From: Bacillota bacterium
GTDB taxonomy: Bacteria > Bacillota > Clostridia > Christensenellales > CAG-138
DNA: 64,000 nt
NCBI GenBank assembly: GCA_023390655.1
Contig: JAEWCL010000015.1
Span: forward strand, 48,946-112,945
Direction of reading: 5' to 3'
Numbering within the stretch: position 1 is the first letter of the stretch; each line of letters begins with the position of its first letter. The notes below the pieces were generated by a model. That model saw only the letters and a list, made by a program, of their open reading frames with translations, was not told where the DNA came from and made no database searches. Position numbers and translations under genes: made by a program. Positions 1 through 64,000 of the stretch are shown piece by piece.

Positions 1-36
1 CGCTTGTCAAGCGCTAAGAAACTTCCATTGTCCCCG

Positions 37-1647
37 TCAGGGCTGGATAAGCTTGAGTTTGTAAGCAATCTGCAACTGCAGGCGCGTCTCGGCATCGTCA
101 ATATCCATGCCGATGATAGACCGAATTTTATCCAGACGGTAGGCAATGGTATTGTAATGAATGTACATTTTTTCTGCCGTAGCCTTGGCGTTGCACTTGG
201 TATCCAAATACACCTGCAGCGTCTCAAGCAAATTGCTGTGCGAGTCCGCATCATACTTTTGAAGCGGGCCAAGGAGCTTATCCCGATATTGGAGAACAGA
301 GCTGTCCTCGGGCAGCATGGACAAAAGCGACAGAATGCCCAGTTGCTCGTCCTTAATAAACGGGTCGGTAATATTGCAGCGGACGCTAATCTCACTGATC
401 CGCTTTGCCTGCAAATACGCGGAAGGCACTTCCCTCGCTTCCACGGGGCGGCTGATACAAAAGCTCATATTTTCTTTTTCCAGCACATACTTCAACCGAT
501 CAATGAGGTAGGAAAGATGCGGGAAGTTCGCCGCCTCGTCCTCCATATCGCTTTCAAACACCAAAATGAGCTTGCCGTTGTGAATGGTAAACGCTATTTT
601 TGCATCCAAATTCATGATAATGGAGTGGATGATGCTGACGTCCCTCTGCAAAAAAGCGGCGTTATGCTGCTTGTTGTTGATATTAATCACCGAAACACGG
701 TACTGCTTTGCGGCGCTCAACTCATAGCCGTAGGTCTGCGCGGCAATGATGATGTCAAGCTCGCTGTCAAAATTGTTGAAAATCCAATCCTGAACGAATT
801 TGTCCTTGTACTTGCGCAGGATCTTTTTGAACGTCATGGTGTTTTTCATTTCAAGCGCCAAAATGCGGCTGATGCGCTTGACCGAGATTAAGTCCGTCTC
901 ATGGAACGGGCCGTGATACTCAATGAGAATAATGCGGATAAATTCATCTCCCGAAATTTCAACCCGGTATGTATGTACGTTTCGGCTGCTGCTGTTGATT
1001 TCAACGGTCAAGCTGCCCTCCTGTGGGTTATGGTAAAGCTGACGCAGCACGTCTTCCTGCACGGAATCAAGGAGCGACCTGCTCTTTTTGCTCATTACGA
1101 GCTCGTTGTCGCTGTCAAATATCAAAAACGGGTTTTGGATGACTTCCTCAATTGCATCCAAACGCTCCTCCATGCTGTCGTCCTGAAACAGGATATCCAG
1201 AAGCACCTCCATCTGGTCCTGCATTTTGCGGAAGGCGAGCGATTCGCGCTGGAAAATCTCCTCCGTAATCTCATGGACAATGTTTGCAAATATCGCTTCC
1301 ATGGGAAGCTCAATGAGGATGAAATTCAATTCCCTCGCCTTTTGTATGACGTGTTCTGAAATACTGTGGTAAAAATGTCTTGGCTTAATGCAAAGCGCCA
1401 CGGCGCCCTTTTCATGAAGCGCCTCCACTGCCCATATGAGCGCCTCCTCAGTGTCCCGGAACGTGTATCCGGAGCTGAGGATCACTTCACCGGGTTGCGC
1501 CCAGTTTTCCATATCCGTCATTTCAATGACATTCGCCCGCGTAATTTTTACCCCCAGCCGTTCCTTGCCGGAAAGCAGAAGGGAACCGGACATCGCGTTC
1601 AGGCGCAGAAGATCCCTGCATGTAAAATACTCTTCTTCCCGGGGCAT
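37..1647 (-). CDS. PucR/CdaR-family transcriptional regulator
   Basis: 536-aa ORF with a C-terminal PucR-type HTH (LLETLQVYLDTKCNAKATAEKMYIHYNTIAYRLDKI). It is divergent from the aldolase/dehydrogenase/PTS operon. Confidence 0.8.
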   Translation of the reverse strand: MPREEEYFTCRDLLRLNAMSGSLLLSGKERLGVKITRANVIEMTDMENWAQPGEVILSSGYTFRDTEEALIWAVEALHEKGAVALCIKPRHFYHSISEHVIQKARELNFILIELPMEAIFANIVHEITEEIFQRESLAFRKMQDQMEVLLDILFQDDSMEERLDAIEEVIQNPFLIFDSDNELVMSKKSRSLLDSVQEDVLRQLYHNPQEGSLTVEINSSSRNVHTYRVEISGDEFIRIILIEYHGPFHETDLISVKRISRILALEMKNTMTFKKILRKYKDKFVQDWIFNNFDSELDIIIAAQTYGYELSAAKQYRVSVININNKQHNAAFLQRDVSIIHSIIMNLDAKIAFTIHNGKLILVFESDMEDEAANFPHLSYLIDRLKYVLEKENMSFCISRPVEAREVPSAYLQAKRISEISVRCNITDPFIKDEQLGILSLLSMLPEDSSVLQYRDKLLGPLQKYDADSHSNLLETLQVYLDTKCNAKATAEKMYIHYNTIAYRLDKIRSIIGMDIDDAETRLQLQIAYKLKLIQP

Positions 1648-2157
1648 ATGGATCTCATCCTTTCTTCCCTGGTATATCTTCTATAATGCAAACCGCAGGT
1701 CCTGTCATAAATTTTCACAGAAATCGCGGGCTAACTATGAACATGCTACAAAAACCCATCTACCGTTTTGTGAAAAAATCCTATAGTATCTTCGCGCGAA
1801 CCCGAATATAATACTAATATATACAGAGAATGGCCAAAAAACAACCCACGTTCGAGCATTTTTCTTTGCTATTACTTGTATTTTTATGAATTTCCCAAAA
1901 TGCGCATTGCTTCTAAGCGTCCCTTTGAACAAGCCATTCCTCAACAAGCATTGTGATTCGTTCACAAAAACTCAAGATCATATTTGTGTAAAATTGATAT
2001 GGTTTCTTACTTGTAGAGTGGCTATAATAAACAAACAACAGGGCAACGTGTTGGAAAGCAATGACGCTATATGATGATATCATGTGGCGTCTTTTTCTTT
2101 ATCATTAAGGGCATTGAAGCTAAAGTGGGCCCGGAATATAAACAGGAGGACAGACAG

Positions 2158-2925
2158 ATGAGGAGACTCAACCGTATTTTTCAACAGGATAGGAAAACTG
2201 TCATTGTCGCAATGGACCATGGTATGGGGCTGCCGGTAAACCCAACGCTTGATGATACCGGGGCTGTCATCCGCGCAATCGTAAAAGGCGGTGCCGATGC
2301 TATTCTGACCACCTATGGCGTTGCCAAGCGGTTTGCGGACGAACTCAAGAATGTCGCACTGATTTTACGCGTAGACGGCGGCGGCTCGGCGCTGGGTGCC
2401 GATGAATGCCCGGACCTGATGTATACCATGGAAGATGCTCTGCGCGTAGGTGCAGACGCCGTAGCCGCAATGGGCTTCCCGGGTACCCCATATGAACACA
2501 GAAACTTAACCAACCTGGCAACGCTTTGCAGGCAGGGGGATGCGTGGGGAATGCCCGTTGTTGCGGAAACGCTGCCCGGCGGCTTCAGCAGCGCCGTTGA
2601 AAAATCCGTCGCCAACCTGACGCTTGCTGCCCGCTATGGTTGCGAATGCGGCGCAAGCATCATCAAAACTGCCTACAACGGCACCCCAGAGGAGTTCAAA
2701 CGCGTCATTGACGCTTCCTTCGTTCCCGTCGTCGTGTTGGGCGGAGAAAAGGCAAACAGCCTTACCTCCCTGTTCACCTGTATCGAAGATGCGCTCAGCG
2801 TGGGCGCTGCTGGTGTGGCGATCGGCCGTAACGTATGGAAGCACAAGGATCCCGAAGCCGTGACCCGCGCTTTGGTGGATCTCGTTCACAACGGCAAAAA
2901 GGCTTGTGAACTCCCCACCTTATAA
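2158..2925 (+). CDS. class I aldolase, DhnA/FbaB/LsrF family
   Basis: ORF 2071..2925 trimmed to ATG 2158, which follows AGGAGG. Family-like regions: TVIVAMDHGMG, ILRVDGG, ASIIKTAYNG. Confidence 0.8.
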   Translation: MRRLNRIFQQDRKTVIVAMDHGMGLPVNPTLDDTGAVIRAIVKGGADAILTTYGVAKRFADELKNVALILRVDGGGSALGADECPDLMYTMEDALRVGADAVAAMGFPGTPYEHRNLTNLATLCRQGDAWGMPVVAETLPGGFSSAVEKSVANLTLAARYGCECGASIIKTAYNGTPEEFKRVIDASFVPVVVLGGEKANSLTSLFTCIEDALSVGAAGVAIGRNVWKHKDPEAVTRALVDLVHNGKKACELPTL

Positions 2926-2971
2926 TCAGTTGAAGTCAGGAAGAAGCTTGCACCAAGAAAGGGGAATGCGT

Positions 2972-4021
2972 ATGATCCCGCAAACAATGAAAGCAGTAGT
3001 CGTCACCGCGCCGCGTACTGTGGAAATCCGCGAGCTTTCCACGCCCGTACCGACGGAAGGCGAGATCCTTGTAAAAATAGAAAAGTGCATGATCTGCACC
3101 TGGGAACAACGAATTTTTACCGGCGGGGATATGGCCTTGCCGTTTGTACCCGGACATGAACTTTCCGGTACCGTCGCCGCGATTCCGGATTGTACCATCA
3201 CCGGCTTTCAAGTGGGTGATCCCGTTATTGTCAAGACGTTCGACAGCTGCGGGCAATGCGAATACTGCTACCGGGGCTATGACAACGAATGCACCGGAAA
3301 ATCCAAAAAACGAGTCTATGACGGCATTCCGGGAGCGGGCGGCATGGCGCAGTATATCGCCATAGCGGCAAACCGTGTATTTAAAGTGCCAGGCGAAGCG
3401 CCGGATATGGACGCGGCGGCATTTGCGGAGCCGTTAAGCTGCTGCCTGCACAGCATGGAGCAGGCAGGAGTGGAATTCAGTGAAGATGTTGTGATTGTGG
3501 GCGGCGGCATCATGGGGCAGATTCATAACCTGCTCTCCAAGCTCCGCGGCGCACGCACCATTTTAGTGGAACCCGACGCCGAACGCCGCACGCTCGCAAA
3601 GCAGGTAGGCGCGGATCATATCATCAACCCCATGGAAACGGACCCTATACAAACGATTAAAGATTTGACCGAGGGCCGCGGCGCGCACGTGATTTTCTTT
3701 ACTGTGAATGTATTGCAGCTTGCGGAAGATTATCTTGAAGCGCTCTCTAAAAAAGGCAGGATGGTCTATTACGGCTCTTTTCATCCGTCCGGCGACGTGC
3801 ACTTCAACCCCAACAAAATCCATTATTCCGAAAAAGTTATCACAGGCTCGTACAGCCCCACCGTAAAAGCCTTCTGGATGGCGACACGCCTTTTAGGCTA
3901 TGGGCTTGTTGACGTAAAACCCTTCCTGTCCAAGCGGTATCCGCTTTCCTTGAGCCAACAGGCGTTTGAAGACGCTCTGAGCCCTAAGACCTATCGCGTA
4001 TTGATCGATCTATGGAAGTAA
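2972..4021 (+). CDS. zinc-dependent alcohol/polyol dehydrogenase (MDR superfamily)
   Basis: Motifs seen: GHELSG, the structural-zinc Cys cluster DSCGQCEYCYRGYDNEC, and the Rossmann segment VIVGGGIMG. The start was chosen at ATG 2972 (AAAGGGG lies 7 nt upstream); ATG 2966 is also possible. Confidence 0.8.
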   Translation: MIPQTMKAVVVTAPRTVEIRELSTPVPTEGEILVKIEKCMICTWEQRIFTGGDMALPFVPGHELSGTVAAIPDCTITGFQVGDPVIVKTFDSCGQCEYCYRGYDNECTGKSKKRVYDGIPGAGGMAQYIAIAANRVFKVPGEAPDMDAAAFAEPLSCCLHSMEQAGVEFSEDVVIVGGGIMGQIHNLLSKLRGARTILVEPDAERRTLAKQVGADHIINPMETDPIQTIKDLTEGRGAHVIFFTVNVLQLAEDYLEALSKKGRMVYYGSFHPSGDVHFNPNKIHYSEKVITGSYSPTVKAFWMATRLLGYGLVDVKPFLSKRYPLSLSQQAFEDALSPKTYRVLIDLWK

Positions 4022-4075
4022 GCTCCAAACGGCTGCCGCGTATGCGGTACATCAGAAGAAAGGCAGGGATACGTT

Positions 4076-4501
4076 TTGTTTGATTTGATCCTGATCAGCC
4101 ACGGTTCTTTTGCGGCGGGCATGCGCGAAGCGGCGGAATTTATCATGGGCGAGCAAAAGGGGCTAACCGTACTCGGTCTTTACCCCGGAGAAACGGTAGA
4201 CTACTTCGCAGGTAAGCTGGAAAAAGCCATTGATTCATTTAGAGACCCCAAAGAAGTTTTAATTCTCTCAGACTTGCCAAACGGCACCCCATCGAACGCC
4301 GCCATGTGGATGGTACTAAAAAAGGGGGTGAGCTGCATCTCGGGCTGTAACCTGCCCCTTGTGCTTGAAATCCTTGGGGCCCGGGACGAGGTATCCATCA
4401 ACGAGGCGGTTGCGCTCGCATGCGAAATCGGCAAAAAATCCATCGTCAGCTCGGATGAAATCATTGCCCGGAATAAAGCAAAGCGAGGGGAAGAAGCATG
4501 A
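4076..4501 (+). CDS. PTS mannose/fructose/sorbose-family EIIA component
   Basis: TTG start after AAAGGCAGGG. LILISHGSFAAG is the phospho-His region. The stop overlaps the EIIB start (ATGA). Confidence 0.85.
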   Translation: MFDLILISHGSFAAGMREAAEFIMGEQKGLTVLGLYPGETVDYFAGKLEKAIDSFRDPKEVLILSDLPNGTPSNAAMWMVLKKGVSCISGCNLPLVLEILGARDEVSINEAVALACEIGKKSIVSSDEIIARNKAKRGEEA

Positions 4502-4971
4502 GCGTTGTTTTTTACAGGATAGACGATAGGCTGGTACACGGCCAAGTCATGACAGGCTGGACCAAAATTTATAAGACGCAGCGCATTTTTGTTGTGGATG
4601 ACAAAACCGCAGCCGATCCGTTTCTATGTCAGGTTATGCAGATGTCCATGCCTACGGATTACGATGTGAACATTCTAACGCTCGAGGATGCGGCTACCGC
4701 AATTCAGAACGACCCGCCCGATAAACGGACGATGGTGTTGACCAAGACGCCCGACGTTATGCTTGGTCTTATTGAACGGGGAATACAGATGGCGGAACTC
4801 AACGTTGGAGGAATGGGATATTTGCCGGGAAGGAGGGTCGTGCTCAAAAATATCCAGATCACACCGCAAGAGTTTGAGGTACTAAAACAGATTGCAGCGC
4901 ACAAAGTCCGTGTATATTTCCAGATCGTACCGGACGGAAAGCTCCTTGAGATTGAAAAGGTGAAGCTGTAA
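4498..4971 (+). CDS. PTS mannose/sorbose-family EIIB component
   Basis: The RIDDRLVHGQV phospho-His motif is characteristic of this EIIB family. Confidence 0.9.
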   Translation: MSVVFYRIDDRLVHGQVMTGWTKIYKTQRIFVVDDKTAADPFLCQVMQMSMPTDYDVNILTLEDAATAIQNDPPDKRTMVLTKTPDVMLGLIERGIQMAELNVGGMGYLPGRRVVLKNIQITPQEFEVLKQIAAHKVRVYFQIVPDGKLLEIEKVKL

Positions 4972-5013
4972 TCGGGAACAGGGCCGGAATTAGAAAGGAA
5001 GAGGGGAAAATTT

Positions 5014-5781
5014 ATGGAATGGTGGCAAGCACTAATCGTTGCATTCTTGTACTATTTTTCTGACGCACCGTTTTTCTTCGGTGAAGGCTACTATGTGCTC
5101 CAGCGCCCGGTTGTAGCTGGCTTGCTCGTAGGCCTTGTCATGGGAAACCCTGTCATGGGTACGATCATTGGCGCAACGATCAACCTCATTTACCTTGGTC
5201 ACTTGAACGTCGGTGGCTCCATGCCTTCCGATATGGCGTTGGCCGGTTATCTTGGCACAGCGCTTGCACTCTCTGCCAGCGTCTCCGCGGAAGCTGCACT
5301 AGCGCTTGCAGTGCCGCTTGGCATCCTCGGCACAATCGTCTGGTTTGGCCGCATGAGCATTTCTTCCCTGTTTGCGCACTGGGCAGACAGTTTTGCCGCT
5401 AAGGGCAACGTCAAAGGCGTCATGCTGATGAACTGGCTCCCCGCGCAGGTCATGCTCTTTGTATTCAAAATGATCATCGTGTTCCTGGCTGCCTACTTTG
5501 GAAGCGGGCTCGTGTCCTCATTCCTCGATTCCATCAGCGGAAGCGGCGTGCTCCATGGCCTTGAAGTCGTAGGCGGTCTGCTGCCGGCGCTTGGTATTGG
5601 TTTGAATCTGCGCGCCATCCTCAAGAACGAGACCATGCCGTTCCTGCTCACCGGTTTCCTGCTTGTCGCCTACTTTAAGATGAGCATCATCGGCGTGAGC
5701 CTGTTCGGCCTCGTATTCGCACTGATTTATCTCTACTACACGAACAAGCAGCCCAAGGAGGAGAAAGCCGATGTCAAGTGA
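5014..5781 (+). CDS. PTS mannose/sorbose-family EIIC component
   Basis: 255-aa polytopic membrane protein sitting between EIIB and EIID. It overlaps the EIID start by 11 nt. Confidence 0.85.
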   Translation: MEWWQALIVAFLYYFSDAPFFFGEGYYVLQRPVVAGLLVGLVMGNPVMGTIIGATINLIYLGHLNVGGSMPSDMALAGYLGTALALSASVSAEAALALAVPLGILGTIVWFGRMSISSLFAHWADSFAAKGNVKGVMLMNWLPAQVMLFVFKMIIVFLAAYFGSGLVSSFLDSISGSGVLHGLEVVGGLLPALGIGLNLRAILKNETMPFLLTGFLLVAYFKMSIIGVSLFGLVFALIYLYYTNKQPKEEKADVK

Positions 5782-6601
5782 AGTAAAAAGCGAAGGTAAA
5801 CTGACAAAAAAGGATATTACAAAGTCCTATTGGCTCTGGCAGTTCTTTTCCCACGCAAACTACAACTATGAGCGCATGCAAGGTACGTCGTTTGCCATGT
5901 GCATGGCGCCCATCATTCAAAAGCTGTATAAGAAGAAAGAAGACGTCATCGACGGCCTGCAGCGCCATCTGGTGTTCTTCAACACCAACCCGAACCTGGG
6001 TGCGCTCATTCATGGCACAACCATCGCCATGGAAGAAAAGAAAGCGGGCGGAGCAGACATCAGCGGTGATTCCATCAATGCCGTCAAAACTGGTCTGATG
6101 GGCCCTCTTGCAGGCGTTGGCGATACGATCGACCAGGGCATTCTGATCCCGCTCATGGTGGCGCTGGGCATCAGCCTTGCAAAAGACGGCAACATTTTCG
6201 GCTCCTTGCTGGTTTTGATCGGCCTTCCCATTGTCCTGATGCTCATTTCCTACAACTCCTGGATGCAGGGTTACCGGCTTGGCAGCGACGCGGTTACTTC
6301 CCTGCTTTCCGGCGGAAAAATGAAACGCCTCATCGGTGCTGCAAGCATACTCGGCTGTACGGTTATGGGCGGGCTCATTTCTGCATACGTTTCCTGCTCC
6401 ACAAAGATCACATTCTTTGTGGGACAGTCGGAATTCAACCTGCAAACGCAATTCTTTGATGCCATTATGCCCAATCTGCTCCCGCTTGCAGTGACCCTGG
6501 GCGTATATGCGGTGCTGCGCAAGGGCAAGTACAACTCTCTTGTTGTGATGCTTGTGATCGCAGTTATCGGTTTCGTGCTTGGATTGCTCAATATCCTCTA
6601 G
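5771..6601 (+). CDS. PTS mannose/sorbose-family EIID component
   Basis: The N-terminal region LTKKDITKSYWLWQFFSHANYNYERMQG is typical of mannose-family EIID, and the remainder is hydrophobic. Confidence 0.9.
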   Translation: MSSEVKSEGKLTKKDITKSYWLWQFFSHANYNYERMQGTSFAMCMAPIIQKLYKKKEDVIDGLQRHLVFFNTNPNLGALIHGTTIAMEEKKAGGADISGDSINAVKTGLMGPLAGVGDTIDQGILIPLMVALGISLAKDGNIFGSLLVLIGLPIVLMLISYNSWMQGYRLGSDAVTSLLSGGKMKRLIGAASILGCTVMGGLISAYVSCSTKITFFVGQSEFNLQTQFFDAIMPNLLPLAVTLGVYAVLRKGKYNSLVVMLVIAVIGFVLGLLNIL

Positions 6602-6623
6602 AGAGTTGTTCTAACCCCTAAAA

Positions 6624-6657
6624 GCCTGCCGTCCGCATATCGTCGCGGGCGGCAGGC
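6624..6657 (+). other. GC-rich stem-loop between the EII genes and ptsH (no U-run)
   Basis: GCCTGCCG(TCCGC)...(GCGGG)CGGCAGGC inverted repeat. A second hairpin, ACCGCCC...GGGCGGT, follows about 40 nt later. Confidence 0.35.
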
Positions 6658-6784
6658 GTTCCACACTGCAAGTCCTTTCAAACCGCCCCTTTGGGGGAAT
6701 GGGCGGTCCATGATAAGGCTACGTATCCCCGCTTATTACTTTGAGTTTTACGCCCTAATGGGCGATCAGGAAGGGCATTGAACA

Positions 6785-7048
6785 ATGAAACAAAGTGAAA
6801 TTACCATCACCAACGCAAGCGGTCTGCACGCACGGCCCGCTGCCAATGTGATGAAGACAGCCAAACGCTACCAGTCGGACATCCGCATTATCAAGGACGG
6901 TCGTTCCGGAAATGCAAAAAGTTTGGTGGAGATATTAAATCTTGATATTTCACGGGGAGATACCGTCACACTGACCTGCCAGGGCGAGGACGAGGAGGAC
7001 GCGCTTGACGGCGTGAAATCCATGATGGAAAACGACTTTGAAGGCTAA
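6785..7048 (+). CDS. ptsH: phosphocarrier protein HPr
   Basis: 87 aa. It has the GLH(15)ARPA active site and an AKS(46)L HprK-site context. Confidence 0.9.
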   Translation: MKQSEITITNASGLHARPAANVMKTAKRYQSDIRIIKDGRSGNAKSLVEILNLDISRGDTVTLTCQGEDEEDALDGVKSMMENDFEG

Positions 7049-7066
7049 AGTAGCACAGGAGGGCTT

Positions 7067-8788
7067 ATGTTTCAAGGCTGCGGCAATTCCCTGGGCGTTG
7101 CGGTAGGCTATGCGCACATTGTACGCAACCGCTCCATTTCAATAGAAAAGCAGACGGTCTGTGACGCGGAACAGGAAGTGCGTCGGCTGGATGAGGCAAT
7201 CGGCATTGCATGCACTCAGATGGAAGCGTTGCTATTGGAAGCGGAGGCTTCCCTTTCTTCTGATGAAGCGGATATTTTCGAAATGCATCTAGCCTTACTC
7301 GAAGATCCCGGTTATCTTGGCAAAGTACGCGAGCGCATTAGAACGGAACAGGCAAATGCCGAATGGGCTCTGATGGAAGAAACAAGCAGGCTTGTTACTT
7401 CTTTTGGCGAAAAGGGCGATATGCTCAAACAACGCACAGCGGACTTACGGGAAATCGAGCTGCGACTAAGCGACATATTGCTTGACCAACAGCCACAAGC
7501 GACAAAGATGTTGCAGGAGAACAGCATCCTCATCGGAGATGAACTTCTCCCTTCCCAAATTCTAAAGCTTGACGTTACAAAAACAAAAGGCGTAGCAACA
7601 TCGGGCGGCGGCGCAACTTCCCACGCGGCCATTTTGGCAAAAGCGCAGGGAATACCAGCCGTGTTCGGCGCGCAAGGCTTACTTGAGCAGATAACGGACG
7701 GAGACTATGTGATCGTGGATGCGGATACGGGGACCATATACATAAACCCCACAAACGATGTCCTCCTTGCTTATCAAAAGAAAGTGGCTGAACAGGCGCA
7801 GTTATCGGAGTTTGCAAAGGCGTACCGCACCGCACAGGCGGCTACAACGGACGGCAAACGGATTTTGGTAGAGGGCAACATTGCTGGCCCCATGGGTACC
7901 GCATCCGTTCTCGCGGCCGGTGCGGATGGCGTAGGCCTATTCCGGACGGAGTTTCTTTATCTGGAGCGGGATACGCTTCCTGCAGAGGAGGAACAGTTTG
8001 CGTTCTATCTCAAAGCCGTACGCGGCATGCAGGGGTTGCCGCTCGTTATCCGCACACTGGACATCGGTGGAGATAAGCAGGTCTGTTCCCTTGGACTTAA
8101 CCAAGAGGCCAACCCGTTTTTAGGCTACCGCGCCATCCGCATCTGTTTGGATCAGGAGCCGGTGTTCCGCACCCAGTTGCGCGCCATACTACGCGCAAGC
8201 GCGTTTGGCCCGATCTCCATTATGTTTCCCATGATCTCCTGTGTGGAGGAGTTGCGCCAGGCAAAGGCCATTCTAAGCGGCGTACGCGAAGAGCTCCTCC
8301 ACGAGCAAATTCCATTTGACACAAACGTTCCCGTCGGTATCATGGTGGAAACGCCCGCGGCAGCAATGCTTTCCGATCTCTTAGCCCGGGAAGTGGACTT
8401 TTTTAGCATCGGTACCAACGATTTAATCCAATATACCGCCGCAGTGGACCGCATGAACGGGCGTATCGCCCACCTTGCCTCCCCCTATCATCCCGGCGTA
8501 CTGCGGCTGATTGCAAATATCGTATCCGGCGCCGCAAAACAAAGCATTCCCGTTGCGGTCTGCGGGGAGATGGCCGGCGAATTTCCACTGATCCCGCTTT
8601 TAATTGGGTTGGGAGTTGATGCTCTGAGCATGAGCGCATCCCTCATCACAAAGGCAAAGTACATCGTTTGCAATACCCCCTTTCATCAGGCTCAGGGGCT
8701 TGCACAAAGAGCGTTATCCCTTTCTACCGTGCAAGAGTTACGGGAGGCTGTCTCCCTGTTCCACGAAACACTCATTCCCCCTGCGTAA
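7067..8788 (+). CDS. ptsI: phosphoenolpyruvate-protein phosphotransferase (PTS Enzyme I)
   Basis: 573 aa. GGGATSHAAILA is the phospho-His region, and IGTNDLIQYT lies in the PEP-utilising domain. Confidence 0.95.
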   Translation: MFQGCGNSLGVAVGYAHIVRNRSISIEKQTVCDAEQEVRRLDEAIGIACTQMEALLLEAEASLSSDEADIFEMHLALLEDPGYLGKVRERIRTEQANAEWALMEETSRLVTSFGEKGDMLKQRTADLREIELRLSDILLDQQPQATKMLQENSILIGDELLPSQILKLDVTKTKGVATSGGGATSHAAILAKAQGIPAVFGAQGLLEQITDGDYVIVDADTGTIYINPTNDVLLAYQKKVAEQAQLSEFAKAYRTAQAATTDGKRILVEGNIAGPMGTASVLAAGADGVGLFRTEFLYLERDTLPAEEEQFAFYLKAVRGMQGLPLVIRTLDIGGDKQVCSLGLNQEANPFLGYRAIRICLDQEPVFRTQLRAILRASAFGPISIMFPMISCVEELRQAKAILSGVREELLHEQIPFDTNVPVGIMVETPAAAMLSDLLAREVDFFSIGTNDLIQYTAAVDRMNGRIAHLASPYHPGVLRLIANIVSGAAKQSIPVAVCGEMAGEFPLIPLLIGLGVDALSMSASLITKAKYIVCNTPFHQAQGLAQRALSLSTVQELREAVSLFHETLIPPA

Positions 8789-9020
8789 GTGCAAGATCAC
8801 AATAATGGTCCCCCGGCAAACCGGGATCTGCAGCAGCGCCATAACAGGCGCATTACGCTTTGCCATTTGCGTGGAGTTGTTCTCTCGAACATAGAGGCCA
8901 TCTCTTGTTTCTGCCTTTCCTGTAGTTTCCAGTCCGCGGGCGTTTGCTAAAAGGGGTCTTGTTTTACTCATAGCTCTATACGCTTTACCGGCCCCCTGCC
9001 TAGCAGGAGGGGCATACAAT

Positions 9021-9051
9021 AAAACAGGTTGGGGTTTCCCATACCTGTTTT
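9021..9051. terminator. bidirectional rho-independent terminator (ptsI side and dipeptidase side)
   Basis: AAAACAGGT..(TGGG/CCCA)..ACCTGTTTT hairpin with an A-run and T-run on both sides. It lies immediately 3' of the dipeptidase stop. Confidence 0.6.
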
Positions 9052-9060
9052 ATAAATGCG

Positions 9061-10008
9061 TTATTTGCAATACTGTTCCAAATACCTAGCAAGATTGTCA
9101 AACGCAATTCCCTTGACCTGTTCCTCTGAATACCCGTCCTTCAACAGTGCCTCAAAAATAAGGGGAACATCCTGCGGGCCATTTACACCCTCAGGCCCTT
9201 TTTCAATGCCGTCAAAATCAGAACCCAAGCCAAGGATGGAGAGCGCGCCCAAGGACGCGAAATGATCCACATGGCGCACTACATCAGCTATCGTCGCGCC
9301 ACCGTCTTCGCGCAGGAAATCCGCCATATAATTCAATCCCACAAAGCCGCCCGCATCGTAAAGAGCTACGATCTGTTCATCCGTCAGGTTGCGCCTGTGC
9401 CCGCAAACGGCTTTGGCGTTGGAGTGGCTCGCCATGGGGGGCAGTTTGGAGCAGCGCATCACATCCCAAAACCCGGCTTCATTAATGTGAGAGACGTCCA
9501 CGATCATCCTGAGACGGTTCATTTCCGAAATGACCTCGCGGCCAAAGCCGCTCAATCCTCCACCGTACTCCTCATCCACTCCATCCGCAAGTTCATTGCG
9601 GTGATTCCAAGTAAGCGTCATGAGCCGCACGCCCAGGCAATGAAAAACTTCCACCATTTCAATGTTCCCAGCGAGGGCATCAGCACCCTCGATAGTCAAC
9701 ATTGTTCCGATCTGCCCTTCCCCAATCGCACTTATACCCTTGCCGAATCCAAGGTGAATAAGCCCGTATTCCTCTACCATGCGATGGTAATCATGGATCA
9801 TCAAAAGAGCGTTAGTCATGGCCCGGGCACGTTCCTCACGGTTGGCAGGAAATGCTGCAAAAAACGCAAGCTTCACATTGCCCGCGCGCATCCCAGCCAG
9901 TGTCATATGCTGTTGTTTTCCAACAGGCGCATCCAGCTTCACCCCCTTACGCATCAGGGAGAGAAAATCATTATGCGCGTCCGCAACCGGAAAATGTCCT
10001 TGACCCAT
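9061..10008 (-). CDS. membrane dipeptidase family protein (peptidase M19)
   Basis: Motifs seen: VADAHNDF, VDVSHINE, ASHSNAKAVCGHRRNLTDEQ, LGSDFDG. The start is ambiguous (10008, 10017 or 10038); 10008 was chosen because AAAGGA lies upstream. Confidence 0.8.
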   Translation of the reverse strand: MGQGHFPVADAHNDFLSLMRKGVKLDAPVGKQQHMTLAGMRAGNVKLAFFAAFPANREERARAMTNALLMIHDYHRMVEEYGLIHLGFGKGISAIGEGQIGTMLTIEGADALAGNIEMVEVFHCLGVRLMTLTWNHRNELADGVDEEYGGGLSGFGREVISEMNRLRMIVDVSHINEAGFWDVMRCSKLPPMASHSNAKAVCGHRRNLTDEQIVALYDAGGFVGLNYMADFLREDGGATIADVVRHVDHFASLGALSILGLGSDFDGIEKGPEGVNGPQDVPLIFEALLKDGYSEEQVKGIAFDNLARYLEQYCK

Positions 10009-10113
10009 ATATTCCATCCTTTTTATGACTCTATTCATTATATTGTACCGCTGGATAGAGCTTGATAAAAGCAAAAATTATATGTATATTTATATGATGA
10101 TCTGGCAAACAGC

Positions 10114-10151
10114 GTTAAGCATGCCTCTGTTTTCGCAGAGGCATGCTTAAC
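10114..10151 (-). terminator. strong hairpin 3' of the GatZ-like gene (putative operon terminator)
   Basis: Perfect 16-bp stem GTTAAGCATGCCTCTG / CAGAGGCATGCTTAAC with a 6-nt loop. On the minus strand it is followed by GCTGTTTGCC, a weak U-tract. Confidence 0.5.
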
Positions 10152-10213
10152 GTTCGCGGGAGATCCCTCAATTCAGAACTTCCTTCTCCGCAAGGAAGAC
10201 CACTGCGAATAAA

Positions 10214-11488
10214 CTAACGATATGTTCTGATTACATCCTTGATGCGCTCTTTAATTAACAGTTCCGCAGATACCTTATTATGAGAAGCAAGAACTTTTTC
10301 TTTTTGCTCGGGGAAATATTGGGATATCAATCCGAACGGAAGCTCTGCCGCATTAATATTTTTTATCAGCCGTGCAATGGATGCTTTTACCTCTCCCTCA
10401 TCAAGATAATACCTGCTTCGATCGCTCAGACTAAATTTGCGCGCATATGCCTTATCCTGACTGCTGCCGTGATAGTATTTTCTCCAGTATTTATCATCAC
10501 TCATCAGCTTTGCCTCAAGAGTATCTCGAAAACAGGAGTACCCTCCAGCCGGTGAAAACGGATATAAGATTTTCTCCATGTCTTCAAGCGCAAACAATGA
10601 CTCACGCAATGCAAACGTCAAAGCGGGTCCCACCTTCAAAATCGCGATGCCGTCTTCCCGCATCTTGGAAAGCAATGCCTTAGGCTGATAGTCCGTTGAG
10701 TGACCTTCAAGTACCAAACCTTCAATATTCTTCGCATATTGCGTGAGTGATTGCGCTTTCTGCGAATCATACTTAATAATTGTATTGTCCGCAAATTCAG
10801 CTCCCGGCTGAACGACGACCGCAATAGTCCGTCCCCATGCATTCGCAAGCCCTTCTCTTATAAACGCATCTTTAAATGCAATCAAAGTAGCCTCCAAGTC
10901 TTGTGGTGATGTGATTGCGATTGAGTCTTCATTCTCTGTTGCACCGCCTGGAATTGGCACTTCGCTTCCAATGACGTACACTGGCTTATTATCCCCGGCT
11001 ACAGCTTCTGCGGCCACACAAAGCCTAGCTGCACGTTTTGCAATAATGCTGTTTGGCAGCCTTTGCGTACTAGAGTCGCTTGCAAGACGCATGCTCGTAT
11101 CCAAATGAATTTTGGAGAAACCTGCAGACACATACTGTCTAATGAGTTCCTCCGCCTTTGCCATGGCAATATCTTCGGTCTCGTTTTGCCAAGTCAGCGG
11201 TCCAAGATGATCTCCACCGACGATAAGCTGTCCCGCATCTAAGCCTACTCGAGTTGCTATACGTTGGACATACTTCATAAAATCCGCAGGACTCATTCCC
11301 GTATATCCTCCGAATTGGTTGACCTGATTTGCCGTAGCTTCAATCAGCACTACCAAACCGTTATCCTGGCCATCCTCCATCGCCGCTTCAAGTACAAGCT
11401 CATTTGCACTACAAATGGAACAGATCCCCACACTAGATCCTCTTTTTTGAGCTTGGATGAGATTACGAAAGTATTCGATCGTATCCAT
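10214..11488 (-). CDS. GatZ/KbaZ/AgaZ-family protein (tagatose-phosphate epimerase or aldolase-accessory type)
   Basis: Trimmed to ATG 11488 (AAGGAG upstream). VGICSICSAN...VLIEATANQVNQFGGYTGMSPADF matches the GatZ/KbaZ N-terminus. Confidence 0.85.
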   Translation of the reverse strand: MDTIEYFRNLIQAQKRGSSVGICSICSANELVLEAAMEDGQDNGLVVLIEATANQVNQFGGYTGMSPADFMKYVQRIATRVGLDAGQLIVGGDHLGPLTWQNETEDIAMAKAEELIRQYVSAGFSKIHLDTSMRLASDSSTQRLPNSIIAKRAARLCVAAEAVAGDNKPVYVIGSEVPIPGGATENEDSIAITSPQDLEATLIAFKDAFIREGLANAWGRTIAVVVQPGAEFADNTIIKYDSQKAQSLTQYAKNIEGLVLEGHSTDYQPKALLSKMREDGIAILKVGPALTFALRESLFALEDMEKILYPFSPAGGYSCFRDTLEAKLMSDDKYWRKYYHGSSQDKAYARKFSLSDRSRYYLDEGEVKASIARLIKNINAAELPFGLISQYFPEQKEKVLASHNKVSAELLIKERIKDVIRTYR

Positions 11489-11496
11489 ATTACTCC

Positions 11497-12507
11497 TTAC
11501 TGTACAATGGTCCCGTCCAGATCCCAGAGATCCTTCCAATCGTTTGCACCAGGCCAGAGAAATACCTGTCCTTTGATAAGGCGGCAGTTTCGGTCTACGC
11601 CTTTGAGAATTTCCATTTCGGCATCGCTAAGCGGATCTTCAGTTACGCACCTGAGATTACTCGTATACTCGTGTTCTTTGATCGAAAACGGAATTGGCGT
11701 CTGGCCACGCTGCACCGCCCACTTGATGCAAATAATGGCTGGATGCACGCCATGTGCGTGCGCAATCTGCACAAGCTCCGGTATTTGGATATCAACAACA
11801 TCATCCGCCGTTTTGTCGCGGTCCGGGCGGGTGGGCGAACCAATCGGGCAAAATCCAATGGGCTGGATATTATGCCTTTTCACATAATCAAACAGCTCCG
11901 GTTGCTGAAAGCTGGGATGCAGTTCCATTTCAATCGCAGCGGGCTTAATCTTACACAAGGGCAATACCGCTTCCAGTTTCGGGATGGTCATATTGGACAT
12001 GCCAATATAGCGGGTAAGTCCCATTTCAACGAGCCGTTCGCACTGATGCCACGTTTGCATAAAGCGTTCGACCGAGAAAGGCCTTGAATTGGGATTTCTG
12101 GAATCGCCGTCACAGCCAGGAGCGTGGTAGTTGGCAAACGGCCAATGCACAAAAAACAAGTCCAAATAGTCAAGCCGCAGCTCCTTAAGGCTTTTTGCGC
12201 AGGAAAGCAACACATCGCCCCTGCCATGCATATCGTTCCAAACCTTTGTGGTAATAAACAGTTCTTCACGCCTAACAATCTCGTTGTCAAACGCATCTTG
12301 GAACACATTGCCGATCCTATCTTCATTCTCGTATACCGCAGCGCAATCAAACATGCGATAACCCACCTTGATTGCACCGGATACGGCAGATGATACTTGC
12401 TCTGGCGTAAATCGATCGGATCCAAAAGTTCCCATCCCAATGCAAGGCATCTTGCCACCATCAAACAACGTTCTCTGCATCACTTTCTTGGGGTCAATAA
12501 ATTCCAT
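11497..12507 (-). CDS. aldo/keto reductase
   Basis: Motifs seen: GMGTFG, FDCAAVYENE, LDYLDLFFVHWP. Confidence 0.85.
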   Translation of the reverse strand: MEFIDPKKVMQRTLFDGGKMPCIGMGTFGSDRFTPEQVSSAVSGAIKVGYRMFDCAAVYENEDRIGNVFQDAFDNEIVRREELFITTKVWNDMHGRGDVLLSCAKSLKELRLDYLDLFFVHWPFANYHAPGCDGDSRNPNSRPFSVERFMQTWHQCERLVEMGLTRYIGMSNMTIPKLEAVLPLCKIKPAAIEMELHPSFQQPELFDYVKRHNIQPIGFCPIGSPTRPDRDKTADDVVDIQIPELVQIAHAHGVHPAIICIKWAVQRGQTPIPFSIKEHEYTSNLRCVTEDPLSDAEMEILKGVDRNCRLIKGQVFLWPGANDWKDLWDLDGTIVQ

Positions 12508-12522
12508 TTGCCTTTCCCTCCA

Positions 12523-13572
12523 TCATAAGTTGTTTACCAACAAAATTTTCCCGTTGACCGCGCCTGGCGTTTTAAAGAGTTGAAATGCTTCCTGTGCTCG
12601 GCTCATCGGGAGGCGTTCCCCGATAAGTCCCTCATCGAATTTTAACTTGCCCTGGGCATAATACTCCGCCGTCATACTCCACTCCTTGCCGGGAAACGGG
12701 GCACTGTAGCTCATCCAGGAGCCAGTGAGCTTAAACTCCTTACGGTTCATGTTCTCCCACTCCGCTGGTGTAAAGCTCAATTCGGTGTGTGGTGTTCCTA
12801 TAAAGCAAACCTGCGATTTATTGGCGGCAAGCTTGAATGCGATTTTCATAGTTGCGGTCACGCCCGCAGTCTCAAATACATAGTCGAACCCGCTGCCTCC
12901 GCAGATATCCATTGTGCGATTCATGGAATCCTCTTCACGTGTATTGACCGTGCCGTCAGCCCCCAAGCGTTTTGCAAGTTCCAGCCGGCTGTCACTAATA
13001 TCAAACGCAATTACTTTTTTTGCTCCGAGAAGCTTTGCCCACTGCAATGTAAAAATACCGATCGTTCCCATGCCCAATACAGCGACCGTACCGCCTCCGC
13101 AGAATTCGTTCTGCAGCAGGCCGTGCAGCGCGATCGTGGATGGTTCAAACATAGCTCCCTGCTCAAAAGAGATGGATCGGTCAAATATTACTGCGTTTCG
13201 TTCGGGGATGACAATATAATCCGCATTGCTCCCCTGCTGCCGGGATCCTATGAAGCTGTAGTGCTTGCAAAGTGAATAATTTCCAATCTGGCAGTCCCCG
13301 CAAACCATACACGGGAGCAGCGGCACGCCCGAGACCCTGTCACCCACCTTCACCTTTGTCACGCCCGCGCCAACTTCCACGACTTCACCCGCAAATTCGT
13401 GCCCCAGTACAATCGGGTAAAAATGCACGCCATTGTAGAGCACACGCGGGATATCCGAGCCGCATATACCAGAAACGGCCACTTTTACCTTGATTGTTCC
13501 GTCCGTTACCTGAGGTTCCTCCATATCCAGATACTGAACGTCCTCATTCGCCACAACGACAGCTGCCTTCAT
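12523..13572 (-). CDS. zinc-dependent polyol(-phosphate) dehydrogenase, galactitol-1-P/sorbitol dehydrogenase-like
   Basis: Motifs seen: GICGSD, GHEFAG, CMVCGDCQIGNYSLC, VAVLGMGTIG. Confidence 0.85.
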   Translation of the reverse strand: MKAAVVVANEDVQYLDMEEPQVTDGTIKVKVAVSGICGSDIPRVLYNGVHFYPIVLGHEFAGEVVEVGAGVTKVKVGDRVSGVPLLPCMVCGDCQIGNYSLCKHYSFIGSRQQGSNADYIVIPERNAVIFDRSISFEQGAMFEPSTIALHGLLQNEFCGGGTVAVLGMGTIGIFTLQWAKLLGAKKVIAFDISDSRLELAKRLGADGTVNTREEDSMNRTMDICGGSGFDYVFETAGVTATMKIAFKLAANKSQVCFIGTPHTELSFTPAEWENMNRKEFKLTGSWMSYSAPFPGKEWSMTAEYYAQGKLKFDEGLIGERLPMSRAQEAFQLFKTPGAVNGKILLVNNL

Positions 13573-13580
13573 TTTTTACC

Positions 13581-15092
13581 TCACCGACTCATCAAATTTT
13601 TTAACGCGGCATAAAGCTCGCGATATGTTTCGTAGCCACGGTCATATTCGGCCTTGCGCGCATTATCCGGCTCATGTCTTCTCTTTAGCTGAACTGTTTC
13701 TTCAACCGCTTGGTCGAAGTCTCTGTACATGCCCACACCAACACCGGCAAGAAGTGCCGCCCCCAACGTTGTGGCAGTATCCGAAGCCGGAATCTCAATG
13801 GGCTTTCCGGTAACGTCGGATTTGATTTGTGTCCAAATCAGCGAGTTCGCGGCACCGCCCATGGACCGCATTGTCCAAACCGAAGCGCCCGCCTGAGAAG
13901 CAATCTCAAGGTTATGTCGCAGCGAATATGCCACGCCTTCCATGACTGCGCGCACCATGTGTGCCTTCGTCTTGGAATAGTCCAACCCATAAAACTGTCC
14001 TTTTGCTTTTTCATCCCAAATTGGCGAACGCTCGCCGGCCATATAGGGCAGAAATATCATGCCTTCGCTGCCGGCGGGCACTGTAGCGGCCAACATTCCG
14101 AGCCGCTCAAACGCGGAACCGCCTTCTGCCACCGCGCTCTGTTTTTCTTCAAAACCAAACTGATCCTGAAACCAGCGTAACGCACCACCACCTCCCGTTG
14201 TGCCTCCTTGCAGCAACCATCTTCCCGGAACCACATGAAAACTTAAAATAAGCCTTGGATCTGCGCAGTACTGTTTTAGACAAATGCTCAGCCCTCCGGC
14301 CTGCCCGCCCTGCTCTTGCGTCTGACCCTCATGGAGTACACCGGCACCTAGCGTACCGCAGGCGGCATCGAGTCCGCCGGCGATAACCGGCGTTCCTTCT
14401 TTAAGTCCCATTTTTTGAGCTGCGCTTAACGAAAGCTTACCGACGACCTCTTCACAGGCCACAATTTCAGGCAAAAAACCGGCTTTTATTCCAAGGGAAT
14501 CGCGCATTCTATCATCCCAGCGTCCCTTTTTCATGTCAAAGCAATGCAACCCATAGCCTTGGGAGATATCCTGTGTTATCGCACCTGTCATGCGGAACAC
14601 AATAAAGCTGTTGGATTGGAGTATTTTATCAATTCTTCGGTATGTATCAGGCAGGGTTTCTTTATACCAGATAATTTTTCCAGTTGTGTACTGAGCCTTG
14701 AGGGGATTCCCACTTACGGAAAAGAGCTCTTCCGCCCCTATGGTTTCGTTTAATTTCCTACAGATCGCCTCACTGCGCGTATCCATCCAAATCGGATTTC
14801 GGGTGAGCACTTCTCCTTGGCTATCGATTGCAATTGCTGCCCAGCTCTGTCCGTCCACACCAATGCCTGCAATATCTCCTGGATTGATAGCACTATTTTC
14901 AATGAGCCTTTTAGTACCGCTGCAAACTGCCGCCCACCAATCGTCTGGCTCCTGCTCAGCAAAACCCGGTGCAGGATAAAAAATCGGATATTCTTCTGTA
15001 GCAGTACCCACAACTTTTCCGTCACGCTCAAAAATTGCAATCTTGCACGCACTGGTTCCGATATCTATGCCCAATAGTAATTCTCTCGGCAT
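13581..15092 (-). CDS. FGGY-family carbohydrate kinase (xylulokinase-like)
   Basis: LLGIDIGTSACKIAIF N-terminus, a 503-aa two-domain length, and GGAANSLIWTQI near the C-terminus. Confidence 0.9.
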   Translation of the reverse strand: MPRELLLGIDIGTSACKIAIFERDGKVVGTATEEYPIFYPAPGFAEQEPDDWWAAVCSGTKRLIENSAINPGDIAGIGVDGQSWAAIAIDSQGEVLTRNPIWMDTRSEAICRKLNETIGAEELFSVSGNPLKAQYTTGKIIWYKETLPDTYRRIDKILQSNSFIVFRMTGAITQDISQGYGLHCFDMKKGRWDDRMRDSLGIKAGFLPEIVACEEVVGKLSLSAAQKMGLKEGTPVIAGGLDAACGTLGAGVLHEGQTQEQGGQAGGLSICLKQYCADPRLILSFHVVPGRWLLQGGTTGGGGALRWFQDQFGFEEKQSAVAEGGSAFERLGMLAATVPAGSEGMIFLPYMAGERSPIWDEKAKGQFYGLDYSKTKAHMVRAVMEGVAYSLRHNLEIASQAGASVWTMRSMGGAANSLIWTQIKSDVTGKPIEIPASDTATTLGAALLAGVGVGMYRDFDQAVEETVQLKRRHEPDNARKAEYDRGYETYRELYAALKNLMSR

Positions 15093-15094
15093 TT

Positions 15095-15541
15095 TTACTT
15101 GACAACTCCTTTTTGAATCATGACATTTGCATAAATTGCTTCCTCACCTGATTGGACAATACAATAGGATTTTTTTGCTTCCTTATAAAATTCAAATCTA
15201 TCTAGGAAGCCGATGATTGCTTCCCCGCGCACATCGTGCCGGGTTGCGATACTTTTATATTCATCCCAAATAGGAATTGCGAGATCGCGGTCACATTCCA
15301 TTGTTTGCATCAATTTGATGGGCTGTTCAATATATGCGTCACACGGAATTACTTTTAAAATAGCCTCAAGCAACTCCGTGCCGGGAATGCCGTCCATACG
15401 CAGGAACTTACAGCCTCCTTCCGCCGCAAACCGTTTTCCAGGAAAATTCGCATCTCCAATGACAATGACATCACTATGTCCCATTTCACAAAGCACGGAC
15501 AATAGTTCAGGTGAAAGAAGTTTTGGCATTCCCAACAGCAT
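15095..15541 (-). CDS. RbsD/FucU-family sugar mutarotase (FucU-like)
   Basis: LLSPELLSVLCEMGHSDVIVIGDANFP closely resembles the N-terminus of E. coli FucU. Confidence 0.85.
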   Translation of the reverse strand: MLLGMPKLLSPELLSVLCEMGHSDVIVIGDANFPGKRFAAEGGCKFLRMDGIPGTELLEAILKVIPCDAYIEQPIKLMQTMECDRDLAIPIWDEYKSIATRHDVRGEAIIGFLDRFEFYKEAKKSYCIVQSGEEAIYANVMIQKGVVK

Positions 15542-15594
15542 CGGTTATACTCCTTTTCTGTCAATAAAAACCCGTTAACAGCCGACCTAAGATT

Positions 15595-15623
15595 GGGGGG
15601 GCAGCTAGCATTTACTGCCCCCC
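15595..15623 (-). other. intercistronic stem-loop immediately 3' of the SBP gene
   Basis: GGGGGGGCAG...CTGCCCCCC, a 9-bp GC stem located 14 nt after the SBP stop. Confidence 0.45.
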
Positions 15624-15636
15624 AGGATCAAGTTTT

Positions 15637-16788
15637 CTATTCGTAGAGCAACGGTGCAATTTTCGGATCATCCATGTTCTCGCTGGTATAATACTGGCAG
15701 CCTGTGTCCACAAGAGGCTCAACCTTTTCGCCGTTGAGGGTCTTGACGGCAAGTTCAACCGCGTAATAACCAATCATATAAGGATCTTGGGTAACAGCGC
15801 CGTGGAACCATTTGTTCTTGACTGCGTTAAGTAAGGTCGCGCCAGAGTCAAAGCCAACGACAGTGATGTCCTTGTAACGGCCATTTTCACGGTCAAGGTC
15901 GGAACCGTCCGCAGTTGCAGCCAACATTCCATCAACAGAACCGGAATTGGTGCAGAAGACACCAAGCGGGGCTCTTTGAATGACGGCCTGTGCAGCAGTC
16001 TGGCAGTCGGTAACGTTTGTAGACGCAGCGATGGAGACAAGAATTTCAACCGCCATATCGCCAGAGCTGGAAGCTTTATTCCACTTATCATGGCCAGTTA
16101 CAGCGACGAGACCAGGTTGTGCGGCATCACAAAGTTCGAACATCTTATCAACAAACCCTGTTGTACGGCCAGTAATAGAAGCTGACGTCGCATCCTGACT
16201 TATAACAGCAATCACGACAGGCTTATCCTTTGTTGCAGCTTTGATGGCTGCACCGATGGATTCAATCTTGAACATGGTATCGGCCGCAAGCGCACCTGCA
16301 GCTTCATTATCCGTAGAAGCCGTAGATACGATTGAGCCTTGGGGAGCATTTGGAACGCCCGAGTCAAAACCAATTACCGGAATATTCTTGCTCATGCAGG
16401 CATTCAGCTGCTCAGTCACGGATTCGGTATCAAGCGCAGCAAGGCACAGCGCAGCAGGGTTCTTTGCAAGAACAGCATTGAGCATGTCAACCTGGATGTT
16501 GATGTCGGACTCCGAAGGCGGTCCGTCAAATGTGAAATCGACATTGTACTTTTCCGCGGCATCTTTCGCACCCAATTGTACGGTCTGCCAGAATTTATGC
16601 TGGAACCCTTTGGAGATGATCGCAATGTAAGGTTTCCCGGCAGCGGGTTCAGGTTCCGTTGTCTCTGCCGTGGTGGGAGCAGGAGCAGGGGTAGGTTCTG
16701 TGGAAGTAACCGGGGTCTGCGGTGCCGCGCACGCCGCCATCGAGAGTACCATGGCAAACGCAACCAGCAATGCCCAAGCCTTCTTCAT
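15637..16788 (-). CDS. ribose/galactose-type (PBP-I) sugar ABC substrate-binding lipoprotein
   Basis: Signal peptide with lipobox (LSMAAC), a Pro/Thr/Ala/Glu linker, and a PBP-I-like body. Confidence 0.85.
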   Translation of the reverse strand: MKKAWALLVAFAMVLSMAACAAPQTPVTSTEPTPAPAPTTAETTEPEPAAGKPYIAIISKGFQHKFWQTVQLGAKDAAEKYNVDFTFDGPPSESDINIQVDMLNAVLAKNPAALCLAALDTESVTEQLNACMSKNIPVIGFDSGVPNAPQGSIVSTASTDNEAAGALAADTMFKIESIGAAIKAATKDKPVVIAVISQDATSASITGRTTGFVDKMFELCDAAQPGLVAVTGHDKWNKASSSGDMAVEILVSIAASTNVTDCQTAAQAVIQRAPLGVFCTNSGSVDGMLAATADGSDLDRENGRYKDITVVGFDSGATLLNAVKNKWFHGAVTQDPYMIGYYAVELAVKTLNGEKVEPLVDTGCQYYTSENMDDPKIAPLLYE

Positions 16789-16862
16789 AATGTGGTCCTC
16801 CTTTAATAATGTTTTTATATCCCGGGATGCCCGGAATTCATATGCAAAAGGACGAAAGGGGG

Positions 16863-17837
16863 CTAGAATTTTTTCAGCTTGTTACTTTGACGGATACGGT
16901 ACTGGTCCAAAAGAACCGCGCCAATCACAACCGCGCCTGTAAAAAACGTTTGCCAGTGGCTTTGCAGGCCCATAGACATGAGCCCCTGCTTAAGAACACT
17001 CATAATAAACACACCAATGATCGTACCTATAAGCGTGCCGGTACCACCGCTCATACTAGTACCGCCTATTACAACGCCCGCAATCCCCAAGAGTTCCTGC
17101 CCGTTACCGGTAGAAGGAATAATCGAAGTATACACGGCCGCATACATAATCCCCGCCAAACCACTGCAAAATCCGCAGAATGTATAAATTGATGTAAGCC
17201 AGGGACGTATTTTAATTCCGGAAAGGCGTGCCGCCTCACTATTGGAGCCGATTGCAAATGTATACCGCCCAAACCTTGTTTTGTTTAGCAGAACGAACGC
17301 AATCAGAAAGAAAACCAGCAGCCAGGCTGCACCTAGTGGAATACCGCTCGTCGTTTTATAAAACACATTTTTAAACCAGCCATCGGCTGTTCCGAATGTA
17401 GGGTAGCGCATTGTCTGGACTTTTGTGACGATAGCCCCAAATCCCATACCCATCATCATCATGCCAAGCGTGGCAATAAAGGGGGGCAGCTTCAAATAGG
17501 CAATCAGCAAGCCGTTCAGGAACCCGATAAACGTTGCAAGCGCGACCACAAGAAGCAGGCACCAACCCATTGGCCAATGAAGAACGTTATAAGCAGCACC
17601 GCCGACCAAGGCAGCACACATCATTGTGGTTCCGAGCGAAAGATCAATCCCTCCGGTAATGATGACAAACGTGACGCCAATTGCCATAAATCCGATATAG
17701 TAGGAGCCATCAAGAATATTAATCAGATAATCTGTGGAAAAAAAGTTTTTACCGAAGATGGAGAAGAACATATACAGAATTACCAATACCGCCGGGGCCA
17801 GGAACTTTGTAATATCAATTTTCTTTTTGCTATTCAT
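16863..17837 (-). CDS. sugar ABC transporter permease (RbsC-like, CUT2)
   Basis: 324-aa polytopic protein with a GGIDLSLG motif. Confidence 0.9.
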   Translation of the reverse strand: MNSKKKIDITKFLAPAVLVILYMFFSIFGKNFFSTDYLINILDGSYYIGFMAIGVTFVIITGGIDLSLGTTMMCAALVGGAAYNVLHWPMGWCLLLVVALATFIGFLNGLLIAYLKLPPFIATLGMMMMGMGFGAIVTKVQTMRYPTFGTADGWFKNVFYKTTSGIPLGAAWLLVFFLIAFVLLNKTRFGRYTFAIGSNSEAARLSGIKIRPWLTSIYTFCGFCSGLAGIMYAAVYTSIIPSTGNGQELLGIAGVVIGGTSMSGGTGTLIGTIIGVFIMSVLKQGLMSMGLQSHWQTFFTGAVVIGAVLLDQYRIRQSNKLKKF

Positions 17838-17848
17838 TCAAGTATCCC

Positions 17849-19339
17849 TCACATATTCATAGTTGCCAGTGACATGATCTTTTCCTGCGTTACATCGGCT
17901 ATATCAAGTTCGCCTGTTATGCAGCCCTCGCGCATTACAATGAGCCGATCGCTCATGCGCAGCAATTCAGGCATCTCGGACGAGATCATAATAATCGACT
18001 TCCCCTCTTCAGCAAGCGAATTCATCAGCTTATAAATCTCCTGCTTGGCCCCCACATCGATCCCGCGCGTAGGTTCATCAAAAATCAGGATGTCGCTATT
18101 TCGAATCAACCACTTGGAAACGACCACTTTCTGTTGGTTGCCGCCCGAGAGATTCTTGACGAGCTGCTTTGAAGACGGGGTTTTAATGCCAATTTTTTTG
18201 ACGAATTCATCGGATATCTTTTCAATCTTTGTGTCATTTGTGAAGGGACCAAACATGAACTGTTCCAAACTCGCCATCACACAGTTATCTCGGACGCTTA
18301 AATTAACGGCTAAGCCCAGCGCTTTTCTGTCTTCTGACAGGTAGCAAATGCCGTTTTTAATTGCATCGCTGGGAGATTTAATGCTGACCTTCCTGCCATT
18401 TATGATGATCTCCCCTCCGGTTGCCGTATCCGCACCAAACAATGCGCGCATGGTCTCGGTACGCCCGGCCCCCATAAGACCTGCGAAGCCGAGAATTTCT
18501 CCTTTTCTTAATTCAAAAGAAACATCCTTTACGTTGTTTCCTATGAGATGCTTTACTTGCAGCACGACCGGAGCATCCGGAGGCACATTGCTCCTCGTCT
18601 TTGGTTCCTCATAAATCGTGCGTCCGACCATCATACTGATGATTTCTTCTTTTGTAGTAGCATTTGTATCAACCGTACCTACATATTGGCCGTCACGCAT
18701 CACCGTAATACGGTCGCTGATTTGCGCAAGCTCATCTAGACGATGTGAGATATATACGATTCCATGCCCCTTATCCTTCAAACCGCGAATTACTTTGAAG
18801 AGTTCCTGAATTTCATTTTCAGTCAGCGCTGCAGTGGGTTCATCCATAATAAGCAACTCGCTCTCATAAGAAAGCGCCTTTGCGATTTCCACCATTTGCT
18901 GCTTTGCGACGGTCAACCTTCCTGCTGGGATCGTCGGCTCAATGCTCACATTGAGGGCATTTAGCATTTCTCGCGCTTGCTTGTTTTCACTTATCTGATC
19001 TATAAACATCCCTCGTTTGGGTTCTTTTCCGATAAAGATATTCTGCGATACCGTAAGATGGGGCATCAAATTCAGTTCCTGGTGAATAATGCCGATTCCC
19101 ATTTCTTGCGCATGCAGTGGGTCCGTAGGCTCAATTTCTTTTCCACGCAACTTTATGGATCCGGCATCCTTTGTGTAGATACCGGACAAGATTTTCATCA
19201 GCGTGGACTTTCCTGCTCCATTTTCGCCCACGAGTGCAAGTACCTCCCCTTTGTTTACACAAAGAGAGGCGTTATCCAATGCGTGAACGCCCGGAAAGTA
19301 CTTTTGAATCCCCGTCATTTCAAGCAATACTTCAGCCAC
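17849..19339 (-). CDS. sugar ABC transporter ATP-binding protein (two NBDs, RbsA-like)
   Basis: Walker A GENGAGKST, signature LSGGNQQK, and a duplicated NBD. A GTG start at 19339 after AAGGGA is preferred over the track's TTG at 19357. Confidence 0.9.
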   Translation of the reverse strand: MAEVLLEMTGIQKYFPGVHALDNASLCVNKGEVLALVGENGAGKSTLMKILSGIYTKDAGSIKLRGKEIEPTDPLHAQEMGIGIIHQELNLMPHLTVSQNIFIGKEPKRGMFIDQISENKQAREMLNALNVSIEPTIPAGRLTVAKQQMVEIAKALSYESELLIMDEPTAALTENEIQELFKVIRGLKDKGHGIVYISHRLDELAQISDRITVMRDGQYVGTVDTNATTKEEIISMMVGRTIYEEPKTRSNVPPDAPVVLQVKHLIGNNVKDVSFELRKGEILGFAGLMGAGRTETMRALFGADTATGGEIIINGRKVSIKSPSDAIKNGICYLSEDRKALGLAVNLSVRDNCVMASLEQFMFGPFTNDTKIEKISDEFVKKIGIKTPSSKQLVKNLSGGNQQKVVVSKWLIRNSDILIFDEPTRGIDVGAKQEIYKLMNSLAEEGKSIIMISSEMPELLRMSDRLIVMREGCITGELDIADVTQEKIMSLATMNM

Positions 19340-19477
19340 AATGGTATCCCTTCTCAATTGAATTGTATTGAAATTGTTTTAATGAATTATTCCGATCAGC
19401 ACACCTTATCGCGAATTGCTTAATATTAATTATATTGTTGGGAAATTTGTTGTCAACGAATAACGATTAAATAAATA

Positions 19478-19491
19478 TTGAAACGTTTTAC
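19478..19491. promoter_or_regulatory. candidate LacI-type operator (CG-centred pseudo-palindrome)
   Basis: TTGAAACGTTTTAC, with 5 of 7 half-site symmetry. It is one of three ATTGAAA heptamers in the divergent intergenic region (the others start at 19367 and 19522). Confidence 0.35.
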
Positions 19492-19615
19492 TATAAAGCA
19501 TAACCGGCAATACACCCCCCCATTGAAACTGTTGATTTTGTTTCCCGGTATGTGTTATCTTATTGCTATGGGGAGGCTCGTTTGCCGCCCCGCCATTTAT
19601 AACAGGCGGTTAAAC

Positions 19616-21850
19616 ATGAGCACAATCAAAGATGTCGCAAACCATTCAGGGGTATCTATTGGAACCGTGTCCAATTATCTCACCGGTACCAAGCATGTTC
19701 ACCCTGAGACAGCAAAAAAAATAAAACTTGCTATTGATGCGCTGGACTACAAACCTAATTCATACGCAAAGAATTTACGAACAAACTCCAATAGAGAAAT
19801 TGGTGTAGTTTTGCCAAACACAAGCGAGCAATACTATGCATTTTTATTGACCGGAATTGAGGCGGAATTAAAAAAGGCCGGATATTATCTCAATCTTGCC
19901 CTTTCTAACGATGTGCCGGAAACCGAAAAAATGATCATCGGCAACTTTATGAAGAAGAATATCAGCGGTTTGATTGTGATGTCCTGTCAACACAATACCG
20001 AATTCTATGATCAGATTACAAAGACGCCCATTTTGTTTATTGACCGAAAGGTCACCTCTTCTGATGCAAATTTCGTCTCTTTTGATCAATACAACACCAT
20101 GTCATTTTTGATGTCACAGCTGACCGAACGCGGCTGCGAAAGAATTGCTCTCGTTGCTGGTCCGGAGCAATTTTCTTGTGAACGTGAATACGCCCAAGCC
20201 TATCGCGATTATTACAAAGCGCGCGGCGAAGATGCAGATGAAAAATGTATCTTTCACATCAACATGACAAAAGAGGAGGCATTTCGCACCGGCATCTCCC
20301 TTTTTCAGGACGTGGAGCCTCAAGCAATTATATCCACATCACGCATGCTGACAAACGGCTTGGAACATGCAGCGAGCTTGGCAGGAATTTCTTTGTACAA
20401 CGATATTGTTATGATATCTATTGGCCAAGAAACATTCTCCAACTTTTTAAAATATAACAACATCATTGTTACTATGCGTCCAGCCAACTACCTCGGAGTG
20501 AAGGCCGCCCGTTTACTCTTGTCTAATATTGATAGCCCTCTGATGTTTGAAAAGCAGCAAATCATATTGGAAGATAAAATTGTCGGCAAAAGGCTTTTTG
20601 AATCCATAAAAGCAGTACCCGTAACGCTTCCGGCAGCGAAGCAAAGGCTGCGTGTATTGTTTCTTGATTCCCCCAACGCGCACGGAATTATTCGTACGCA
20701 TTCAGTTTTTACCAGGAAAACAGGCATTGATGTTGATGTGACACTCTGCGAGCATGGCACACTACTTTCTAAATTAATGGATAAAGAATACCTCTCCAAC
20801 TTTGATGTTTGCATGTACGATAACCCTTGGCTAGACATCCTTGTTGCAGAAGACTTGTTTTTGGATATTACGAGTTATGTCGACTCGGATACGATTGATA
20901 CCTCCACCTTCCTGACAGGACTTTTGGAGAAAGTTGGCTATGTAGGCGGAAAATATTTCGGGATTCCTTTTCTTTTCGGCCCACAACTGCTGCTTTACCG
21001 CCGCGACCTATTTGAAAACCCTCATATGTGCGATCTTTTTGAAAAGAAATATCGCGAGAAGTTGCGCGTTCCGCGCACTTGGTTTGAGTTCAACGTTGTA
21101 AGCAGCTTCTTCACCCGCACCCTGAATCCCAATTCGCCCGTGGAGTTCGGTACATCATTTTCAGCACGTAACGCCGCAACGCTGCTCCCCGAGTTGATGC
21201 CCCGCGTTTGGGCCTACAATAGCAACATCTTTGATAGCGAGGGTATCCCTATTGTCTCTTCAACCTTATTTAAAAAGGGCGTTAGCAGCCTTGTCGAGGC
21301 ATTTAATTATGCGCCTCCACAAACTCTGACCTATAGTGTCGAAAACACTGTTGAGGACTTTTATCTCGGCAAAACAGCAATGCTAGTCAGTTTTGCATCT
21401 TTCATTGCTGACGTTAACAATACTGCAAAGTCTAAGATAATTGGGAAAATAGGCTACGCAAATATTCCAGGGAACTGCTCTGTTCTTGGCAGCTGGGGCC
21501 TCGCCATTCCCTCATCTAACGGGAATCCCTCTGCCGCCTATGAATTCATTCGGTGGACATGTGATCCCGATATGAGTAGCTATTTTGCCATCTTGGATGG
21601 CCAATCGCCGCTTAAGAATGTTTACACAAACGACGAGCTGGCAAACCACTATCCATGGCTGCCATTAATATACAAAACATTTTCCGGGAACAAGCAGCGA
21701 AAATCAGTTAAGCGCAAGGACGGGACGCTGATTCCAATCACATTAATTGAGGCTTTGATTTATGAGCAGATAATGAAGATTATAACTCAAGACATTTCGA
21801 TTGACGATGCTCTGGCCGGACTGAACGAACAGCTGGCAGCACTAATGTAG
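19616..21850 (+). CDS. LacI-family regulator fused to a C-terminal ABC family-1 solute-binding-protein-like domain
   Basis: Trimmed to ATG 19616 (744 aa). It has an HTH_LacI (MSTIKDVANHSGVSIGTVSNYL), a PBP-I core, then an SBP-like region (GIDVDVT, PRTWFEF, GKIGYANIPG, AYEFIRWTCDP). There is no signal peptide or TM segment. Confidence 0.8.
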   Translation: MSTIKDVANHSGVSIGTVSNYLTGTKHVHPETAKKIKLAIDALDYKPNSYAKNLRTNSNREIGVVLPNTSEQYYAFLLTGIEAELKKAGYYLNLALSNDVPETEKMIIGNFMKKNISGLIVMSCQHNTEFYDQITKTPILFIDRKVTSSDANFVSFDQYNTMSFLMSQLTERGCERIALVAGPEQFSCEREYAQAYRDYYKARGEDADEKCIFHINMTKEEAFRTGISLFQDVEPQAIISTSRMLTNGLEHAASLAGISLYNDIVMISIGQETFSNFLKYNNIIVTMRPANYLGVKAARLLLSNIDSPLMFEKQQIILEDKIVGKRLFESIKAVPVTLPAAKQRLRVLFLDSPNAHGIIRTHSVFTRKTGIDVDVTLCEHGTLLSKLMDKEYLSNFDVCMYDNPWLDILVAEDLFLDITSYVDSDTIDTSTFLTGLLEKVGYVGGKYFGIPFLFGPQLLLYRRDLFENPHMCDLFEKKYREKLRVPRTWFEFNVVSSFFTRTLNPNSPVEFGTSFSARNAATLLPELMPRVWAYNSNIFDSEGIPIVSSTLFKKGVSSLVEAFNYAPPQTLTYSVENTVEDFYLGKTAMLVSFASFIADVNNTAKSKIIGKIGYANIPGNCSVLGSWGLAIPSSNGNPSAAYEFIRWTCDPDMSSYFAILDGQSPLKNVYTNDELANHYPWLPLIYKTFSGNKQRKSVKRKDGTLIPITLIEALIYEQIMKIITQDISIDDALAGLNEQLAALM

Positions 21851-21942
21851 TAGTAGTCCATCGTTGTTAGCTGCTTGAAGAATTTGATGAGCAGAACATC
21901 TCCCGTTGGACTGCTGCTTTATAATGCATGTCTGCTTTTCTT

Positions 21943-23952
21943 TTACGGATATTCAATAAATGATACCGCCCTATTATCTTCAGCATATTGCATACCCTCT
22001 TGGACGGGTATCCTGCTCCCAGCACGTACAAAAAGTGGTATTATCCCGATTGGTGCATCTATTTCGACATATTGCCCACCTTCATGGTATTCATTCGTCC
22101 AAAAGTCGAACCATCCGGTTCCTTTTGGGAGGTAACAGCGCTTCACTTTGGCCGCGCATTCAATTCGGATATTGCCTTTATCAAAATACATCGGCTCCGT
22201 CACGGGACACACCAGAATGCTGTCTCCGAACATGAATTCATCGTCTATAACTGTTGAATAGGAATCATCCGGAAAGTCAAACAAAAGACTGCGCATAATT
22301 GTGTAATGCTCATCCGTGACGCGTCTCACCATCTCCACGATATACGGCATTAGCCGATAACGTAACCGTATAGCTTGTTTGATCGCACCTTGGAATATAT
22401 CTCCATAATTCCAAAACTCCCTTGGCGTGTCCGTGCCGTGAGAACGGAAAATCGGCAAAAAGGCACAAAACTGCATCCATCTTGTATAAAGCTCTTGATA
22501 CGCCATGTCACCGATGCCGAGATCATATTCGCCGTTCCAAAACCAAACCGGCGCGGCATCAGGGTCTCCCTTCCATTTCCTCCAACACTCCGTTCCACCT
22601 ACGAAAAACCCACCCGCATCTACGGTCCAATAGGGTATGCCGCACATTGAGATACTGATACCCTTGGCAATCTCTCTTTTAAGTTCAAGCCAACTGGCCG
22701 AAGTATCCCCGGCCCAGAGTATTACACCATATTTCTGTATGCCTGCATATCCAGACCTCGAAAGATTCACGACCGGTTTATTGGGCTGATTTTCATAAAT
22801 CCCTTTTGCGTGCATCAAACCATACAGATTCACTTTAGCGGCGTCAAGGTATTTTTCATGCTCGCCCCCAACAAGCTCATAGCGGTCTCGCTCGCTCTTT
22901 TTGACTTCACCGCACCAATCGGGCGTCGTGAACGGCTCGGTATTATCGCACCACCAGCCGTCAAAGCCGCCACGATACAGCTCATTTTCCATCTGCTCCC
23001 AGTAGACTCTGCGGGCATTTTCGTCAAAAGAGTTGTAAGTGGAATAATCGTTAAGCAGCATTCCTTTTTCCGCAAGCTGCGCATGATCGCTACCACCACT
23101 GTTCATGTTGGGCCAGACAGAAATCAGCGTGCGGATATTGATATTGTGAAGGTATCTGTTCATTGCCGCAACATCGGGAAAGCGCGCTTGATCAAGATGC
23201 TTATCCCCCCAGAGATCATCTTTCCAAGTCTTCCAGTCCTGAATCATGACGTCAATTGGCACATTCATGTCTCGGTATGCATTCGCGACGTTAATAAGTT
23301 CATTCTGCGTGTAATACCTTTCCTTGGATTGCATAAACCCCAATGCCCATTTCGGCAACGGTGCCGCCCTGCCGGTAAGTCCCCGATAACCAGCCACGAC
23401 CTCATCCAGGCTTCCTGTAATCACGTAGAAATCCGCCTGCTCAACACACTCTAACGTAACAACCGTTGTCTCTCCCGTATCGTCAAAAACCATCAGAGAC
23501 GAGCAATCAAACAGCACGCCGTACCCCTTGCTGGAAATTAGCATAGGCATCGCAATGCGCATGTTATGCTGATATAAATATTCAATCTTTCCGCGCTTGT
23601 TTAGAATTCCATCTTCATCTTGTCCAAGTCCGTAGATGTGTTCGCCCTCGCCGAATCGAAATTCAATGCATGCGCGGTATGCAACCCGATCAAAGTACTT
23701 TACCAGGTTTTCAATGTAGGTTCTCTGTCCGTCAACGGTTTTAATTACTTTGATGATGGGTTTACCATCCGGCTTATATTTGAAAACCTCTCTTTTCTCC
23801 AAGGTCACGTTTACTACTTCAATGGGACAAATGTTAATTGGTTCGCCGTCCATCATGTCCCGCTCCACGAAATCAGATACATTCTGGAGCCCCGAACCGG
23901 CCGTGTAGACACATCGCGTAATATTATGCCGTATTTTAAGGAATCGCTGCAT
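21943..23952 (-). CDS. glycoside hydrolase family 31 (alpha-glucosidase/alpha-xylosidase-like)
   Basis: Motifs seen: KGYGVLFD, GFDGWWCDNTEPF (nucleophile region), LSRSGYAGIQKY, WAGDTSASW. Confidence 0.85.
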   Translation of the reverse strand: MQRFLKIRHNITRCVYTAGSGLQNVSDFVERDMMDGEPINICPIEVVNVTLEKREVFKYKPDGKPIIKVIKTVDGQRTYIENLVKYFDRVAYRACIEFRFGEGEHIYGLGQDEDGILNKRGKIEYLYQHNMRIAMPMLISSKGYGVLFDCSSLMVFDDTGETTVVTLECVEQADFYVITGSLDEVVAGYRGLTGRAAPLPKWALGFMQSKERYYTQNELINVANAYRDMNVPIDVMIQDWKTWKDDLWGDKHLDQARFPDVAAMNRYLHNINIRTLISVWPNMNSGGSDHAQLAEKGMLLNDYSTYNSFDENARRVYWEQMENELYRGGFDGWWCDNTEPFTTPDWCGEVKKSERDRYELVGGEHEKYLDAAKVNLYGLMHAKGIYENQPNKPVVNLSRSGYAGIQKYGVILWAGDTSASWLELKREIAKGISISMCGIPYWTVDAGGFFVGGTECWRKWKGDPDAAPVWFWNGEYDLGIGDMAYQELYTRWMQFCAFLPIFRSHGTDTPREFWNYGDIFQGAIKQAIRLRYRLMPYIVEMVRRVTDEHYTIMRSLLFDFPDDSYSTVIDDEFMFGDSILVCPVTEPMYFDKGNIRIECAAKVKRCYLPKGTGWFDFWTNEYHEGGQYVEIDAPIGIIPLFVRAGSRIPVQEGMQYAEDNRAVSFIEYP

Positions 23953-23956
23953 ATCA

Positions 23957-24781
23957 TCATCCCTTTACAGCACCCGCTGTAATACCCTTTACAATGTATT
24001 TCTGGCCCAACAAATAAACGGCCACCACGGGCAGGCTGGTTAATACAATATCAGCACAGACCAAATTCCAATCTTTAAAGTACATGCCAAAGAAGTTATA
24101 AACCGCAAGTGTCATCGGCCATTTTGCTGAATTTCCGAGGAAATAGAGTGGCATTACAAACTCGTTCCAAGTGTTTAGGAACGTCAGCACCATGACCGTA
24201 ACCAGTACAGGCCTGAGGAGAGGCAATATAATACTAATGAAAAGCCTGAATGGCGTACAGCCATCGACGATCGCCGCTTCGTCAATATCGCGAGGTATCT
24301 TGCTAATGAAACCATAGATCAAAAACACATTAAACGGCATCTGTACGGCTGAATACAGAAGAATGATTCCGATTTGCTTGTTCATTAACTGGGTAATCTG
24401 CATCACCTTCATCAGCGCAACAAAGTTGATAGGCATAGCGATTCCAAGTACAATAAACATATATAGAAAATTGTTCAGTTTGCTCCGATTTCGCGAAAGT
24501 ACATATGCCGCCATAGCCGCCAACGCTGTGGTGAGCAATACGCTGCCGCCCGAATACAAGAGACTATTTAGAAAAGCCGTTCCCAGTTTGCCTTTTTCAA
24601 TTACCTCTGTGAAATTGCTCCATTCAAAGGATGCAGGCCATGAAAGGGACATATTGGATGCCGCTTCACTTGTTTTAAAGGAATTGATAAGAATTAGCAC
24701 TAGGGGAGCAAGCAGCAGGATCGATAAGATCCACGTTAGAATGTTCACGCCATATATTCCAAGCATCTTTCTCATTTTCAT
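23957..24781 (-). CDS. carbohydrate ABC transporter permease (CUT1, MalG-like)
   Basis: 274 aa with six hydrophobic segments and an EAA-like loop (DIDEAAIVDGCTPFRLF). Confidence 0.9.
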   Translation of the reverse strand: MKMRKMLGIYGVNILTWILSILLLAPLVLILINSFKTSEAASNMSLSWPASFEWSNFTEVIEKGKLGTAFLNSLLYSGGSVLLTTALAAMAAYVLSRNRSKLNNFLYMFIVLGIAMPINFVALMKVMQITQLMNKQIGIILLYSAVQMPFNVFLIYGFISKIPRDIDEAAIVDGCTPFRLFISIILPLLRPVLVTVMVLTFLNTWNEFVMPLYFLGNSAKWPMTLAVYNFFGMYFKDWNLVCADIVLTSLPVVAVYLLGQKYIVKGITAGAVKG

Positions 24782-25647
24782 TATTCAGGCACCTCGTCTT
24801 TTGTCATACCTTTAATCAAAAAGTAGCCCACTATCAACATAAATGCGAACATTATGCTTGAAAGGGTCGTGCCAACCGCATAGCGGCCCAACCCAAATTC
24901 TTTGTAGACGCTCGTATATAGAACTTCTGTCGCATATCCTGGGCCGCCGTTCGTAAGTGCATACACTGTGTCAAACACCTTAAGGCCATAAATGACGTTA
25001 AGCACGGTCGTTACAGTTAAAACCGGCATAAGCATAGGCAGCGTGATGGATCTGAATTTCTGCCAGCCGTTTGCCCCATCGATGTCTGCAGCTTCGTAGT
25101 ATGTTGGAGAGATAGACATGATGCCTGCGATGAAGATCGTCATGATGTACCCCATCCCCTTCCATATATCTACGCCCATTACAGACCAGAATGCTAGCCT
25201 TGGGTCTGCGAGCCACTTTGGTCCTTTGATGCCGAAAATGTCAAGGAAGGTATTCATTAAACCGACTTCAGGATTCAAGATTGACCTGAAGATCATGCCA
25301 ACAATCAACGCAGAGAGTACCGCCGGAATATACATGATTGCCCGATGCATGTTAAGTAAAAAGACTTTCTTTGTCAGCAGTACAGCTAATAACAATCCTA
25401 GAACATTTTTTACAATGGTCGTCACAAAGGTAAACAGAATGGTGTTTCCCAAATATGTAAGATAGTTCTCATCCGCAGAAAGTACTGTCTTGAAGTTATC
25501 AAGAGTGAAGATGAGCTTATCTGAATATGCAGACCAATTTGTAAAGGAATATCCGATACCTACCAGACCGGGAACGACAAACAATATCACGTATAGCACA
25601 AGTGCGCCAAAGGCGAAATAAGTAGGATACATTTTTCTAAGATGCAT
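24781..25647 (-). CDS. carbohydrate ABC transporter permease (CUT1, MalF-like)
   Basis: EAA loop YYEAADIDGANGWQKF. The start was moved to ATG 25647, which has AGGAG 8 nt upstream. Confidence 0.85.
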   Translation of the reverse strand: MHLRKMYPTYFAFGALVLYVILFVVPGLVGIGYSFTNWSAYSDKLIFTLDNFKTVLSADENYLTYLGNTILFTFVTTIVKNVLGLLLAVLLTKKVFLLNMHRAIMYIPAVLSALIVGMIFRSILNPEVGLMNTFLDIFGIKGPKWLADPRLAFWSVMGVDIWKGMGYIMTIFIAGIMSISPTYYEAADIDGANGWQKFRSITLPMLMPVLTVTTVLNVIYGLKVFDTVYALTNGGPGYATEVLYTSVYKEFGLGRYAVGTTLSSIMFAFMLIVGYFLIKGMTKDEVPE

Positions 25648-25698
25648 TATTCTAGCTCCTGTTAATATGCCATTCGACTTTTCTATCAATTACCCGAA

Positions 25699-25725
25699 GG
25701 GGCAAGCGATAATTTCACTTGCCCC
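25699..25725 (-). other. intercistronic stem-loop 3' of the SBP gene
   Basis: GGGGCAAG...CTTGCCCC inverted repeat between the SBP stop (25784) and the permease RBS. Confidence 0.45.
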
Positions 25726-25783
25726 TTTTCTCTATTACGGCGCCGTTCTTATCGGATGAGCCTATATTGATTTATGCAAAAGA

Positions 25784-27133
25784 TTACTTCCAGGCTTCGT
25801 CACCCGCCGTGGTTGCTTGGTTGGATCTATTCTTGTCGATGTTCTCCAACATCTTGATCGAATCACTTTCACCGAGAATGACGTTCGTTATCTCCTTTCC
25901 AATCTCCATCCATTGTGGATTCAGGTACTTTACCGCCGTTTGGAACACTGTGCCATGGTTGGGGTATCTCGCATAAAATTCCTTTACGTTATCGGAATAC
26001 TTGTTGCCCGAATCCTTATAGGGCAATGCGTTGTATCTGGGTACGTTGTCAATCATGTACTGGATGTTTTCAGGTTTGGCGAGAAACGCAAGATATTGCT
26101 TTGCCGCATCAGGATTCTGGGAACCGGAGTATACAAAGCGCGTAGGGCACACAGGGTTCATGTTTAGGATCTGATTGTCTACTATGGGCATTACAAAGTA
26201 GCCAATATCTTTAGCAAGGAACTCAGGATACATCCCGGCAACCTCCTCCGGGAATCCCTGCTGCGCCACAAACATCGCAAACTTTCCGCTCCCAAAGTTT
26301 TTTGCAGCGTCAGCGAACGTGTTCGACATATAGTTGTCGCCCCAGTAACCGTTGTCAACCATTTCCTTAATTTGATCAATTGCTTTTTTCATAACGGCAC
26401 TTTGCGCGAACGTGGTTTGATTGTTGTTTAGCTTATCAGCTAAGCCAGGCTCGCTCGCTTCATAGGCAGGGCCCATTTCGGGAAACCAAAGAACGTGATG
26501 CCATCCATCTGAAACGCATTCATAAATAGGTGTTATGCCAGCGCTTTTAATCGCATCACAAACCGACTTAAATTCATCAAAAGTCTTGGGAATAGAAAGA
26601 TTAAGATCAGAAAAAATCTTTTTATTGTAAGCGACCGCCCAAACGGCAGAAATATCAGCGACTGGCTGACCATATACTTTCCCGTTTGCAGATACTTCGG
26701 TGGCCGCAAGAGGATCGAGCCGAGAGACCCACTCCTCGCCCGAGAGATCCAGCGCGTTTTTTTCAACGTTCAACTGCGTCACGATGTCAAACTTACCCGC
26801 CTGAGAACCGAACAAATCAGTGCATTCACCTGCATTAAGCTTCGTCAGCAGTAGGTTGAAGTATTGATCCGAGGGAACAATTTGATAGTCAATCTTGATG
26901 CCTGTCTCCTCTGTAAATTTCTTCCCCAAATCCATTTCAGCATCCATAACCCAATCTTGACTAGCCATGTAACTTATGGTTACTTCCTTCTTTGGAGCTT
27001 CCGCTGCAGGGGTCTCCACCGCAGGCGCGGCAGGTGCCGGTTTTTGAGGGGCCTCATTGACTGAGGGTGCAACACACGCCACCGTGCTGAAGACCATCAG
27101 AGTTACTAGTAATCCAACGATAACTTTCTTCAT
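25784..27133 (-). CDS. ABC transporter extracellular solute-binding lipoprotein (family 1)
   Basis: Signal peptide with lipobox (FSTVAC), a Pro/Ala-rich linker and an SBP_bac_1-like body. GAGGAGG RBS. Confidence 0.9.
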   Translation of the reverse strand: MKKVIVGLLVTLMVFSTVACVAPSVNEAPQKPAPAAPAVETPAAEAPKKEVTISYMASQDWVMDAEMDLGKKFTEETGIKIDYQIVPSDQYFNLLLTKLNAGECTDLFGSQAGKFDIVTQLNVEKNALDLSGEEWVSRLDPLAATEVSANGKVYGQPVADISAVWAVAYNKKIFSDLNLSIPKTFDEFKSVCDAIKSAGITPIYECVSDGWHHVLWFPEMGPAYEASEPGLADKLNNNQTTFAQSAVMKKAIDQIKEMVDNGYWGDNYMSNTFADAAKNFGSGKFAMFVAQQGFPEEVAGMYPEFLAKDIGYFVMPIVDNQILNMNPVCPTRFVYSGSQNPDAAKQYLAFLAKPENIQYMIDNVPRYNALPYKDSGNKYSDNVKEFYARYPNHGTVFQTAVKYLNPQWMEIGKEITNVILGESDSIKMLENIDKNRSNQATTAGDEAWK

Positions 27134-27285
27134 GGCTTCCTCCTCGTATTTGACAAGCTTTCACTTGCCATTTAAAATAAATTGATACCCTAAGAATTAT
27201 TATATATGTCCAAGCAGTAAAGGGAATGGATGCCTTCCCCCAATTCCATGTATCATTTTAACCAGTCCATCTTGAGGAAACCATT

Positions 27286-29055
27286 ATGAAGCGCAATACC
27301 ATTCGCTCCGCATTGTTTTTAACATATTCAATCATCATTTGTATATCGTTCCTCTCTGTCGCCCTGTTCTTCTCTCTGACCGAGGCGCCAAGGCTAAAGA
27401 CACAAGCTCTTGCAAGTTTAGTACAGAGTGGAAAAAACATTACGGCATCTATAGATAGTGAATTCTCGCAGATGAAGATGGTTGCATTGAATATTGCTTA
27501 TTCCAACCTCGTCAAAGACCGGTTTATAGGATACCTTAATAGTAAGAATAATCTTTATGAAAAGGCAGAGAACACTAAAGTACTTGGTGATTTATTGACG
27601 GCAATTATCGGACCAAACCGGCCTGTTGATCAAATTTATCTTTACGCGCCAAACGACAGTGTTATAGCATCAGGTTTACTAAACGGTACATTTATCAATT
27701 CTCCGGCCGAACTGTCTTGGTATAGCAGGGCACTGGAAGACATCAACAATATGGCCATCGTGTATTCCGGAATCGATCATCGACTTTCAAAATATTTTAC
27801 AAACCCGCAGAGTCAGCAATTTATATCTTTTGCAATGCGATACTTCGATGTTTTTAACAATCCCCAAGGATTTATTGAAATAAAGAAAAACTTGCGCAAA
27901 GTGTTTTCCGCAGCCTTTGAATATAACAGCATATACGGTGAACAGATTTTTATTGCTGATGAAGATAGGAATATTGTATATCCAATCAACACCGATCCCG
28001 CTGCCGAAAGCCTGTTGTTCATCCGGCAAAATAATTATCCCGCCGGAATTACAAAGGAATCGGAATCGAGTGAATATATTATCTGCTCTCCTTCCCAGCT
28101 TTCAGGTTTCAGCACCATCATTGTCATAAATGACGCTAAACTACTGCAACCCGTTTACTCCTATATAAAAAATATCGTCCTAATTACAATTTGCGCGTTG
28201 ATCATGGCGCTCATTATGGCATATTTCGCGGCTCAATATATCACAAAGCCTATTGGCGATATATACCATGAAGTCATTAATTTTGACATCACAAGTACCT
28301 ATAAGAGAAAAAAAATCCAAACCAATATCAAAGAGCTTAAAACGCTCTATGACAGCTTTTCTGATATGCAGGAAAAACTTATCGAAAGCATCAATAAGCA
28401 ATTACTTTTACAAAATCAGGAGATGCAGTCTCATATGTTGGCCCTGCAGGCACAAATGAACCCTCATTTCCTCTACAACAGTCTTGCAGCAATCCAATCC
28501 ATGGCGGAAGAAGGTATGAATCGCGAAATCGTCATAATGTGCTTATCCATGTCAAACATACTTCGCTACATCTCTTCCGATACAAAGCAAGAAGTCGCAC
28601 TAGCAGATGAAATTCGATACACCCAGGATTATTTATGCTGTATGATGATTCGGTATCAAGGCGATCTGGAATATACCATTGACATTCCCGAACAAATGAA
28701 TAGAATTAAAGTACCGAAACTCTGTGTACAATTACTCGTCGAAAATGCCATTAAATATACTTCCACAAGACGCCCGCCGTATCATATAGCCATTTCGGGG
28801 AGATATGAAGAAAAACAATACGAACTTTCTATTCAGGATAATGGCCCTGGGTTCAGCAATGATTCACTTACTAATATCAATAAAAAAATCAGTGAAATAG
28901 ATAAAACAGGGTTGCTACCCTCACTTGAGATCAATGGAATGGGGCTATTAAACGTTTATATTCGGCACAAACTCCTTCACGGAAACCACATCATTTTCAA
29001 AGTAGAAAATACTAAAACGGGCGCATGCATCACAATCGGAGGAGTATACGAATAA
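27286..29055 (+). CDS. sensor histidine kinase (YesM-like)
   Basis: Two TM segments flank a roughly 270-aa extracytoplasmic domain. NPHFLYNSLAAIQ marks the His-kinase region, and there is a C-terminal HATPase (DNGPGF). Confidence 0.85.
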   Translation: MKRNTIRSALFLTYSIIICISFLSVALFFSLTEAPRLKTQALASLVQSGKNITASIDSEFSQMKMVALNIAYSNLVKDRFIGYLNSKNNLYEKAENTKVLGDLLTAIIGPNRPVDQIYLYAPNDSVIASGLLNGTFINSPAELSWYSRALEDINNMAIVYSGIDHRLSKYFTNPQSQQFISFAMRYFDVFNNPQGFIEIKKNLRKVFSAAFEYNSIYGEQIFIADEDRNIVYPINTDPAAESLLFIRQNNYPAGITKESESSEYIICSPSQLSGFSTIIVINDAKLLQPVYSYIKNIVLITICALIMALIMAYFAAQYITKPIGDIYHEVINFDITSTYKRKKIQTNIKELKTLYDSFSDMQEKLIESINKQLLLQNQEMQSHMLALQAQMNPHFLYNSLAAIQSMAEEGMNREIVIMCLSMSNILRYISSDTKQEVALADEIRYTQDYLCCMMIRYQGDLEYTIDIPEQMNRIKVPKLCVQLLVENAIKYTSTRRPPYHIAISGRYEEKQYELSIQDNGPGFSNDSLTNINKKISEIDKTGLLPSLEINGMGLLNVYIRHKLLHGNHIIFKVENTKTGACITIGGVYE

Positions 29056-29786
29056 TGAAATTTCGAGTAATCGTGGCAGATGACGAAAAGCTCATTGCCG
29101 CAAGCATTGCGCGAAATATCGAAAAGGCAAATGATGCCTTTTCGGTAGTGAGCATTGCCTATGATGGCGCTGAAGCTTATGCCCTTGTTCAAAGCCAGGC
29201 GCCTCACGTCGTCTTCAGCGACATCAAGATGCCGGAAATGGATGGGCTTGAGTTAATTAGACATATCTCACAAGAATATCCTGCCATAAAAACCATCATC
29301 GTCAGCGGCTATAATGATTTTGAATTAGCGCAGTCCGCGCTTCAGTGTAGCGCAACCGACTATATTTTAAAGCCCATAAACCCTTTCATTCTTCAAAGAA
29401 CGCTCAATAAGCTTGAGCGCACACTTCTCGCCGAAAAAAATATGCTATTGGTTGACCGTGAGAATAATTCGTTAGATATCTACAATAGCATTGTAGCTTA
29501 TATCGCCCATAATTATGCGGAGCAAATTAACTTTACTAAAATCGCCTCACAATATGGCTTCTCTGCCGCTTATCTAACCAAGATTTTCAAAAAGCACAGC
29601 GGCATACCGTCCGGAAGATATTTGAACGAATATCGAATTAATGTAGCCAAGAAGTTATTGTTGGACACCGATCTTTCAATAAAAGCCATTGCTGAGAAAG
29701 TTGGATTCTTCGATCAGTTTCATTTCAGCAAAAATTTCCGAAATGTCGTTGGCATATGCCCTACTCAATTTAGAAAAAATCAGTAG
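29055..29786 (+). CDS. response regulator with AraC-type HTH output (YesN-like)
   Basis: Start ATG 29055 overlaps the kinase stop (TAATG). The receiver has a DIKMPEMDG segment, and the C-terminus is AraC-type HTH. Confidence 0.9.
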   Translation: MKFRVIVADDEKLIAASIARNIEKANDAFSVVSIAYDGAEAYALVQSQAPHVVFSDIKMPEMDGLELIRHISQEYPAIKTIIVSGYNDFELAQSALQCSATDYILKPINPFILQRTLNKLERTLLAEKNMLLVDRENNSLDIYNSIVAYIAHNYAEQINFTKIASQYGFSAAYLTKIFKKHSGIPSGRYLNEYRINVAKKLLLDTDLSIKAIAEKVGFFDQFHFSKNFRNVVGICPTQFRKNQ

Positions 29787-29921
29787 CTTCGATTATAAAT
29801 ATAGAACGGAGAATAAACCAAAATCAAGATTCTGCATGGAGGAGGAACGCTTCACCCCCATATACCGATGAGGGCGAAGACCGGAGCAAAGTTTTCGGCT
29901 CCAGAAACAATTGCAGGCAAA

Positions 29922-31448
29922 TCAAATGTTCCCAATGCCCTCCGAAATTGCATGAACCGGTGACTCGTTGAGCGGCCCAAGCGGCCCGTAACTTTCTATG
30001 GGATCATAGATGGTCACGGTGCAGGCGTCGCCTTCAAAATGAAAGCGGAGTTCCTTTTCAAAAGAGGTCTCAATCCAGCGCGCAAAAACAGAGAATGTTT
30101 TTTCCGTAATCCAGGCGCCGCTCAGGTACAAAAGCGTTGCGGCTTCTTGGGCAATAGAAAGCGTGTTAAGTGCCCGTGAGCCGTCCAGCGCAACATAAAG
30201 GCAGCGGGGGGAGCCGCCCAGTTGAATGTAAAGCATACAGGTATGTTTTTCAAAAGAGAAAGCAAATTTCGAGATGCCACCTGAGGCATGTATGCCACAA
30301 AACAGAGACAGTGTTGGATTCTCAAGCCGCAGAACACCAGAAGTCACGCCGTATACTCTGCCGCCGACAATACTTGCATAGCGCGAAAAGGGCTGATAAA
30401 CCGGACGCGGCAGGCTGAGGCAACTCAATCGCCTCGCCAAATGCGCGGCAGCTGCCGGTTGTTCCTGGATAGGGCCATCTGCCGTTATGTCATTTAGAAA
30501 ATCCCATAGTGCATCCAAGGTTTTTTGCGGCCCATCAATGCCTTTTCCAGTCTCGGTAATAGAAATAAGCATGTTTTGCCGCGGCAGTACAACGCAGAAC
30601 TGTCCCATCGCGCCATCCGCGCGATATGCGCCTTCCGGCCGGCACATCCATATTTGAAATCCGTATCCACATACGTTATCGTATGCAAAAGGATACTCGA
30701 CACCTTGCATGGAAGAATCAATTTGTGCGGAGGTAGCAAGCCTAATGTACTCAGAGGAGAGAATCTGCTCACCCCCCGCAAAGCCGCCATCGGCATAAAG
30801 CTTCATCAGGCGCAGGTTATCTTCCGTGGTGGCATACAAGCCCGCCCCGGCTGCTTCAGTACCATCCGGCATATAAACCCATTTAAGATTATCGGCATCG
30901 ATACCGATTTTGTCAAACAGCTTCACTTTAAGATAATGGCGCAGATCAGTATTGGTGCACTTTTTAATAATGGCAGCAAGCAGGGAAGAGCCTATGCTAT
31001 TGTACATGAAGGTGCTTCCGGGCGGATGTATGACCGGTGTTGCAAGAAAATCTCTGATCCAGCCGGAAGAAGGGGATGGCATATTCTCCATCCCGCAACC
31101 CATGCAAAGTATGTCGCGGATTGTGAGTTGTTGCAGAAAAGGGCTAATCTCTGATGGAGCTTCCTCGGCAAAAAGATCAATGATCCGGTTTTCAAGTTGC
31201 AGCAGGCCTTCCGTATACGCAATGCCGATTGCGGTGGCTGCATATGTTTTTGTAACGGACATCAGGTTGTGGGGAACTCCAGGCGCGTAGGGCCTCCACC
31301 AGCCTTCCGCGCAGATCTTCCCAAACCGCATGATCTGCAGGCTGTGCATCTCTGTAAAGCCGCCTTCAAGTACATTCAAAAGTTTCTCGATTGCCGCGCT
31401 GGAAATTCCAACCGATTCAGGTGTTACGCGCGGAAATTCAACTCGCAT
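29922..31448 (-). CDS. serine hydrolase, beta-lactamase (class C/family VIII esterase-like) fold
   Basis: S-x-x-K motif (MSVTKTY) near residue 64, no signal peptide, and an extra C-terminal domain of about 170 aa. Confidence 0.8.
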   Translation of the reverse strand: MRVEFPRVTPESVGISSAAIEKLLNVLEGGFTEMHSLQIMRFGKICAEGWWRPYAPGVPHNLMSVTKTYAATAIGIAYTEGLLQLENRIIDLFAEEAPSEISPFLQQLTIRDILCMGCGMENMPSPSSGWIRDFLATPVIHPPGSTFMYNSIGSSLLAAIIKKCTNTDLRHYLKVKLFDKIGIDADNLKWVYMPDGTEAAGAGLYATTEDNLRLMKLYADGGFAGGEQILSSEYIRLATSAQIDSSMQGVEYPFAYDNVCGYGFQIWMCRPEGAYRADGAMGQFCVVLPRQNMLISITETGKGIDGPQKTLDALWDFLNDITADGPIQEQPAAAAHLARRLSCLSLPRPVYQPFSRYASIVGGRVYGVTSGVLRLENPTLSLFCGIHASGGISKFAFSFEKHTCMLYIQLGGSPRCLYVALDGSRALNTLSIAQEAATLLYLSGAWITEKTFSVFARWIETSFEKELRFHFEGDACTVTIYDPIESYGPLGPLNESPVHAISEGIGNI

Positions 31449-31496
31449 TGCAAAGCCTCTTTTCTATTTTAATTTTATCATAAAGGAAAATTAGAA

Positions 31497-31516
31497 AATG
31501 TCAATCGATTGACATT
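31497..31516. promoter_or_regulatory. LacI-family operator, perfect 20-bp palindrome
   Basis: AATGTCAATCGATTGACATT equals its own reverse complement. It lies between the divergent serine hydrolase and lacI-family genes. Confidence 0.6.
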
Positions 31517-31537
31517 ATGTATAAAACATGTTACAAA
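31509..31537 (+). promoter_or_regulatory. putative sigma-A promoter of the LacI gene
   Basis: TTGACA, a 17-nt spacer, then TGtTACAAA. The -35 element is embedded in the palindromic operator. Confidence 0.4.
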
Positions 31538-31569
31538 GATAGTATATACTCAAAGAAACAGGAGACGAT

Positions 31570-32547
31570 ATGGCAACACTCAAGGATGTAGCCGAACGTG
31601 CGGGAGTTACTGTAACAACAGTGTCTAGAATGTTGAATAAAAAGGCACAGGTTAGCAAGAAAACCCGTGAAAAAATTAATCAGGCGTTCAAGGAACTCGA
31701 TTACCAACCCAATGAGCTAGCAAGGTCGCTTTCGAAGAAAACCAGCAGCTTCATTGGCCTAATTATATCTTCTGCACAAAACTATTTCTATTGCAAGGTC
31801 ATTGACTATGTAGAGCGTTATTCGACGCAGTATGGGTATAAGCTGCTGCTATGCGTTTCCAATCATGAGCCTGAAAAAGAACGCGAATACTTTAACATGC
31901 TAAAGGCGCATAAAGTGGCTGGGGTAATTCTAGGAAGTCATACGCAGAATCTGGATTTGAGCGATGCAAATTTTGAATCACCAATCATCACGTTTGATCG
32001 TATGATCTCCACCTCTATACCGGCTGTGGGATCAGATAACTATCATGGGGGCGTATTGGCTGCAAAGCATCTGCTTGCAAAAGGTTGCAAAAAGCCCGCG
32101 TTTTTTACAGTTTCGCCGGTGGCGGGATTCATGGCCAATATGCGCTATAATGGATTTTCAGAGATTTGGCTACAACATGATATCAAGCCAATTTACTATG
32201 AAGCACCATATGAGCGAATGATATCCATGCGTTATGAAGATGCGATTGAGGATTTTTTCAAACAGCATCCGGATGTGGATAGCATCTTTACATCCAATGA
32301 TATTGCTGCTGTGGAATTTCTCAGGTTCTGCCTGCGCAACGGCATTAGCGTCCCTCAGCAGGTAAAGGTGATTGGATACGACGATATCGAGCTTGCGGGC
32401 ATCTATACGCCCGCGTTAACGACAATCCGGCAGCCGGTGGAGGATATTTGCCGGTTTTCGGTAGAAAGCATTGTCAATTACAAGGAAAAAAGCATACCGA
32501 TCAGCACCATATTCCCTGTTCAATTGATTGAACGAGAAAGTACATGA
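31570..32547 (+). CDS. LacI-family transcriptional regulator
   Basis: MATLKDVAERAGVTVTTVSRMLN HTH followed by a PBP-I ligand domain. AGGAG RBS. Confidence 0.9.
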   Translation: MATLKDVAERAGVTVTTVSRMLNKKAQVSKKTREKINQAFKELDYQPNELARSLSKKTSSFIGLIISSAQNYFYCKVIDYVERYSTQYGYKLLLCVSNHEPEKEREYFNMLKAHKVAGVILGSHTQNLDLSDANFESPIITFDRMISTSIPAVGSDNYHGGVLAAKHLLAKGCKKPAFFTVSPVAGFMANMRYNGFSEIWLQHDIKPIYYEAPYERMISMRYEDAIEDFFKQHPDVDSIFTSNDIAAVEFLRFCLRNGISVPQQVKVIGYDDIELAGIYTPALTTIRQPVEDICRFSVESIVNYKEKSIPISTIFPVQLIEREST

Positions 32548-32740
32548 AACGGATGGCTCACGCTTTGATATGCGGAGATGTCAACCGAATAACAATCGAA
32601 CTTGTTGCTTGTGTTGATTAATTATGCAGACGGACATAAAGAAGCTTTAAATAAGATGCCCCCTTTCGCACTAACCGTCTATTTCAGGCGGTTAGTGTTT
32701 TATTAGCAATGATGTTTTGTCGTGTATTTTTTTGAGATCG

Positions 32741-32762
32741 AAATGTCAAACGGTTGACATTT
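32741..32762. promoter_or_regulatory. second LacI-family operator (near-palindrome)
   Basis: AAATGTCAAACGGTTGACATTT shares the ATGTCAA/TTGACAT arms with the site at 31497. Only the central bases differ. Confidence 0.55.
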
Positions 32763-32782
32763 ATTTCGCGGTAGTATATGAT
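32754..32782 (+). promoter_or_regulatory. putative sigma-A promoter of the ABC/esterase/phosphorylase operon
   Basis: TTGACA, a 17-nt spacer, then TATGAT. The -35 element lies inside the operator. Confidence 0.55.
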
Positions 32783-32838
32783 TTATTCGTATTACACAGG
32801 CGTGGCATATCATTATCACACATCTTTAGGAGGTAATT

Positions 32839-34221
32839 ATGAACAGAAGTCGAATCTTGGCATTGTTTCTTGCAGTTCTGATGCTGTCGACCGTATTCGT
32901 GGCCTGCGCCAAAAAACCGGAAAGCCCGGCAAGCGCAGACACAACCGCGAGGTCTGCCCAACCCGCAAGCACCCCCGCACAAACGGATGCTCCTGGTGAT
33001 ACACAGAAAGAGGTAAAGATCACATATTTTAATACTTCCGCGGAAGTAAACACCATGTTTGAAAGCATGTTTGCAAGGTACCATGAACTTCACCCGAATG
33101 TAACAATTGAATTAATCCCTACGGGCATTGGAGAAGGCCAGCAGGAAAAACTGCAATCCTTATACGCCTCTGGAAATGCGCCGACATTTATGAACGTCGA
33201 TCCGGCTAATGTCATCGAATATAAAGACAGGTTGCTTGAGCTGACGAAGCAGGCGCAGCCTTGGCTGGAGCAGGCCAACGACGGCGTCATTGACGCAGGC
33301 ACGTTTGACGGTAAGATTTTAGGCGTTCCTTTCAGCGTACAGGGGTATGGCCTGCTTTACAACAAACGGGTTGTAGAAGAAGTATATGGCGGTTCGTTTG
33401 ATCCTTCCATAATTAACACACGCGATGCACTCAAGGCATTCCTCGAAAAGATTGAGGCGGCTGGTGTTCCCGCTACCATGCTTCATGGCGCAAACTGGTC
33501 TCTGGGCGGGCACTACCTGACGCTGAGTTATGCAGTACAAGGGCCTGCGACATCGGATGGAACAGGATTTATTGATGCAATCAAGGCTGGAACGGCCAAG
33601 ATTGAAGATAGCCCGATTTTCCAGGGCTACATGGATACGCTGGACCTTCTCATTGCGCACAATTATAACAAGGCCGATCCGTTGGTGGGGGATTTCAACA
33701 AAGACGTACAATCCTTTGCAGAGGGAAAATGCGCAACATTCTTTATGGGGGACTGGGCGTGGACATCTATGACTTCTCTTGAAAATATTGACAAGGAGTA
33801 CGGATTTATTCCGATACCCTGGAGCAACAATTCGGGCGATTATGGCAACACCCAGGTTGTTATGGTACTGCCGAAGTTTAATGCCATTGACAAATCCCAA
33901 AACACGCCCGAGCAGCAGCAGGCTGCTTTGGAAGTACTCGAATGGATGCTTACCGATCCCGAAGGGCAACAATTCTTCCTGGACGCCGGGTTCTGCATGC
34001 CGTACAAGAATGTCCGGAGCGATGTGACGTATAACTCTATGACACAATCGATTGCGGACTATGCAAACGACGGCAAGACAATCAATCTTGGCTGCTTCTC
34101 CTACATCACAGGTGATGCGTGGACCGAGACGGGCAACCTGATGCTAAAGTACCTTGCAAAAGCAATAGACAGGCAGCAGCTTGCGCAGGGCATCAATGAT
34201 TATTGGAAAAGCGTGAAGTAA
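32839..34221 (+). CDS. ABC transporter extracellular solute-binding lipoprotein (family 1)
   Basis: TAGGAGG RBS, a lipobox (VFVAC), a Pro/Ala/Thr linker and an SBP_bac_1-like body. Confidence 0.9.
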   Translation: MNRSRILALFLAVLMLSTVFVACAKKPESPASADTTARSAQPASTPAQTDAPGDTQKEVKITYFNTSAEVNTMFESMFARYHELHPNVTIELIPTGIGEGQQEKLQSLYASGNAPTFMNVDPANVIEYKDRLLELTKQAQPWLEQANDGVIDAGTFDGKILGVPFSVQGYGLLYNKRVVEEVYGGSFDPSIINTRDALKAFLEKIEAAGVPATMLHGANWSLGGHYLTLSYAVQGPATSDGTGFIDAIKAGTAKIEDSPIFQGYMDTLDLLIAHNYNKADPLVGDFNKDVQSFAEGKCATFFMGDWAWTSMTSLENIDKEYGFIPIPWSNNSGDYGNTQVVMVLPKFNAIDKSQNTPEQQQAALEVLEWMLTDPEGQQFFLDAGFCMPYKNVRSDVTYNSMTQSIADYANDGKTINLGCFSYITGDAWTETGNLMLKYLAKAIDRQQLAQGINDYWKSVK

Positions 34222-34236
34222 AGGCGGAATGGGATA

Positions 34237-34264
34237 GGGCGGATAATTGTATGATTATCCGCCC
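34237..34264 (+). other. intercistronic stem-loop 3' of the SBP gene
   Basis: Perfect 11-bp stem GGGCGGATAAT / ATTATCCGCCC with a 6-nt loop, located just before the permease RBS. Confidence 0.5.
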
Positions 34265-34280
34265 TGAAAAAGGAGCGACA

Positions 34281-35165
34281 ATGAAGAAACAGAACAAAGC
34301 GCTCAGAAATGCGGGTACGTTCCTGACGTTTATGGGTCCTTCCCTGATCGCATTTACCTGCGTGCTGTTTATCCCGCTTATTTACGGATTCTATTTGACA
34401 TTTACCAATTACAGCCCAATCACGGGAGCACAGGAACTTATTGGATTTAACAACTATATTGCTGTTTTTACGGATGCGGAATTTTTAGAGCAGTTTGCAA
34501 AGACTTTGGGCTATGTGTTTTTCTCTGCTGTTCTTTGCAATGTGCTCGCATTTATCCTCGCTTTCCTGCTGACAAGCAGCATCAAAGGCCAAAGCTTCTT
34601 TCGTGCCGGTTTTTTTACACCCAACTTAATCGGCGGCGTAATCCTCGGATACATATGGAAATTTATTTTTGCCAATGTCGTTACGCTTATTGGCAAAAGT
34701 CTAGAATATGAGCCGTTGATGACATCGTTTTTGACCAATCCTGAAAGAGCGGTCTGGGCGATGGTAATTGTAACCGTGTGGCAATATGCGGGTTACTTGA
34801 TGATGATCTATATTGCTGGGTTTGTTGGCGTCCCGCGCGATGTTCAGGAAGCGGCCGAACTTGACGGAGCAACCGGTATTATGAAATTGTTCCGCGTGAC
34901 TATTCCGCTGATGGTGCCCTCGTTTATCATTTGTTTCTTCATATCCGTATCAAGGGGCTTCATGGCGTATGACCTGAATCTAGCTCTGACGAACGGACAG
35001 CCATATGGCGCAACGCGCCTTGCAGCAATGCATATTTACCAGAAGGCATTTCAGGCAAACCAATATGGCGTGGGGCAGGCGGAGGCAATCATTTTGTTTA
35101 TTGCCGTTGCAATCGCCGCCGTATCACAAGTTATTTTGAGCAAAAAACTTGAGGTGGAAGCATGA
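34281..35165 (+). CDS. carbohydrate ABC transporter permease (CUT1)
   Basis: Trimmed to ATG 34281 (AAAGGAG upstream). EAA loop VQEAAELDGATGIMKLF. Confidence 0.9.
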   Translation: MKKQNKALRNAGTFLTFMGPSLIAFTCVLFIPLIYGFYLTFTNYSPITGAQELIGFNNYIAVFTDAEFLEQFAKTLGYVFFSAVLCNVLAFILAFLLTSSIKGQSFFRAGFFTPNLIGGVILGYIWKFIFANVVTLIGKSLEYEPLMTSFLTNPERAVWAMVIVTVWQYAGYLMMIYIAGFVGVPRDVQEAAELDGATGIMKLFRVTIPLMVPSFIICFFISVSRGFMAYDLNLALTNGQPYGATRLAAMHIYQKAFQANQYGVGQAEAIILFIAVAIAAVSQVILSKKLEVEA

Positions 35166-35986
35166 CGGGGAAAAGCAGAAACAAATGGCCGATTTATGTA
35201 GCAGTATGGGTACTCCTTATTCTATTTGTGGCGCCGTTTTATTTGATGATCATCAATTCTTTTAAAACGACGCAGCAGTTCGTCGACAGCCCATTTTCCC
35301 TGCCGGGCAGCCTTGATTTTAAAAATTATATCTCGGCATTTGAAAAGATGAATTTTCTCAACGCCATAAAAAACAGTGCTCTGATTACGCTAATCAGTGT
35401 TGCCGCTATTATACTGACATCCTCTATGGCAGCGTATTTTCTTGTACGCTACAAATGGAGAACAAACAAGATTATTTTCGCCATATTGGTTGCATCCATG
35501 ATTGTACCGTTTCAGGCGATTATGATACCGCTTGTAAGCATTTATGGAAACCTGCAGCTTATGAACAGCAAGTGGGTGCTGATGTTTATGTATTTGGGAT
35601 TTGGGCAGGCGTTTGCAATTTTCATATTCCATGGCTTTATCAAGAATATTCCTCTTGAAATGGAGGAGGCTGCGCTGATTGATGGGTGCAACAGAATCCA
35701 GTCTTTCTTCAAAATCGTATTTCCACTGTTGCGTCCGGTAATGGTAACGGTACTCATTCTTGATGTGCTGTGGATATGGAACGATTATCTGCTTCCAAGT
35801 CTTGTATTGCTTTCGCCGGTAGAGCGGACATTGCCGTTATCGACCTATAGTTTTTTCAATTCCTACAGCGTAGACTTTGCACCGCTCATGGCGGGTATTG
35901 TGCTAACCATATTGCCTGTACTGGTTGCATATCTGTTTGCGCAAAAGCAAATTGTAAAAGGCGTTGTGCAGGGGGCAATTAAGTAA
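35162..35986 (+). CDS. carbohydrate ABC transporter permease (CUT1)
   Basis: Overlaps the upstream gene (ATGA). EAA loop MEEAALIDGCNRIQSFF. Confidence 0.9.
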   Translation: MTGKSRNKWPIYVAVWVLLILFVAPFYLMIINSFKTTQQFVDSPFSLPGSLDFKNYISAFEKMNFLNAIKNSALITLISVAAIILTSSMAAYFLVRYKWRTNKIIFAILVASMIVPFQAIMIPLVSIYGNLQLMNSKWVLMFMYLGFGQAFAIFIFHGFIKNIPLEMEEAALIDGCNRIQSFFKIVFPLLRPVMVTVLILDVLWIWNDYLLPSLVLLSPVERTLPLSTYSFFNSYSVDFAPLMAGIVLTILPVLVAYLFAQKQIVKGVVQGAIK

Positions 35987-37101
35987 TGCTTGAAATCGGC
36001 TATAAAGAATTGCAGACATCTGTACGTTTCTTTGGAAGAACATTTGCTGATGAGGCGTGCGGAGCGGTCTTTTTTAACTGGACGGGTGCGGGTTTTACAC
36101 TCACATTTGAGGGGACAAGACTTGATGTTACGCTGCTTGCATACGAAACGGTGTTTCTTCCGGAGGGTATACATTGGCCATGGATATCCGTCTTTGTAGA
36201 TGGAGGAGAGCGCCCTGCAACAGAGTTTTGCATCGACAGGCGCGCTGCAACATATACCCTATTCCAGAGTGAGACCTGCGAACGACATACAATCCGGGTT
36301 GTGAAGCGTTCCGAAAACGACAAGGGCAAGCTTGGCCTTGCTGCGATAGGAGGCGAAGGAAGGCTTTTGCCGGTGGAATATCCGGCAACGCCCCGCCGGC
36401 TTGAGTTTGTTGGAGATTCTATCACTTGCGGATTTGGAAATGCGGCGAATGGGCGTGATGACCCTTTTCGCACGGAATGCGAGGATGGGTTACAAACATA
36501 TGCGGCTCTCGCGGCAAACATGCTTGGTGCGGAATATCATAGCATATGCATCTCCGGCATTTCGCTTTGCATGCCGCTTGAACCGGGATTTCGCCTCAGG
36601 TTGCCGGAAAATCCGGATATGGGGTTCCCCATACGCGCAATGGAAAACTACTATTTATATACAGACCGCCCTTATGAGGAAAAGATAGGCCGGGAGAGCG
36701 GATTTCAGGAATGGACATTTTCTGAGTTTGTTCCCGACGCAATCATCTTGAACCTTGGAACAAACGACTCATTCCGCATTAAAGCTGCCAAGGATAAGAG
36801 AAACGAAGAAGCACATTTTGAAGAATCATACCAAGCGTATCTTGCTTCTTTACGCAGGTACAATGGAAGTAAACCGATAATTGCATGTACGTTAGGTCCT
36901 ATGGACTATTATCTGTATGATAATATACTGCGCGCGGCGGAAAGACATCAGAAGGAAGCGAGAGACGAACGGATATTTTGTTTAAAATTCGGCGGCATTT
37001 TTCCCTGGCAGGAAGGCTATGGCGGAGGAGAGCATCCTTCTACTGCTACACACAGGCGCATGGCAGTAGAACTAACGCACGAACTGAAGCGCTGGCTGTG
37101 A
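35986..37101 (+). CDS. SGNH/GDSL hydrolase, carbohydrate esterase family 2-like
   Basis: The N-terminal roughly 130 aa are non-catalytic. SGNH blocks follow: FVGDSITCGFGN, LNLGTNDS, GGEHPSTATH. There is no signal peptide, and the start overlaps the permease stop (TAATG). Confidence 0.7.
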   Translation: MLEIGYKELQTSVRFFGRTFADEACGAVFFNWTGAGFTLTFEGTRLDVTLLAYETVFLPEGIHWPWISVFVDGGERPATEFCIDRRAATYTLFQSETCERHTIRVVKRSENDKGKLGLAAIGGEGRLLPVEYPATPRRLEFVGDSITCGFGNAANGRDDPFRTECEDGLQTYAALAANMLGAEYHSICISGISLCMPLEPGFRLRLPENPDMGFPIRAMENYYLYTDRPYEEKIGRESGFQEWTFSEFVPDAIILNLGTNDSFRIKAAKDKRNEEAHFEESYQAYLASLRRYNGSKPIIACTLGPMDYYLYDNILRAAERHQKEARDERIFCLKFGGIFPWQEGYGGGEHPSTATHRRMAVELTHELKRWL

Positions 37102-37129
37102 AAATTATGAAAACCAAGAGGATTTCGCA

Positions 37130-38560
37130 ATGGCGGTAGAAAACAAGGTGATGCTGATTACCTACGCGGACAGCATGGGCGGAGATTTGAAAATCTTAGA
37201 ACAATTGCTCAAAGCTTATTTTCAAAAAGCACTGGGGAGTATCCATATCCTTCCGTTTTATCCATCTTCCGCAGACCGCGGGTTTGCGCCGATGACTTAT
37301 CGAGAAGTGGATCCATCATTTGGCACATGGCAGGATGTAGAGAGAATTTCAAAAAACTTCGGCCTGATGTATGATTTTATGATCAATCACATTTCCAGAA
37401 GTTCAGAATATTTTCAGGACTTTGTTGCGCACAAGGATGCTTCTAGATACCGTGATTTGTTTATCCGTTGGGAATCATTCTGGGACGAAGGGCGGCCATA
37501 TCCAAGCGATATTGATGCCATCTATAAAAGAAAGCCAAGACATCCGTTTACAGAAGTTGCGTTTGCGGATGGATCGTCAGGAAAAGTATGGTGCACATTT
37601 GACAATGAGCAGATTGATCTTGATCTGACCAGTACTGTTGGAAAGACGTTCGTTTTTGAAAATCTAAAATATTTGTCGCAGCGGGGGGCATCAGTCATCC
37701 GTCTGGATGCCTTTGCATATGCAATCAAAAAGCAGGGGACAAGCTGCTTTTTCCTAGAGCCGGAAATTTATACGCTGCTTGAAGAGATTCAGGATCATCT
37801 TACGCCTTATGGTGTACTGGTGCTTCCGGAAATACATGAGCACTACACCATGCAGCTGAAGCTTTCGCAAAAAGGGTTTTGGGTATATGATTTCGCGCTG
37901 CCTATGTTGATGCTTTACAGCATTTATGAGGGCAAAGCGGGCCGACTTTTCAACTGGCTGAAAATTTGCCCACGAAAGCAATTCACAACCCTAGATACAC
38001 ATGATGGCATCGGCATAGTGGATGTGATGGGCCTCTTAAGCGAGCGGGAAATAGAGCAGACCAAGCAAAACATATTCAATCGTGGTGTTAATGTCAAGCC
38101 CGCATATAATACCATGAGCTACAATAATCTTGATATTTATCAGATTAACAGCACGTTCTATTCCGCGCTTGGAAACCGGGATGACGCGTATCTGCTCTCC
38201 CGTGCGGTGCAATTTTTTGCACCGGGTATTCCCCAGGTATATTATGTGGGATTGCTAGCGGGAGAAAACGATATTGATCTGCTTGAGGCAACCAAAATCG
38301 GTAGGAATATCAACCGGCATAGCTACAAGCAATATGAAGTGGATGAGGCTCTAAAGCGTCCGGTTGTGCAAAAATTGATCGCACTGATGGAATTCCGCAA
38401 TACCTGTCCAGCGTTTAACGGAGCGTTCAGAGTAGAGCAGCAGGATGCATCCACTCTGCTGTTAACCTGGACAAATGGAGAGCATCTTGCACAATTAATT
38501 GCTAATTTTCAGGATATAAGCTATCAAATTTCATATACAGGTGGCGGGCAATTGACATAG
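37130..38560 (+). CDS. GH13_18 sucrose phosphorylase-family glucoside phosphorylase
   Basis: Motifs seen: ITYADSMGG, HILPFYPSSADRGFAPMTYREVDPSFG, VIRLDAFAY (nucleophile), LPEIHEHY (acid/base), TLDTHDGIG, NLDIYQINSTFYSALG. Confidence 0.85.
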   Translation: MAVENKVMLITYADSMGGDLKILEQLLKAYFQKALGSIHILPFYPSSADRGFAPMTYREVDPSFGTWQDVERISKNFGLMYDFMINHISRSSEYFQDFVAHKDASRYRDLFIRWESFWDEGRPYPSDIDAIYKRKPRHPFTEVAFADGSSGKVWCTFDNEQIDLDLTSTVGKTFVFENLKYLSQRGASVIRLDAFAYAIKKQGTSCFFLEPEIYTLLEEIQDHLTPYGVLVLPEIHEHYTMQLKLSQKGFWVYDFALPMLMLYSIYEGKAGRLFNWLKICPRKQFTTLDTHDGIGIVDVMGLLSEREIEQTKQNIFNRGVNVKPAYNTMSYNNLDIYQINSTFYSALGNRDDAYLLSRAVQFFAPGIPQVYYVGLLAGENDIDLLEATKIGRNINRHSYKQYEVDEALKRPVVQKLIALMEFRNTCPAFNGAFRVEQQDASTLLLTWTNGEHLAQLIANFQDISYQISYTGGGQLT

Positions 38561-38618
38561 AGAGTCGGAATATAGACCTCTCAATGTATTAATACATACA
38601 GTATTCACTCCCAGCGGC

Positions 38619-38657
38619 AAACCCTCCTTCCCATTACGGGAAGAAGGGTTTATTTTA
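38619..38657 (+). terminator. rho-independent terminator of the ABC/esterase/phosphorylase operon
   Basis: AAACCCTCCTTCCC-ATTAC-GGGAAGAAGGGTTT (one mismatch) followed by ATTTTAGTT. Confidence 0.75.
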
Positions 38658-39239
38658 GTTACATGGACGGGCAAGCCACGATTACGCCAGGGAATCTTTT
38701 TGCTGTACCCACAAGGCGGCAGATTGACCACGATCGCTACATGGACCGTTATACCCGGAGTACTCCGTTAAATTAGATGAAATACTCCTACTCTCATAAA
38801 AGTCGAAAGCTTTGTGAGTGCGAGGGACAACCCACGTATCTCGCTGAGCGTATAGACGAAATCGTATCCTAGGTTCTTCGGCATCTTTTTTCCGGTATGA
38901 GGGTACAGCCTATCAAGAGCGGTTAGAGGCCACGTTGAGCAGCAAATTGCTTTCAATCGTACACACAGAAAAAGGCATCCATGATCTTGAAAAGAGCCGG
39001 CAGTTGGTTGGTAGGCTGCAAGAGGAGGAGCGTTGTCTAGTCAAAGTATCTACTCTCCTGAGGACATACCAAAGCGCTAACGGCTGTAAAGGAGCATACC
39101 TCTTCTTTGGAGCAGCAATATGCAGTTTGGAGGATGATGCGTTCAATCATCCTCTAACCATTGAAAAAGTGCATCTCCGATATGAATTAGGCCAGCAGGT
39201 ACTTCCATCAATCATCTATATATTTCTTATTTACATATA

Positions 39240-39248
39240 TGTTAGAAT
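39240..39248 (+). promoter_or_regulatory. candidate extended -10 promoter element for the synthase operon
   Basis: TGTTAGAAT (TGn plus TAGAAT) about 100 nt upstream of the start. No good -35 was seen. Confidence 0.3.
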
Positions 39249-39346
39249 TACATGCTAGAAATTGTATTGAAGCGGTATGATTGTTTGGCTCTTTCAGAAC
39301 TCTGCAGGCGTGAACAATTTGAACCTTTTATTGGAGTGTGGATTTC

Positions 39347-47575: not shown

Positions 47576-48655
47576 ATGGACAAAACAGTTACTGGCGCGT
47601 TGGAACAACCAAAAAAGAGCAAAATCAGCGAATTCATTCACAGCTTTGGATTGCCTAGGCTGATTATTGCGGGTTTCCTTCTGCTGCTCTTTATCGCAGC
47701 GCCGTTCGTCGGGGCGGATATTTCTACGCAGCTGACGAATACGATCAACCGATTCAGCTGGAATGCGATTCTTGTATTAGCTATGGTGCCGATGGTCCAT
47801 TCCGGCTGCGGATTGAACTTTGGTCTTCCGCTTGGCATCATTTCGGGGCTGCTCGGCGCTACGCTCTCCATTGAGTCCGGCTTTACCGGTGCCATGAGCT
47901 TTGTGATGGCCATCGTCATCGCGACGCCTTTTGCATTGTTATTTGGCACAGGCTACGGATGGCTGCTCAACAAGATCAAGGGCGGCGAAATGATGATTGC
48001 CACCTACGTTGGCTTTTCCTCCGTATCCTTCATGTGCATGATGTGGCTCCTGCTGCCATACCGCAGCCCCACCATGGTTTGGGGACTCTCCGGCAACGGG
48101 CTTCGCACCACGATCTCATTGGAAGGCTTCTATGACAAGGTTCTGGCCAATTTCCTGCATATCAACATCGGAAAGCTGTCGATCCCCACGGGTTCGATAC
48201 TGCTCTTTGCTGTACTTGCGCTTGCGATGTGGGCATTCTTGCACACCAAGACCGGCACCGCTATGACGGCAGTCGGTTCAAACCCATCCTTTGCCAAGGC
48301 GGCCGGAATCAATATTAACAAGACGAGAATGCTCTCGGTCGTCATGTCTACCTGGCTTGCGGCAATCGGCATTCTGGTGTATCAACAGGGATTTGGATTC
48401 ATTCAGCTGTATATGGCGCCGTTCACTATGGCGCTTCCCGCAGTATCGGCGATACTCATCGGCGGCGCTTCGGTCAATAAGGCGTCCATCGCAAACGTCA
48501 TCCTCGGAACGTTCCTGTTCCAGGGTATCGTGACAATGACGCCGACAGTAATGAATTCCATGATTCGTATGGACATGAGCGAAGTTATCAGGATCGTCGT
48601 TTCCCAAGGTATGATTCTCTACGCTCTGACCAGAAAGATAGAGAGGTCAAGATGA
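47576..48655 (+). CDS. ABC transporter permease (BPD_transp_2 type)
   Basis: 359-aa polytopic protein with a conserved GGASVNKASI segment. Confidence 0.85.
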   Translation: MDKTVTGALEQPKKSKISEFIHSFGLPRLIIAGFLLLLFIAAPFVGADISTQLTNTINRFSWNAILVLAMVPMVHSGCGLNFGLPLGIISGLLGATLSIESGFTGAMSFVMAIVIATPFALLFGTGYGWLLNKIKGGEMMIATYVGFSSVSFMCMMWLLLPYRSPTMVWGLSGNGLRTTISLEGFYDKVLANFLHINIGKLSIPTGSILLFAVLALAMWAFLHTKTGTAMTAVGSNPSFAKAAGININKTRMLSVVMSTWLAAIGILVYQQGFGFIQLYMAPFTMALPAVSAILIGGASVNKASIANVILGTFLFQGIVTMTPTVMNSMIRMDMSEVIRIVVSQGMILYALTRKIERSR

Positions 48656-49785
48656 GTAAAAAGAACGGACAAAAAATCAATGTCGGCAAAACGCTCGGCG
48701 GATTTGCGCGCAATAACACCGTGCCGATGATGTTTGTGCTGATCTGTGCCATATTCATCCCAATCTCCGGTTTTTCCCCGGGCTATCTTCTGGACGAGAT
48801 CATTACCAGAATGGGAAGAAATATCTTCCTGATCCTCAGCCTGTTGATCCCCATCATGGCAGGTATGGGGCTCAACTTCGGTATGACGCTCGGCGCTATG
48901 GCCGGTGAGATCGGGCTGATACTGGTTGCCGACTGGCAGATATGGGGGATTCCGGGCGTGATCTTAGCCATGATCGTCTCGATTCCGATCTCCATCGGCC
49001 TCGGCCTTCTTTGCGGAACGTTCCTCAACCGGGCCAAGGGACGGGAAATGATCACCAGCTATATCATCAGTTTCTTTATGAACGGTATCTACCAGCTGGT
49101 CGTCCTTTACATGATGGGTCCGATCATTCCGATCATCCATTCCGCCATCAAGCTGCCCAGAGGCTACGGTATCCGGAACACCGTCAGCCTTCTGAATATG
49201 CGGCAATCTGTGGATAACCTGCTCTCTGTCAATATCTTTGGCGCTAAGATCCCGGTGCTGACCTTCATTATCATCGGTCTATTGTGCCTGTTTATCGTAT
49301 GGTTCAAAAAGACCAAGCTGGGCCAGGATATGCGCGCAGTCGGCCAGGATATGGATGTCGCCCGCGACGCAGGCATCAATGTGGAGAAAACGAGAATCAT
49401 CTCCATCGTCATGTCCACGGTAGTTGCGGGTTTAGGCATGATCCTTTACCTGCAGAACATGGGCAACCTGTCCACCTACAATTCTCATTCGCAGATTGGT
49501 ATGTTCTGTATTGCGGCGCTGCTCGTCGGCGGCGCATCGGTTGACAAGGCCTCCATCGGCAATGTGTTCCTCGGCGTTATTCTGTTCCACGTGATGTTTA
49601 TCGTAGCGCCGTCGGCGGGTGCTAAGATCACAGGGGATTCCATGATCGGTGAATACTTCCGCGTATTCATCTCCTATGGCGTCATCACGGTGGCTCTTGT
49701 CATGTATGAAACGAAAAAACGCAGGGCCAAGGGCAACGTTGGCCGGCAGCTGGGACTTGCGCAGCTGGAGGAGGGCAAAAAATGA
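48652..49785 (+). CDS. ABC transporter permease (BPD_transp_2 type)
   Basis: ATGA overlap with the upstream permease. It is polytopic and has a GGASVDKASIGN segment. Confidence 0.85.
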   Translation: MSKKNGQKINVGKTLGGFARNNTVPMMFVLICAIFIPISGFSPGYLLDEIITRMGRNIFLILSLLIPIMAGMGLNFGMTLGAMAGEIGLILVADWQIWGIPGVILAMIVSIPISIGLGLLCGTFLNRAKGREMITSYIISFFMNGIYQLVVLYMMGPIIPIIHSAIKLPRGYGIRNTVSLLNMRQSVDNLLSVNIFGAKIPVLTFIIIGLLCLFIVWFKKTKLGQDMRAVGQDMDVARDAGINVEKTRIISIVMSTVVAGLGMILYLQNMGNLSTYNSHSQIGMFCIAALLVGGASVDKASIGNVFLGVILFHVMFIVAPSAGAKITGDSMIGEYFRVFISYGVITVALVMYETKKRRAKGNVGRQLGLAQLEEGKK

Positions 49786-50249
49786 ACGCAACACGCAAAC
49801 TCCTGTTTCGGGCAGGCACAGTAGCGATTCTTCTCCTCATCGCAGCCGCCATGTTCATTATCGGCAGAGGGCACACCGTATACCTGGACAATAAGTCCAT
49901 CGAATACAACGGGCAGACCTATACCACCCCTTACAAGGTCGTGGCATTTGTCAAGGGTGAACAGGTAGCGAAGCTCTATGACAAGGAAAGAGGCATGGCG
50001 ACCTGTATCGGCCCCAACTTCACTATGACGCTTGAAATCACGCCGGAAAAGGGCGGCGATGAAGAGATCACCACCATAACGCTCCGCTTGCCGCAGAATA
50101 TGGATGGCATCGTCATCAACTTGCCCGCTTTGCTGGCGGGGCTTCCCGAAGAGGCGTATCAATCCCAATTCATCGTGGCACCCGTCGAGCTCGCCCCGGA
50201 AGATGAAGAGATCGTCACGGAGGAGTTCGTGCTGCCGGCAGTTGAATAA
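49782..50249 (+). CDS. hypothetical membrane-anchored protein with acidic C-terminal tail
   Basis: ATGA overlap with the permease. One N-terminal TM helix (AGTVAILLLIAAAMFII) and an acidic tail, PEDEEIVTEEF. No family was recognised. Confidence 0.6.
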   Translation: MNATRKLLFRAGTVAILLLIAAAMFIIGRGHTVYLDNKSIEYNGQTYTTPYKVVAFVKGEQVAKLYDKERGMATCIGPNFTMTLEITPEKGGDEEITTITLRLPQNMDGIVINLPALLAGLPEEAYQSQFIVAPVELAPEDEEIVTEEFVLPAVE

Positions 50250-50280
50250 GAAATAGCATCCGAACAATAGCAGTAAAAAA

Positions 50281-50310
50281 CAAAGCACCCGATTATGGGT
50301 GCTTTGTTTT
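50281..50310. terminator. bidirectional rho-independent terminator
   Basis: AAAGCACCC-GATTAT-GGGTGCTTT, flanked by AAAAAAC on one side and GTTTTT on the other. It lies between convergent genes. Confidence 0.75.
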
Positions 50311-50361
50311 TGGATTTGCAGCATATCGTTCCATTCCCAGCCTTCATCAGCAGCAATTCCC

Positions 50362-51903
50362 CTACGCGGCCGGGGTCGCCGCCGGGGCCCCCGTAGGCGC
50401 GGGCGTGGCGGAGCGCTCGGGCAGGGCGCTGTAGACGGCTTCGGGCAGGCGGGTTTTGCTCACGTCGCGCTGCGAGATCTCCGCATGCTCGCACAGCGCG
50501 AGCATGCGCGCGTAGAGGGCGGACTGGGCAGCGCTGATAGCGCGCGCGTCAAACGGCACGTCAAGATCGGCATGTTCGGTACGGGTGGACAGAGCGCGCA
50601 GCACCGCGATCTGCTCGAAGAGATCGCGGGCCGGACTGCCGGCTGGGTATTTCCCCGCGGCGTCAACTGGGAACGCCGCCTTGACCTTGGGACGCGCGAG
50701 CAGGTATTCCCCATCGGACGCGGCAGCGCGCGCCGCCCTTGCCGCGATGTCCGCGAGTACATAGTGCATATCGTAACGCGGGTTCACCGCGATATCGATG
50801 CCGTAAATGCTTTTGATGAGCGCGGCGAGCCTTTCGTTGTCGATGAGGTAATAGTTCGCGCTGGAATAGGGCGTGTCGCTGCGGTATTCGCCCACAAGGG
50901 TATGGCGGCGGATATCGTCCATGCCTAACTGCATGCCGAATGCGGCGATGGCCGCCACCTGTTCCGCATTCAGGTTGGTGTGCAGATATTTCTTGATGGA
51001 GCGGTATATCTTGGGAAAGTTCTTGAGCTGGTCCTTGCTCTTCAATTGCTCGAATATTGCGAAGAGGATGCGCTGCTGGCGGTCGTTGCGGCCTGTGTCG
51101 GTGCTGATCCCTTTGCGCGCGCGCACGTAATCGAGCACATTCTGCCCATTGAGTTTCTGGTAGCCGGGGCGCAGCGTGCGGCCGTTGAGGCGTATGGTCA
51201 GGTCGACGTCGTAATATACCCCGCCCATGGCGTTGACCACACCTTTAAGCCCGTCCATATCCACGCCCGCATAATAATCGATGGGCACGTCGAGCAGCTT
51301 GGATACCGTCTGCATGGCGAACTGATAGCCGCGCGTGCTCTCGCTGCCGCCCTTGGCGAACGCGGCGTTGATCTTCCATTTGCCGTTTTTGCTGTAAAGC
51401 TTCCCCTTATCGTTGTAGATGGGCGCGTAGCTGTCGCGCGGCACGGAGATCAGATCCACGCTCTTATCCCGAAAATTGACCGTCAGCAACATCAGCACGT
51501 CGGACCGGAAATCGTTGCTCTCGTCACGGTAGACGTCGTTCTCTTCCACCGTGCGCTCGGGGCTGCTGTCGTACCCCACAAGCAGTATGTTCACGCGCTC
51601 ATTCATATACGCAAGATTTGCCGGCGTGGGTGCAGGGGTGGGGATTGCCGTAGCGGTGGGCGTAGCGGTCGGCATAATGCCCGGCGTGGCCGTAATCGTC
51701 GGCGTTACGGACGGTGCAGCAGCGGTCGTCACAGGTGTAGTGGCGGTACCGGCGGGCCGGGGCGTCCGAAACGCCTGCATGGGGTCTTCGAACACCACAA
51801 ACAGCGTGCGGCCGAGTACCAGTAAACCCGCGAGCGCAAGCAGCAGCAGCCCCGCGCGGATTACCCGCCCGGCCTTCCCAGTCTTCTTGCCGCCCGTATC
51901 CAT
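50362..51903 (-). CDS. LCP (LytR-CpsA-Psr) family glycopolymer transferase
   Basis: Trimmed to ATG 51903 (AGAGGGGG upstream). It has a TM anchor, a Pro/Thr/Ala linker, LCP motifs (NILLVGYDS, RSDVLMLLTVN, LISVPRDSY), and a C-terminal extension of about 170 aa. Confidence 0.85.
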   Translation of the reverse strand: MDTGGKKTGKAGRVIRAGLLLLALAGLLVLGRTLFVVFEDPMQAFRTPRPAGTATTPVTTAAAPSVTPTITATPGIMPTATPTATAIPTPAPTPANLAYMNERVNILLVGYDSSPERTVEENDVYRDESNDFRSDVLMLLTVNFRDKSVDLISVPRDSYAPIYNDKGKLYSKNGKWKINAAFAKGGSESTRGYQFAMQTVSKLLDVPIDYYAGVDMDGLKGVVNAMGGVYYDVDLTIRLNGRTLRPGYQKLNGQNVLDYVRARKGISTDTGRNDRQQRILFAIFEQLKSKDQLKNFPKIYRSIKKYLHTNLNAEQVAAIAAFGMQLGMDDIRRHTLVGEYRSDTPYSSANYYLIDNERLAALIKSIYGIDIAVNPRYDMHYVLADIAARAARAAASDGEYLLARPKVKAAFPVDAAGKYPAGSPARDLFEQIAVLRALSTRTEHADLDVPFDARAISAAQSALYARMLALCEHAEISQRDVSKTRLPEAVYSALPERSATPAPTGAPAATPAA

Positions 51904-52049
51904 GGCGTATCCCCCTCTTACAATTTGTGCTACGGTAATATGACGCGCGCGGGTTGTAAAGGTGTCAATAGTGGACGAGAAAAATATTTCCAACAGGCTA
52001 TGATGGGTATTCAGCAATCAATAAACTATGTGTAATGATCGCCCTCTTT

Positions 52050-52084
52050 GCAAAAAGAGCCGGGCATGCTTCTTTCATACCCGG
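52050..52084 (-). terminator. rho-independent terminator 3' of the aldo/keto reductase
   Basis: On the minus strand: CCGGGTA...TGCCCGG hairpin followed by CTCTTTTTGC. Confidence 0.55.
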
Positions 52085-52126
52085 TTCTGATTGCGTTTAC
52101 ATAGCCGATGCCTGGCTTACCTTGCA

Positions 52127-53017
52127 TTACCGGATTTGCTGCTGGCCGCTTGCAGCATAAATCTCGTACCATTCGTACCGCGCGAGCTTTACATCCAATG
52201 CCTTTATGGCATGGTCAAGCCTATGGAGCTTATTGCTGCCCGTAATGGGTGCCGCACCCACGGGGTGGTACAAAATCCACGCGTAAACGATGACGGTGGG
52301 GTCTACATTATGGCGCTCTGCGATGGCGTTGATCTTTGCCATGGCTTTTACACAAATTTCTTCTGTGGAAAACAGCCTGCCGCCCGCCAGGGGGGACCAG
52401 ATCATGGGATGGGTTTTTTCAACCGTCAAGAGGTCCATCATGCCGGAATTGAAATGCTCATAGCAGACCGGGTTCCATTCGATCTGGTTGGTGACAAGCG
52501 TGCCGTCCATCGCCTTATTGAGGGCGTTGAACTTGAGGGGATCAAAGTTGGAAACGCCCGCTTCGCGGATCAGCCCTTCTTTTTTCAGGTCTTTGAGCGC
52601 GCGCGCCGTTTCCCACACGTCGAGACACGGGTCTTCCCGGTGGATGAGGTAAAGGTCCAGCACATCGGTTCCGAGCCTGTGGAGGCTCTCCTTGCAGGAT
52701 TGCATGACGCGCTGGTAGGAGGTGTCGTAGTAGCCGAATACCTTTCCTTCGACCGGCTGCTGGAAGATACCGGTTTTTGATACCAGTTCGATGCGCTTGC
52801 GGATGGTGGGATCTTTGCGGAAGGCGTCGCCCATCTGGGTTTCGCACAGGGTTGCGGCATAGATTTCCGCAGTATCAAATGTGGTGACGCCGCGGTCGAT
52901 GCACTGGCTCATGAACACCGCAAGCTCGCTTGCGGACATATTCCAGCTGTCCAGGCGCCAGAAGCCCTGAACAATTGTGGAGATAGAGAGGTTGTTGCTC
53001 AGCTGTATCTTTTGCAT
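52127..53017 (-). CDS. aldo/keto reductase (YdhF-like)
   Basis: Motifs seen: GVTTFDTAEIY, LDLYLIHRED, GVSNF. AAAAAGGAG RBS. Confidence 0.85.
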   Translation of the reverse strand: MQKIQLSNNLSISTIVQGFWRLDSWNMSASELAVFMSQCIDRGVTTFDTAEIYAATLCETQMGDAFRKDPTIRKRIELVSKTGIFQQPVEGKVFGYYDTSYQRVMQSCKESLHRLGTDVLDLYLIHREDPCLDVWETARALKDLKKEGLIREAGVSNFDPLKFNALNKAMDGTLVTNQIEWNPVCYEHFNSGMMDLLTVEKTHPMIWSPLAGGRLFSTEEICVKAMAKINAIAERHNVDPTVIVYAWILYHPVGAAPITGSNKLHRLDHAIKALDVKLARYEWYEIYAASGQQQIR

Positions 53018-53095
53018 GGTGCTCCTTTTTCTCTGAGATCAGGAATTTTTGCGCATCAATTCTTCTATTACAAAATTGTAGAAGCAATTCTGTCA

Positions 53096-53411
53096 TTAAG
53101 CAAGCCGAAACTCGTTTATTTTGCCTTTCACGAATTCCTTCATTGCATCCTTGACCTTGGGATAAACAGCGGTGTTGTAGCGGGCTCGACAGCGTGGAGT
53201 AGGTCTTGACCATGGTGGTGAGCACATCCGTTGCAACATTGATCTTGCGGATGCCGTTGCGGATGGCGTCCTGCACCTGTTCTACCGGCGTACCGGAGCC
53301 GCCATGGAGTACAAGAGGCACATCCACATGCTGTTTGATTGCCTGGAGGCGCTTGATGTTCAATTGCGGGGCGGCGGAATAGACGCCGATGCTGACCGCG
53401 AGATCTTGCAG
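53096..53411 (-). pseudogene. 5'-truncated, frameshifted remnant of a class II (FbaA/tagatose-bisphosphate-type) aldolase
   Basis: One frame reads DLAVSIGVYSAAPQLNIKRLQAIKQHVDVPLVLHGGSGTPVEQVQDAIRNGIRKINVATD. The C-terminal ...YNTAVYPKVKDAMKEFVKGKINEFRLA* is in a different frame. An in-frame TAG lies at 53412..53414, and there is no N-terminal half. Confidence 0.6.
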
Positions 53412-53414
53412 CTA

Positions 53415-53444
53415 TGATAATACAAGAAGCCGCCAAACGGCGGC
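53415..53444 (-). terminator. putative terminator 3' of the GH65 gene
   Basis: On the minus strand: GCCGCC-GTTT-GGCGGC hairpin followed by TTCTTGTATTATC. Confidence 0.5.
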
Positions 53445-53500
53445 CCTTGCTTTAGGTGAGTAGAGAGGATTTTGTCCGAGCAGTTTTTGTCGGTACGCCG

Positions 53501-55783
53501 TTACCCGTTCCGGCGTACCGTTACGGGCATGTGGCCTACGGTATAGGCAATATCGTTGATCATTATGCGCTGCGGCCCGCCTGCTTCTACGACTACGGCG
53601 CAGCTTTCCTGCGTTGCATCTATCAAAAGGACGCTTCCACGGTAGTGGATGCGGAACCGCACCCGGTTCCAGTGCCGCGGGAGCCGCGGGCGCAGGGACA
53701 GTCTTTCCTGCCGCACACAGAGGCCGCAAAAGCCGGAAACAACGGAGAGGTATGCGCCGCCTACACTCGCCACATGCAGGCCGTCCCGCGTGTTGGCGTG
53801 GGCGTCGTTGAGATCCGCAGATGCGGTTTCCTTAAAATACTCGTATGCCTTTTCCGCATCCCCCAGCCGCGCCGCCATCATGCTGAAGATGCACTTTGAC
53901 AGCGAGGAATCATGCGTTGTCACGGCCTCGTAATACGCGTAGGTACGCTTTGCCGCGTCCTCCCCCACCCCATCGCCAAACAGGTACAGCGCCAGCACGG
54001 CGTCCGGCTGCTTGCAGACCTGATGGCGGTAGATAAACAGCGGGTGATAGTGCAGCAGCAGCGGAAACTTCTCTTTTGGGATTGCCGATACATCCAACTT
54101 CTTTTTGTTGAGGAAGCTGTCGTCCTGCATCAGGATGCCCAACCCTTCATCATAGGGCAGGTACATCGCTTCGGCGGCTTTTAAGAAGCGCCGCTCCTCG
54201 TCAACGCTGATACCCGTCTGCGCCTGTACTCTACTAAACAGGCCCGCCTCCCGCAGCGCGTTGCAGATGTTTGCCGCCCAGCGGAGGTTTTCCCGCGCGC
54301 CCGCGTTGGTATAGTAATTGTTGTTGACGAGACACGTGTACTCATCCGGCCCCGTCACGCAGTCGATCAAAAAGCGTCCGTTCTCCATGTGCCCTACATC
54401 CAGCCACAGCCGCGCCGTTTCAATGAGCACCTCCGCACCCTTTTCGGCCATATAGTTGATATCGCCTGTGGCAAGATAGTACTGTATGAACGAATGTGCG
54501 ACATCCGCGTTGATATGGTACTGCGCGGAACCGGACGGAAAGTAGGAGGAGCACTCGCTTCCGGCGATGGTGCGCCACGGGTAAAGCGCACCCGTTTCAT
54601 GCCCCAAGAGTCGTGCATGCCCGCGCGCATGCGGCAGGATGCCATGGCGGTAATCGAGCAGTTTTTTTGCCAGTTGCGGGTCGGTAAACAGGAAGAACGG
54701 GAACACATAAATCTCCGTATCCCAGAAATAATGTCCCTCGTATCCTTCGCCGCTCAGGCCTTTCGCGGGCACGTTGCCTATGCCGTCCTTCCCCGCCGAC
54801 TGCAGCAGCTGATAGAGGTTAAAATCAAGATATCCCTGCACCTCTACATCGCCATCGATCAGCATGCGGGCATTTTCCCAAAACGCATTTAGATACGCTT
54901 CCTGCTCCGCGTACCAGTGGCCCGGTCCTAACTTAACCGCCTGCTCCAGCATGGCTTCCGCGTGTGCGGATGGGTCCTGCACCCGGAGAGAATCGCTGTA
55001 TATGCAAAACTTATAAAGCCGTATGCGTCCGCCCGGCTGTAGCTCCACGCCGATATCGGCCCACGCGCTCCGGCTGTCGGAATCATAAGCAAACGTCCCT
55101 TCCCCTTCGAGAAGATGCTTTACCCGGCATGCCATATTGAGTCCGGAACGGCTGGTGCGGCACGCGGTGTGCAGCACGCCGTCTTTTGTACCTGCATGCT
55201 CCACGAGGATGTGGCGGCCCGCACCGGGCGCGACGCGGGGATCGTCGGCGTTACTGTAGTTCTCCACATCGCCGTTTAAGGAAGAGCGAATATGGAGCGG
55301 ACCCGCGTAATCGACGGATTCCACATCGTATTCCATCAAAAACAGTTCCTGCATGCGAAAGCTTGCCATGCGCCGCGCCGTAACCCGGAACGTATGCCCG
55401 GCGTTTGAGCGCCATAGCATGCGGCGACAGGTAACGCCCCGGCGCATATCCAGCGTCCGTTCATACGCCACTAATCCTTCGGAGAAGGGGTCGAGGCATT
55501 CGCCGTTTATGGTAAGTATGATCGTCTGCGCGTCGGGCAGGTTGATGATGGTCTGGCGCGTGGTCGGAAAGCCGTACAGCTTTTCGCCGTACTGGATGTC
55601 CGCGTCGTCATAAAAACCGTTAATATACGCGCCGCGCACGCTCAGTAAATCCGGAGGATAGCCCTCCTCAAAGCAGCCGCGCACGCCGAGATAGCCGTTG
55701 GCGCAATGGAACACCGCTTCCTCGCCCGCAAGCGCCTCCCGGTTGAGCTGGCGCACGGTGAGTTTTTGTCCAGATGGAATCAA
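53501..55783 (-). CDS. glycoside hydrolase family 65 disaccharide phosphorylase (maltose/kojibiose/trehalose phosphorylase-like)
   Basis: Motifs seen: HCANGYLGVRGCFEEGYP, GEGYEGHYFWDTEIYVFPFF. A TTG start at 55783 (GAGGTG 5 nt upstream) places NGY about 30 aa in, as in characterised GH65 enzymes. The track ORF extends to 56038 across a terminator-like hairpin. Confidence 0.85.
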   Translation of the reverse strand: MIPSGQKLTVRQLNREALAGEEAVFHCANGYLGVRGCFEEGYPPDLLSVRGAYINGFYDDADIQYGEKLYGFPTTRQTIINLPDAQTIILTINGECLDPFSEGLVAYERTLDMRRGVTCRRMLWRSNAGHTFRVTARRMASFRMQELFLMEYDVESVDYAGPLHIRSSLNGDVENYSNADDPRVAPGAGRHILVEHAGTKDGVLHTACRTSRSGLNMACRVKHLLEGEGTFAYDSDSRSAWADIGVELQPGGRIRLYKFCIYSDSLRVQDPSAHAEAMLEQAVKLGPGHWYAEQEAYLNAFWENARMLIDGDVEVQGYLDFNLYQLLQSAGKDGIGNVPAKGLSGEGYEGHYFWDTEIYVFPFFLFTDPQLAKKLLDYRHGILPHARGHARLLGHETGALYPWRTIAGSECSSYFPSGSAQYHINADVAHSFIQYYLATGDINYMAEKGAEVLIETARLWLDVGHMENGRFLIDCVTGPDEYTCLVNNNYYTNAGARENLRWAANICNALREAGLFSRVQAQTGISVDEERRFLKAAEAMYLPYDEGLGILMQDDSFLNKKKLDVSAIPKEKFPLLLHYHPLFIYRHQVCKQPDAVLALYLFGDGVGEDAAKRTYAYYEAVTTHDSSLSKCIFSMMAARLGDAEKAYEYFKETASADLNDAHANTRDGLHVASVGGAYLSVVSGFCGLCVRQERLSLRPRLPRHWNRVRFRIHYRGSVLLIDATQESCAVVVEAGGPQRIMINDIAYTVGHMPVTVRRNG

Positions 55784-55810
55784 ATGCTTCACCTCAAGTA
55801 TTAAAGATTC

Positions 55811-55850
55811 AAAAGGTATCGGCGCTTCTAGCGCCGATACAATTTTTTTG
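55811..55850. terminator. terminator-like hairpin directly upstream of the GH65 RBS
   Basis: Perfect 11-bp stem GTATCGGCGCT / AGCGCCGATAC with a 3-nt loop (55816..55840), flanked by AAAA and AATTTTTTT. On the minus strand it is followed by CTTTTGAATCTTT. Confidence 0.6.
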
Positions 55851-56128
55851 CTATGGGAAACTACGTTTCCCCACACCCTTTCCTTAAGAGCCTCCCTGCT
55901 CCCCTCGGACTCAGCGAGCGCGGAATGCCTGCGAGGCCGCATAGCGCAGGAAACCGTACTCAGGGGGACGCGAGGGCGAAACCCTCTCGCTATTAAATAA
56001 AATAATCGGTTGCGACGACCCGCAGACCTAATGGCCAAGCATCTCCCGCCGAGGACGCGGCGCTCTCTAAAGCGCTGATACCTTTAAAATCCTTGAGATG
56101 GCTTAGCTCAAAGCATATACACGCCCAA

Positions 56129-56956
56129 TCACTCTTTTACCGCGCCCGCCATCAGGCCGGATACGATCTGTTTCTGGAACAGCAGCACAATGAACAGCGT
56201 AGGTATGACGACGATCACAGTCGCCGCCGTAATCTCCCCCCACAGGATGCTGAACTGTGTTCTTAGGGCGTTGATGGCCACAGGGACCGTCTGATAGGCT
56301 TTATCCGCGTTCAATGTGAAGGTCAACAGGTATTCGTTCCAGGAGGCGATAAATGTCATGATGGCGGTGGTGAATACCCCCGGCAGAGCAATCGGGAATA
56401 TCACCTTCCAAAGTGTCTGCCACATGGAGCAGCCGTCGATATGCGCCGCCTCCTCCAGTGAAGGCGGGATGCGCTTAAAATGCGCCACCATGATCCATAC
56501 CGCGGCAGGCAGCGTAATGCTTGAATAGGCGAAGGTGACGCCATAGCTGTTGAGAAGGTCCAGCCTATAAAACATATTGAAGACCGGCCCCACAATGATC
56601 ATCTGCGGGAACATGGAAATGCCGAGGATCAGGCTCATCAAAAGTGCCTTGCCCTTAAAGCGGCAGCGCGCGAGCACATACGCCGAAAGCGACGACACCA
56701 CCGCCACATACGCGGTTGTAGAAAGCGAAACGACAAGGCTGTTCTTGATGGAATTGAGGATGCCCTTATCAATTACCGTCCGGTAATTGTCCAACGTCGG
56801 GTGTTCCGCGAATACATTCAGCGCCGTGGCGCCGAATATCTCCGAAGACGGCTTAAACGATGTGACCGTAATCCAGAAGAACGGGAACATCATGACGGTC
56901 AGCAGCAGGATTACCGCGACGATATAGAGGAACCTCTTAAAGCTCATGGGTTTCAT
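56129..56956 (-). CDS. carbohydrate ABC transporter permease (CUT1)
   Basis: 275-aa polytopic protein with EAA loop LEEAAHIDGCSMWQTLW. Confidence 0.9.
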   Translation of the reverse strand: MKPMSFKRFLYIVAVILLLTVMMFPFFWITVTSFKPSSEIFGATALNVFAEHPTLDNYRTVIDKGILNSIKNSLVVSLSTTAYVAVVSSLSAYVLARCRFKGKALLMSLILGISMFPQMIIVGPVFNMFYRLDLLNSYGVTFAYSSITLPAAVWIMVAHFKRIPPSLEEAAHIDGCSMWQTLWKVIFPIALPGVFTTAIMTFIASWNEYLLTFTLNADKAYQTVPVAINALRTQFSILWGEITAATVIVVIPTLFIVLLFQKQIVSGLMAGAVKE

Positions 56957-56968
56957 GTTTGCACCTCC

Positions 56969-58195
56969 TCAATCGTCCGCGATGAGTTCGGCGCCCAGCA
57001 CCTTGATGAATACAAACGCGATGGCCGCCACGAACAACGCCATGGCGATGACGATCACCGCCCCATAGCCGTAGTTGCTCTGGCCGATCATCAGTTTGTA
57101 CGCATAGATGGAGAGCGTCTCGGTAGCACCGCCCGGCCCGCCGCCCGTCAGCACTGTAATGAGGTCGAACACGCGGAACGCGTCAAGCGTGCGGAACAGA
57201 AGGGCCACCAGCATGGAAGGTTTGAGCATGGGAAGCGTAATGGAGAAAAACGTGCGGGAAGCGCTGGCACCGTCGATCTTTGCGCTTTCATACAGCCCGC
57301 GGTCTATAATCTGCAGCCCTGCGAGCAGCAGCAGCGCCATATAGGGCGTCGTTTTCCAGACGTCTGCGAGTATGGCTGCCGCCATAGCACCGTGGGCGGA
57401 AAGCAACATCATCTGCGGAGATCTGATGAACCCCAGTGAGGCGAACATGTGAGCAACGACCCCGCTGCCGCCATCGTACATATAGCTCCACATCAGGGCG
57501 GAAACGGCGGTCGGGATCGCCCATGGGACAAGCGCCGCCGTGCGCACCGCGCCGATACCCCGCATAGCCTTATTCATAATGAGTGCGAGCAGCATGCCAA
57601 GCGTCAGCTCGAGCGCCACCGAAACAAGGGTAAACAGCATGGTGTGACCCAGCGACTCAAAGAAACGCGTATCCTGCAGCAGCGCGCCATACGCGGCAAG
57701 GCCCGTAAAATTGCTTTTGATGACGCACGAGCGCATCTCGTCTGCAAGAATGCCGATTTTATCCCGGTTGTAGAACGCAACGCCAACGTTCGCGTCGTAC
57801 ACGCGGTTGATGCGCGCCTCGGCGTCGTCAATGTACGATAAAAGCGCTTTCTCGTCCTCCGGGGAGAGTGCAAGGGGCTTTTCCGCATCCTTGTATGTTT
57901 GGAACATCGCCGCAGCTTCCGCCGAAACGGCTTCGAGCTCCGCTTTGTCGGCGCCTTCCACAAGCGTGATCTCATCGTCCAGGTAATAGGTGATGTAATC
58001 GCAATCCTCGGCAAACAGGCGGGCGTTAAAGCGGGTGCTCGTATACAGCCCGGCCGCGGTCTGGTCGTTTGTGCGGTAATCAAAAAAGGAATAGACGACC
58101 GAACAGAGGATGGGATAGAGCGCAAACGCCGCGATTAACAGCAGCAGCGGGATGAGAAATGCCAGCTGTCCCCCCGTGATCCGCTTTTTGACCAT
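56969..58195 (-). CDS. carbohydrate ABC transporter permease (CUT1, MalF-like with large extracytoplasmic loop)
   Basis: A loop of about 140 aa follows TM1. EAA loop LYESAKIDGASASRTFF. Start at ATG 58195 or 58216. Confidence 0.85.
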   Translation of the reverse strand: MVKKRITGGQLAFLIPLLLLIAAFALYPILCSVVYSFFDYRTNDQTAAGLYTSTRFNARLFAEDCDYITYYLDDEITLVEGADKAELEAVSAEAAAMFQTYKDAEKPLALSPEDEKALLSYIDDAEARINRVYDANVGVAFYNRDKIGILADEMRSCVIKSNFTGLAAYGALLQDTRFFESLGHTMLFTLVSVALELTLGMLLALIMNKAMRGIGAVRTAALVPWAIPTAVSALMWSYMYDGGSGVVAHMFASLGFIRSPQMMLLSAHGAMAAAILADVWKTTPYMALLLLAGLQIIDRGLYESAKIDGASASRTFFSITLPMLKPSMLVALLFRTLDAFRVFDLITVLTGGGPGGATETLSIYAYKLMIGQSNYGYGAVIVIAMALFVAAIAFVFIKVLGAELIADD

Positions 58196-58256
58196 ACGCT
58201 TTTCCTTTCCCGGCATGCCCGCACCGTGGCGCGGCCCTGCGCCGGTATATACGGGA

Positions 58257-58280
58257 ACGGGCCCGTATTGCCGGGCCCGT
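58257..58280 (-). other. intercistronic stem-loop 3' of the SBP gene
   Basis: ACGGGCCC(G)...(C)GGGCCCGT inverted repeat between the SBP stop (58392) and the permease start. Confidence 0.4.
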
Positions 58281-58391
58281 CAGGCCATCCATCAAATCTT
58301 TTTTTTGCAGGGCTTCCCCTGCACGCGGTTTCATAGAAAGCCCGCCGTCAAAGCCGTCTTTCGCCTTGGCGGCAGGTATGAAGTGCCCTTC

Positions 58392-59669
58392 CTATTTCCC
58401 GAGCGCGGCGTTGATGGCCGCCACGGTATCCTCTATACTCTGGGAGCCGGAGAGGAATTTGTGCGCGTTTTGCTGGATGGCATCCGAGGTCTTCGCGTAT
58501 TCCGCGGAGACTGGCCTTGCGATGGTGGTCGAAAGTGCGTTCTTGAAGCCTTCCAGCTTGAGCATTTCGTTGCCGGCGAGCACATCGGCATCTTCAAGCA
58601 ACGCGTTGAAGCCGGGCAGGTAGCCGCCCTGCGTGGACATGATCTTCTGGCCCTGCTCGGTAGCGAGGAACTTCATGAAATCCCATGCGCCGTCCTTGTG
58701 CGCGGAGTTCTTGTTCAGCCCCAGCAGCCAGCCGCCGACGGTGGAGCCGCCGGGGAGGGGCGCGATATCCACCTGATCGACCGTTATGGTACCCTCGCTC
58801 TTGATGACGCCCCACTGGTACGGCCAGTTGCGCGCGAATACGCTCTGGCCCTTGACAAAGCTGTTGGCGGTTTCGCCTTCCCGGTAATTGAGGATATCGG
58901 CGGGTACCGCCTTGGAATCCACAAACGCCTTCATGGCTGTGAGACCGCCCTGCACGTTCGTCCAACCGGCGGTGAATTCGGCAAGGTTGCAGACAAGGCC
59001 TTCATACAGCCCGGACTGGAATGCGTAACCGTCCTGGGTATCGCCCTTGCCCTTGTAGCTGTCCGCCATAGCGAGCAGGTCGTCAAACGTATACTTGCCG
59101 CTGACGAGCTTCGCGGCGTCTTCCTGGGAAACGACATCCTTGCGGAAATACATCAGGCCAAGGTCCGGGAAGAACGGCAGCACGTACTGCTTCGCATTGT
59201 AGGAGCCGGACGCCATGGAGCCCGCGTTAAACTGGGAAATCTTAAGGCCCGCGTCCTTCATGAATTGGTCGATGGGTTCGATATAGCCCGCAGCCGCGAA
59301 TTCGCCCGCCCACACAACGTCCATGGAAATGACATCGTAATCCGAGGAACCCGCCTTGAGCGTGGTAATGAGCTGTTCGCGCATGGCGTTGGAATCGTTG
59401 GTCATATCCACCCATTCCACGGTGAATTGATCCTGAGAGGCATTATAAGCGTCGATTACGGCCTGCGTTGCCGGGGTACTGTCCGCCTGCGCGGCGAATT
59501 TAATGGTAACGCGCGGAACTTCTGTAGCTGCGGGCGCCTCAGTGGGGGTTGCGGGGGCTGCCGTGGGCTGGGCAGGCGCCTCCTCGGGCGTGGCCGCGGG
59601 TTGCGCGCAGCCGGTGAAGAGCGTGGCGATCATAAGCAGTACCATCAAAATACCGAGTAACCTTCTCAT
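58392..59669 (-). CDS. ABC transporter extracellular solute-binding lipoprotein (family 1)
   Basis: Trimmed to ATG 59669 (AAGGAGGAG upstream). It has a lipobox (LFTGCAQP), a Pro/Ala/Thr linker and an SBP_bac_1-like body. Confidence 0.9.
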   Translation of the reverse strand: MRRLLGILMVLLMIATLFTGCAQPAATPEEAPAQPTAAPATPTEAPAATEVPRVTIKFAAQADSTPATQAVIDAYNASQDQFTVEWVDMTNDSNAMREQLITTLKAGSSDYDVISMDVVWAGEFAAAGYIEPIDQFMKDAGLKISQFNAGSMASGSYNAKQYVLPFFPDLGLMYFRKDVVSQEDAAKLVSGKYTFDDLLAMADSYKGKGDTQDGYAFQSGLYEGLVCNLAEFTAGWTNVQGGLTAMKAFVDSKAVPADILNYREGETANSFVKGQSVFARNWPYQWGVIKSEGTITVDQVDIAPLPGGSTVGGWLLGLNKNSAHKDGAWDFMKFLATEQGQKIMSTQGGYLPGFNALLEDADVLAGNEMLKLEGFKNALSTTIARPVSAEYAKTSDAIQQNAHKFLSGSQSIEDTVAAINAALGK

Positions 59670-60024
59670 CGTGTTCTCCTCCTTATCATAATTAGGGCGT
59701 ATTGCGCCTTTGCCGCTTTGCCGCGCCGCATGCGGAACATACATGAGACGAACCGTCTTGGCTTTTTTTTTGCACGGGCAGCGTGCCATGCCGGTTTGGC
59801 GCAAAATGATAAACTGTTTGAACAATTGAAAGCAGATTGACTTTCGGCGTAATTGCCGGGCAATTTTAAGAGAAGTGGAACGTCTTTTCAGGAACCGTTT
59901 GCCGATTTTTGCTTGATGAGAAAAGTATACTCATTTTGTTCGGAAAAGCATATCGTAATTTTCATAAAAATATTATAATATTCCTATACTGCTTGTCGAA
60001 CAACCGATAAGGGGGGCGTCCATC

Positions 60025-61215
60025 ATGACGGATACCCGCTCCAGGCTTATGCGTACCTATCATTATGCGACGGGGCTTGCCATCGAATGGTATGAGGATG
60101 ATGTGCCCCGCCAGACTCTGCCCGGCGATGCAATCTGCGCGGGCGCCCTGCTTTTGGGCGGCACCAGGCTTTCCTCCCTTCCTCCTGTCTCCGGCGAGTT
60201 TTTATGCGCACAGTACTTTAACACGCGCTACCACGAGCGGTTTATCTGCCTCCGGCTGAACGAACGGGAGCTGCTGCTGGCAGGCCCGATGCTTAGTGAG
60301 TCCTTGGCCGAAACGGCGATCCTCCGGCTGATCCGAAGTGAAGCGCTTCCGCTCTGGCTCAAGCCCATGCTGACGGAATACTATGCGTCGCTGCCGGTCG
60401 CGGACGACAACCGCTATTATTACTCGGGAAAACTTCTCGAAGCACTTTGCGCTGGTGTGGGGCCCGATGCGGCGCATACCGCCCCCGTCCCGCCGGACGA
60501 TGGCATCCAGAAAAGCTACTTTGAAAACACCTACAGCTACCGTATGAAGCAGTTCCAGCACCCGCCGTACGCGCTGGAGCAGGAAATCTGCCGCCTGATC
60601 GCCAACGGCGATAAAGAAAGCTCCGCAAAAATACTCGCGGAGATCAATGACGCCCCACGCGCCCTGCTGGCAGCGGACCCTGCGCGCTCACTCAAAAACT
60701 CGCTCATTGCAAGCTGCACGTTCATGACGCGCGCGGCCATCTCCGGCGGCGTTTCCCCGGACGAGGCGTTCACCTTGAGCGATGCGTTTATACAGCGCAT
60801 GGAAGCCTGCACCACCATGGAGCAGCTTCTCCCGTTTGAAGGGGAAATGATCCGCGTATTCACCTCCCGCGTCAACCAGCTGTGCAACGCAAAGTATTCG
60901 CAGACGGTGCGGCAGGCGATGACGTATATCGAAAACCACCTGAGCGAACCGATGCGCCTAAGTGAAATCGCGGAGCATGTCTATTTAAACCCGCATTATC
61001 TTTGCGGGCTGTTCAAAAAAGAAACGGGGGAAGCGTTGTTCTCCCATATCCAAAGAAAGCGCGTGGAGGAATCCAAAGCCTTTATCCGGTATTCAAACAG
61101 TACGTTTGCCGAGATCGCCGCGTTTTATCAATTTTGCTCACAGAGCCATTTCGGGGAGGCATTCAAAAAGTACACGAACATGACCCCCGGCGCATACCGC
61201 AACCAGTTCCGGTAA
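60025..61215 (+). CDS. AraC-family transcriptional regulator
   Basis: The C-terminus is a double HTH (MRLSEIAEHVYLNPHYLCGLFKKETG ... FAEIAAFYQFCSQSHFGEAFKKYTNMTPGAYR). It is divergent from the GH65/ABC operon. Confidence 0.8.
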   Translation: MTDTRSRLMRTYHYATGLAIEWYEDDVPRQTLPGDAICAGALLLGGTRLSSLPPVSGEFLCAQYFNTRYHERFICLRLNERELLLAGPMLSESLAETAILRLIRSEALPLWLKPMLTEYYASLPVADDNRYYYSGKLLEALCAGVGPDAAHTAPVPPDDGIQKSYFENTYSYRMKQFQHPPYALEQEICRLIANGDKESSAKILAEINDAPRALLAADPARSLKNSLIASCTFMTRAAISGGVSPDEAFTLSDAFIQRMEACTTMEQLLPFEGEMIRVFTSRVNQLCNAKYSQTVRQAMTYIENHLSEPMRLSEIAEHVYLNPHYLCGLFKKETGEALFSHIQRKRVEESKAFIRYSNSTFAEIAAFYQFCSQSHFGEAFKKYTNMTPGAYRNQFR

Positions 61216-61328
61216 CCCTGCAGCGTAGAGGCCAATAATGGGCTTTACTTCCAATATTCATAAAAATCATGCTATGATAAGGATCCATGATACTATCGAT
61301 CACATCATATAGATCGGAGGGATTTTTC

Positions 61329-61709
61329 ATGATTCCCGGAATACGCCTGGGAAATATTATGGTTGACTGTGACGACGAACAAAAGCTGTGCGAATTCTAT
61401 CACCAATTGCTTGGCTGGGAAAAACGCAAGCTGTTCGGCCGCCCCGCGGTGTGCGGCCCGGATGGGGTTGTTTTTCTGTTTATCGAAGAAACAGGTTATC
61501 TCCCGCCGGTTTGGCCCGAGGAAGCGGCGCAGCAGCAAAAGCAAATGCACTTCGATTTTCAGGTTCCCGATGTCCTGTCGGCAGTTGCATACGCCCAATC
61601 TCTTGGCGCTATAAAAGCGGCGCCGCAATTTGGGGGAAGCGAGTTCGTCACAATGCTCGATCCCGCCGGGCATCCATTCTGCCTGTGCGCACGGGATAAC
61701 ATGGCTTAA
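61329..61709 (+). CDS. VOC (glyoxalase/bleomycin-resistance fold) family protein
   Basis: Trimmed to ATG 61329 (GGAGGGA upstream). 126 aa, with a pattern typical of small VOC proteins: IMVDCDD...FYHQLLGW...HFDFQV...LDPAGHPFCL. Confidence 0.7.
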   Translation: MIPGIRLGNIMVDCDDEQKLCEFYHQLLGWEKRKLFGRPAVCGPDGVVFLFIEETGYLPPVWPEEAAQQQKQMHFDFQVPDVLSAVAYAQSLGAIKAAPQFGGSEFVTMLDPAGHPFCLCARDNMA

Positions 61710-61769
61710 TCGCAATTTGAGTTCCCGGACAGCCCATATCCCGGAAAATATTTGTCAACGCATGACAAC

Positions 61770-61794
61770 AAAGCACCCCGTTAGGGGGTGCTTT
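61770..61794. terminator. bidirectional terminator between the VOC gene and dhaL
   Basis: AAAGCACCCC-GTTAG-GGGGTGCTTT. The minus strand continues GTTGTCAT and the plus strand continues GTACGTT. Confidence 0.6.
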
Positions 61795-61839
61795 GTACGT
61801 TGGCATTCATATCTCTATTGATATTGCTTAGTCCGTTCG

Positions 61840-62469
61840 TTAATTGGCCCGGAACTGCCGGTAGCCTTCCATCAGCAGCGCCGCCACCGCAGCGCCGGGG
61901 TCCAGCAAATCCCTGGAGGCTTCCCCGCGCGCGGCAGCCCTGCCGTGCACGGCTTTCATGCCATGGGTGGCTAAGAAATCCTGCTCGGCCCGTTTTGCGG
62001 CCTGCCCGGCCGCTTGGACTTCATCGGCCCCGCTCTTGGCGGCATCCTCCAGCACGTCCACCGCACCGGCCAAACCGTCTAAAAACGTTTTATCACCCAC
62101 CTGCGCTTTTCCACGCAGCTGAACGCCGTTGAAGAATTCCCGGAACAGGCTCGCCGTCGCCTGCGTATCCAACTCCAGCTGCCCCTTTAAGGCTTTCCCG
62201 GCCTGCATCAGGCCTGAGGCCATCAGCGTCCCCATTGTGGAGGGAACGGCCTCCGACATGGCTTTGCCGGAAAAATAGAGAAGCTTGCCGATATCCGTTT
62301 CACCGTTCCCGCATGCCGCGTTCTTTGCCGCACGGAAGCCGTCGCTCATGGTGAGCCCCAGGTCACCGTCGCCCACAACGCTGTCAAGCCCGATCAGGTA
62401 ATCCCGCTTTTCTTCCATGATGGCAGCCCATATGGAAATCAAACGCCTTATATCCTCTGCCTGTAACAT
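61840..62469 (-). CDS. dhaL: dihydroxyacetone kinase subunit L (ADP-binding)
   Basis: Trimmed to ATG 62469 (AAAGGAG upstream). DSVVGDGDLG motif. 209 aa. Confidence 0.9.
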   Translation of the reverse strand: MLQAEDIRRLISIWAAIMEEKRDYLIGLDSVVGDGDLGLTMSDGFRAAKNAACGNGETDIGKLLYFSGKAMSEAVPSTMGTLMASGLMQAGKALKGQLELDTQATASLFREFFNGVQLRGKAQVGDKTFLDGLAGAVDVLEDAAKSGADEVQAAGQAAKRAEQDFLATHGMKAVHGRAAARGEASRDLLDPGAAVAALLMEGYRQFRAN

Positions 62470-62488
62470 GTCGGCTCCTTTCGATACC

Positions 62489-63499
62489 TTAGAAGGAATG
62501 CTGCTGGAAAAACGGCGTGCAGGCAGCCGTGCGAAGCATCGCCTTGAGTTCATCATCCAACTTGAGCAAAGAGACGGACGCGCCTGCCATTTCCATGGAG
62601 GTGGCATACTCCCCAACATAGACATGGAATACCGAGATGCCTTCTTTTGCGAGAATCTCATGCACTTCCTTATACATGATGTACTGCTCCTCCAGCGGCG
62701 TTGCGCCAAGGCCGTTGATCAGCACCGCCACCTCATCGCCCGCGCAATAGGGGATATCGGCAAGTATCGGCTTCATCAGCTCTGTCACGACTTCCTTTGC
62801 AGAAGCAAGCTTGCCCCGGCGCATGCCTGTCTCGCCGTGGATGCCCATGCCGATTTCCATCTCGTCCTCGCCGATGGAGAAGCCCGGGCGGCCCACCCTG
62901 GGCACGATGCAGGGGCTTAGCGCCACGCCCATCGTCCGCACGTTGTCCGCGGCCTTTTGGGCCACCCGCTTCACTTCGCTGAGGTTCATGCCCTGTGCGG
63001 CTGCAGCACCGGCGCACTTATATACGAAGAAGATGCCGGCAACGCCCCTGCGCGTGTTTTTCCCGTTTACGCTTGCTTCGGAAGCCACATCTTCGCCGAC
63101 CACAACCTGCTCCACGCGGATATCCGCCTCAAACGAGGCCATGTCCGACGCCATATCGAAATTGAAAATATCGCCGTTATAGTTCCCGTAGATGTAGAGC
63201 ACACCCGCGCCCTGATCAATTTCCTTGGTAACGGCAAGCATCTGCTCGGCGCTGGGGGACTGAAACACCTCTCCGATCGCGCAGCCGTCGAGCATGCCGT
63301 CGCCCACATAGCCAAGGAAGAGCGGGAGATGTCCGGAGCCGCCGCCCGTCGCAATGCCCACCTTGTTCTGCGTTTTGCGCTTCGCGACAAGGCACTTTTT
63401 GTCCTCCCCCACATAGCCGAGCATATCGGCATGGGCAAGGTAAATACCATCGAGCATGTCCGGTACAAAGGTTTCGGGTGTATTGAGTATTTTTTTCAT
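62489..63499 (-). CDS. dhaK: dihydroxyacetone kinase subunit K (substrate-binding)
   Basis: Motifs seen: TPETFVPDMLDG, TGGGSGHLPLFLGYVG. 336 aa. Confidence 0.9.
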   Translation of the reverse strand: MKKILNTPETFVPDMLDGIYLAHADMLGYVGEDKKCLVAKRKTQNKVGIATGGGSGHLPLFLGYVGDGMLDGCAIGEVFQSPSAEQMLAVTKEIDQGAGVLYIYGNYNGDIFNFDMASDMASFEADIRVEQVVVGEDVASEASVNGKNTRRGVAGIFFVYKCAGAAAAQGMNLSEVKRVAQKAADNVRTMGVALSPCIVPRVGRPGFSIGEDEMEIGMGIHGETGMRRGKLASAKEVVTELMKPILADIPYCAGDEVAVLINGLGATPLEEQYIMYKEVHEILAKEGISVFHVYVGEYATSMEMAGASVSLLKLDDELKAMLRTAACTPFFQQHSF

Positions 63500-63631
63500 A
63501 GCCTACCTCCACAAAGCGCATAGTTTTGTGATACGAACCATCTTCACTTTATTCTATCAGAGCGGATTCGTATATACTATTTTTTTGAAACGTGGACAAA
63601 TAATTATCCACGTTTCAAATGCGAAATAGCG

Positions 63632-64000
63632 TTACAGGATCACCTGGTTGAATTTCATCTCATCGAGCCTTGCGATCAGCCGCTTGGCCTCATCGCCGCA
63701 TACCGCAACCATGGGCGCGCGCATCTTCTCGGTTTCAATCACGCCCATGTGCTTGAGCATCGCCTTGTAGCAGCCAATGTTGTTGCTTTCGCACAGGATG
63801 CCATTGAGAATATTCGTGCGGCGCTGCACCTTGACCGCCGCCTCCTGGTCGTTGGCGTGGATTGCCTTGGTGATCGCTTCATAGTGTTCGGCCACGATCA
63901 TCGCGTTGCCGGAAACGACGCCCTTGCCGCCCGCGGCCATCACCACCTGGTAGAGATGATCCGGGCCGACCAGCACGTCAAAATCCGGGATGGTCATGAA
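63632..64000 (-). CDS. dihydrodipicolinate synthase/N-acetylneuraminate lyase (DapA) family protein, partial (N-terminus beyond the window)
   Basis: The C-terminal roughly 120 aa are DapA-family-like (GVVSGNAMIVAEHYEAI ... KAMLKHMGVIE). The ORF is open to the window edge. Confidence 0.7.
   Translation of the reverse strand, partial: FMTIPDFDVLVGPDHLYQVVMAAGGKGVVSGNAMIVAEHYEAITKAIHANDQEAAVKVQRRTNILNGILCESNNIGCYKAMLKHMGVIETEKMRAPMVAVCGDEAKRLIARLDEMKFNQVIL

Follow-up and report, generated by a model that had tools for sequence, protein, structure and literature searches.

A conserved bacterial cassette proposed to carry an aldohexose through D-tagatose-6-phosphate to fructose-6-phosphate

Eight co-directional minus-strand genes and a divergent regulator make up a conserved cassette in the window (the whole 64-kb stretch of DNA analysed here). 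We consider it reasonably likely that the cassette serves the regulated uptake and catabolism of an aldohexopyranose, which would be reduced and re-oxidised on a detour to D-tagatose-6-phosphate and finally become fructose-6-phosphate (F6P). The sequence-only reading had proposed that an aldose becomes an alditol, then a ketohexose phosphate and, through a stand-alone GatZ-like protein, F6P; that core idea stands, carried by interchangeable pathway endings (n=28) and invariant catalytic residues, while several details are corrected below. Our literature search found no paper describing the route. If the proposal is true, a symmetric alditol intermediate would shift a sugar from the L to the D series.

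Operon, regulatory region and conservation

Our computations here cover gene content, conservation of genes and residues, and interchangeable endings. The ORF listing and Pfam/NCBIfam scans confirm an eight-gene operon at 10214-19339 with the families first assigned to it, and confirm that no class II aldolase, isomerase or PTS gene lies inside (Table 1). The ATPase starts at a GTG at 19339 preceded by GAGAAGGG, and the gaps from there to the GatZ-like gene are 11, 74, 95, 2, 8, 15 and 8 nt, so that an earlier description of gaps of mostly 2-15 nt fits five of the seven but not the 74- and 95-nt gaps. The whole 64-kb window encodes no intact GatY-type aldolase, PfkB/LacC kinase, FucI or FucK, its class II aldolase being a 73-aa remnant only (53193-53411); GatY or PfkB genes could lie in genomic regions beyond it.

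Table 1. Features of the cassette and its regulatory region, in window coordinates
Feature	Position	Strand	Basis
ABC transporter ATPase, CUT2-type sugar, two ABC domains	17849..19339	-	PF00005 twice
ABC transporter permease	16863..17837	-	PF02653 (BPD_transp_2), 148 bits
Lipoprotein solute-binding protein (SBP), CUT2	15637..16788	-	PF13407 (Peripla_BP_4), lipobox
FucU-type sugar mutarotase (RbsD/FucU)	15095..15541	-	PF05025
FGGY kinase, xylulokinase-like	13581..15092	-	FGGY_N + FGGY_C
Zn-MDR dehydrogenase (ZnDH), NAD+-type, GatD-like	12523..13572	-	41% identity to E. coli GatD
Aldo-keto reductase (AKR)	11497..12507	-	PF00248
GatZ/KbaZ-family protein, ATG at 11488	10214..11488	-	PF08013, 551 bits
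Divergent regulator, 744 aa, LacI-SBP fusion	19616..21850	+	Pfam LacI, Peripla_BP_1/3, SBP_bac_1/8
Putative LacI-type palindromic operator TAAAACGTTTCA	19479..19490		family consensus TGAAACGWTTCA
Operon promoter TTGACA-16-TATAAT	19456..19429	-	12/12 consensus match
Operon-terminal hairpin, 17-bp perfect stem	10113..10152	-	arms 10113-10129 + 10136-10152, 6-nt loop

The regulator, likewise annotated at 744 aa in public contigs, joins a LacI HTH and a type-1 periplasmic-binding-protein sensor to a C-terminal type-2 SBP domain (SBP_bac_1), whose closest match in the PDB is 5iai ("Sugar ABC transporter", 76 bits) and which also matches 4rya ("(Sorbitol)"). In every window-type locus, and also in Flexilinea, the regulator is conserved in divergent orientation to the cassette. 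The operator palindrome, the single such site across the 64-kb window, precedes the -35 hexamer by 23 bp. Each of the 11 orthologous intergenic regions compared has the palindrome on the upstream side of its -35, in some cases twice, and equivalent TTGACA/TATAAT elements can be seen in the orthologous regions. Regulator and conserved palindrome belong to the operon unit, and we propose that the LacI-SBP protein binds the TGAAACGWTTCA palindrome beside the promoter. At the other end, the hairpin noted earlier exists, although its stem is 17 bp rather than 16; the folding energy of the region is -51.8 kcal/mol (z = -5.0), the T-tail is weak, and a terminator scan made no call there. The M19 dipeptidase gene downstream of it is not conserved among relatives.

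Ten Bacillota/Christensenellaceae MAGs have the regulator and all eight genes in unchanged order, with amino-acid identities of 70-85%. The arrangement also recurs in Chloroflexota and in less closely related Bacillota, far exceeding chance. The cassette thus spans two phyla, with a variant in Blautia faecis, a common human-gut species. This occurrence, together with at least 581 metagenome stretches encoding relatives of the AKR, speaks against an earlier view of the route as unusual for bacteria.

Interchangeable endings

To the core of AKR, dehydrogenase and kinase, different genomes attach different endings. Among 28 dereplicated relatives with this core, 12 carry GatZ only and eight carry PfkB with GatY; the others have GatZ with GatY (three), GatY only (three), PfkB only (one, on a short contig) or no ending that we found (one). 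GatZ and PfkB occur together in none of the 28. In Flexilinea, whose SBP (82%), permease (82-85%), AKR (77-78%) and ZnDH (71-72%) are closely related to those of the window, a PfkB protein (TIGR03168, 341 > 216) and a GatY-subfamily aldolase (389 > 383) replace the GatZ-like protein, and locus L112, with a regulator 75% and an ATPase 82% identical to the window's, also ends in PfkB and aldolase. The PfkB of these variants is a 1-PFK/LacC-type kinase and the aldolase a GatY-type class II enzyme (44-48% identity to GatY). Epimerisation by GatZ and the PfkB + GatY pair are the two textbook fates of tagatose-6-phosphate. Since the two mutually exclusive endings correspond to these fates, tagatose-6-phosphate is likely to be the node of the pathway.

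Enzymes, substrate and alternative readings

From these data we infer catalytic activities, cofactor, substrate and regulatory logic. In the proposed first steps, the CUT2 ABC transporter would bring in a free sugar and the mutarotase would equilibrate its anomers. The ATPase scores 538-602 bits against the RbsA, XylG and AraG models, each time under the equivalog cut-off; the SBP, 82% identical in Chloroflexota cassettes, reaches no equivalog in the NCBIfam scan. Its PDB relatives are 4kqc (219 bits), 4rxt (106), which we take to be a D-arabinose binder, and 4wut (87), which contains D-fucose. By its matches the mutarotase is FucU-type, neither RbsD nor GalM: it scores 89 bits on the L-fucose mutarotase model versus 37 on D-ribose pyranase, and among structures 152 bits on B. 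longum FucU, 122 on mouse FucU, 78 on E. coli FucU and 26 on RbsD. FucU lies within 11 kb of the core in 21 of the 28 clusters, and a 293-aa Aldose_epim protein takes its place in some cassettes, including that of Anaerocolumna.

We propose that the AKR is the entry step, reducing C1 of the aldose to give an alditol, most likely meso-galactitol. The D/Y/K/H tetrad is present, and identity is 68-89% across Bacillota and Chloroflexota. Lys262 and Arg268 of AKR1B1, which bind the 2'-phosphate of NADPH, are Phe and Glu in the window's enzyme and in 13 of 13 orthologs checked, so that the cofactor is probably NADH; the label "fungal-style" previously given to the route is therefore doubtful as regards cofactor use. 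Among solved structures, plant sugar-6-phosphate reductases come closest to the AKR, though narrowly (203 versus about 180 bits). Taken with the phosphorylated-alditol relative of the ZnDH, these relatives mean that the textbook order of steps, and even the substrate of the AKR, could differ. The AKR is also found without the core, beside FucU and another MDR or GH31, and may have a second or different role.

L-galactose, entering through meso-galactitol, is our tentative choice as the likeliest physiological substrate, suggested by the FucU-type mutarotase and repeated linkage to FucI and FucK genes; D-altrose, with identical C2-C4 configuration, is the alternative. FucI and FucK lie about 40-110 nt 3' of the GatZ-like gene on the same strand in L004, L008, L009 and L032, FucI alone in L005, where the contig stops, and both after the regulator in L113 and flanking the Blautia faecis variant. 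L-fucose metabolism proteins take L-galactose, and the FucU and FucI families act on L-fucose and D-arabinose (PMC13406643). A preceding list of candidates (galactose, galactitol, altritol, talose, tagatose) is thereby narrowed towards L-galactose, which it had not singled out.

The same pathway may instead serve D-galactose, an imported hexitol or D-tagatose, with the FucU homolog as a general mutarotase, but we judge this unlikely. Meso-galactitol erases D/L origin, hence the downstream enzymes would be blind to the source sugar, and the D-fucose binder among the SBP relatives, the Aldose_epim protein of Anaerocolumna and the GH31 gene in one AKR-FucU context (a family generally active on alpha-D-glycosides) are all consistent with such a substrate. 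D-galactose, however, is normally handled by the Leloir pathway, the mutarotase is FucU-type and widely kept in core clusters, FucI and FucK are joined to operon or regulator in several lineages, and importing a hexitol or tagatose would leave the strongly conserved AKR and FucU pointless. Precedents from alphaproteobacteria do use galactitol, D-altritol and D-tagatose (PMC9720028).

On the preferred L-galactose route, the GatD-like NAD+ dehydrogenase would oxidise the former aldose C5 and the XylB-like FGGY kinase would phosphorylate the hydroxyl of the former C1, in either order giving D-tagatose-6-phosphate. The ZnDH scores 318 bits on the GatD model (cut-off 550; next family 194) and 261 bits on PDB 4a2c (next structure 141), and its orthologs keep the catalytic C/H/E, the four structural Cys and the Asp after GxGxxG. 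Its nearest family, galactitol-1-phosphate 5-dehydrogenase (GatD), works on a phosphorylated alditol, oxidising L-galactitol-1-phosphate at C5; phosphorylation may therefore come before oxidation, and we propose either galactitol or L-galactitol-1-phosphate, oxidised at C5, as the substrate. The dehydrogenase-then-kinase order first suggested is thus one of two possible orders. The kinase reaches 376 bits on TIGR01312 XylB (cut-off 380.25) against only 128 on the fuculokinase model, and its top PDB match is E. coli XylB (230 bits). It is proposed to be a D-tagatose 6-kinase or a galactitol kinase; by stereochemical reasoning, the D-threo terminus expected for a XylB-like enzyme matches both tagatose and galactitol. 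Kinase and ZnDH genes adjoin wherever gene positions were read, and both lie near the AKR in 28/28 core clusters. On Thermoclostridium-like contigs the kinase (67% identity), ZnDH (75%) and GatZ-like protein (67%) occur with AKR and FucU absent, which suggests that these three behave as an alditol-to-F6P module.

In the last step, the GatZ-like protein, a proposed D-tagatose-6-phosphate 4-epimerase, would epimerise C4 by a metal-dependent retro-aldol/aldol reaction. It falls under the GatZ/KbaZ equivalog cut-offs of NCBIfam and matches PDB 2fiq (376 bits) and 3txv (328 bits); C20, E44, D87, H88, E171, H257 and K279, all the proposed catalytic and metal residues of the family, are invariant. 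Placement in an epimerase or an accessory clade, as once envisaged, is not borne out, since no split is visible at 42-47% identity to E. coli GatZ (47%), E. coli KbaZ and S. meliloti TagE (42%) alike; TagE is described as a T6P epimerase (PMC9720028).

In a rival reading that shares the route up to tagatose-6-phosphate, the GatZ-like protein would instead assist, as partner or chaperone, a GatY-type tagatose-bisphosphate aldolase whose gene lies elsewhere; a general phosphofructokinase would make tagatose-1,6-bisphosphate, which, following the E. coli gat pathway, would be cleaved to DHAP and G3P. We estimate this reading to be quite unlikely. In a clade at 63-65% identity (L019-L022), a 284-aa class II aldolase lies directly 3' of the GatZ-like gene, is 44-46% identical to E. 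coli GatY and has a tagatose-bisphosphate aldolase subfamily as its top NCBIfam match, so the idea of a GatZ without GatY holds for the window's clade and not for its sister clades. The three GatZ + GatY clusters, the aldolase remnant and the restriction of our view to 64 kb of the genome point the same way. Against this, no aldolase or PfkB gene lies within 10 kb in 11 window-type loci or in the 64-kb window, and the nine clusters with a PfkB ending all lack a GatZ-like protein; the aldolase would thus work without GatZ, which appears to replace the PfkB-aldolase pair rather than to help it. The full set of catalytic residues also argues for the epimerase, as does the activity of GatZ proteins alone: it is reported for E. 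coli GatZ and KbaZ (PMC11907403), and an in-vitro enzyme cascade relies on T. indiensis GatZ alone to go from F6P to T6P (PMC11807042).

We regard it as very unlikely that the AKR is a lactaldehyde or L-glyceraldehyde reductase for L-fucose/L-galactose catabolism via FucI, FucK and FucA, and that the FGGY-ZnDH-GatZ triad is a separate hexitol module merely sharing the operon. In Anaerobium acetethylicum and L102 the AKR does stand beside FucI, FucK and FucU with the triad absent, its conservation is much above that of its neighbours, and the Thermoclostridium-like contigs have the triad without it. Yet AKR and FucU stay in the operon of a 64-kb window that has no FucI, FucK or FucA, PF00596 FucA was not seen in any locus with annotated genes, the AKR sits between ZnDH and ending enzymes in most genomes sampled, and this reading needs two unrelated jobs to share a single transporter and a single regulator, which is less parsimonious.

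A route for a pentose or a 6-deoxyhexose, with another reaction for the GatZ-like protein (D-arabinose via D-arabinitol and D-xylulose to xylulose-5-phosphate, or L-fucose via L-fucitol) would suit the kinase, barely under the xylulokinase cut-off, the sugars of the FucU and FucI families and the presumed D-arabinose binder 4rxt, but is highly improbable, since xylulose-5-phosphate requires neither GatZ nor PfkB + aldolase, one such ending being present in 27/28 core clusters, and the 1-deoxy-ketose arising from a 6-deoxy sugar could not be phosphorylated at C1 by a 1-PFK/LacC-type PfkB kinase.

Comparison with known systems

For the catabolic enzymes, the closest characterised homologs are three proteins of the E. 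coli gat operon (GatD 41%, GatZ 47%, and GatY 44-48% for the variant-cassette aldolase), and tagatose-6-phosphate would be common to both routes. Where gat uses a galactitol PTS, however, the window has an ABC transporter and a soluble FGGY kinase; gat has GatY, whereas the window lacks it and would exit by epimerisation to F6P; and the proposed entry substrate is an aldose reduced by the AKR.

The D-altritol/galactitol system of A. tumefaciens C58 and S. meliloti tagABCDE share with the window CUT2-type ABC uptake, a tagatose-6-phosphate node and a GatZ/KbaZ-family exit to F6P with no adjacent GatY (PMC9720028; S. meliloti locus L018). S. meliloti TagE is 42% identical to the GatZ-like protein, with all catalytic residues in common, whereas the window's FGGY/XylB-like kinase contrasts with the tagatose kinase of that cluster, the 313-aa PfkB protein TagD. 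Unlike these systems, the window encodes a GatD-like Zn-MDR dehydrogenase within its operon; the dehydrogenases of the A. tumefaciens pathway are presumably members of other families. The window also adds AKR and FucU in front, hence its substrate would be an aldose and not an alditol or ketose, and cassettes of its type occur in anaerobic Bacillota and Chloroflexota under a LacI-SBP fusion regulator. The D-tagatose cluster of E. coli Nissle 1917 and the B2 phylogroup likewise combines ABC uptake with a tagatose-6-phosphate intermediate (PMC9720028), and its phosphofructokinase and class II TBP aldolase resemble the PfkB + GatY ending of L029, L031, L084, L112 and L113; but AKR, dehydrogenase, FGGY kinase and FucU are all absent from this cluster of ABC transporter, tagatose kinase and TBP aldolase, whose substrate is D-tagatose itself.

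In fungal oxidoreductive D-galactose pathways, as proposed for the window, an AKR reduces the aldohexose to galactitol, which is re-oxidised to a ketose with no isomerase (yeasts, PMC11067038). A mutarotase is associated in both, but the window's AKR lacks the NADPH 2'-phosphate Lys/Arg, so that its route probably escapes the imbalance between NADPH and NADH typical of fungi. The window's genes also form a bacterial operon with ABC uptake, the product would be routed through tagatose-6-phosphate and a GatZ epimerase or TBP aldolase, and the likely substrate is the L enantiomer. Bacterial routes for L-galactose itself reportedly include an oxidative pathway in Bacteroides vulgatus and non-phosphorylative pathways, the latter listed among the references of PMC13406643. 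As the window's cassette would, these handle an analogue of L-fucose, and genes of the L-fucose type are associated with them too; but they oxidise C1 to L-galactonate, whereas the route proposed here would reduce C1 and end in a glycolytic hexose phosphate.

Operon architecture and a divergent regulator

The eight co-directional minus-strand genes described in the sequence-only reading are all borne out by Pfam and NCBIfam profiles, and in operon order are separated by gaps of 11, 74, 95, 2, 8, 15 and 8 nt. The promoter ahead of them matches the consensus 12/12, and a perfect hairpin follows the last gene, with a stem of 17 bp and not 16 bp as first read. The operon contains no aldolase, isomerase or PTS gene, and across the whole 64-kb window we found no intact GatY-type aldolase, PfkB/LacC-type kinase, FucI or FucK. 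An M19 dipeptidase gene was ruled out as an operon member, as it lies 3' of the hairpin and is not conserved in relatives.

Cassette genes, control elements and other sugar-related features of the window
Feature	Positions	Strand	Evidence or remark
PTS-containing sugar cluster	37-8788		
DhnA-type class I aldolase	2071-2925		
Zn-ADH	2906-4021		
Enzyme I	7067-8788		
Terminal hairpin	10113-10152		
GatZ/KbaZ-family protein	10214-11488	-	PF08013, 551 bits
Aldo-keto reductase (AKR)	11497-12507	-	Pfam/NCBIfam
Zn-dependent medium-chain dehydrogenase (ZnDH)	12523-13572	-	Pfam/NCBIfam
FGGY kinase	13581-15092	-	Pfam/NCBIfam
RbsD/FucU-family protein	15095-15541	-	Pfam/NCBIfam
Lipoprotein CUT2 solute-binding protein (SBP)	15637-16788	-	Pfam/NCBIfam
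Permease	16863-17837	-	Pfam/NCBIfam
Two-domain sugar ABC ATPase	17849-19339	-	Pfam/NCBIfam
Promoter	19456..19429		
Palindrome TGAAACGWTTCA	19479-19490		single occurrence in window
LacI-SBP fusion regulator	19616-21850	+	744 aa
GH31 cluster	21943-29786		
Second AKR	52127-53017		
Class II GatY/FbaA-type aldolase remnant	53193-53411	-	73 aa, C-terminal
GH65-like gene	53501-56038		called by reading sequence alone, not by profile

The cassette is larger than initially described, since it includes a divergently transcribed regulator in which a LacI helix-turn-helix and PBP1 (type-1) sensor domain are fused to a complete C-terminal type-2 SBP domain (SBP_bac_1). This regulator accompanies the operon, always divergent, in the window and in every relative where that side can be read (comparison loci such as L013, L019, L021, L031, L112 and L113), and belongs to a small family, with 108 matches at E <= 1e-30. 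Because a type-1 sensor is joined to a complete type-2 SBP domain, this cytoplasmic protein may sense two ligands. In every orthologous intergenic region the palindrome is found immediately 5' of the -35 element.

Convergent with the regulator lies a cluster encoding a GH31 hydrolase, two CUT1 permeases, an SBP, a histidine kinase and an AraC-type response regulator. We rejected this cluster as a supplier of the cassette's substrate, because it has its own histidine kinase and response regulator and is not at that place in L113, the one relative in which the far side of the regulator is readable; a FucK-like gene and FucI, not GH31, are found there.

The window holds further sugar genes. A separate cluster at its start combines a minus-strand PucR-type regulator, a class I aldolase and a Zn-ADH with mannose-type PTS IIA, IIB, IIC and IID, HPr and Enzyme I. 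Toward the other end, an apparently decayed class II aldolase remnant sits between a large GH65-like gene and a second AKR. G+C content is about 0.41-0.47 at 18-40 kb and climbs to 0.55-0.60 at 50-64 kb, and parts of the window may thus be of mosaic origin.

Alternative endings behind a conserved front end

Tracing the cassette through its AKR gave 96 AKR loci in 53 dereplicated clusters, 28 of which have the full FGGY, ZnDH and AKR core. The enzymes that follow this core, its ending, vary: 12 of the 28 core clusters have a GatZ-like gene only, and eight a PfkB kinase plus a GatY-type aldolase. GatZ with GatY and GatY only each account for three clusters, PfkB only for one (on a short contig), and in one more no ending was found; GatZ and PfkB are never combined (0/28).

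Two relatives illustrate the exchange. The Flexilinea (Chloroflexota) cassette has an orthologous regulator and ATPase, and resembles the window closely in its permease (82-85% identity), SBP (82%), FucU (71-72%), FGGY kinase (67-68%), ZnDH (71-72%) and AKR (77-78%); in place of the GatZ-like gene it has two others, encoding a PfkB kinase of the 1-PFK/LacC subfamily and a class II aldolase scoring above the threshold of the GatY subfamily model. Module shuffling is visible in L112 (ENA ERZ27268923 k141_78290), a close relative, where uptake and regulator genes 74-82% identical to those of the window (regulator 75%, ATPase 82%) stand with a Lachnospiraceae-type catabolic block of GatY, FGGY (55%), ZnDH (56%), PfkB and AKR (75%).

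D-tagatose-6-phosphate (T6P) has two established fates: epimerization to fructose-6-phosphate (F6P), or phosphorylation followed by aldol cleavage. That both are used, mutually exclusively, behind the conserved front end is strong evidence, at the level of gene content, that this front end makes T6P. By the same token, the mutual exclusivity of GatZ and PfkB endings provides strong, though indirect, evidence that the GatZ-like protein acts as the exit enzyme in the window. If so, natural operons show GatZ-type proteins and the PfkB + GatY pair as interchangeable exits, which bears on the long-standing question of GatZ/KbaZ function.

The GatZ-like protein matches PF08013 over its full length (residues 25-440 of the long ORF aligned to positions 2-415 of the 420-position profile). 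When it was aligned with seven Firmicute homologs, E. coli GatZ and KbaZ, and S. meliloti TagE, the metal and catalytic residues proposed for the family (PMC11907403) proved invariant in the window protein: Cys20, Glu44, Asp87, His88, Glu171, His257 and Lys279 in E. coli GatZ numbering. It falls below all three NCBIfam equivalog cut-offs (TIGR02810, 494 versus 569 bits; NF011626, 444 versus 579; NF012002, 453 versus 707). Placement against epimerase and accessory clades, suggested by the sequence-only reading as a check, yielded no split, the protein having a similar identity of 42-47% to S. meliloti TagE and to both E. coli proteins, GatZ and KbaZ.

The earlier claim of a GatZ without GatY stands for the operon, for the 64-kb window and for 10 kb around the 10 closest relatives, but fails in a clade at 63-65% identity (L019-L022), where a GatY-like aldolase directly follows the GatZ-like gene. 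As in the S. meliloti comparison locus, the window gene has an ABC transporter and a sugar kinase as neighbors and no aldolase. Members of the family are known to work in this way: GatY is dispensable in vivo for the epimerase activity of E. coli GatZ and KbaZ (PMC11907403), GatZ of T. indiensis alone provides the epimerase step of an in vitro enzyme cascade (PMC11807042), and S. meliloti TagE is a GatZ-family epimerase that functions without GatY (PMC9720028).

A minimal module of FGGY kinase, ZnDH and GatZ-like protein, lacking both AKR and FucU, occurs in Thermoclostridium-like contigs and fits the idea of an alditol-to-F6P core to which an aldose front end was added. In L014-L016, contigs of this type, the neighbors of the triad are an SDR gene and three or four PF12831 FAD-oxidoreductase genes, joined in L014 by a CUT1 ABC system; this context suggests another source of alditol or ketose.

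Front-end enzymes and the order of steps

The AKR, 68-89% identical across phyla, is the most conserved member of the cassette. It has the catalytic tetrad Asp-Tyr-Lys-His, and all orthologs keep the motifs FDCAAVY, TKVWN and VHWP. The residues that bind the NADPH 2'-phosphate in AKR1B1 (Lys262 and Arg268; IPKS...R) are replaced by Phe and Glu (IPFS...E) in the window and all 13 orthologs, from which we infer that the enzyme prefers NADH; the reduce-then-oxidize detour would then be redox-neutral. AKR and polyol dehydrogenase are both present and co-conserved in an operon that lacks an isomerase.

The cassette is abundant: no fewer than 581 metagenomic stretches encode relatives of the AKR, and a protein identical to the Blautia faecis AKR turns up on at least 1000 contigs. 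Clustered at 90% identity, the Blautia faecis AKR (L084:10001-11008) is grouped with 309-aa "1-phosphofructokinase" proteins, probably a clustering artefact from the adjacent PfkB gene.

The AKR also occurs with FucI, FucK and FucU outside the FGGY/ZnDH core. In a second context, seen in L111 (7718-14044) and also in L088, L095, L100 and L105, an AraC regulator, a different 386-aa Zn-MDR, AKR and FucU stand together, with none of the FGGY, GatD-like or GatZ genes; the AKR here is of the same family (68% identity), and L111 additionally has a GH31 gene. Together, AKR and FucU may serve a broader purpose or another one.

The putative mutarotase (PF05025, 124 bits) is of the FucU type, scoring 89 bits on the L-fucose mutarotase model NF011949, below its equivalog cut-off of 141, against 37 on the ribose pyranase (RbsD) model, and 78-152 bits against FucU proteins in the PDB versus 26 for RbsD. 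It is kept in 21 of the 28 core clusters; one lineage has an Aldose_epim protein in its place.

The nearest characterized relative of the ZnDH is E. coli galactitol-1-phosphate 5-dehydrogenase, GatD (41% identity), which is also its best match in the PDB (4a2c, 261 bits versus 141 for the next). It scores 318 bits on the GatD model NF007642, short of the cut-off of 550, with the next family at 194. The zinc sites are intact and the NAD+-type Asp is present: GICGSD, GHE, four Cys and the 'FD' after GxGxxG are kept in 14 orthologs. The FGGY kinase is xylulokinase-like, borderline below the TIGR01312 cut-off (376.0 versus 380.25 bits) and far from that of the E. coli-type XylB model (255 versus 912). 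TagD, the PfkB-type tagatose kinase, matches nothing in the window or in window-type loci.

These assignments leave two orders of steps about equally likely. Oxidation first is favored by alphaproteobacterial precedent and because polyol dehydrogenases are commonly partnered by an FGGY ketose kinase. Phosphorylation first, via L-galactitol-1-phosphate, is favored because the dehydrogenase is GatD-like and, more broadly, because GatD, GatY and GatZ are the nearest characterized homologs of three cassette enzymes. This kinship suggests that the cassette is a gat pathway in which the PTS was replaced by ABC uptake and a kinase.

Candidate substrate and relation to known pathways

We propose that the sugar would be taken up and its anomers equilibrated, after which the AKR would reduce C1 to give an alditol; oxidation of the former C5 and phosphorylation of the former C1 hydroxyl would yield D-tagatose-6-phosphate, and C4 epimerization would lead to F6P. 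Reduction at C1, oxidation at C5 and phosphorylation at O1 together have the regiochemistry of the GatD reaction.

Several features link the cassette to L-fucose metabolism. In L004, L008, L009 and L032, FucI, its identity backed by Pfam, and a fuculokinase-like gene lie within about 40-110 nt 3' of the GatZ-like gene and share its strand; in L005 only FucI precedes the contig end. The FucK-like and FucI genes of L113, a Flexilinea flocculi-like locus, follow the regulator on its strand, and the Blautia faecis variant is flanked by FucI and FucK-like genes. As a rule, L-fucose metabolism proteins also accept L-galactose and D-arabinose, sugars with the same C2-C4 configuration (PMC13406643). 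By stereochemical reasoning, only L-galactose and the rare D-altrose within this L-fucose-like group would give D-tagatose-6-phosphate by the proposed route. On the strength of the FucU-type mutarotase, the FucI/FucK linkage and this stereochemistry, we place L-galactose first among substrates, a choice we hold with somewhat less than even confidence.

The main alternative is that the substrate is D-galactose, galactitol or tagatose. Because galactitol is symmetric, the aldose itself would be encountered by the SBP, mutarotase and AKR alone; the mutarotase is FucU-type, and solved structures are too distant from the SBP to decide its ligand (best match 4kqc; 4wut holds D-fucose). A route for L-fucose or another 6-deoxyhexose is ruled out, since PfkB, the alternative ending, depends on a hydroxyl at C1 and a 1-deoxy-ketose cannot be phosphorylated there. 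A pentose or D-arabinose route is ruled out because xylulose-5-phosphate needs no ending enzymes.

Returning to L-galactose, our overall proposal, tentative and somewhat doubtful as a whole, is that the cassette encodes a dedicated and undescribed bacterial pathway for L-galactose (possibly D-altrose), a widespread companion of L-fucose use among anaerobes of the gut and of digesters, Blautia faecis included. An NADH-adapted aldose reductase would produce symmetric galactitol, which would be oxidized and phosphorylated from the opposite end, so that an L sugar would become D-tagatose-6-phosphate while avoiding the L-glyceraldehyde that L-fucose enzymes would produce; the finish, depending on the lineage, would fall either to a GatZ 4-epimerase on its own or to PfkB together with GatY.

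L-galactose occurs in pectin RG-II, in certain xyloglucans and in galactans of red algae, and this would be the first phosphorylative route for it. Bacteria use galacto-configured sugars through the Leloir pathway, LacAB or gat routes; a reductive, redox-neutral entry into the T6P node would be a third way. The NADH-type AKR, GatD-like dehydrogenase and epimerases could, if the proposal holds, serve tagatose or rare-sugar production. Because the cassette occurs in cultured strains, namely Blautia faecis, Anaerocolumna sp. MB42-C2 and apparently Flexilinea flocculi (included through a regulator listed under that name in a public collection), the prediction is directly testable.

In full-text literature searches we found no published description of the cassette. 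It shares the T6P node and GatZ exit with the ABC, tagatose-kinase and T6P-epimerase clusters of A. tumefaciens and S. meliloti, enzyme ancestry with the E. coli gat operon, and reduce-then-oxidize logic with fungal oxidoreductive galactose pathways; the E. coli Nissle tagatose cluster is also among the closest known systems. Unlike all four, the cassette combines an FGGY kinase, a GatD-like dehydrogenase, an AKR deficient in the NADPH site and a FucU front end with a LacI-SBP fusion regulator, linkage to fucose genes and modular alternative endings.

Follow-up and report, generated by a model that had tools for sequence, protein, structure and literature searches.

A widespread LacI-type regulator subfamily with a complete additional solute-binding-protein domain and a conserved palindromic putative operator

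Members of the LacI/GalR family usually comprise two domains in ~330-360 aa. The gene considered here, located in a 64,000-nucleotide stretch of DNA (the window), encodes a LacI-type protein of 744 aa with a third domain, which raises the question of whether it is a genuine single protein and, if so, what it binds and which of its domains senses the effector. The original prediction had read the product, translated from ATG 19616, as three parts in series: an HTH_LacI domain, the usual LacI-type sensor and a region with the hallmarks of solute-binding proteins (SBPs), preceded by neither a signal peptide nor a transmembrane segment. Translation, Pfam profiles and an AlphaFold model bear out this layout (Table 1), and the peptides by which the SBP region had been recognized (LRVLFLDSPN, TGIDVDVT, PRTWFEF, GKTAMLVSF, GKIGYANIPG and AYEFIRWTCDP) are all found in the product.

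Table 1. Coordinates of the regulator gene, its domains and the surrounding features in the window.
Feature	Position	Strand	Remarks
LacI-SBP regulator gene	19616..21850 (including stop codon)	+	ATG 19616, 744 aa; full-length homologs from 99% down to 22% identity
HTH_LacI domain (residues 3-48) and hinge helix (49-56) with leucine lever L54	19622..19783	+	
LacI-type PBP-I core (residues 60-330), non-canonical effector pocket	19793..20605	+	
Flexible interdomain linker (residues 331-342)	20606..20641	+	Residues 331-337 with pLDDT <50
Complete SBP_bac_1 (type II periplasmic-binding-protein) domain (residues 343-744)	20642..21847	+	
Putative operator TATTGAAACGTTTTACTA, CG-centered palindrome	19476..19493	.	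Center 19484/19485, -62.5 from predicted operon start
Predicted divergent-operon promoter	19429..19456	-	TTGACA (19456..19451), 16 nt, TATAAT (19434..19429); 12/12 match
Predicted regulator promoter	19532..19561	+	TTGATT, 18 nt, TATCTT, preceded by TGn (extended -10); by script
Operator-like half-site cluster (CAATTGAATTGTATTGAAATTGTTTTAAT)	19355..19383	.	Operon 5' leader, just upstream of SD; possible auxiliary low-affinity site
Third ATTGAAA	19522..19528	+	Abuts -35 of regulator promoter; below 12-bit PWM listing threshold
Candidate target operon	10214..19339	-	Gene order in text; Pfam and NCBIfam
GH31 gene	21943..23952	-	Convergent with regulator

Every domain scored above its Pfam cutoff. 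The N-terminal part matched PF00356 (LacI; residues 3-48, 49.8 bits vs a cutoff of 27), the central part Peripla_BP_1 (residues 60-305, 42.9 vs 22.2 bits) and Peripla_BP_3 (28.8 vs 26.5 bits), with hhalign aligning this core to LacI at a probability of 99.8, and the C-terminal part SBP_bac_1 (residues 368-647, 67.9 vs 26 bits) and SBP_bac_8 (residues 365-667, 62.9 vs 27 bits), so that its assignment to the SBPs holds. The SBP domain additionally retrieved the structure 5IAI in a phmmer search (E 2.3e-20; 22% identity across ~400 residues), and none of the NCBIfam family models reached its cutoff for the regulator (best score 126 bits vs 390). The AlphaFold model of the 744-aa protein (pLDDT 89.3, pTM 0.76) is disordered only at residues 331-337 and places helices at residues 4-11, 15-23, 30-43 and 49-56. 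When compared using Foldseek, its C-terminal half matched whole SBPs (5IAI, TM-score on target 0.86 over 399 aa) and its N-terminal half whole RbsR, CcpA and PurR (TM-scores on target 0.72-0.75). No transmembrane segment was detected in the 744 aa, the highest mean Kyte-Doolittle score over 19 residues being 1.51, at a site away from the junction, and the linker in front of the SBP domain contains no signal peptide, lipobox, hydrophobic segment or conserved column. A secreted or membrane-anchored product was rejected for lack of a hydrophobic segment. Our results show that the HTH domain and hinge helix with its L54 lever, the PBP-I core and the complete SBP_bac_1 domain form a single conserved polypeptide, and they support the view, derived from sequence and predicted structure, that this protein acts in the cytoplasm as a one-component regulator of the LacI type and carries a full additional SBP domain.

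The unusual length of the protein could, by itself, be taken to indicate a frameshift or misassembly that merged two genes, one for a LacI protein and one for an SBP. However, the same single open reading frame, with equal boundaries, recurs in hundreds of independent assemblies and in the isolate genomes of Flexilinea flocculi, Muricomes sp. OA1, Faecalicatena contorta and Acetivibrio clariflavus, and its junction lacks a signal peptide. We therefore reject such an artefact, to which we assign a negligible probability. The architecture was found in 108 clusters at 90% identity, and among the representatives of clusters at 50% identity, the best 150 were without exception (150/150) full-length matches in a single stretch, the 150th scoring 620 bits. 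Metagenome contigs yielded at least 461 relatives with one peptide pattern. Overall, clustering at 50% identity divides the family, which ranges from gut Clostridia to Chloroflexota, into hundreds of groups. A recent duplication of the SBP of a neighboring transporter does not explain the SBP domain either, given that the two share no more than 20-27% identity, be it in the window or where the regulator gene is followed by one for a secreted SBP. Our literature searches returned no papers on this three-domain architecture, which does not exclude papers elsewhere. The regulator thus represents a real, widespread and undescribed subfamily of three-domain cytoplasmic LacI/GalR-family transcription factors that is as yet uncharacterized.

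The gene had been described as divergent from an operon for a CUT2 ABC transporter, a polyol kinase and a GatZ-like protein, across a spacer of about 275 bp, and as convergent with a GH31 gene. This arrangement stands, with one correction: the "polyol kinase" belongs to the FGGY (xylulokinase-like) kinases. With the conserved GTG 19339 taken as the ATPase start, the spacer measures 276 bp (19340-19615). From the regulator outward, the operon encodes an RbsA-like ATPase (17849-19339), a permease, a Peripla_BP_4 SBP, an RbsD/FucU mutarotase, the FGGY kinase, a Zn-dehydrogenase, an aldo-keto reductase and a GatZ/KbaZ-like protein, two of its products being polyol-type oxidoreductases. Its synteny with the regulator gene is preserved at 16/16 genome loci and in Flexilinea, with the same order and orientation as far as the contigs reach; the full series through GatZ is present at 12 of the 16 loci and partial in L001, L002 (up to the aldo-keto reductase), L009 and L014. 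The regulator gene is, accordingly, always paired with a CUT2 ABC/mutarotase/FGGY kinase/Zn-dehydrogenase/aldo-keto reductase/GatZ operon. At all 16 loci, the partner transporter is of the CUT2 type (BPD_transp_2, Peripla_BP_4), rather than providing a cognate CUT1 permease. On the other side of the regulator gene, the CUT1/GH31 cluster of the window encodes a histidine kinase and an AraC-type response regulator of its own. This cluster, including the GH31 gene next to the regulator, is not conserved at the orthologous loci, and no terminator was detected between the regulator and GH31 genes.

Phylogenetic footprinting over the 16 orthologous loci returned a single operator motif, the 18-bp palindrome TATTGAAWCGTTTCAATT, with a total of 27 sites in 17 loci and an equivalent site at every ortholog (16/16); further equivalent sites exist in Flexilinea and in the two closest relatives, L025 and L026. 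In the window, a PWM trained on the orthologous loci only, with the window held out, scored 24.3 bits at 19476-19493, whereas the next-best site in the entire 64 kb scored 12.3 bits, at a listing threshold of 12 bits. All sites above 20 bits fall into the spacer between the regulator and ATPase genes (16 genome loci, L001-L016, plus the window). A subfamily-specific palindrome is thus present in the divergent promoter region of every orthologous locus. The CG-centered palindrome TTGAAACGTTTTAC, which had been picked out of the window by itself, corresponds to the core of this operator, and the finding that the conserved palindrome occurs in that intergenic region only, together with the synteny, bears out the proposed tie between the regulator and the divergent operon. 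L54 and the central CG fit hinge-helix binding of the LacI/PurR type. Consistent with such a hinge, the predicted helix at residues 49-56 contains A51 and L54, each at least 90% conserved among 270 sequences, and the footprinted palindrome is centered on CG.

Two other interpretations of this region were rejected. The palindrome is unlikely to be a CcpA cre site, since sites above 20 bits occur only beside the regulator gene although the flanks hold other sugar operons; moreover, the TTGAAWCG half-site has, as judged by eye, a T where cre has a conserved G. Control of the convergent GH31/CUT1 cluster by the regulator is not supported either, because there is no other operator-like site in the 64 kb and GH31 is not syntenic. 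A scan of the intergenic region against Rfam gave no match at E values up to 1.

The original prediction had also drawn attention to three repeats of the heptamer ATTGAAA in the spacer. Their starts (19367, 19477 and 19522) are as described, and three copies in 276 bp exceed the 0.107 expected from shuffles of the region (P = 0.00025, for a word picked post hoc), but they do not constitute three equivalent sites. Only the copy at 19477 is an operator half, namely the left one. The copy at 19367 falls into a recurrent cluster of TTGAA/TTCAA words near the ribosome-binding site of the operon, whose spacing is wrong for a normal operator; such words occur 18 times in 17 loci within the 50 nt preceding the ATPase start, compared with 3.2 expected, a number reached in 0/2000 shuffles. 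The copy at 19522, which the two closest relatives lack, could reflect either chance or the relic of a promoter-proximal operator present in other orthologs. Its position makes a relic left by a deletion plausible, but alignment with these two relatives gives no homology support for this idea.

The placement of the operator relative to the promoters, which together with their transcription starts are consensus predictions, provides clues to its mode of action. The starts are predicted at about 19422 (minus strand) for the operon and about 19568 (plus strand) for the regulator gene. The operon promoter recurs with 11-12/12 consensus matches and a spacer of 16-17 nt in 15/17 loci by script, with L012 and L014 placed by eye. 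The regulator promoter (TGTGTTATCTTATT) is kept in the two closest relatives, orthologs carry TATAAT at the position of its -10 box TATCTT, and the SD sequence of the regulator gene, AGGCGG, is invariant in an alignment of five intergenic regions (the window and four orthologous loci). The operator center lies at -62.5 +/- 1 from the predicted operon start in 15/17 loci by script and 17/17 by eye, and eight loci (L003, L004, L005, L008, L009, L010, L012 and L016) contain a second full operator at -49.5/-50.5 of the regulator promoter P(+). A different geometry prevails at the paralogous loci L055, L058, L074, L078 and L093, where strong promoter-like sites have CG-centered palindromes at +10.5 to +14.5.

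Constant operator positions of -62.5 and -50.5, farther upstream than the -35 boxes, would equally suit an activator. In that case, the protein, with or without its ligand, would recruit RNA polymerase via the alpha C-terminal domain, in the manner of upstream-bound CcpA or Cra, and thus switch on both the operon and its own gene. The constant distance from the -35 box in 15-17 of 17 loci and the second operator at the regulator promoter would fit this behavior, as would the palindrome at -51.5 of an 11/12 promoter in a distant Muricomes paralog, and GalR bound at -60.5 is known to activate galP2 (PMC4693257). However, an operon promoter so close to consensus at most loci is atypical of activator-dependent promoters, and in other family members the palindrome covers the start site or follows the -10 box. 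In addition, LacI-family proteins are generally repressors. We therefore consider activation possible but doubtful and favor repression that is relieved by an effector, based on the prevalence of repressors among LacI proteins and the geometry of several paralogs. Given its location upstream of the -35 boxes, at -62.5 for the operon and at -50.5 for the regulator promoter where the second copy exists, a repressor bound to this operator would act by contacting or excluding the alpha C-terminal domain of RNA polymerase and the UP-element region and not by simple occlusion of the core promoter. There is precedent for such a mechanism in GalR, which represses galP1 from OE at -60.5 through contact with RNA polymerase (PMC4693257). 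In the GalR system, an internal operator is located ~11 turns away; downstream of the -62.5 site of the regulator, there are half-site-like words with non-operator spacing only.

As for the sensor, the PBP-I core departs from LacI at residues that form the canonical pocket in LacI structures: the equivalents of R197, N246 and D274 are Y192, S242 and G270. Across 59 members, the R197 equivalent is C, Y, F, A or S, the N246 equivalent is S in 47/59, and the D274 equivalent is G in 40/59 and never D. An ordinary LacI paralog in the window (31570-32547), by comparison, keeps R, N and D. Family-wide invariant columns number 28 in the SBP domain but only three in the core. Moreover, subfamily-specific positions accumulate in the cleft-equivalent segments of the SBP domain (8/25 vs 3.4 expected), with a modest P value of 0.012 obtained from phylogenetically related sequences and with segments mapped through profile alignments to E. 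coli MBP and LacI that may be off by one or two residues, whereas they are not enriched among the LacI-pocket equivalents (2/16 vs 1.6 expected). The pocket residues used for this mapping are those known from the literature. These cleft positions lend indirect support to a ligand bound between the two SBP lobes. The closest solved relatives of the SBP domain are polyol-binding SBPs, namely 5IAI, solved with ribitol, and 4RYA, named a sorbitol SBP.

These patterns bear on the original proposal of a two-signal integrator, in which the core and the SBP domain would each bind a different small molecule, for instance an imported sugar and a polyol or ketose-phosphate intermediate, and one or both ligands would be needed for release from the DNA. 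Both domains indeed form complete folds, evolve under purifying selection and diverge at similar rates, and the core may bind something, given that its pocket equivalents Y73, Y74, C124, D143, F156 and R288 are still well conserved; Y73, C188 and T218, furthermore, behave as subfamily-specific positions. However, the residues that ligate the sugar hydroxyls in LacI are missing from the core, its pocket positions show no enrichment, and few of its columns are invariant. Two separate signals thus appear unlikely, and sensing by the SBP domain alone is no less likely than sensing by both domains, considering the loss of the triad, the difference in invariant columns and the enrichment in the cleft but not in the pocket. 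The combination of a core devoid of the canonical residues and subfamily-specific residues clustered in the SBP cleft suggests that the SBP domain is probably the main sensor.

Conversely, the SBP domain might not sense anything but serve as an oligomerization or partner-docking module, for example by bridging the main operator and the RBS-proximal half-sites in a dimer of dimers or by docking onto another protein, with the effector sensed elsewhere. As judged from the AlphaFold model, it is attached where LacI has its tetramerization helix, and the many SBP residues that are invariant across subfamilies associated with quite different operons could mark a common protein interface. The -62.5 operator and the half-site clusters in the leader also recall the looping between OE and OI of GalR (PMC4693257). 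However, paired operators are separated by 14, 19, 36, 66, 67, 80, 89, 111, 131 or 282 bp, without helical phasing, which counts against looping between them, and the words in the leader are wrongly spaced for a dimer site. The fact that both SBP lobes and the cleft are intact, as seen from the match to a ligand-bound SBP, and that cleft-equivalent positions are subfamily-specific further speaks against a non-sensing module, which we regard as improbable.

The explanation that we consider best, and slightly better than an even bet as a whole, is a three-domain LacI-type regulator that acts from an upstream operator, represses until an effector is present and senses primarily through its SBP domain. 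A dimer would bind the operator through its two HTH domains, and the half-site cluster near the ribosome-binding site may contribute to control. The effector, probably sensed mainly by the C-terminal SBP domain, might be a polyol or ketose intermediate, our best guess in view of the ribitol held by the nearest solved relative. Closure of the SBP domain on its ligand would then be relayed through the short linker to the LacI core, acting mostly as a dimerization and transduction scaffold, and on to the hinge helices. It is tempting to speculate, albeit with limited confidence, that the SBP domain is the real and possibly the only sensor, that the core is a scaffold and that, in this clade, RNA polymerase is touched from -62.5 and -50.5 while the promoter is left unblocked, which would make these proteins an unrecognized class of one-component sensors. 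If so, the signal would run through two PBP-fold modules in series, in a natural counterpart of engineered PBP-DBD biosensors.

The regulator shares with LacI/GalR proteins such as GalR, RbsR, CcpA, PurR and LacI its N-terminal HTH_LacI domain, the leucine-lever hinge helix, the PBP-I core and a CG-centered palindromic operator beside a sugar operon, but it is twice as long, owing to the ~400-aa SBP_bac_1 domain that follows the core, and lacks the canonical polar pocket. E. coli XylR, with a PBP-I module joined to an AraC-type one, and the PBP-II-like effector domains of LysR-type regulators likewise place a PBP-fold sensor of a DNA-binding protein in the cytoplasm; however, these systems have one such module, in a reduced form in the LysR type, whereas the regulator has two of different classes in series, the second a full-size transporter-type SBP. 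This domain resembles CUT1-type SBPs, 5IAI and 4RYA most closely, in its complete two-lobe type II fold and its scores above the SBP_bac_1 and SBP_bac_8 cutoffs. In contrast to them, it has no export signal and thus stays in the cytoplasm, is fused to a transcription factor and is genetically associated with a transporter of the CUT2 (ribose) type, which has a PBP-I-type SBP of its own. Reviews place SBPs in the extracytosolic space (PMC8050422). The closest parallel in design is provided by synthetic PBP-DBD chimeras, in which a soluble periplasmic binding protein is coupled to a DNA-binding domain to yield a ligand-responsive transcription factor (Juarez et al. 2018, PMC6079105); the regulator, by contrast, is natural and retains an intact LacI core between its DNA-binding and extra SBP domains.

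In this large and diverse family, a full-size SBP fold appears to have been taken into the cytoplasm as one module of a LacI-type regulator. The protein makes it possible to examine, in a natural setting, how allosteric signals cross two consecutive binding-protein folds and how a LacI-type protein exerts control from a site upstream of the -35 box, and the operator and promoter map makes the system directly testable. Given the very wide ligand range of SBPs, a natural combination of an SBP and a LacI DNA-binding head could also serve as a template for biosensors (compare PMC6079105). Members of the family adjoin many different uptake and catabolic operons. RefSeq names them "extracellular solute-binding protein" and JGI, in some cases, "multiple sugar transport system substrate-binding protein", with the result that inventories of genomes and metagenomes, those of the human gut among them, list cytoplasmic regulators as parts of transporters.

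Translation of the open reading frame encoding the LacI-SBP regulator, from the ATG at 19616 to the stop at 21850, yields 744 residues that include all of the peptide motifs listed in the original prediction. The three-part architecture proposed there, ending in a C-terminal solute-binding protein (SBP) domain, was borne out by domain annotation, with LacI, Peripla_BP_1, SBP_bac_1 and SBP_bac_8 all scoring above their Pfam cutoffs; in an NCBIfam scan of the regulator, no model came near its cutoff (top score 126 bits vs 390). An AlphaFold model based on 59 homologues (pLDDT 89.3, pTM 0.76) contains a single disordered internal stretch, the linker at residues 331-337. Foldseek comparison with the PDB matched the N-terminal half to the whole of RbsR, CcpA and PurR (TM-score 0.72-0.75) and the C-terminal half to complete solute-binding proteins (for 5IAI, with 399 residues, the TM-score on the target is 0.86), and retrieved no solved structure spanning both halves. 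The protein is predicted to be cytoplasmic, because its hydropathy maximum is low (top 19-residue mean 1.51) and lies far from the domain junction, and because the linker, KIVGKRLFESIKAVPVTLPAAKQ, contains neither a signal peptide nor a lipobox, in agreement with the earlier reading that an export signal and a transmembrane segment are absent.

Features of the regulator protein and its genomic surroundings (residue numbers for domains, window coordinates otherwise)
Feature	Position	Strand	Remarks
LacI HTH	residues 3-48		Pfam, 49.8 bits, above curated cutoff
Peripla_BP_1	residues 60-305		Pfam, 42.9 bits, above curated cutoff
SBP_bac_1	residues 368-647		Pfam, 67.9 bits, above curated cutoff
SBP_bac_8	residues 365-667		Pfam, 62.9 bits, above curated cutoff
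Predicted target operon	10214-19339	-	in order: RbsA-like ATPase, permease, Peripla_BP_4 SBP, RbsD/FucU mutarotase, FGGY kinase, Zn-dehydrogenase, aldo-keto reductase, GatZ-like protein
Predicted operon promoter	TTGACA 19456..19451, TATAAT 19434..19429	-	spacing 16 nt; 12/12 consensus
Predicted regulator promoter	TTGATT 19532-19537, TGn-TATCTT 19556-19561	+	spacing 18 nt
ATTGAAA	19367		operon leader, 28 nt before start codon, amid several TTGAA/TTCAA words
ATTGAAA	19477		left half of operator
ATTGAAA	19522		abuts -35 of predicted regulator promoter; other orthologues place second operator there
GH31 gene, two CUT1 permeases, SBP	within 21943-29786	-	convergent with regulator
YesM-like histidine kinase	27286-29055		divergent from GH31/CUT1 genes
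AraC-type response regulator	29025-29786		divergent from GH31/CUT1 genes

The HTH, the hinge, the fold of the core and the type of operator all place the regulator in the LacI/GalR family, but it departs from the usual two-domain size and lacks the canonical pocket triad. Similarly, its C-terminal domain shares the SBP_bac_1 fold but not the export and the cognate CUT1 permeases that define SBPs. We found no description of this architecture in the literature searched, which included a large comparative analysis of LacI regulons (PMC4052901) and a review on SBPs in signalling (PMC8050422). The nearest concept is that of PBP-DBD chimeric sensors, which are synthetic (PMC6079105).

The possibility that the fusion arose from an assembly error or frameshift joining two genes is ruled out by the many full-length homologues found in sequence clusters, metagenomes and isolates, the latter including Flexilinea flocculi, Muricomes sp. 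OA1, Faecalicatena contorta and Acetivibrio clariflavus. A word-indexed search returned 108 homologous clusters at 90% identity, whose identity to the regulator ranges from 99% down to 22% and nearly all of which comprise 720-790 residues and the same Pfam set. When 1.84 billion cluster representatives at 50% identity were searched with a profile, the best 150 matches were all full-length and aligned in a single stretch, with number 150 still scoring 620 bits, and one conserved peptide pattern identified at least 461 relatives on metagenome contigs, among them human-gut and bioreactor samples. RefSeq names members "extracellular solute-binding protein" and JGI calls some of them "multiple sugar transport system substrate-binding protein"; on sequence grounds, these transporter names are wrong, because the proteins have an HTH and no export signal. 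The LacI-SBP family is real, widespread, misannotated and uncharacterised. Its genomic context varies: one member lies within a CUT2 operon that also encodes an FGGY kinase, a SIS protein and a ribulose-phosphate epimerase, another is divergent from a CUT1 operon, that of A. clariflavus adjoins a GFO/IDH oxidoreductase and a sugar isomerase, and that of Muricomes is transcribed divergently from an NMT1-type ABC transporter accompanied by a sulfatase. Among 64 metagenome loci spanning 6 kb or more, CUT2-type components lie within 4 kb in 22 and CUT1-type components in 4. Given these widely differing contexts, the fusion is a general regulator design rather than a one-off.

The predicted operator and target of the regulator can now be defined. 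In 16 orthologous loci from species-representative genomes (Bacillota and Christensenellaceae MAGs, 53-77% identity), the ATPase gene is invariably divergent from the regulator gene, and a CG-centred palindrome (consensus TATTGAATCGTTTCAATT) occurs once or twice upstream of the latter in 16/16 cases. A weight matrix trained on these loci only, with the window held out, assigned 24.3 bits to the site at 19476-19493 (TATTGAAACGTTTTACTA), the runner-up in the whole 64-kb window reaching 12.3 bits; all sites above 20 bits in the 16 loci and the window fall between the regulator and ATPase genes. The palindrome recurs in two closer relatives and in Flexilinea, a member of a different phylum, and in the wider family a palindrome centred on CG and with at least 6/7 arm pairs lies upstream of the regulator in 17 of 61 non-redundant loci, compared with 1.8 in shuffles. 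In LacI and PurR, a hinge-helix leucine inserts at the central CpG of the operator; the corresponding L54 is at least 90% conserved, which would fit the same type of insertion here.

The complete operon series is present in 12 loci and partial in four (L001, L002, L009 and L014); Flexilinea shows the same arrangement, except that GatZ gives way to a PfkB kinase and a class II aldolase. This synteny, together with the operator in the shared spacer, supports the original proposal that the divergent operon is the target. The convergent GH31/CUT1 cluster was rejected as a candidate, since it is not conserved beside the regulator, contains no operator-like site and adjoins its own histidine kinase and AraC-type response regulator, a pair that probably controls it in place of the LacI-SBP protein. 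As to gene content, the Zn-dependent dehydrogenase of the operon is GatD-like, its FGGY kinase scores 376 bits against a xylulokinase model, just below the cutoff of 380, and the set as a whole looks like an oxidoreductive route from aldose via polyol and ketose to ketose phosphate. The frame assigned to the GatZ/KbaZ-like protein (10214-11539), whose TTG start is at 11539, shares 43 nt with the end of the aldo-keto reductase frame (11497-12507), and the true GatZ start probably lies further downstream. In Flexilinea, a fucose isomerase and a second FGGY kinase follow the regulator.

The ATPase begins at a conserved GTG at 19339 (VAEVLLEM...), so that the spacer measures 276 bp. Orthologues share the predicted operon promoter, at 11-12/12 consensus positions, and the operator is centred at -62.5 +/- 1 from the predicted start in 15/17 loci by script and 17/17 by inspection (-59.5 in Flexilinea). 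Eight orthologous loci possess a second operator, centred at -49.5/-50.5 from the predicted regulator promoter; neither the window nor either of its two closest relatives has this second copy. The palindrome of a distant paralogue, from Muricomes, is perfect (TCAAATCGATTTGA) and lies at -51.5 of a promoter matching 11/12 consensus positions. All transcription starts are predicted; should these predictions hold, the regulator would not occupy the core promoter. In other subfamilies, the palindrome lies either between +10.5 and +14.5 or on the downstream side of the -10 element, the classical position of a repressor, and we therefore favour repression as its likely mode of action here as well, although it may instead activate. 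The closest precedent for the upstream position is GalR at OE (-60.5): from this site, GalR contacts RNA polymerase to repress galP1 and also activates galP2, and OI at +53.5 serves as the partner site (PMC4693257). Separately, a G+C-rich hairpin (GGGGAGGC...GCCGCCCC, 19570-19592, plus strand) lies in the predicted regulator mRNA leader, whose 65-nt fold has -19.2 kcal/mol (z -1.87); the two closest relatives do not share it, and a search of Rfam gave no match. A CCGCC downstream of it could alternatively pair with the regulator SD (AGGCGG).

The three ATTGAAA copies reported initially are indeed located at 19367, 19477 and 19522 (0.107 expected in 276 bp, P 0.00025, for a word chosen after the fact), but they are not equivalent: only that at 19477 is an operator half, and the others differ in setting and conservation. 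The copy at 19522 has no conserved counterpart in the two closest relatives. Around 19367, TTGAA/TTCAA words recur in the final 50 nt before the ATPase start in 12/17 loci (18 vs 3.2 expected, reached in 0/2000 shuffles, with related loci counted as independent). Their spacing, often TTGAAnTTCAA, is unlike that of the operator, with half-sites 1 rather than 4 nt apart, and this stretch may at most be an auxiliary site. Elements of the form TTGAAnTTCA(A) lie 5-15 nt upstream of the ATPase SD in five orthologous loci, reading TTGAATTTCAA in L005, L006 and L011 and lacking the final A in L004 and L008, with a window counterpart at 19355-19383; they may represent an auxiliary site, the site of another factor or an RNA element.

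The three domains of the regulator diverge in step, indicating that none is decaying. In a 270-sequence alignment, 28 columns of the SBP domain are conserved in at least 90% of the sequences, compared with 3 in the LacI core. R197, N246 and D274 are inducer-contact residues of LacI. A profile alignment with E. coli LacI (probability 99.8) pairs them with Y192, S242 and G270, and across 59 members these columns hold C/Y/F/A/S, mostly S, and mostly G but never D. An ordinary two-domain LacI paralogue in the window (31570-32547, 325 residues), serving as an internal control, retains R, N and D; it sits upstream of another CUT1 SBP gene (32839-34221). Positions specific to the subfamily, i.e. conserved in the orthologous group and different in distant members, are enriched in segments aligned to the ligand contacts of E. 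coli MBP (8/25 vs 3.4 expected, P 0.012), with no such enrichment among the LacI-pocket equivalents (2/16 vs 1.6 expected). The nearest solved relative of the SBP domain, 5IAI, contains ribitol, a further one, 4RYA, was deposited as a sorbitol SBP, and the enzymes of the operon include an aldo-keto reductase and a Zn-dependent polyol-type dehydrogenase. Taken together, these observations lead us to favour the SBP domain as the principal, specificity-determining sensor, and a polyol or ketose intermediate is a reasonable guess for its effector. Several core pocket positions are still conserved, and the core may thus bind a second ligand, as envisaged in the two-ligand model proposed at the outset; the SBP domain may also have a purely structural role.

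A recent origin of the SBP domain as a copy of the SBP of a neighbouring transporter was dismissed, given an identity of only 20-27%. At the loci of two distant family members, L065 (6341-8110) and L071 (2410-4092), the regulator gene is directly followed by that of a secreted SBP, which carries a twin-arginine-like signal (TRRxFLG), and by CUT1 permeases; this SBP is only 25-27% identical to the SBP domain of the regulator itself.
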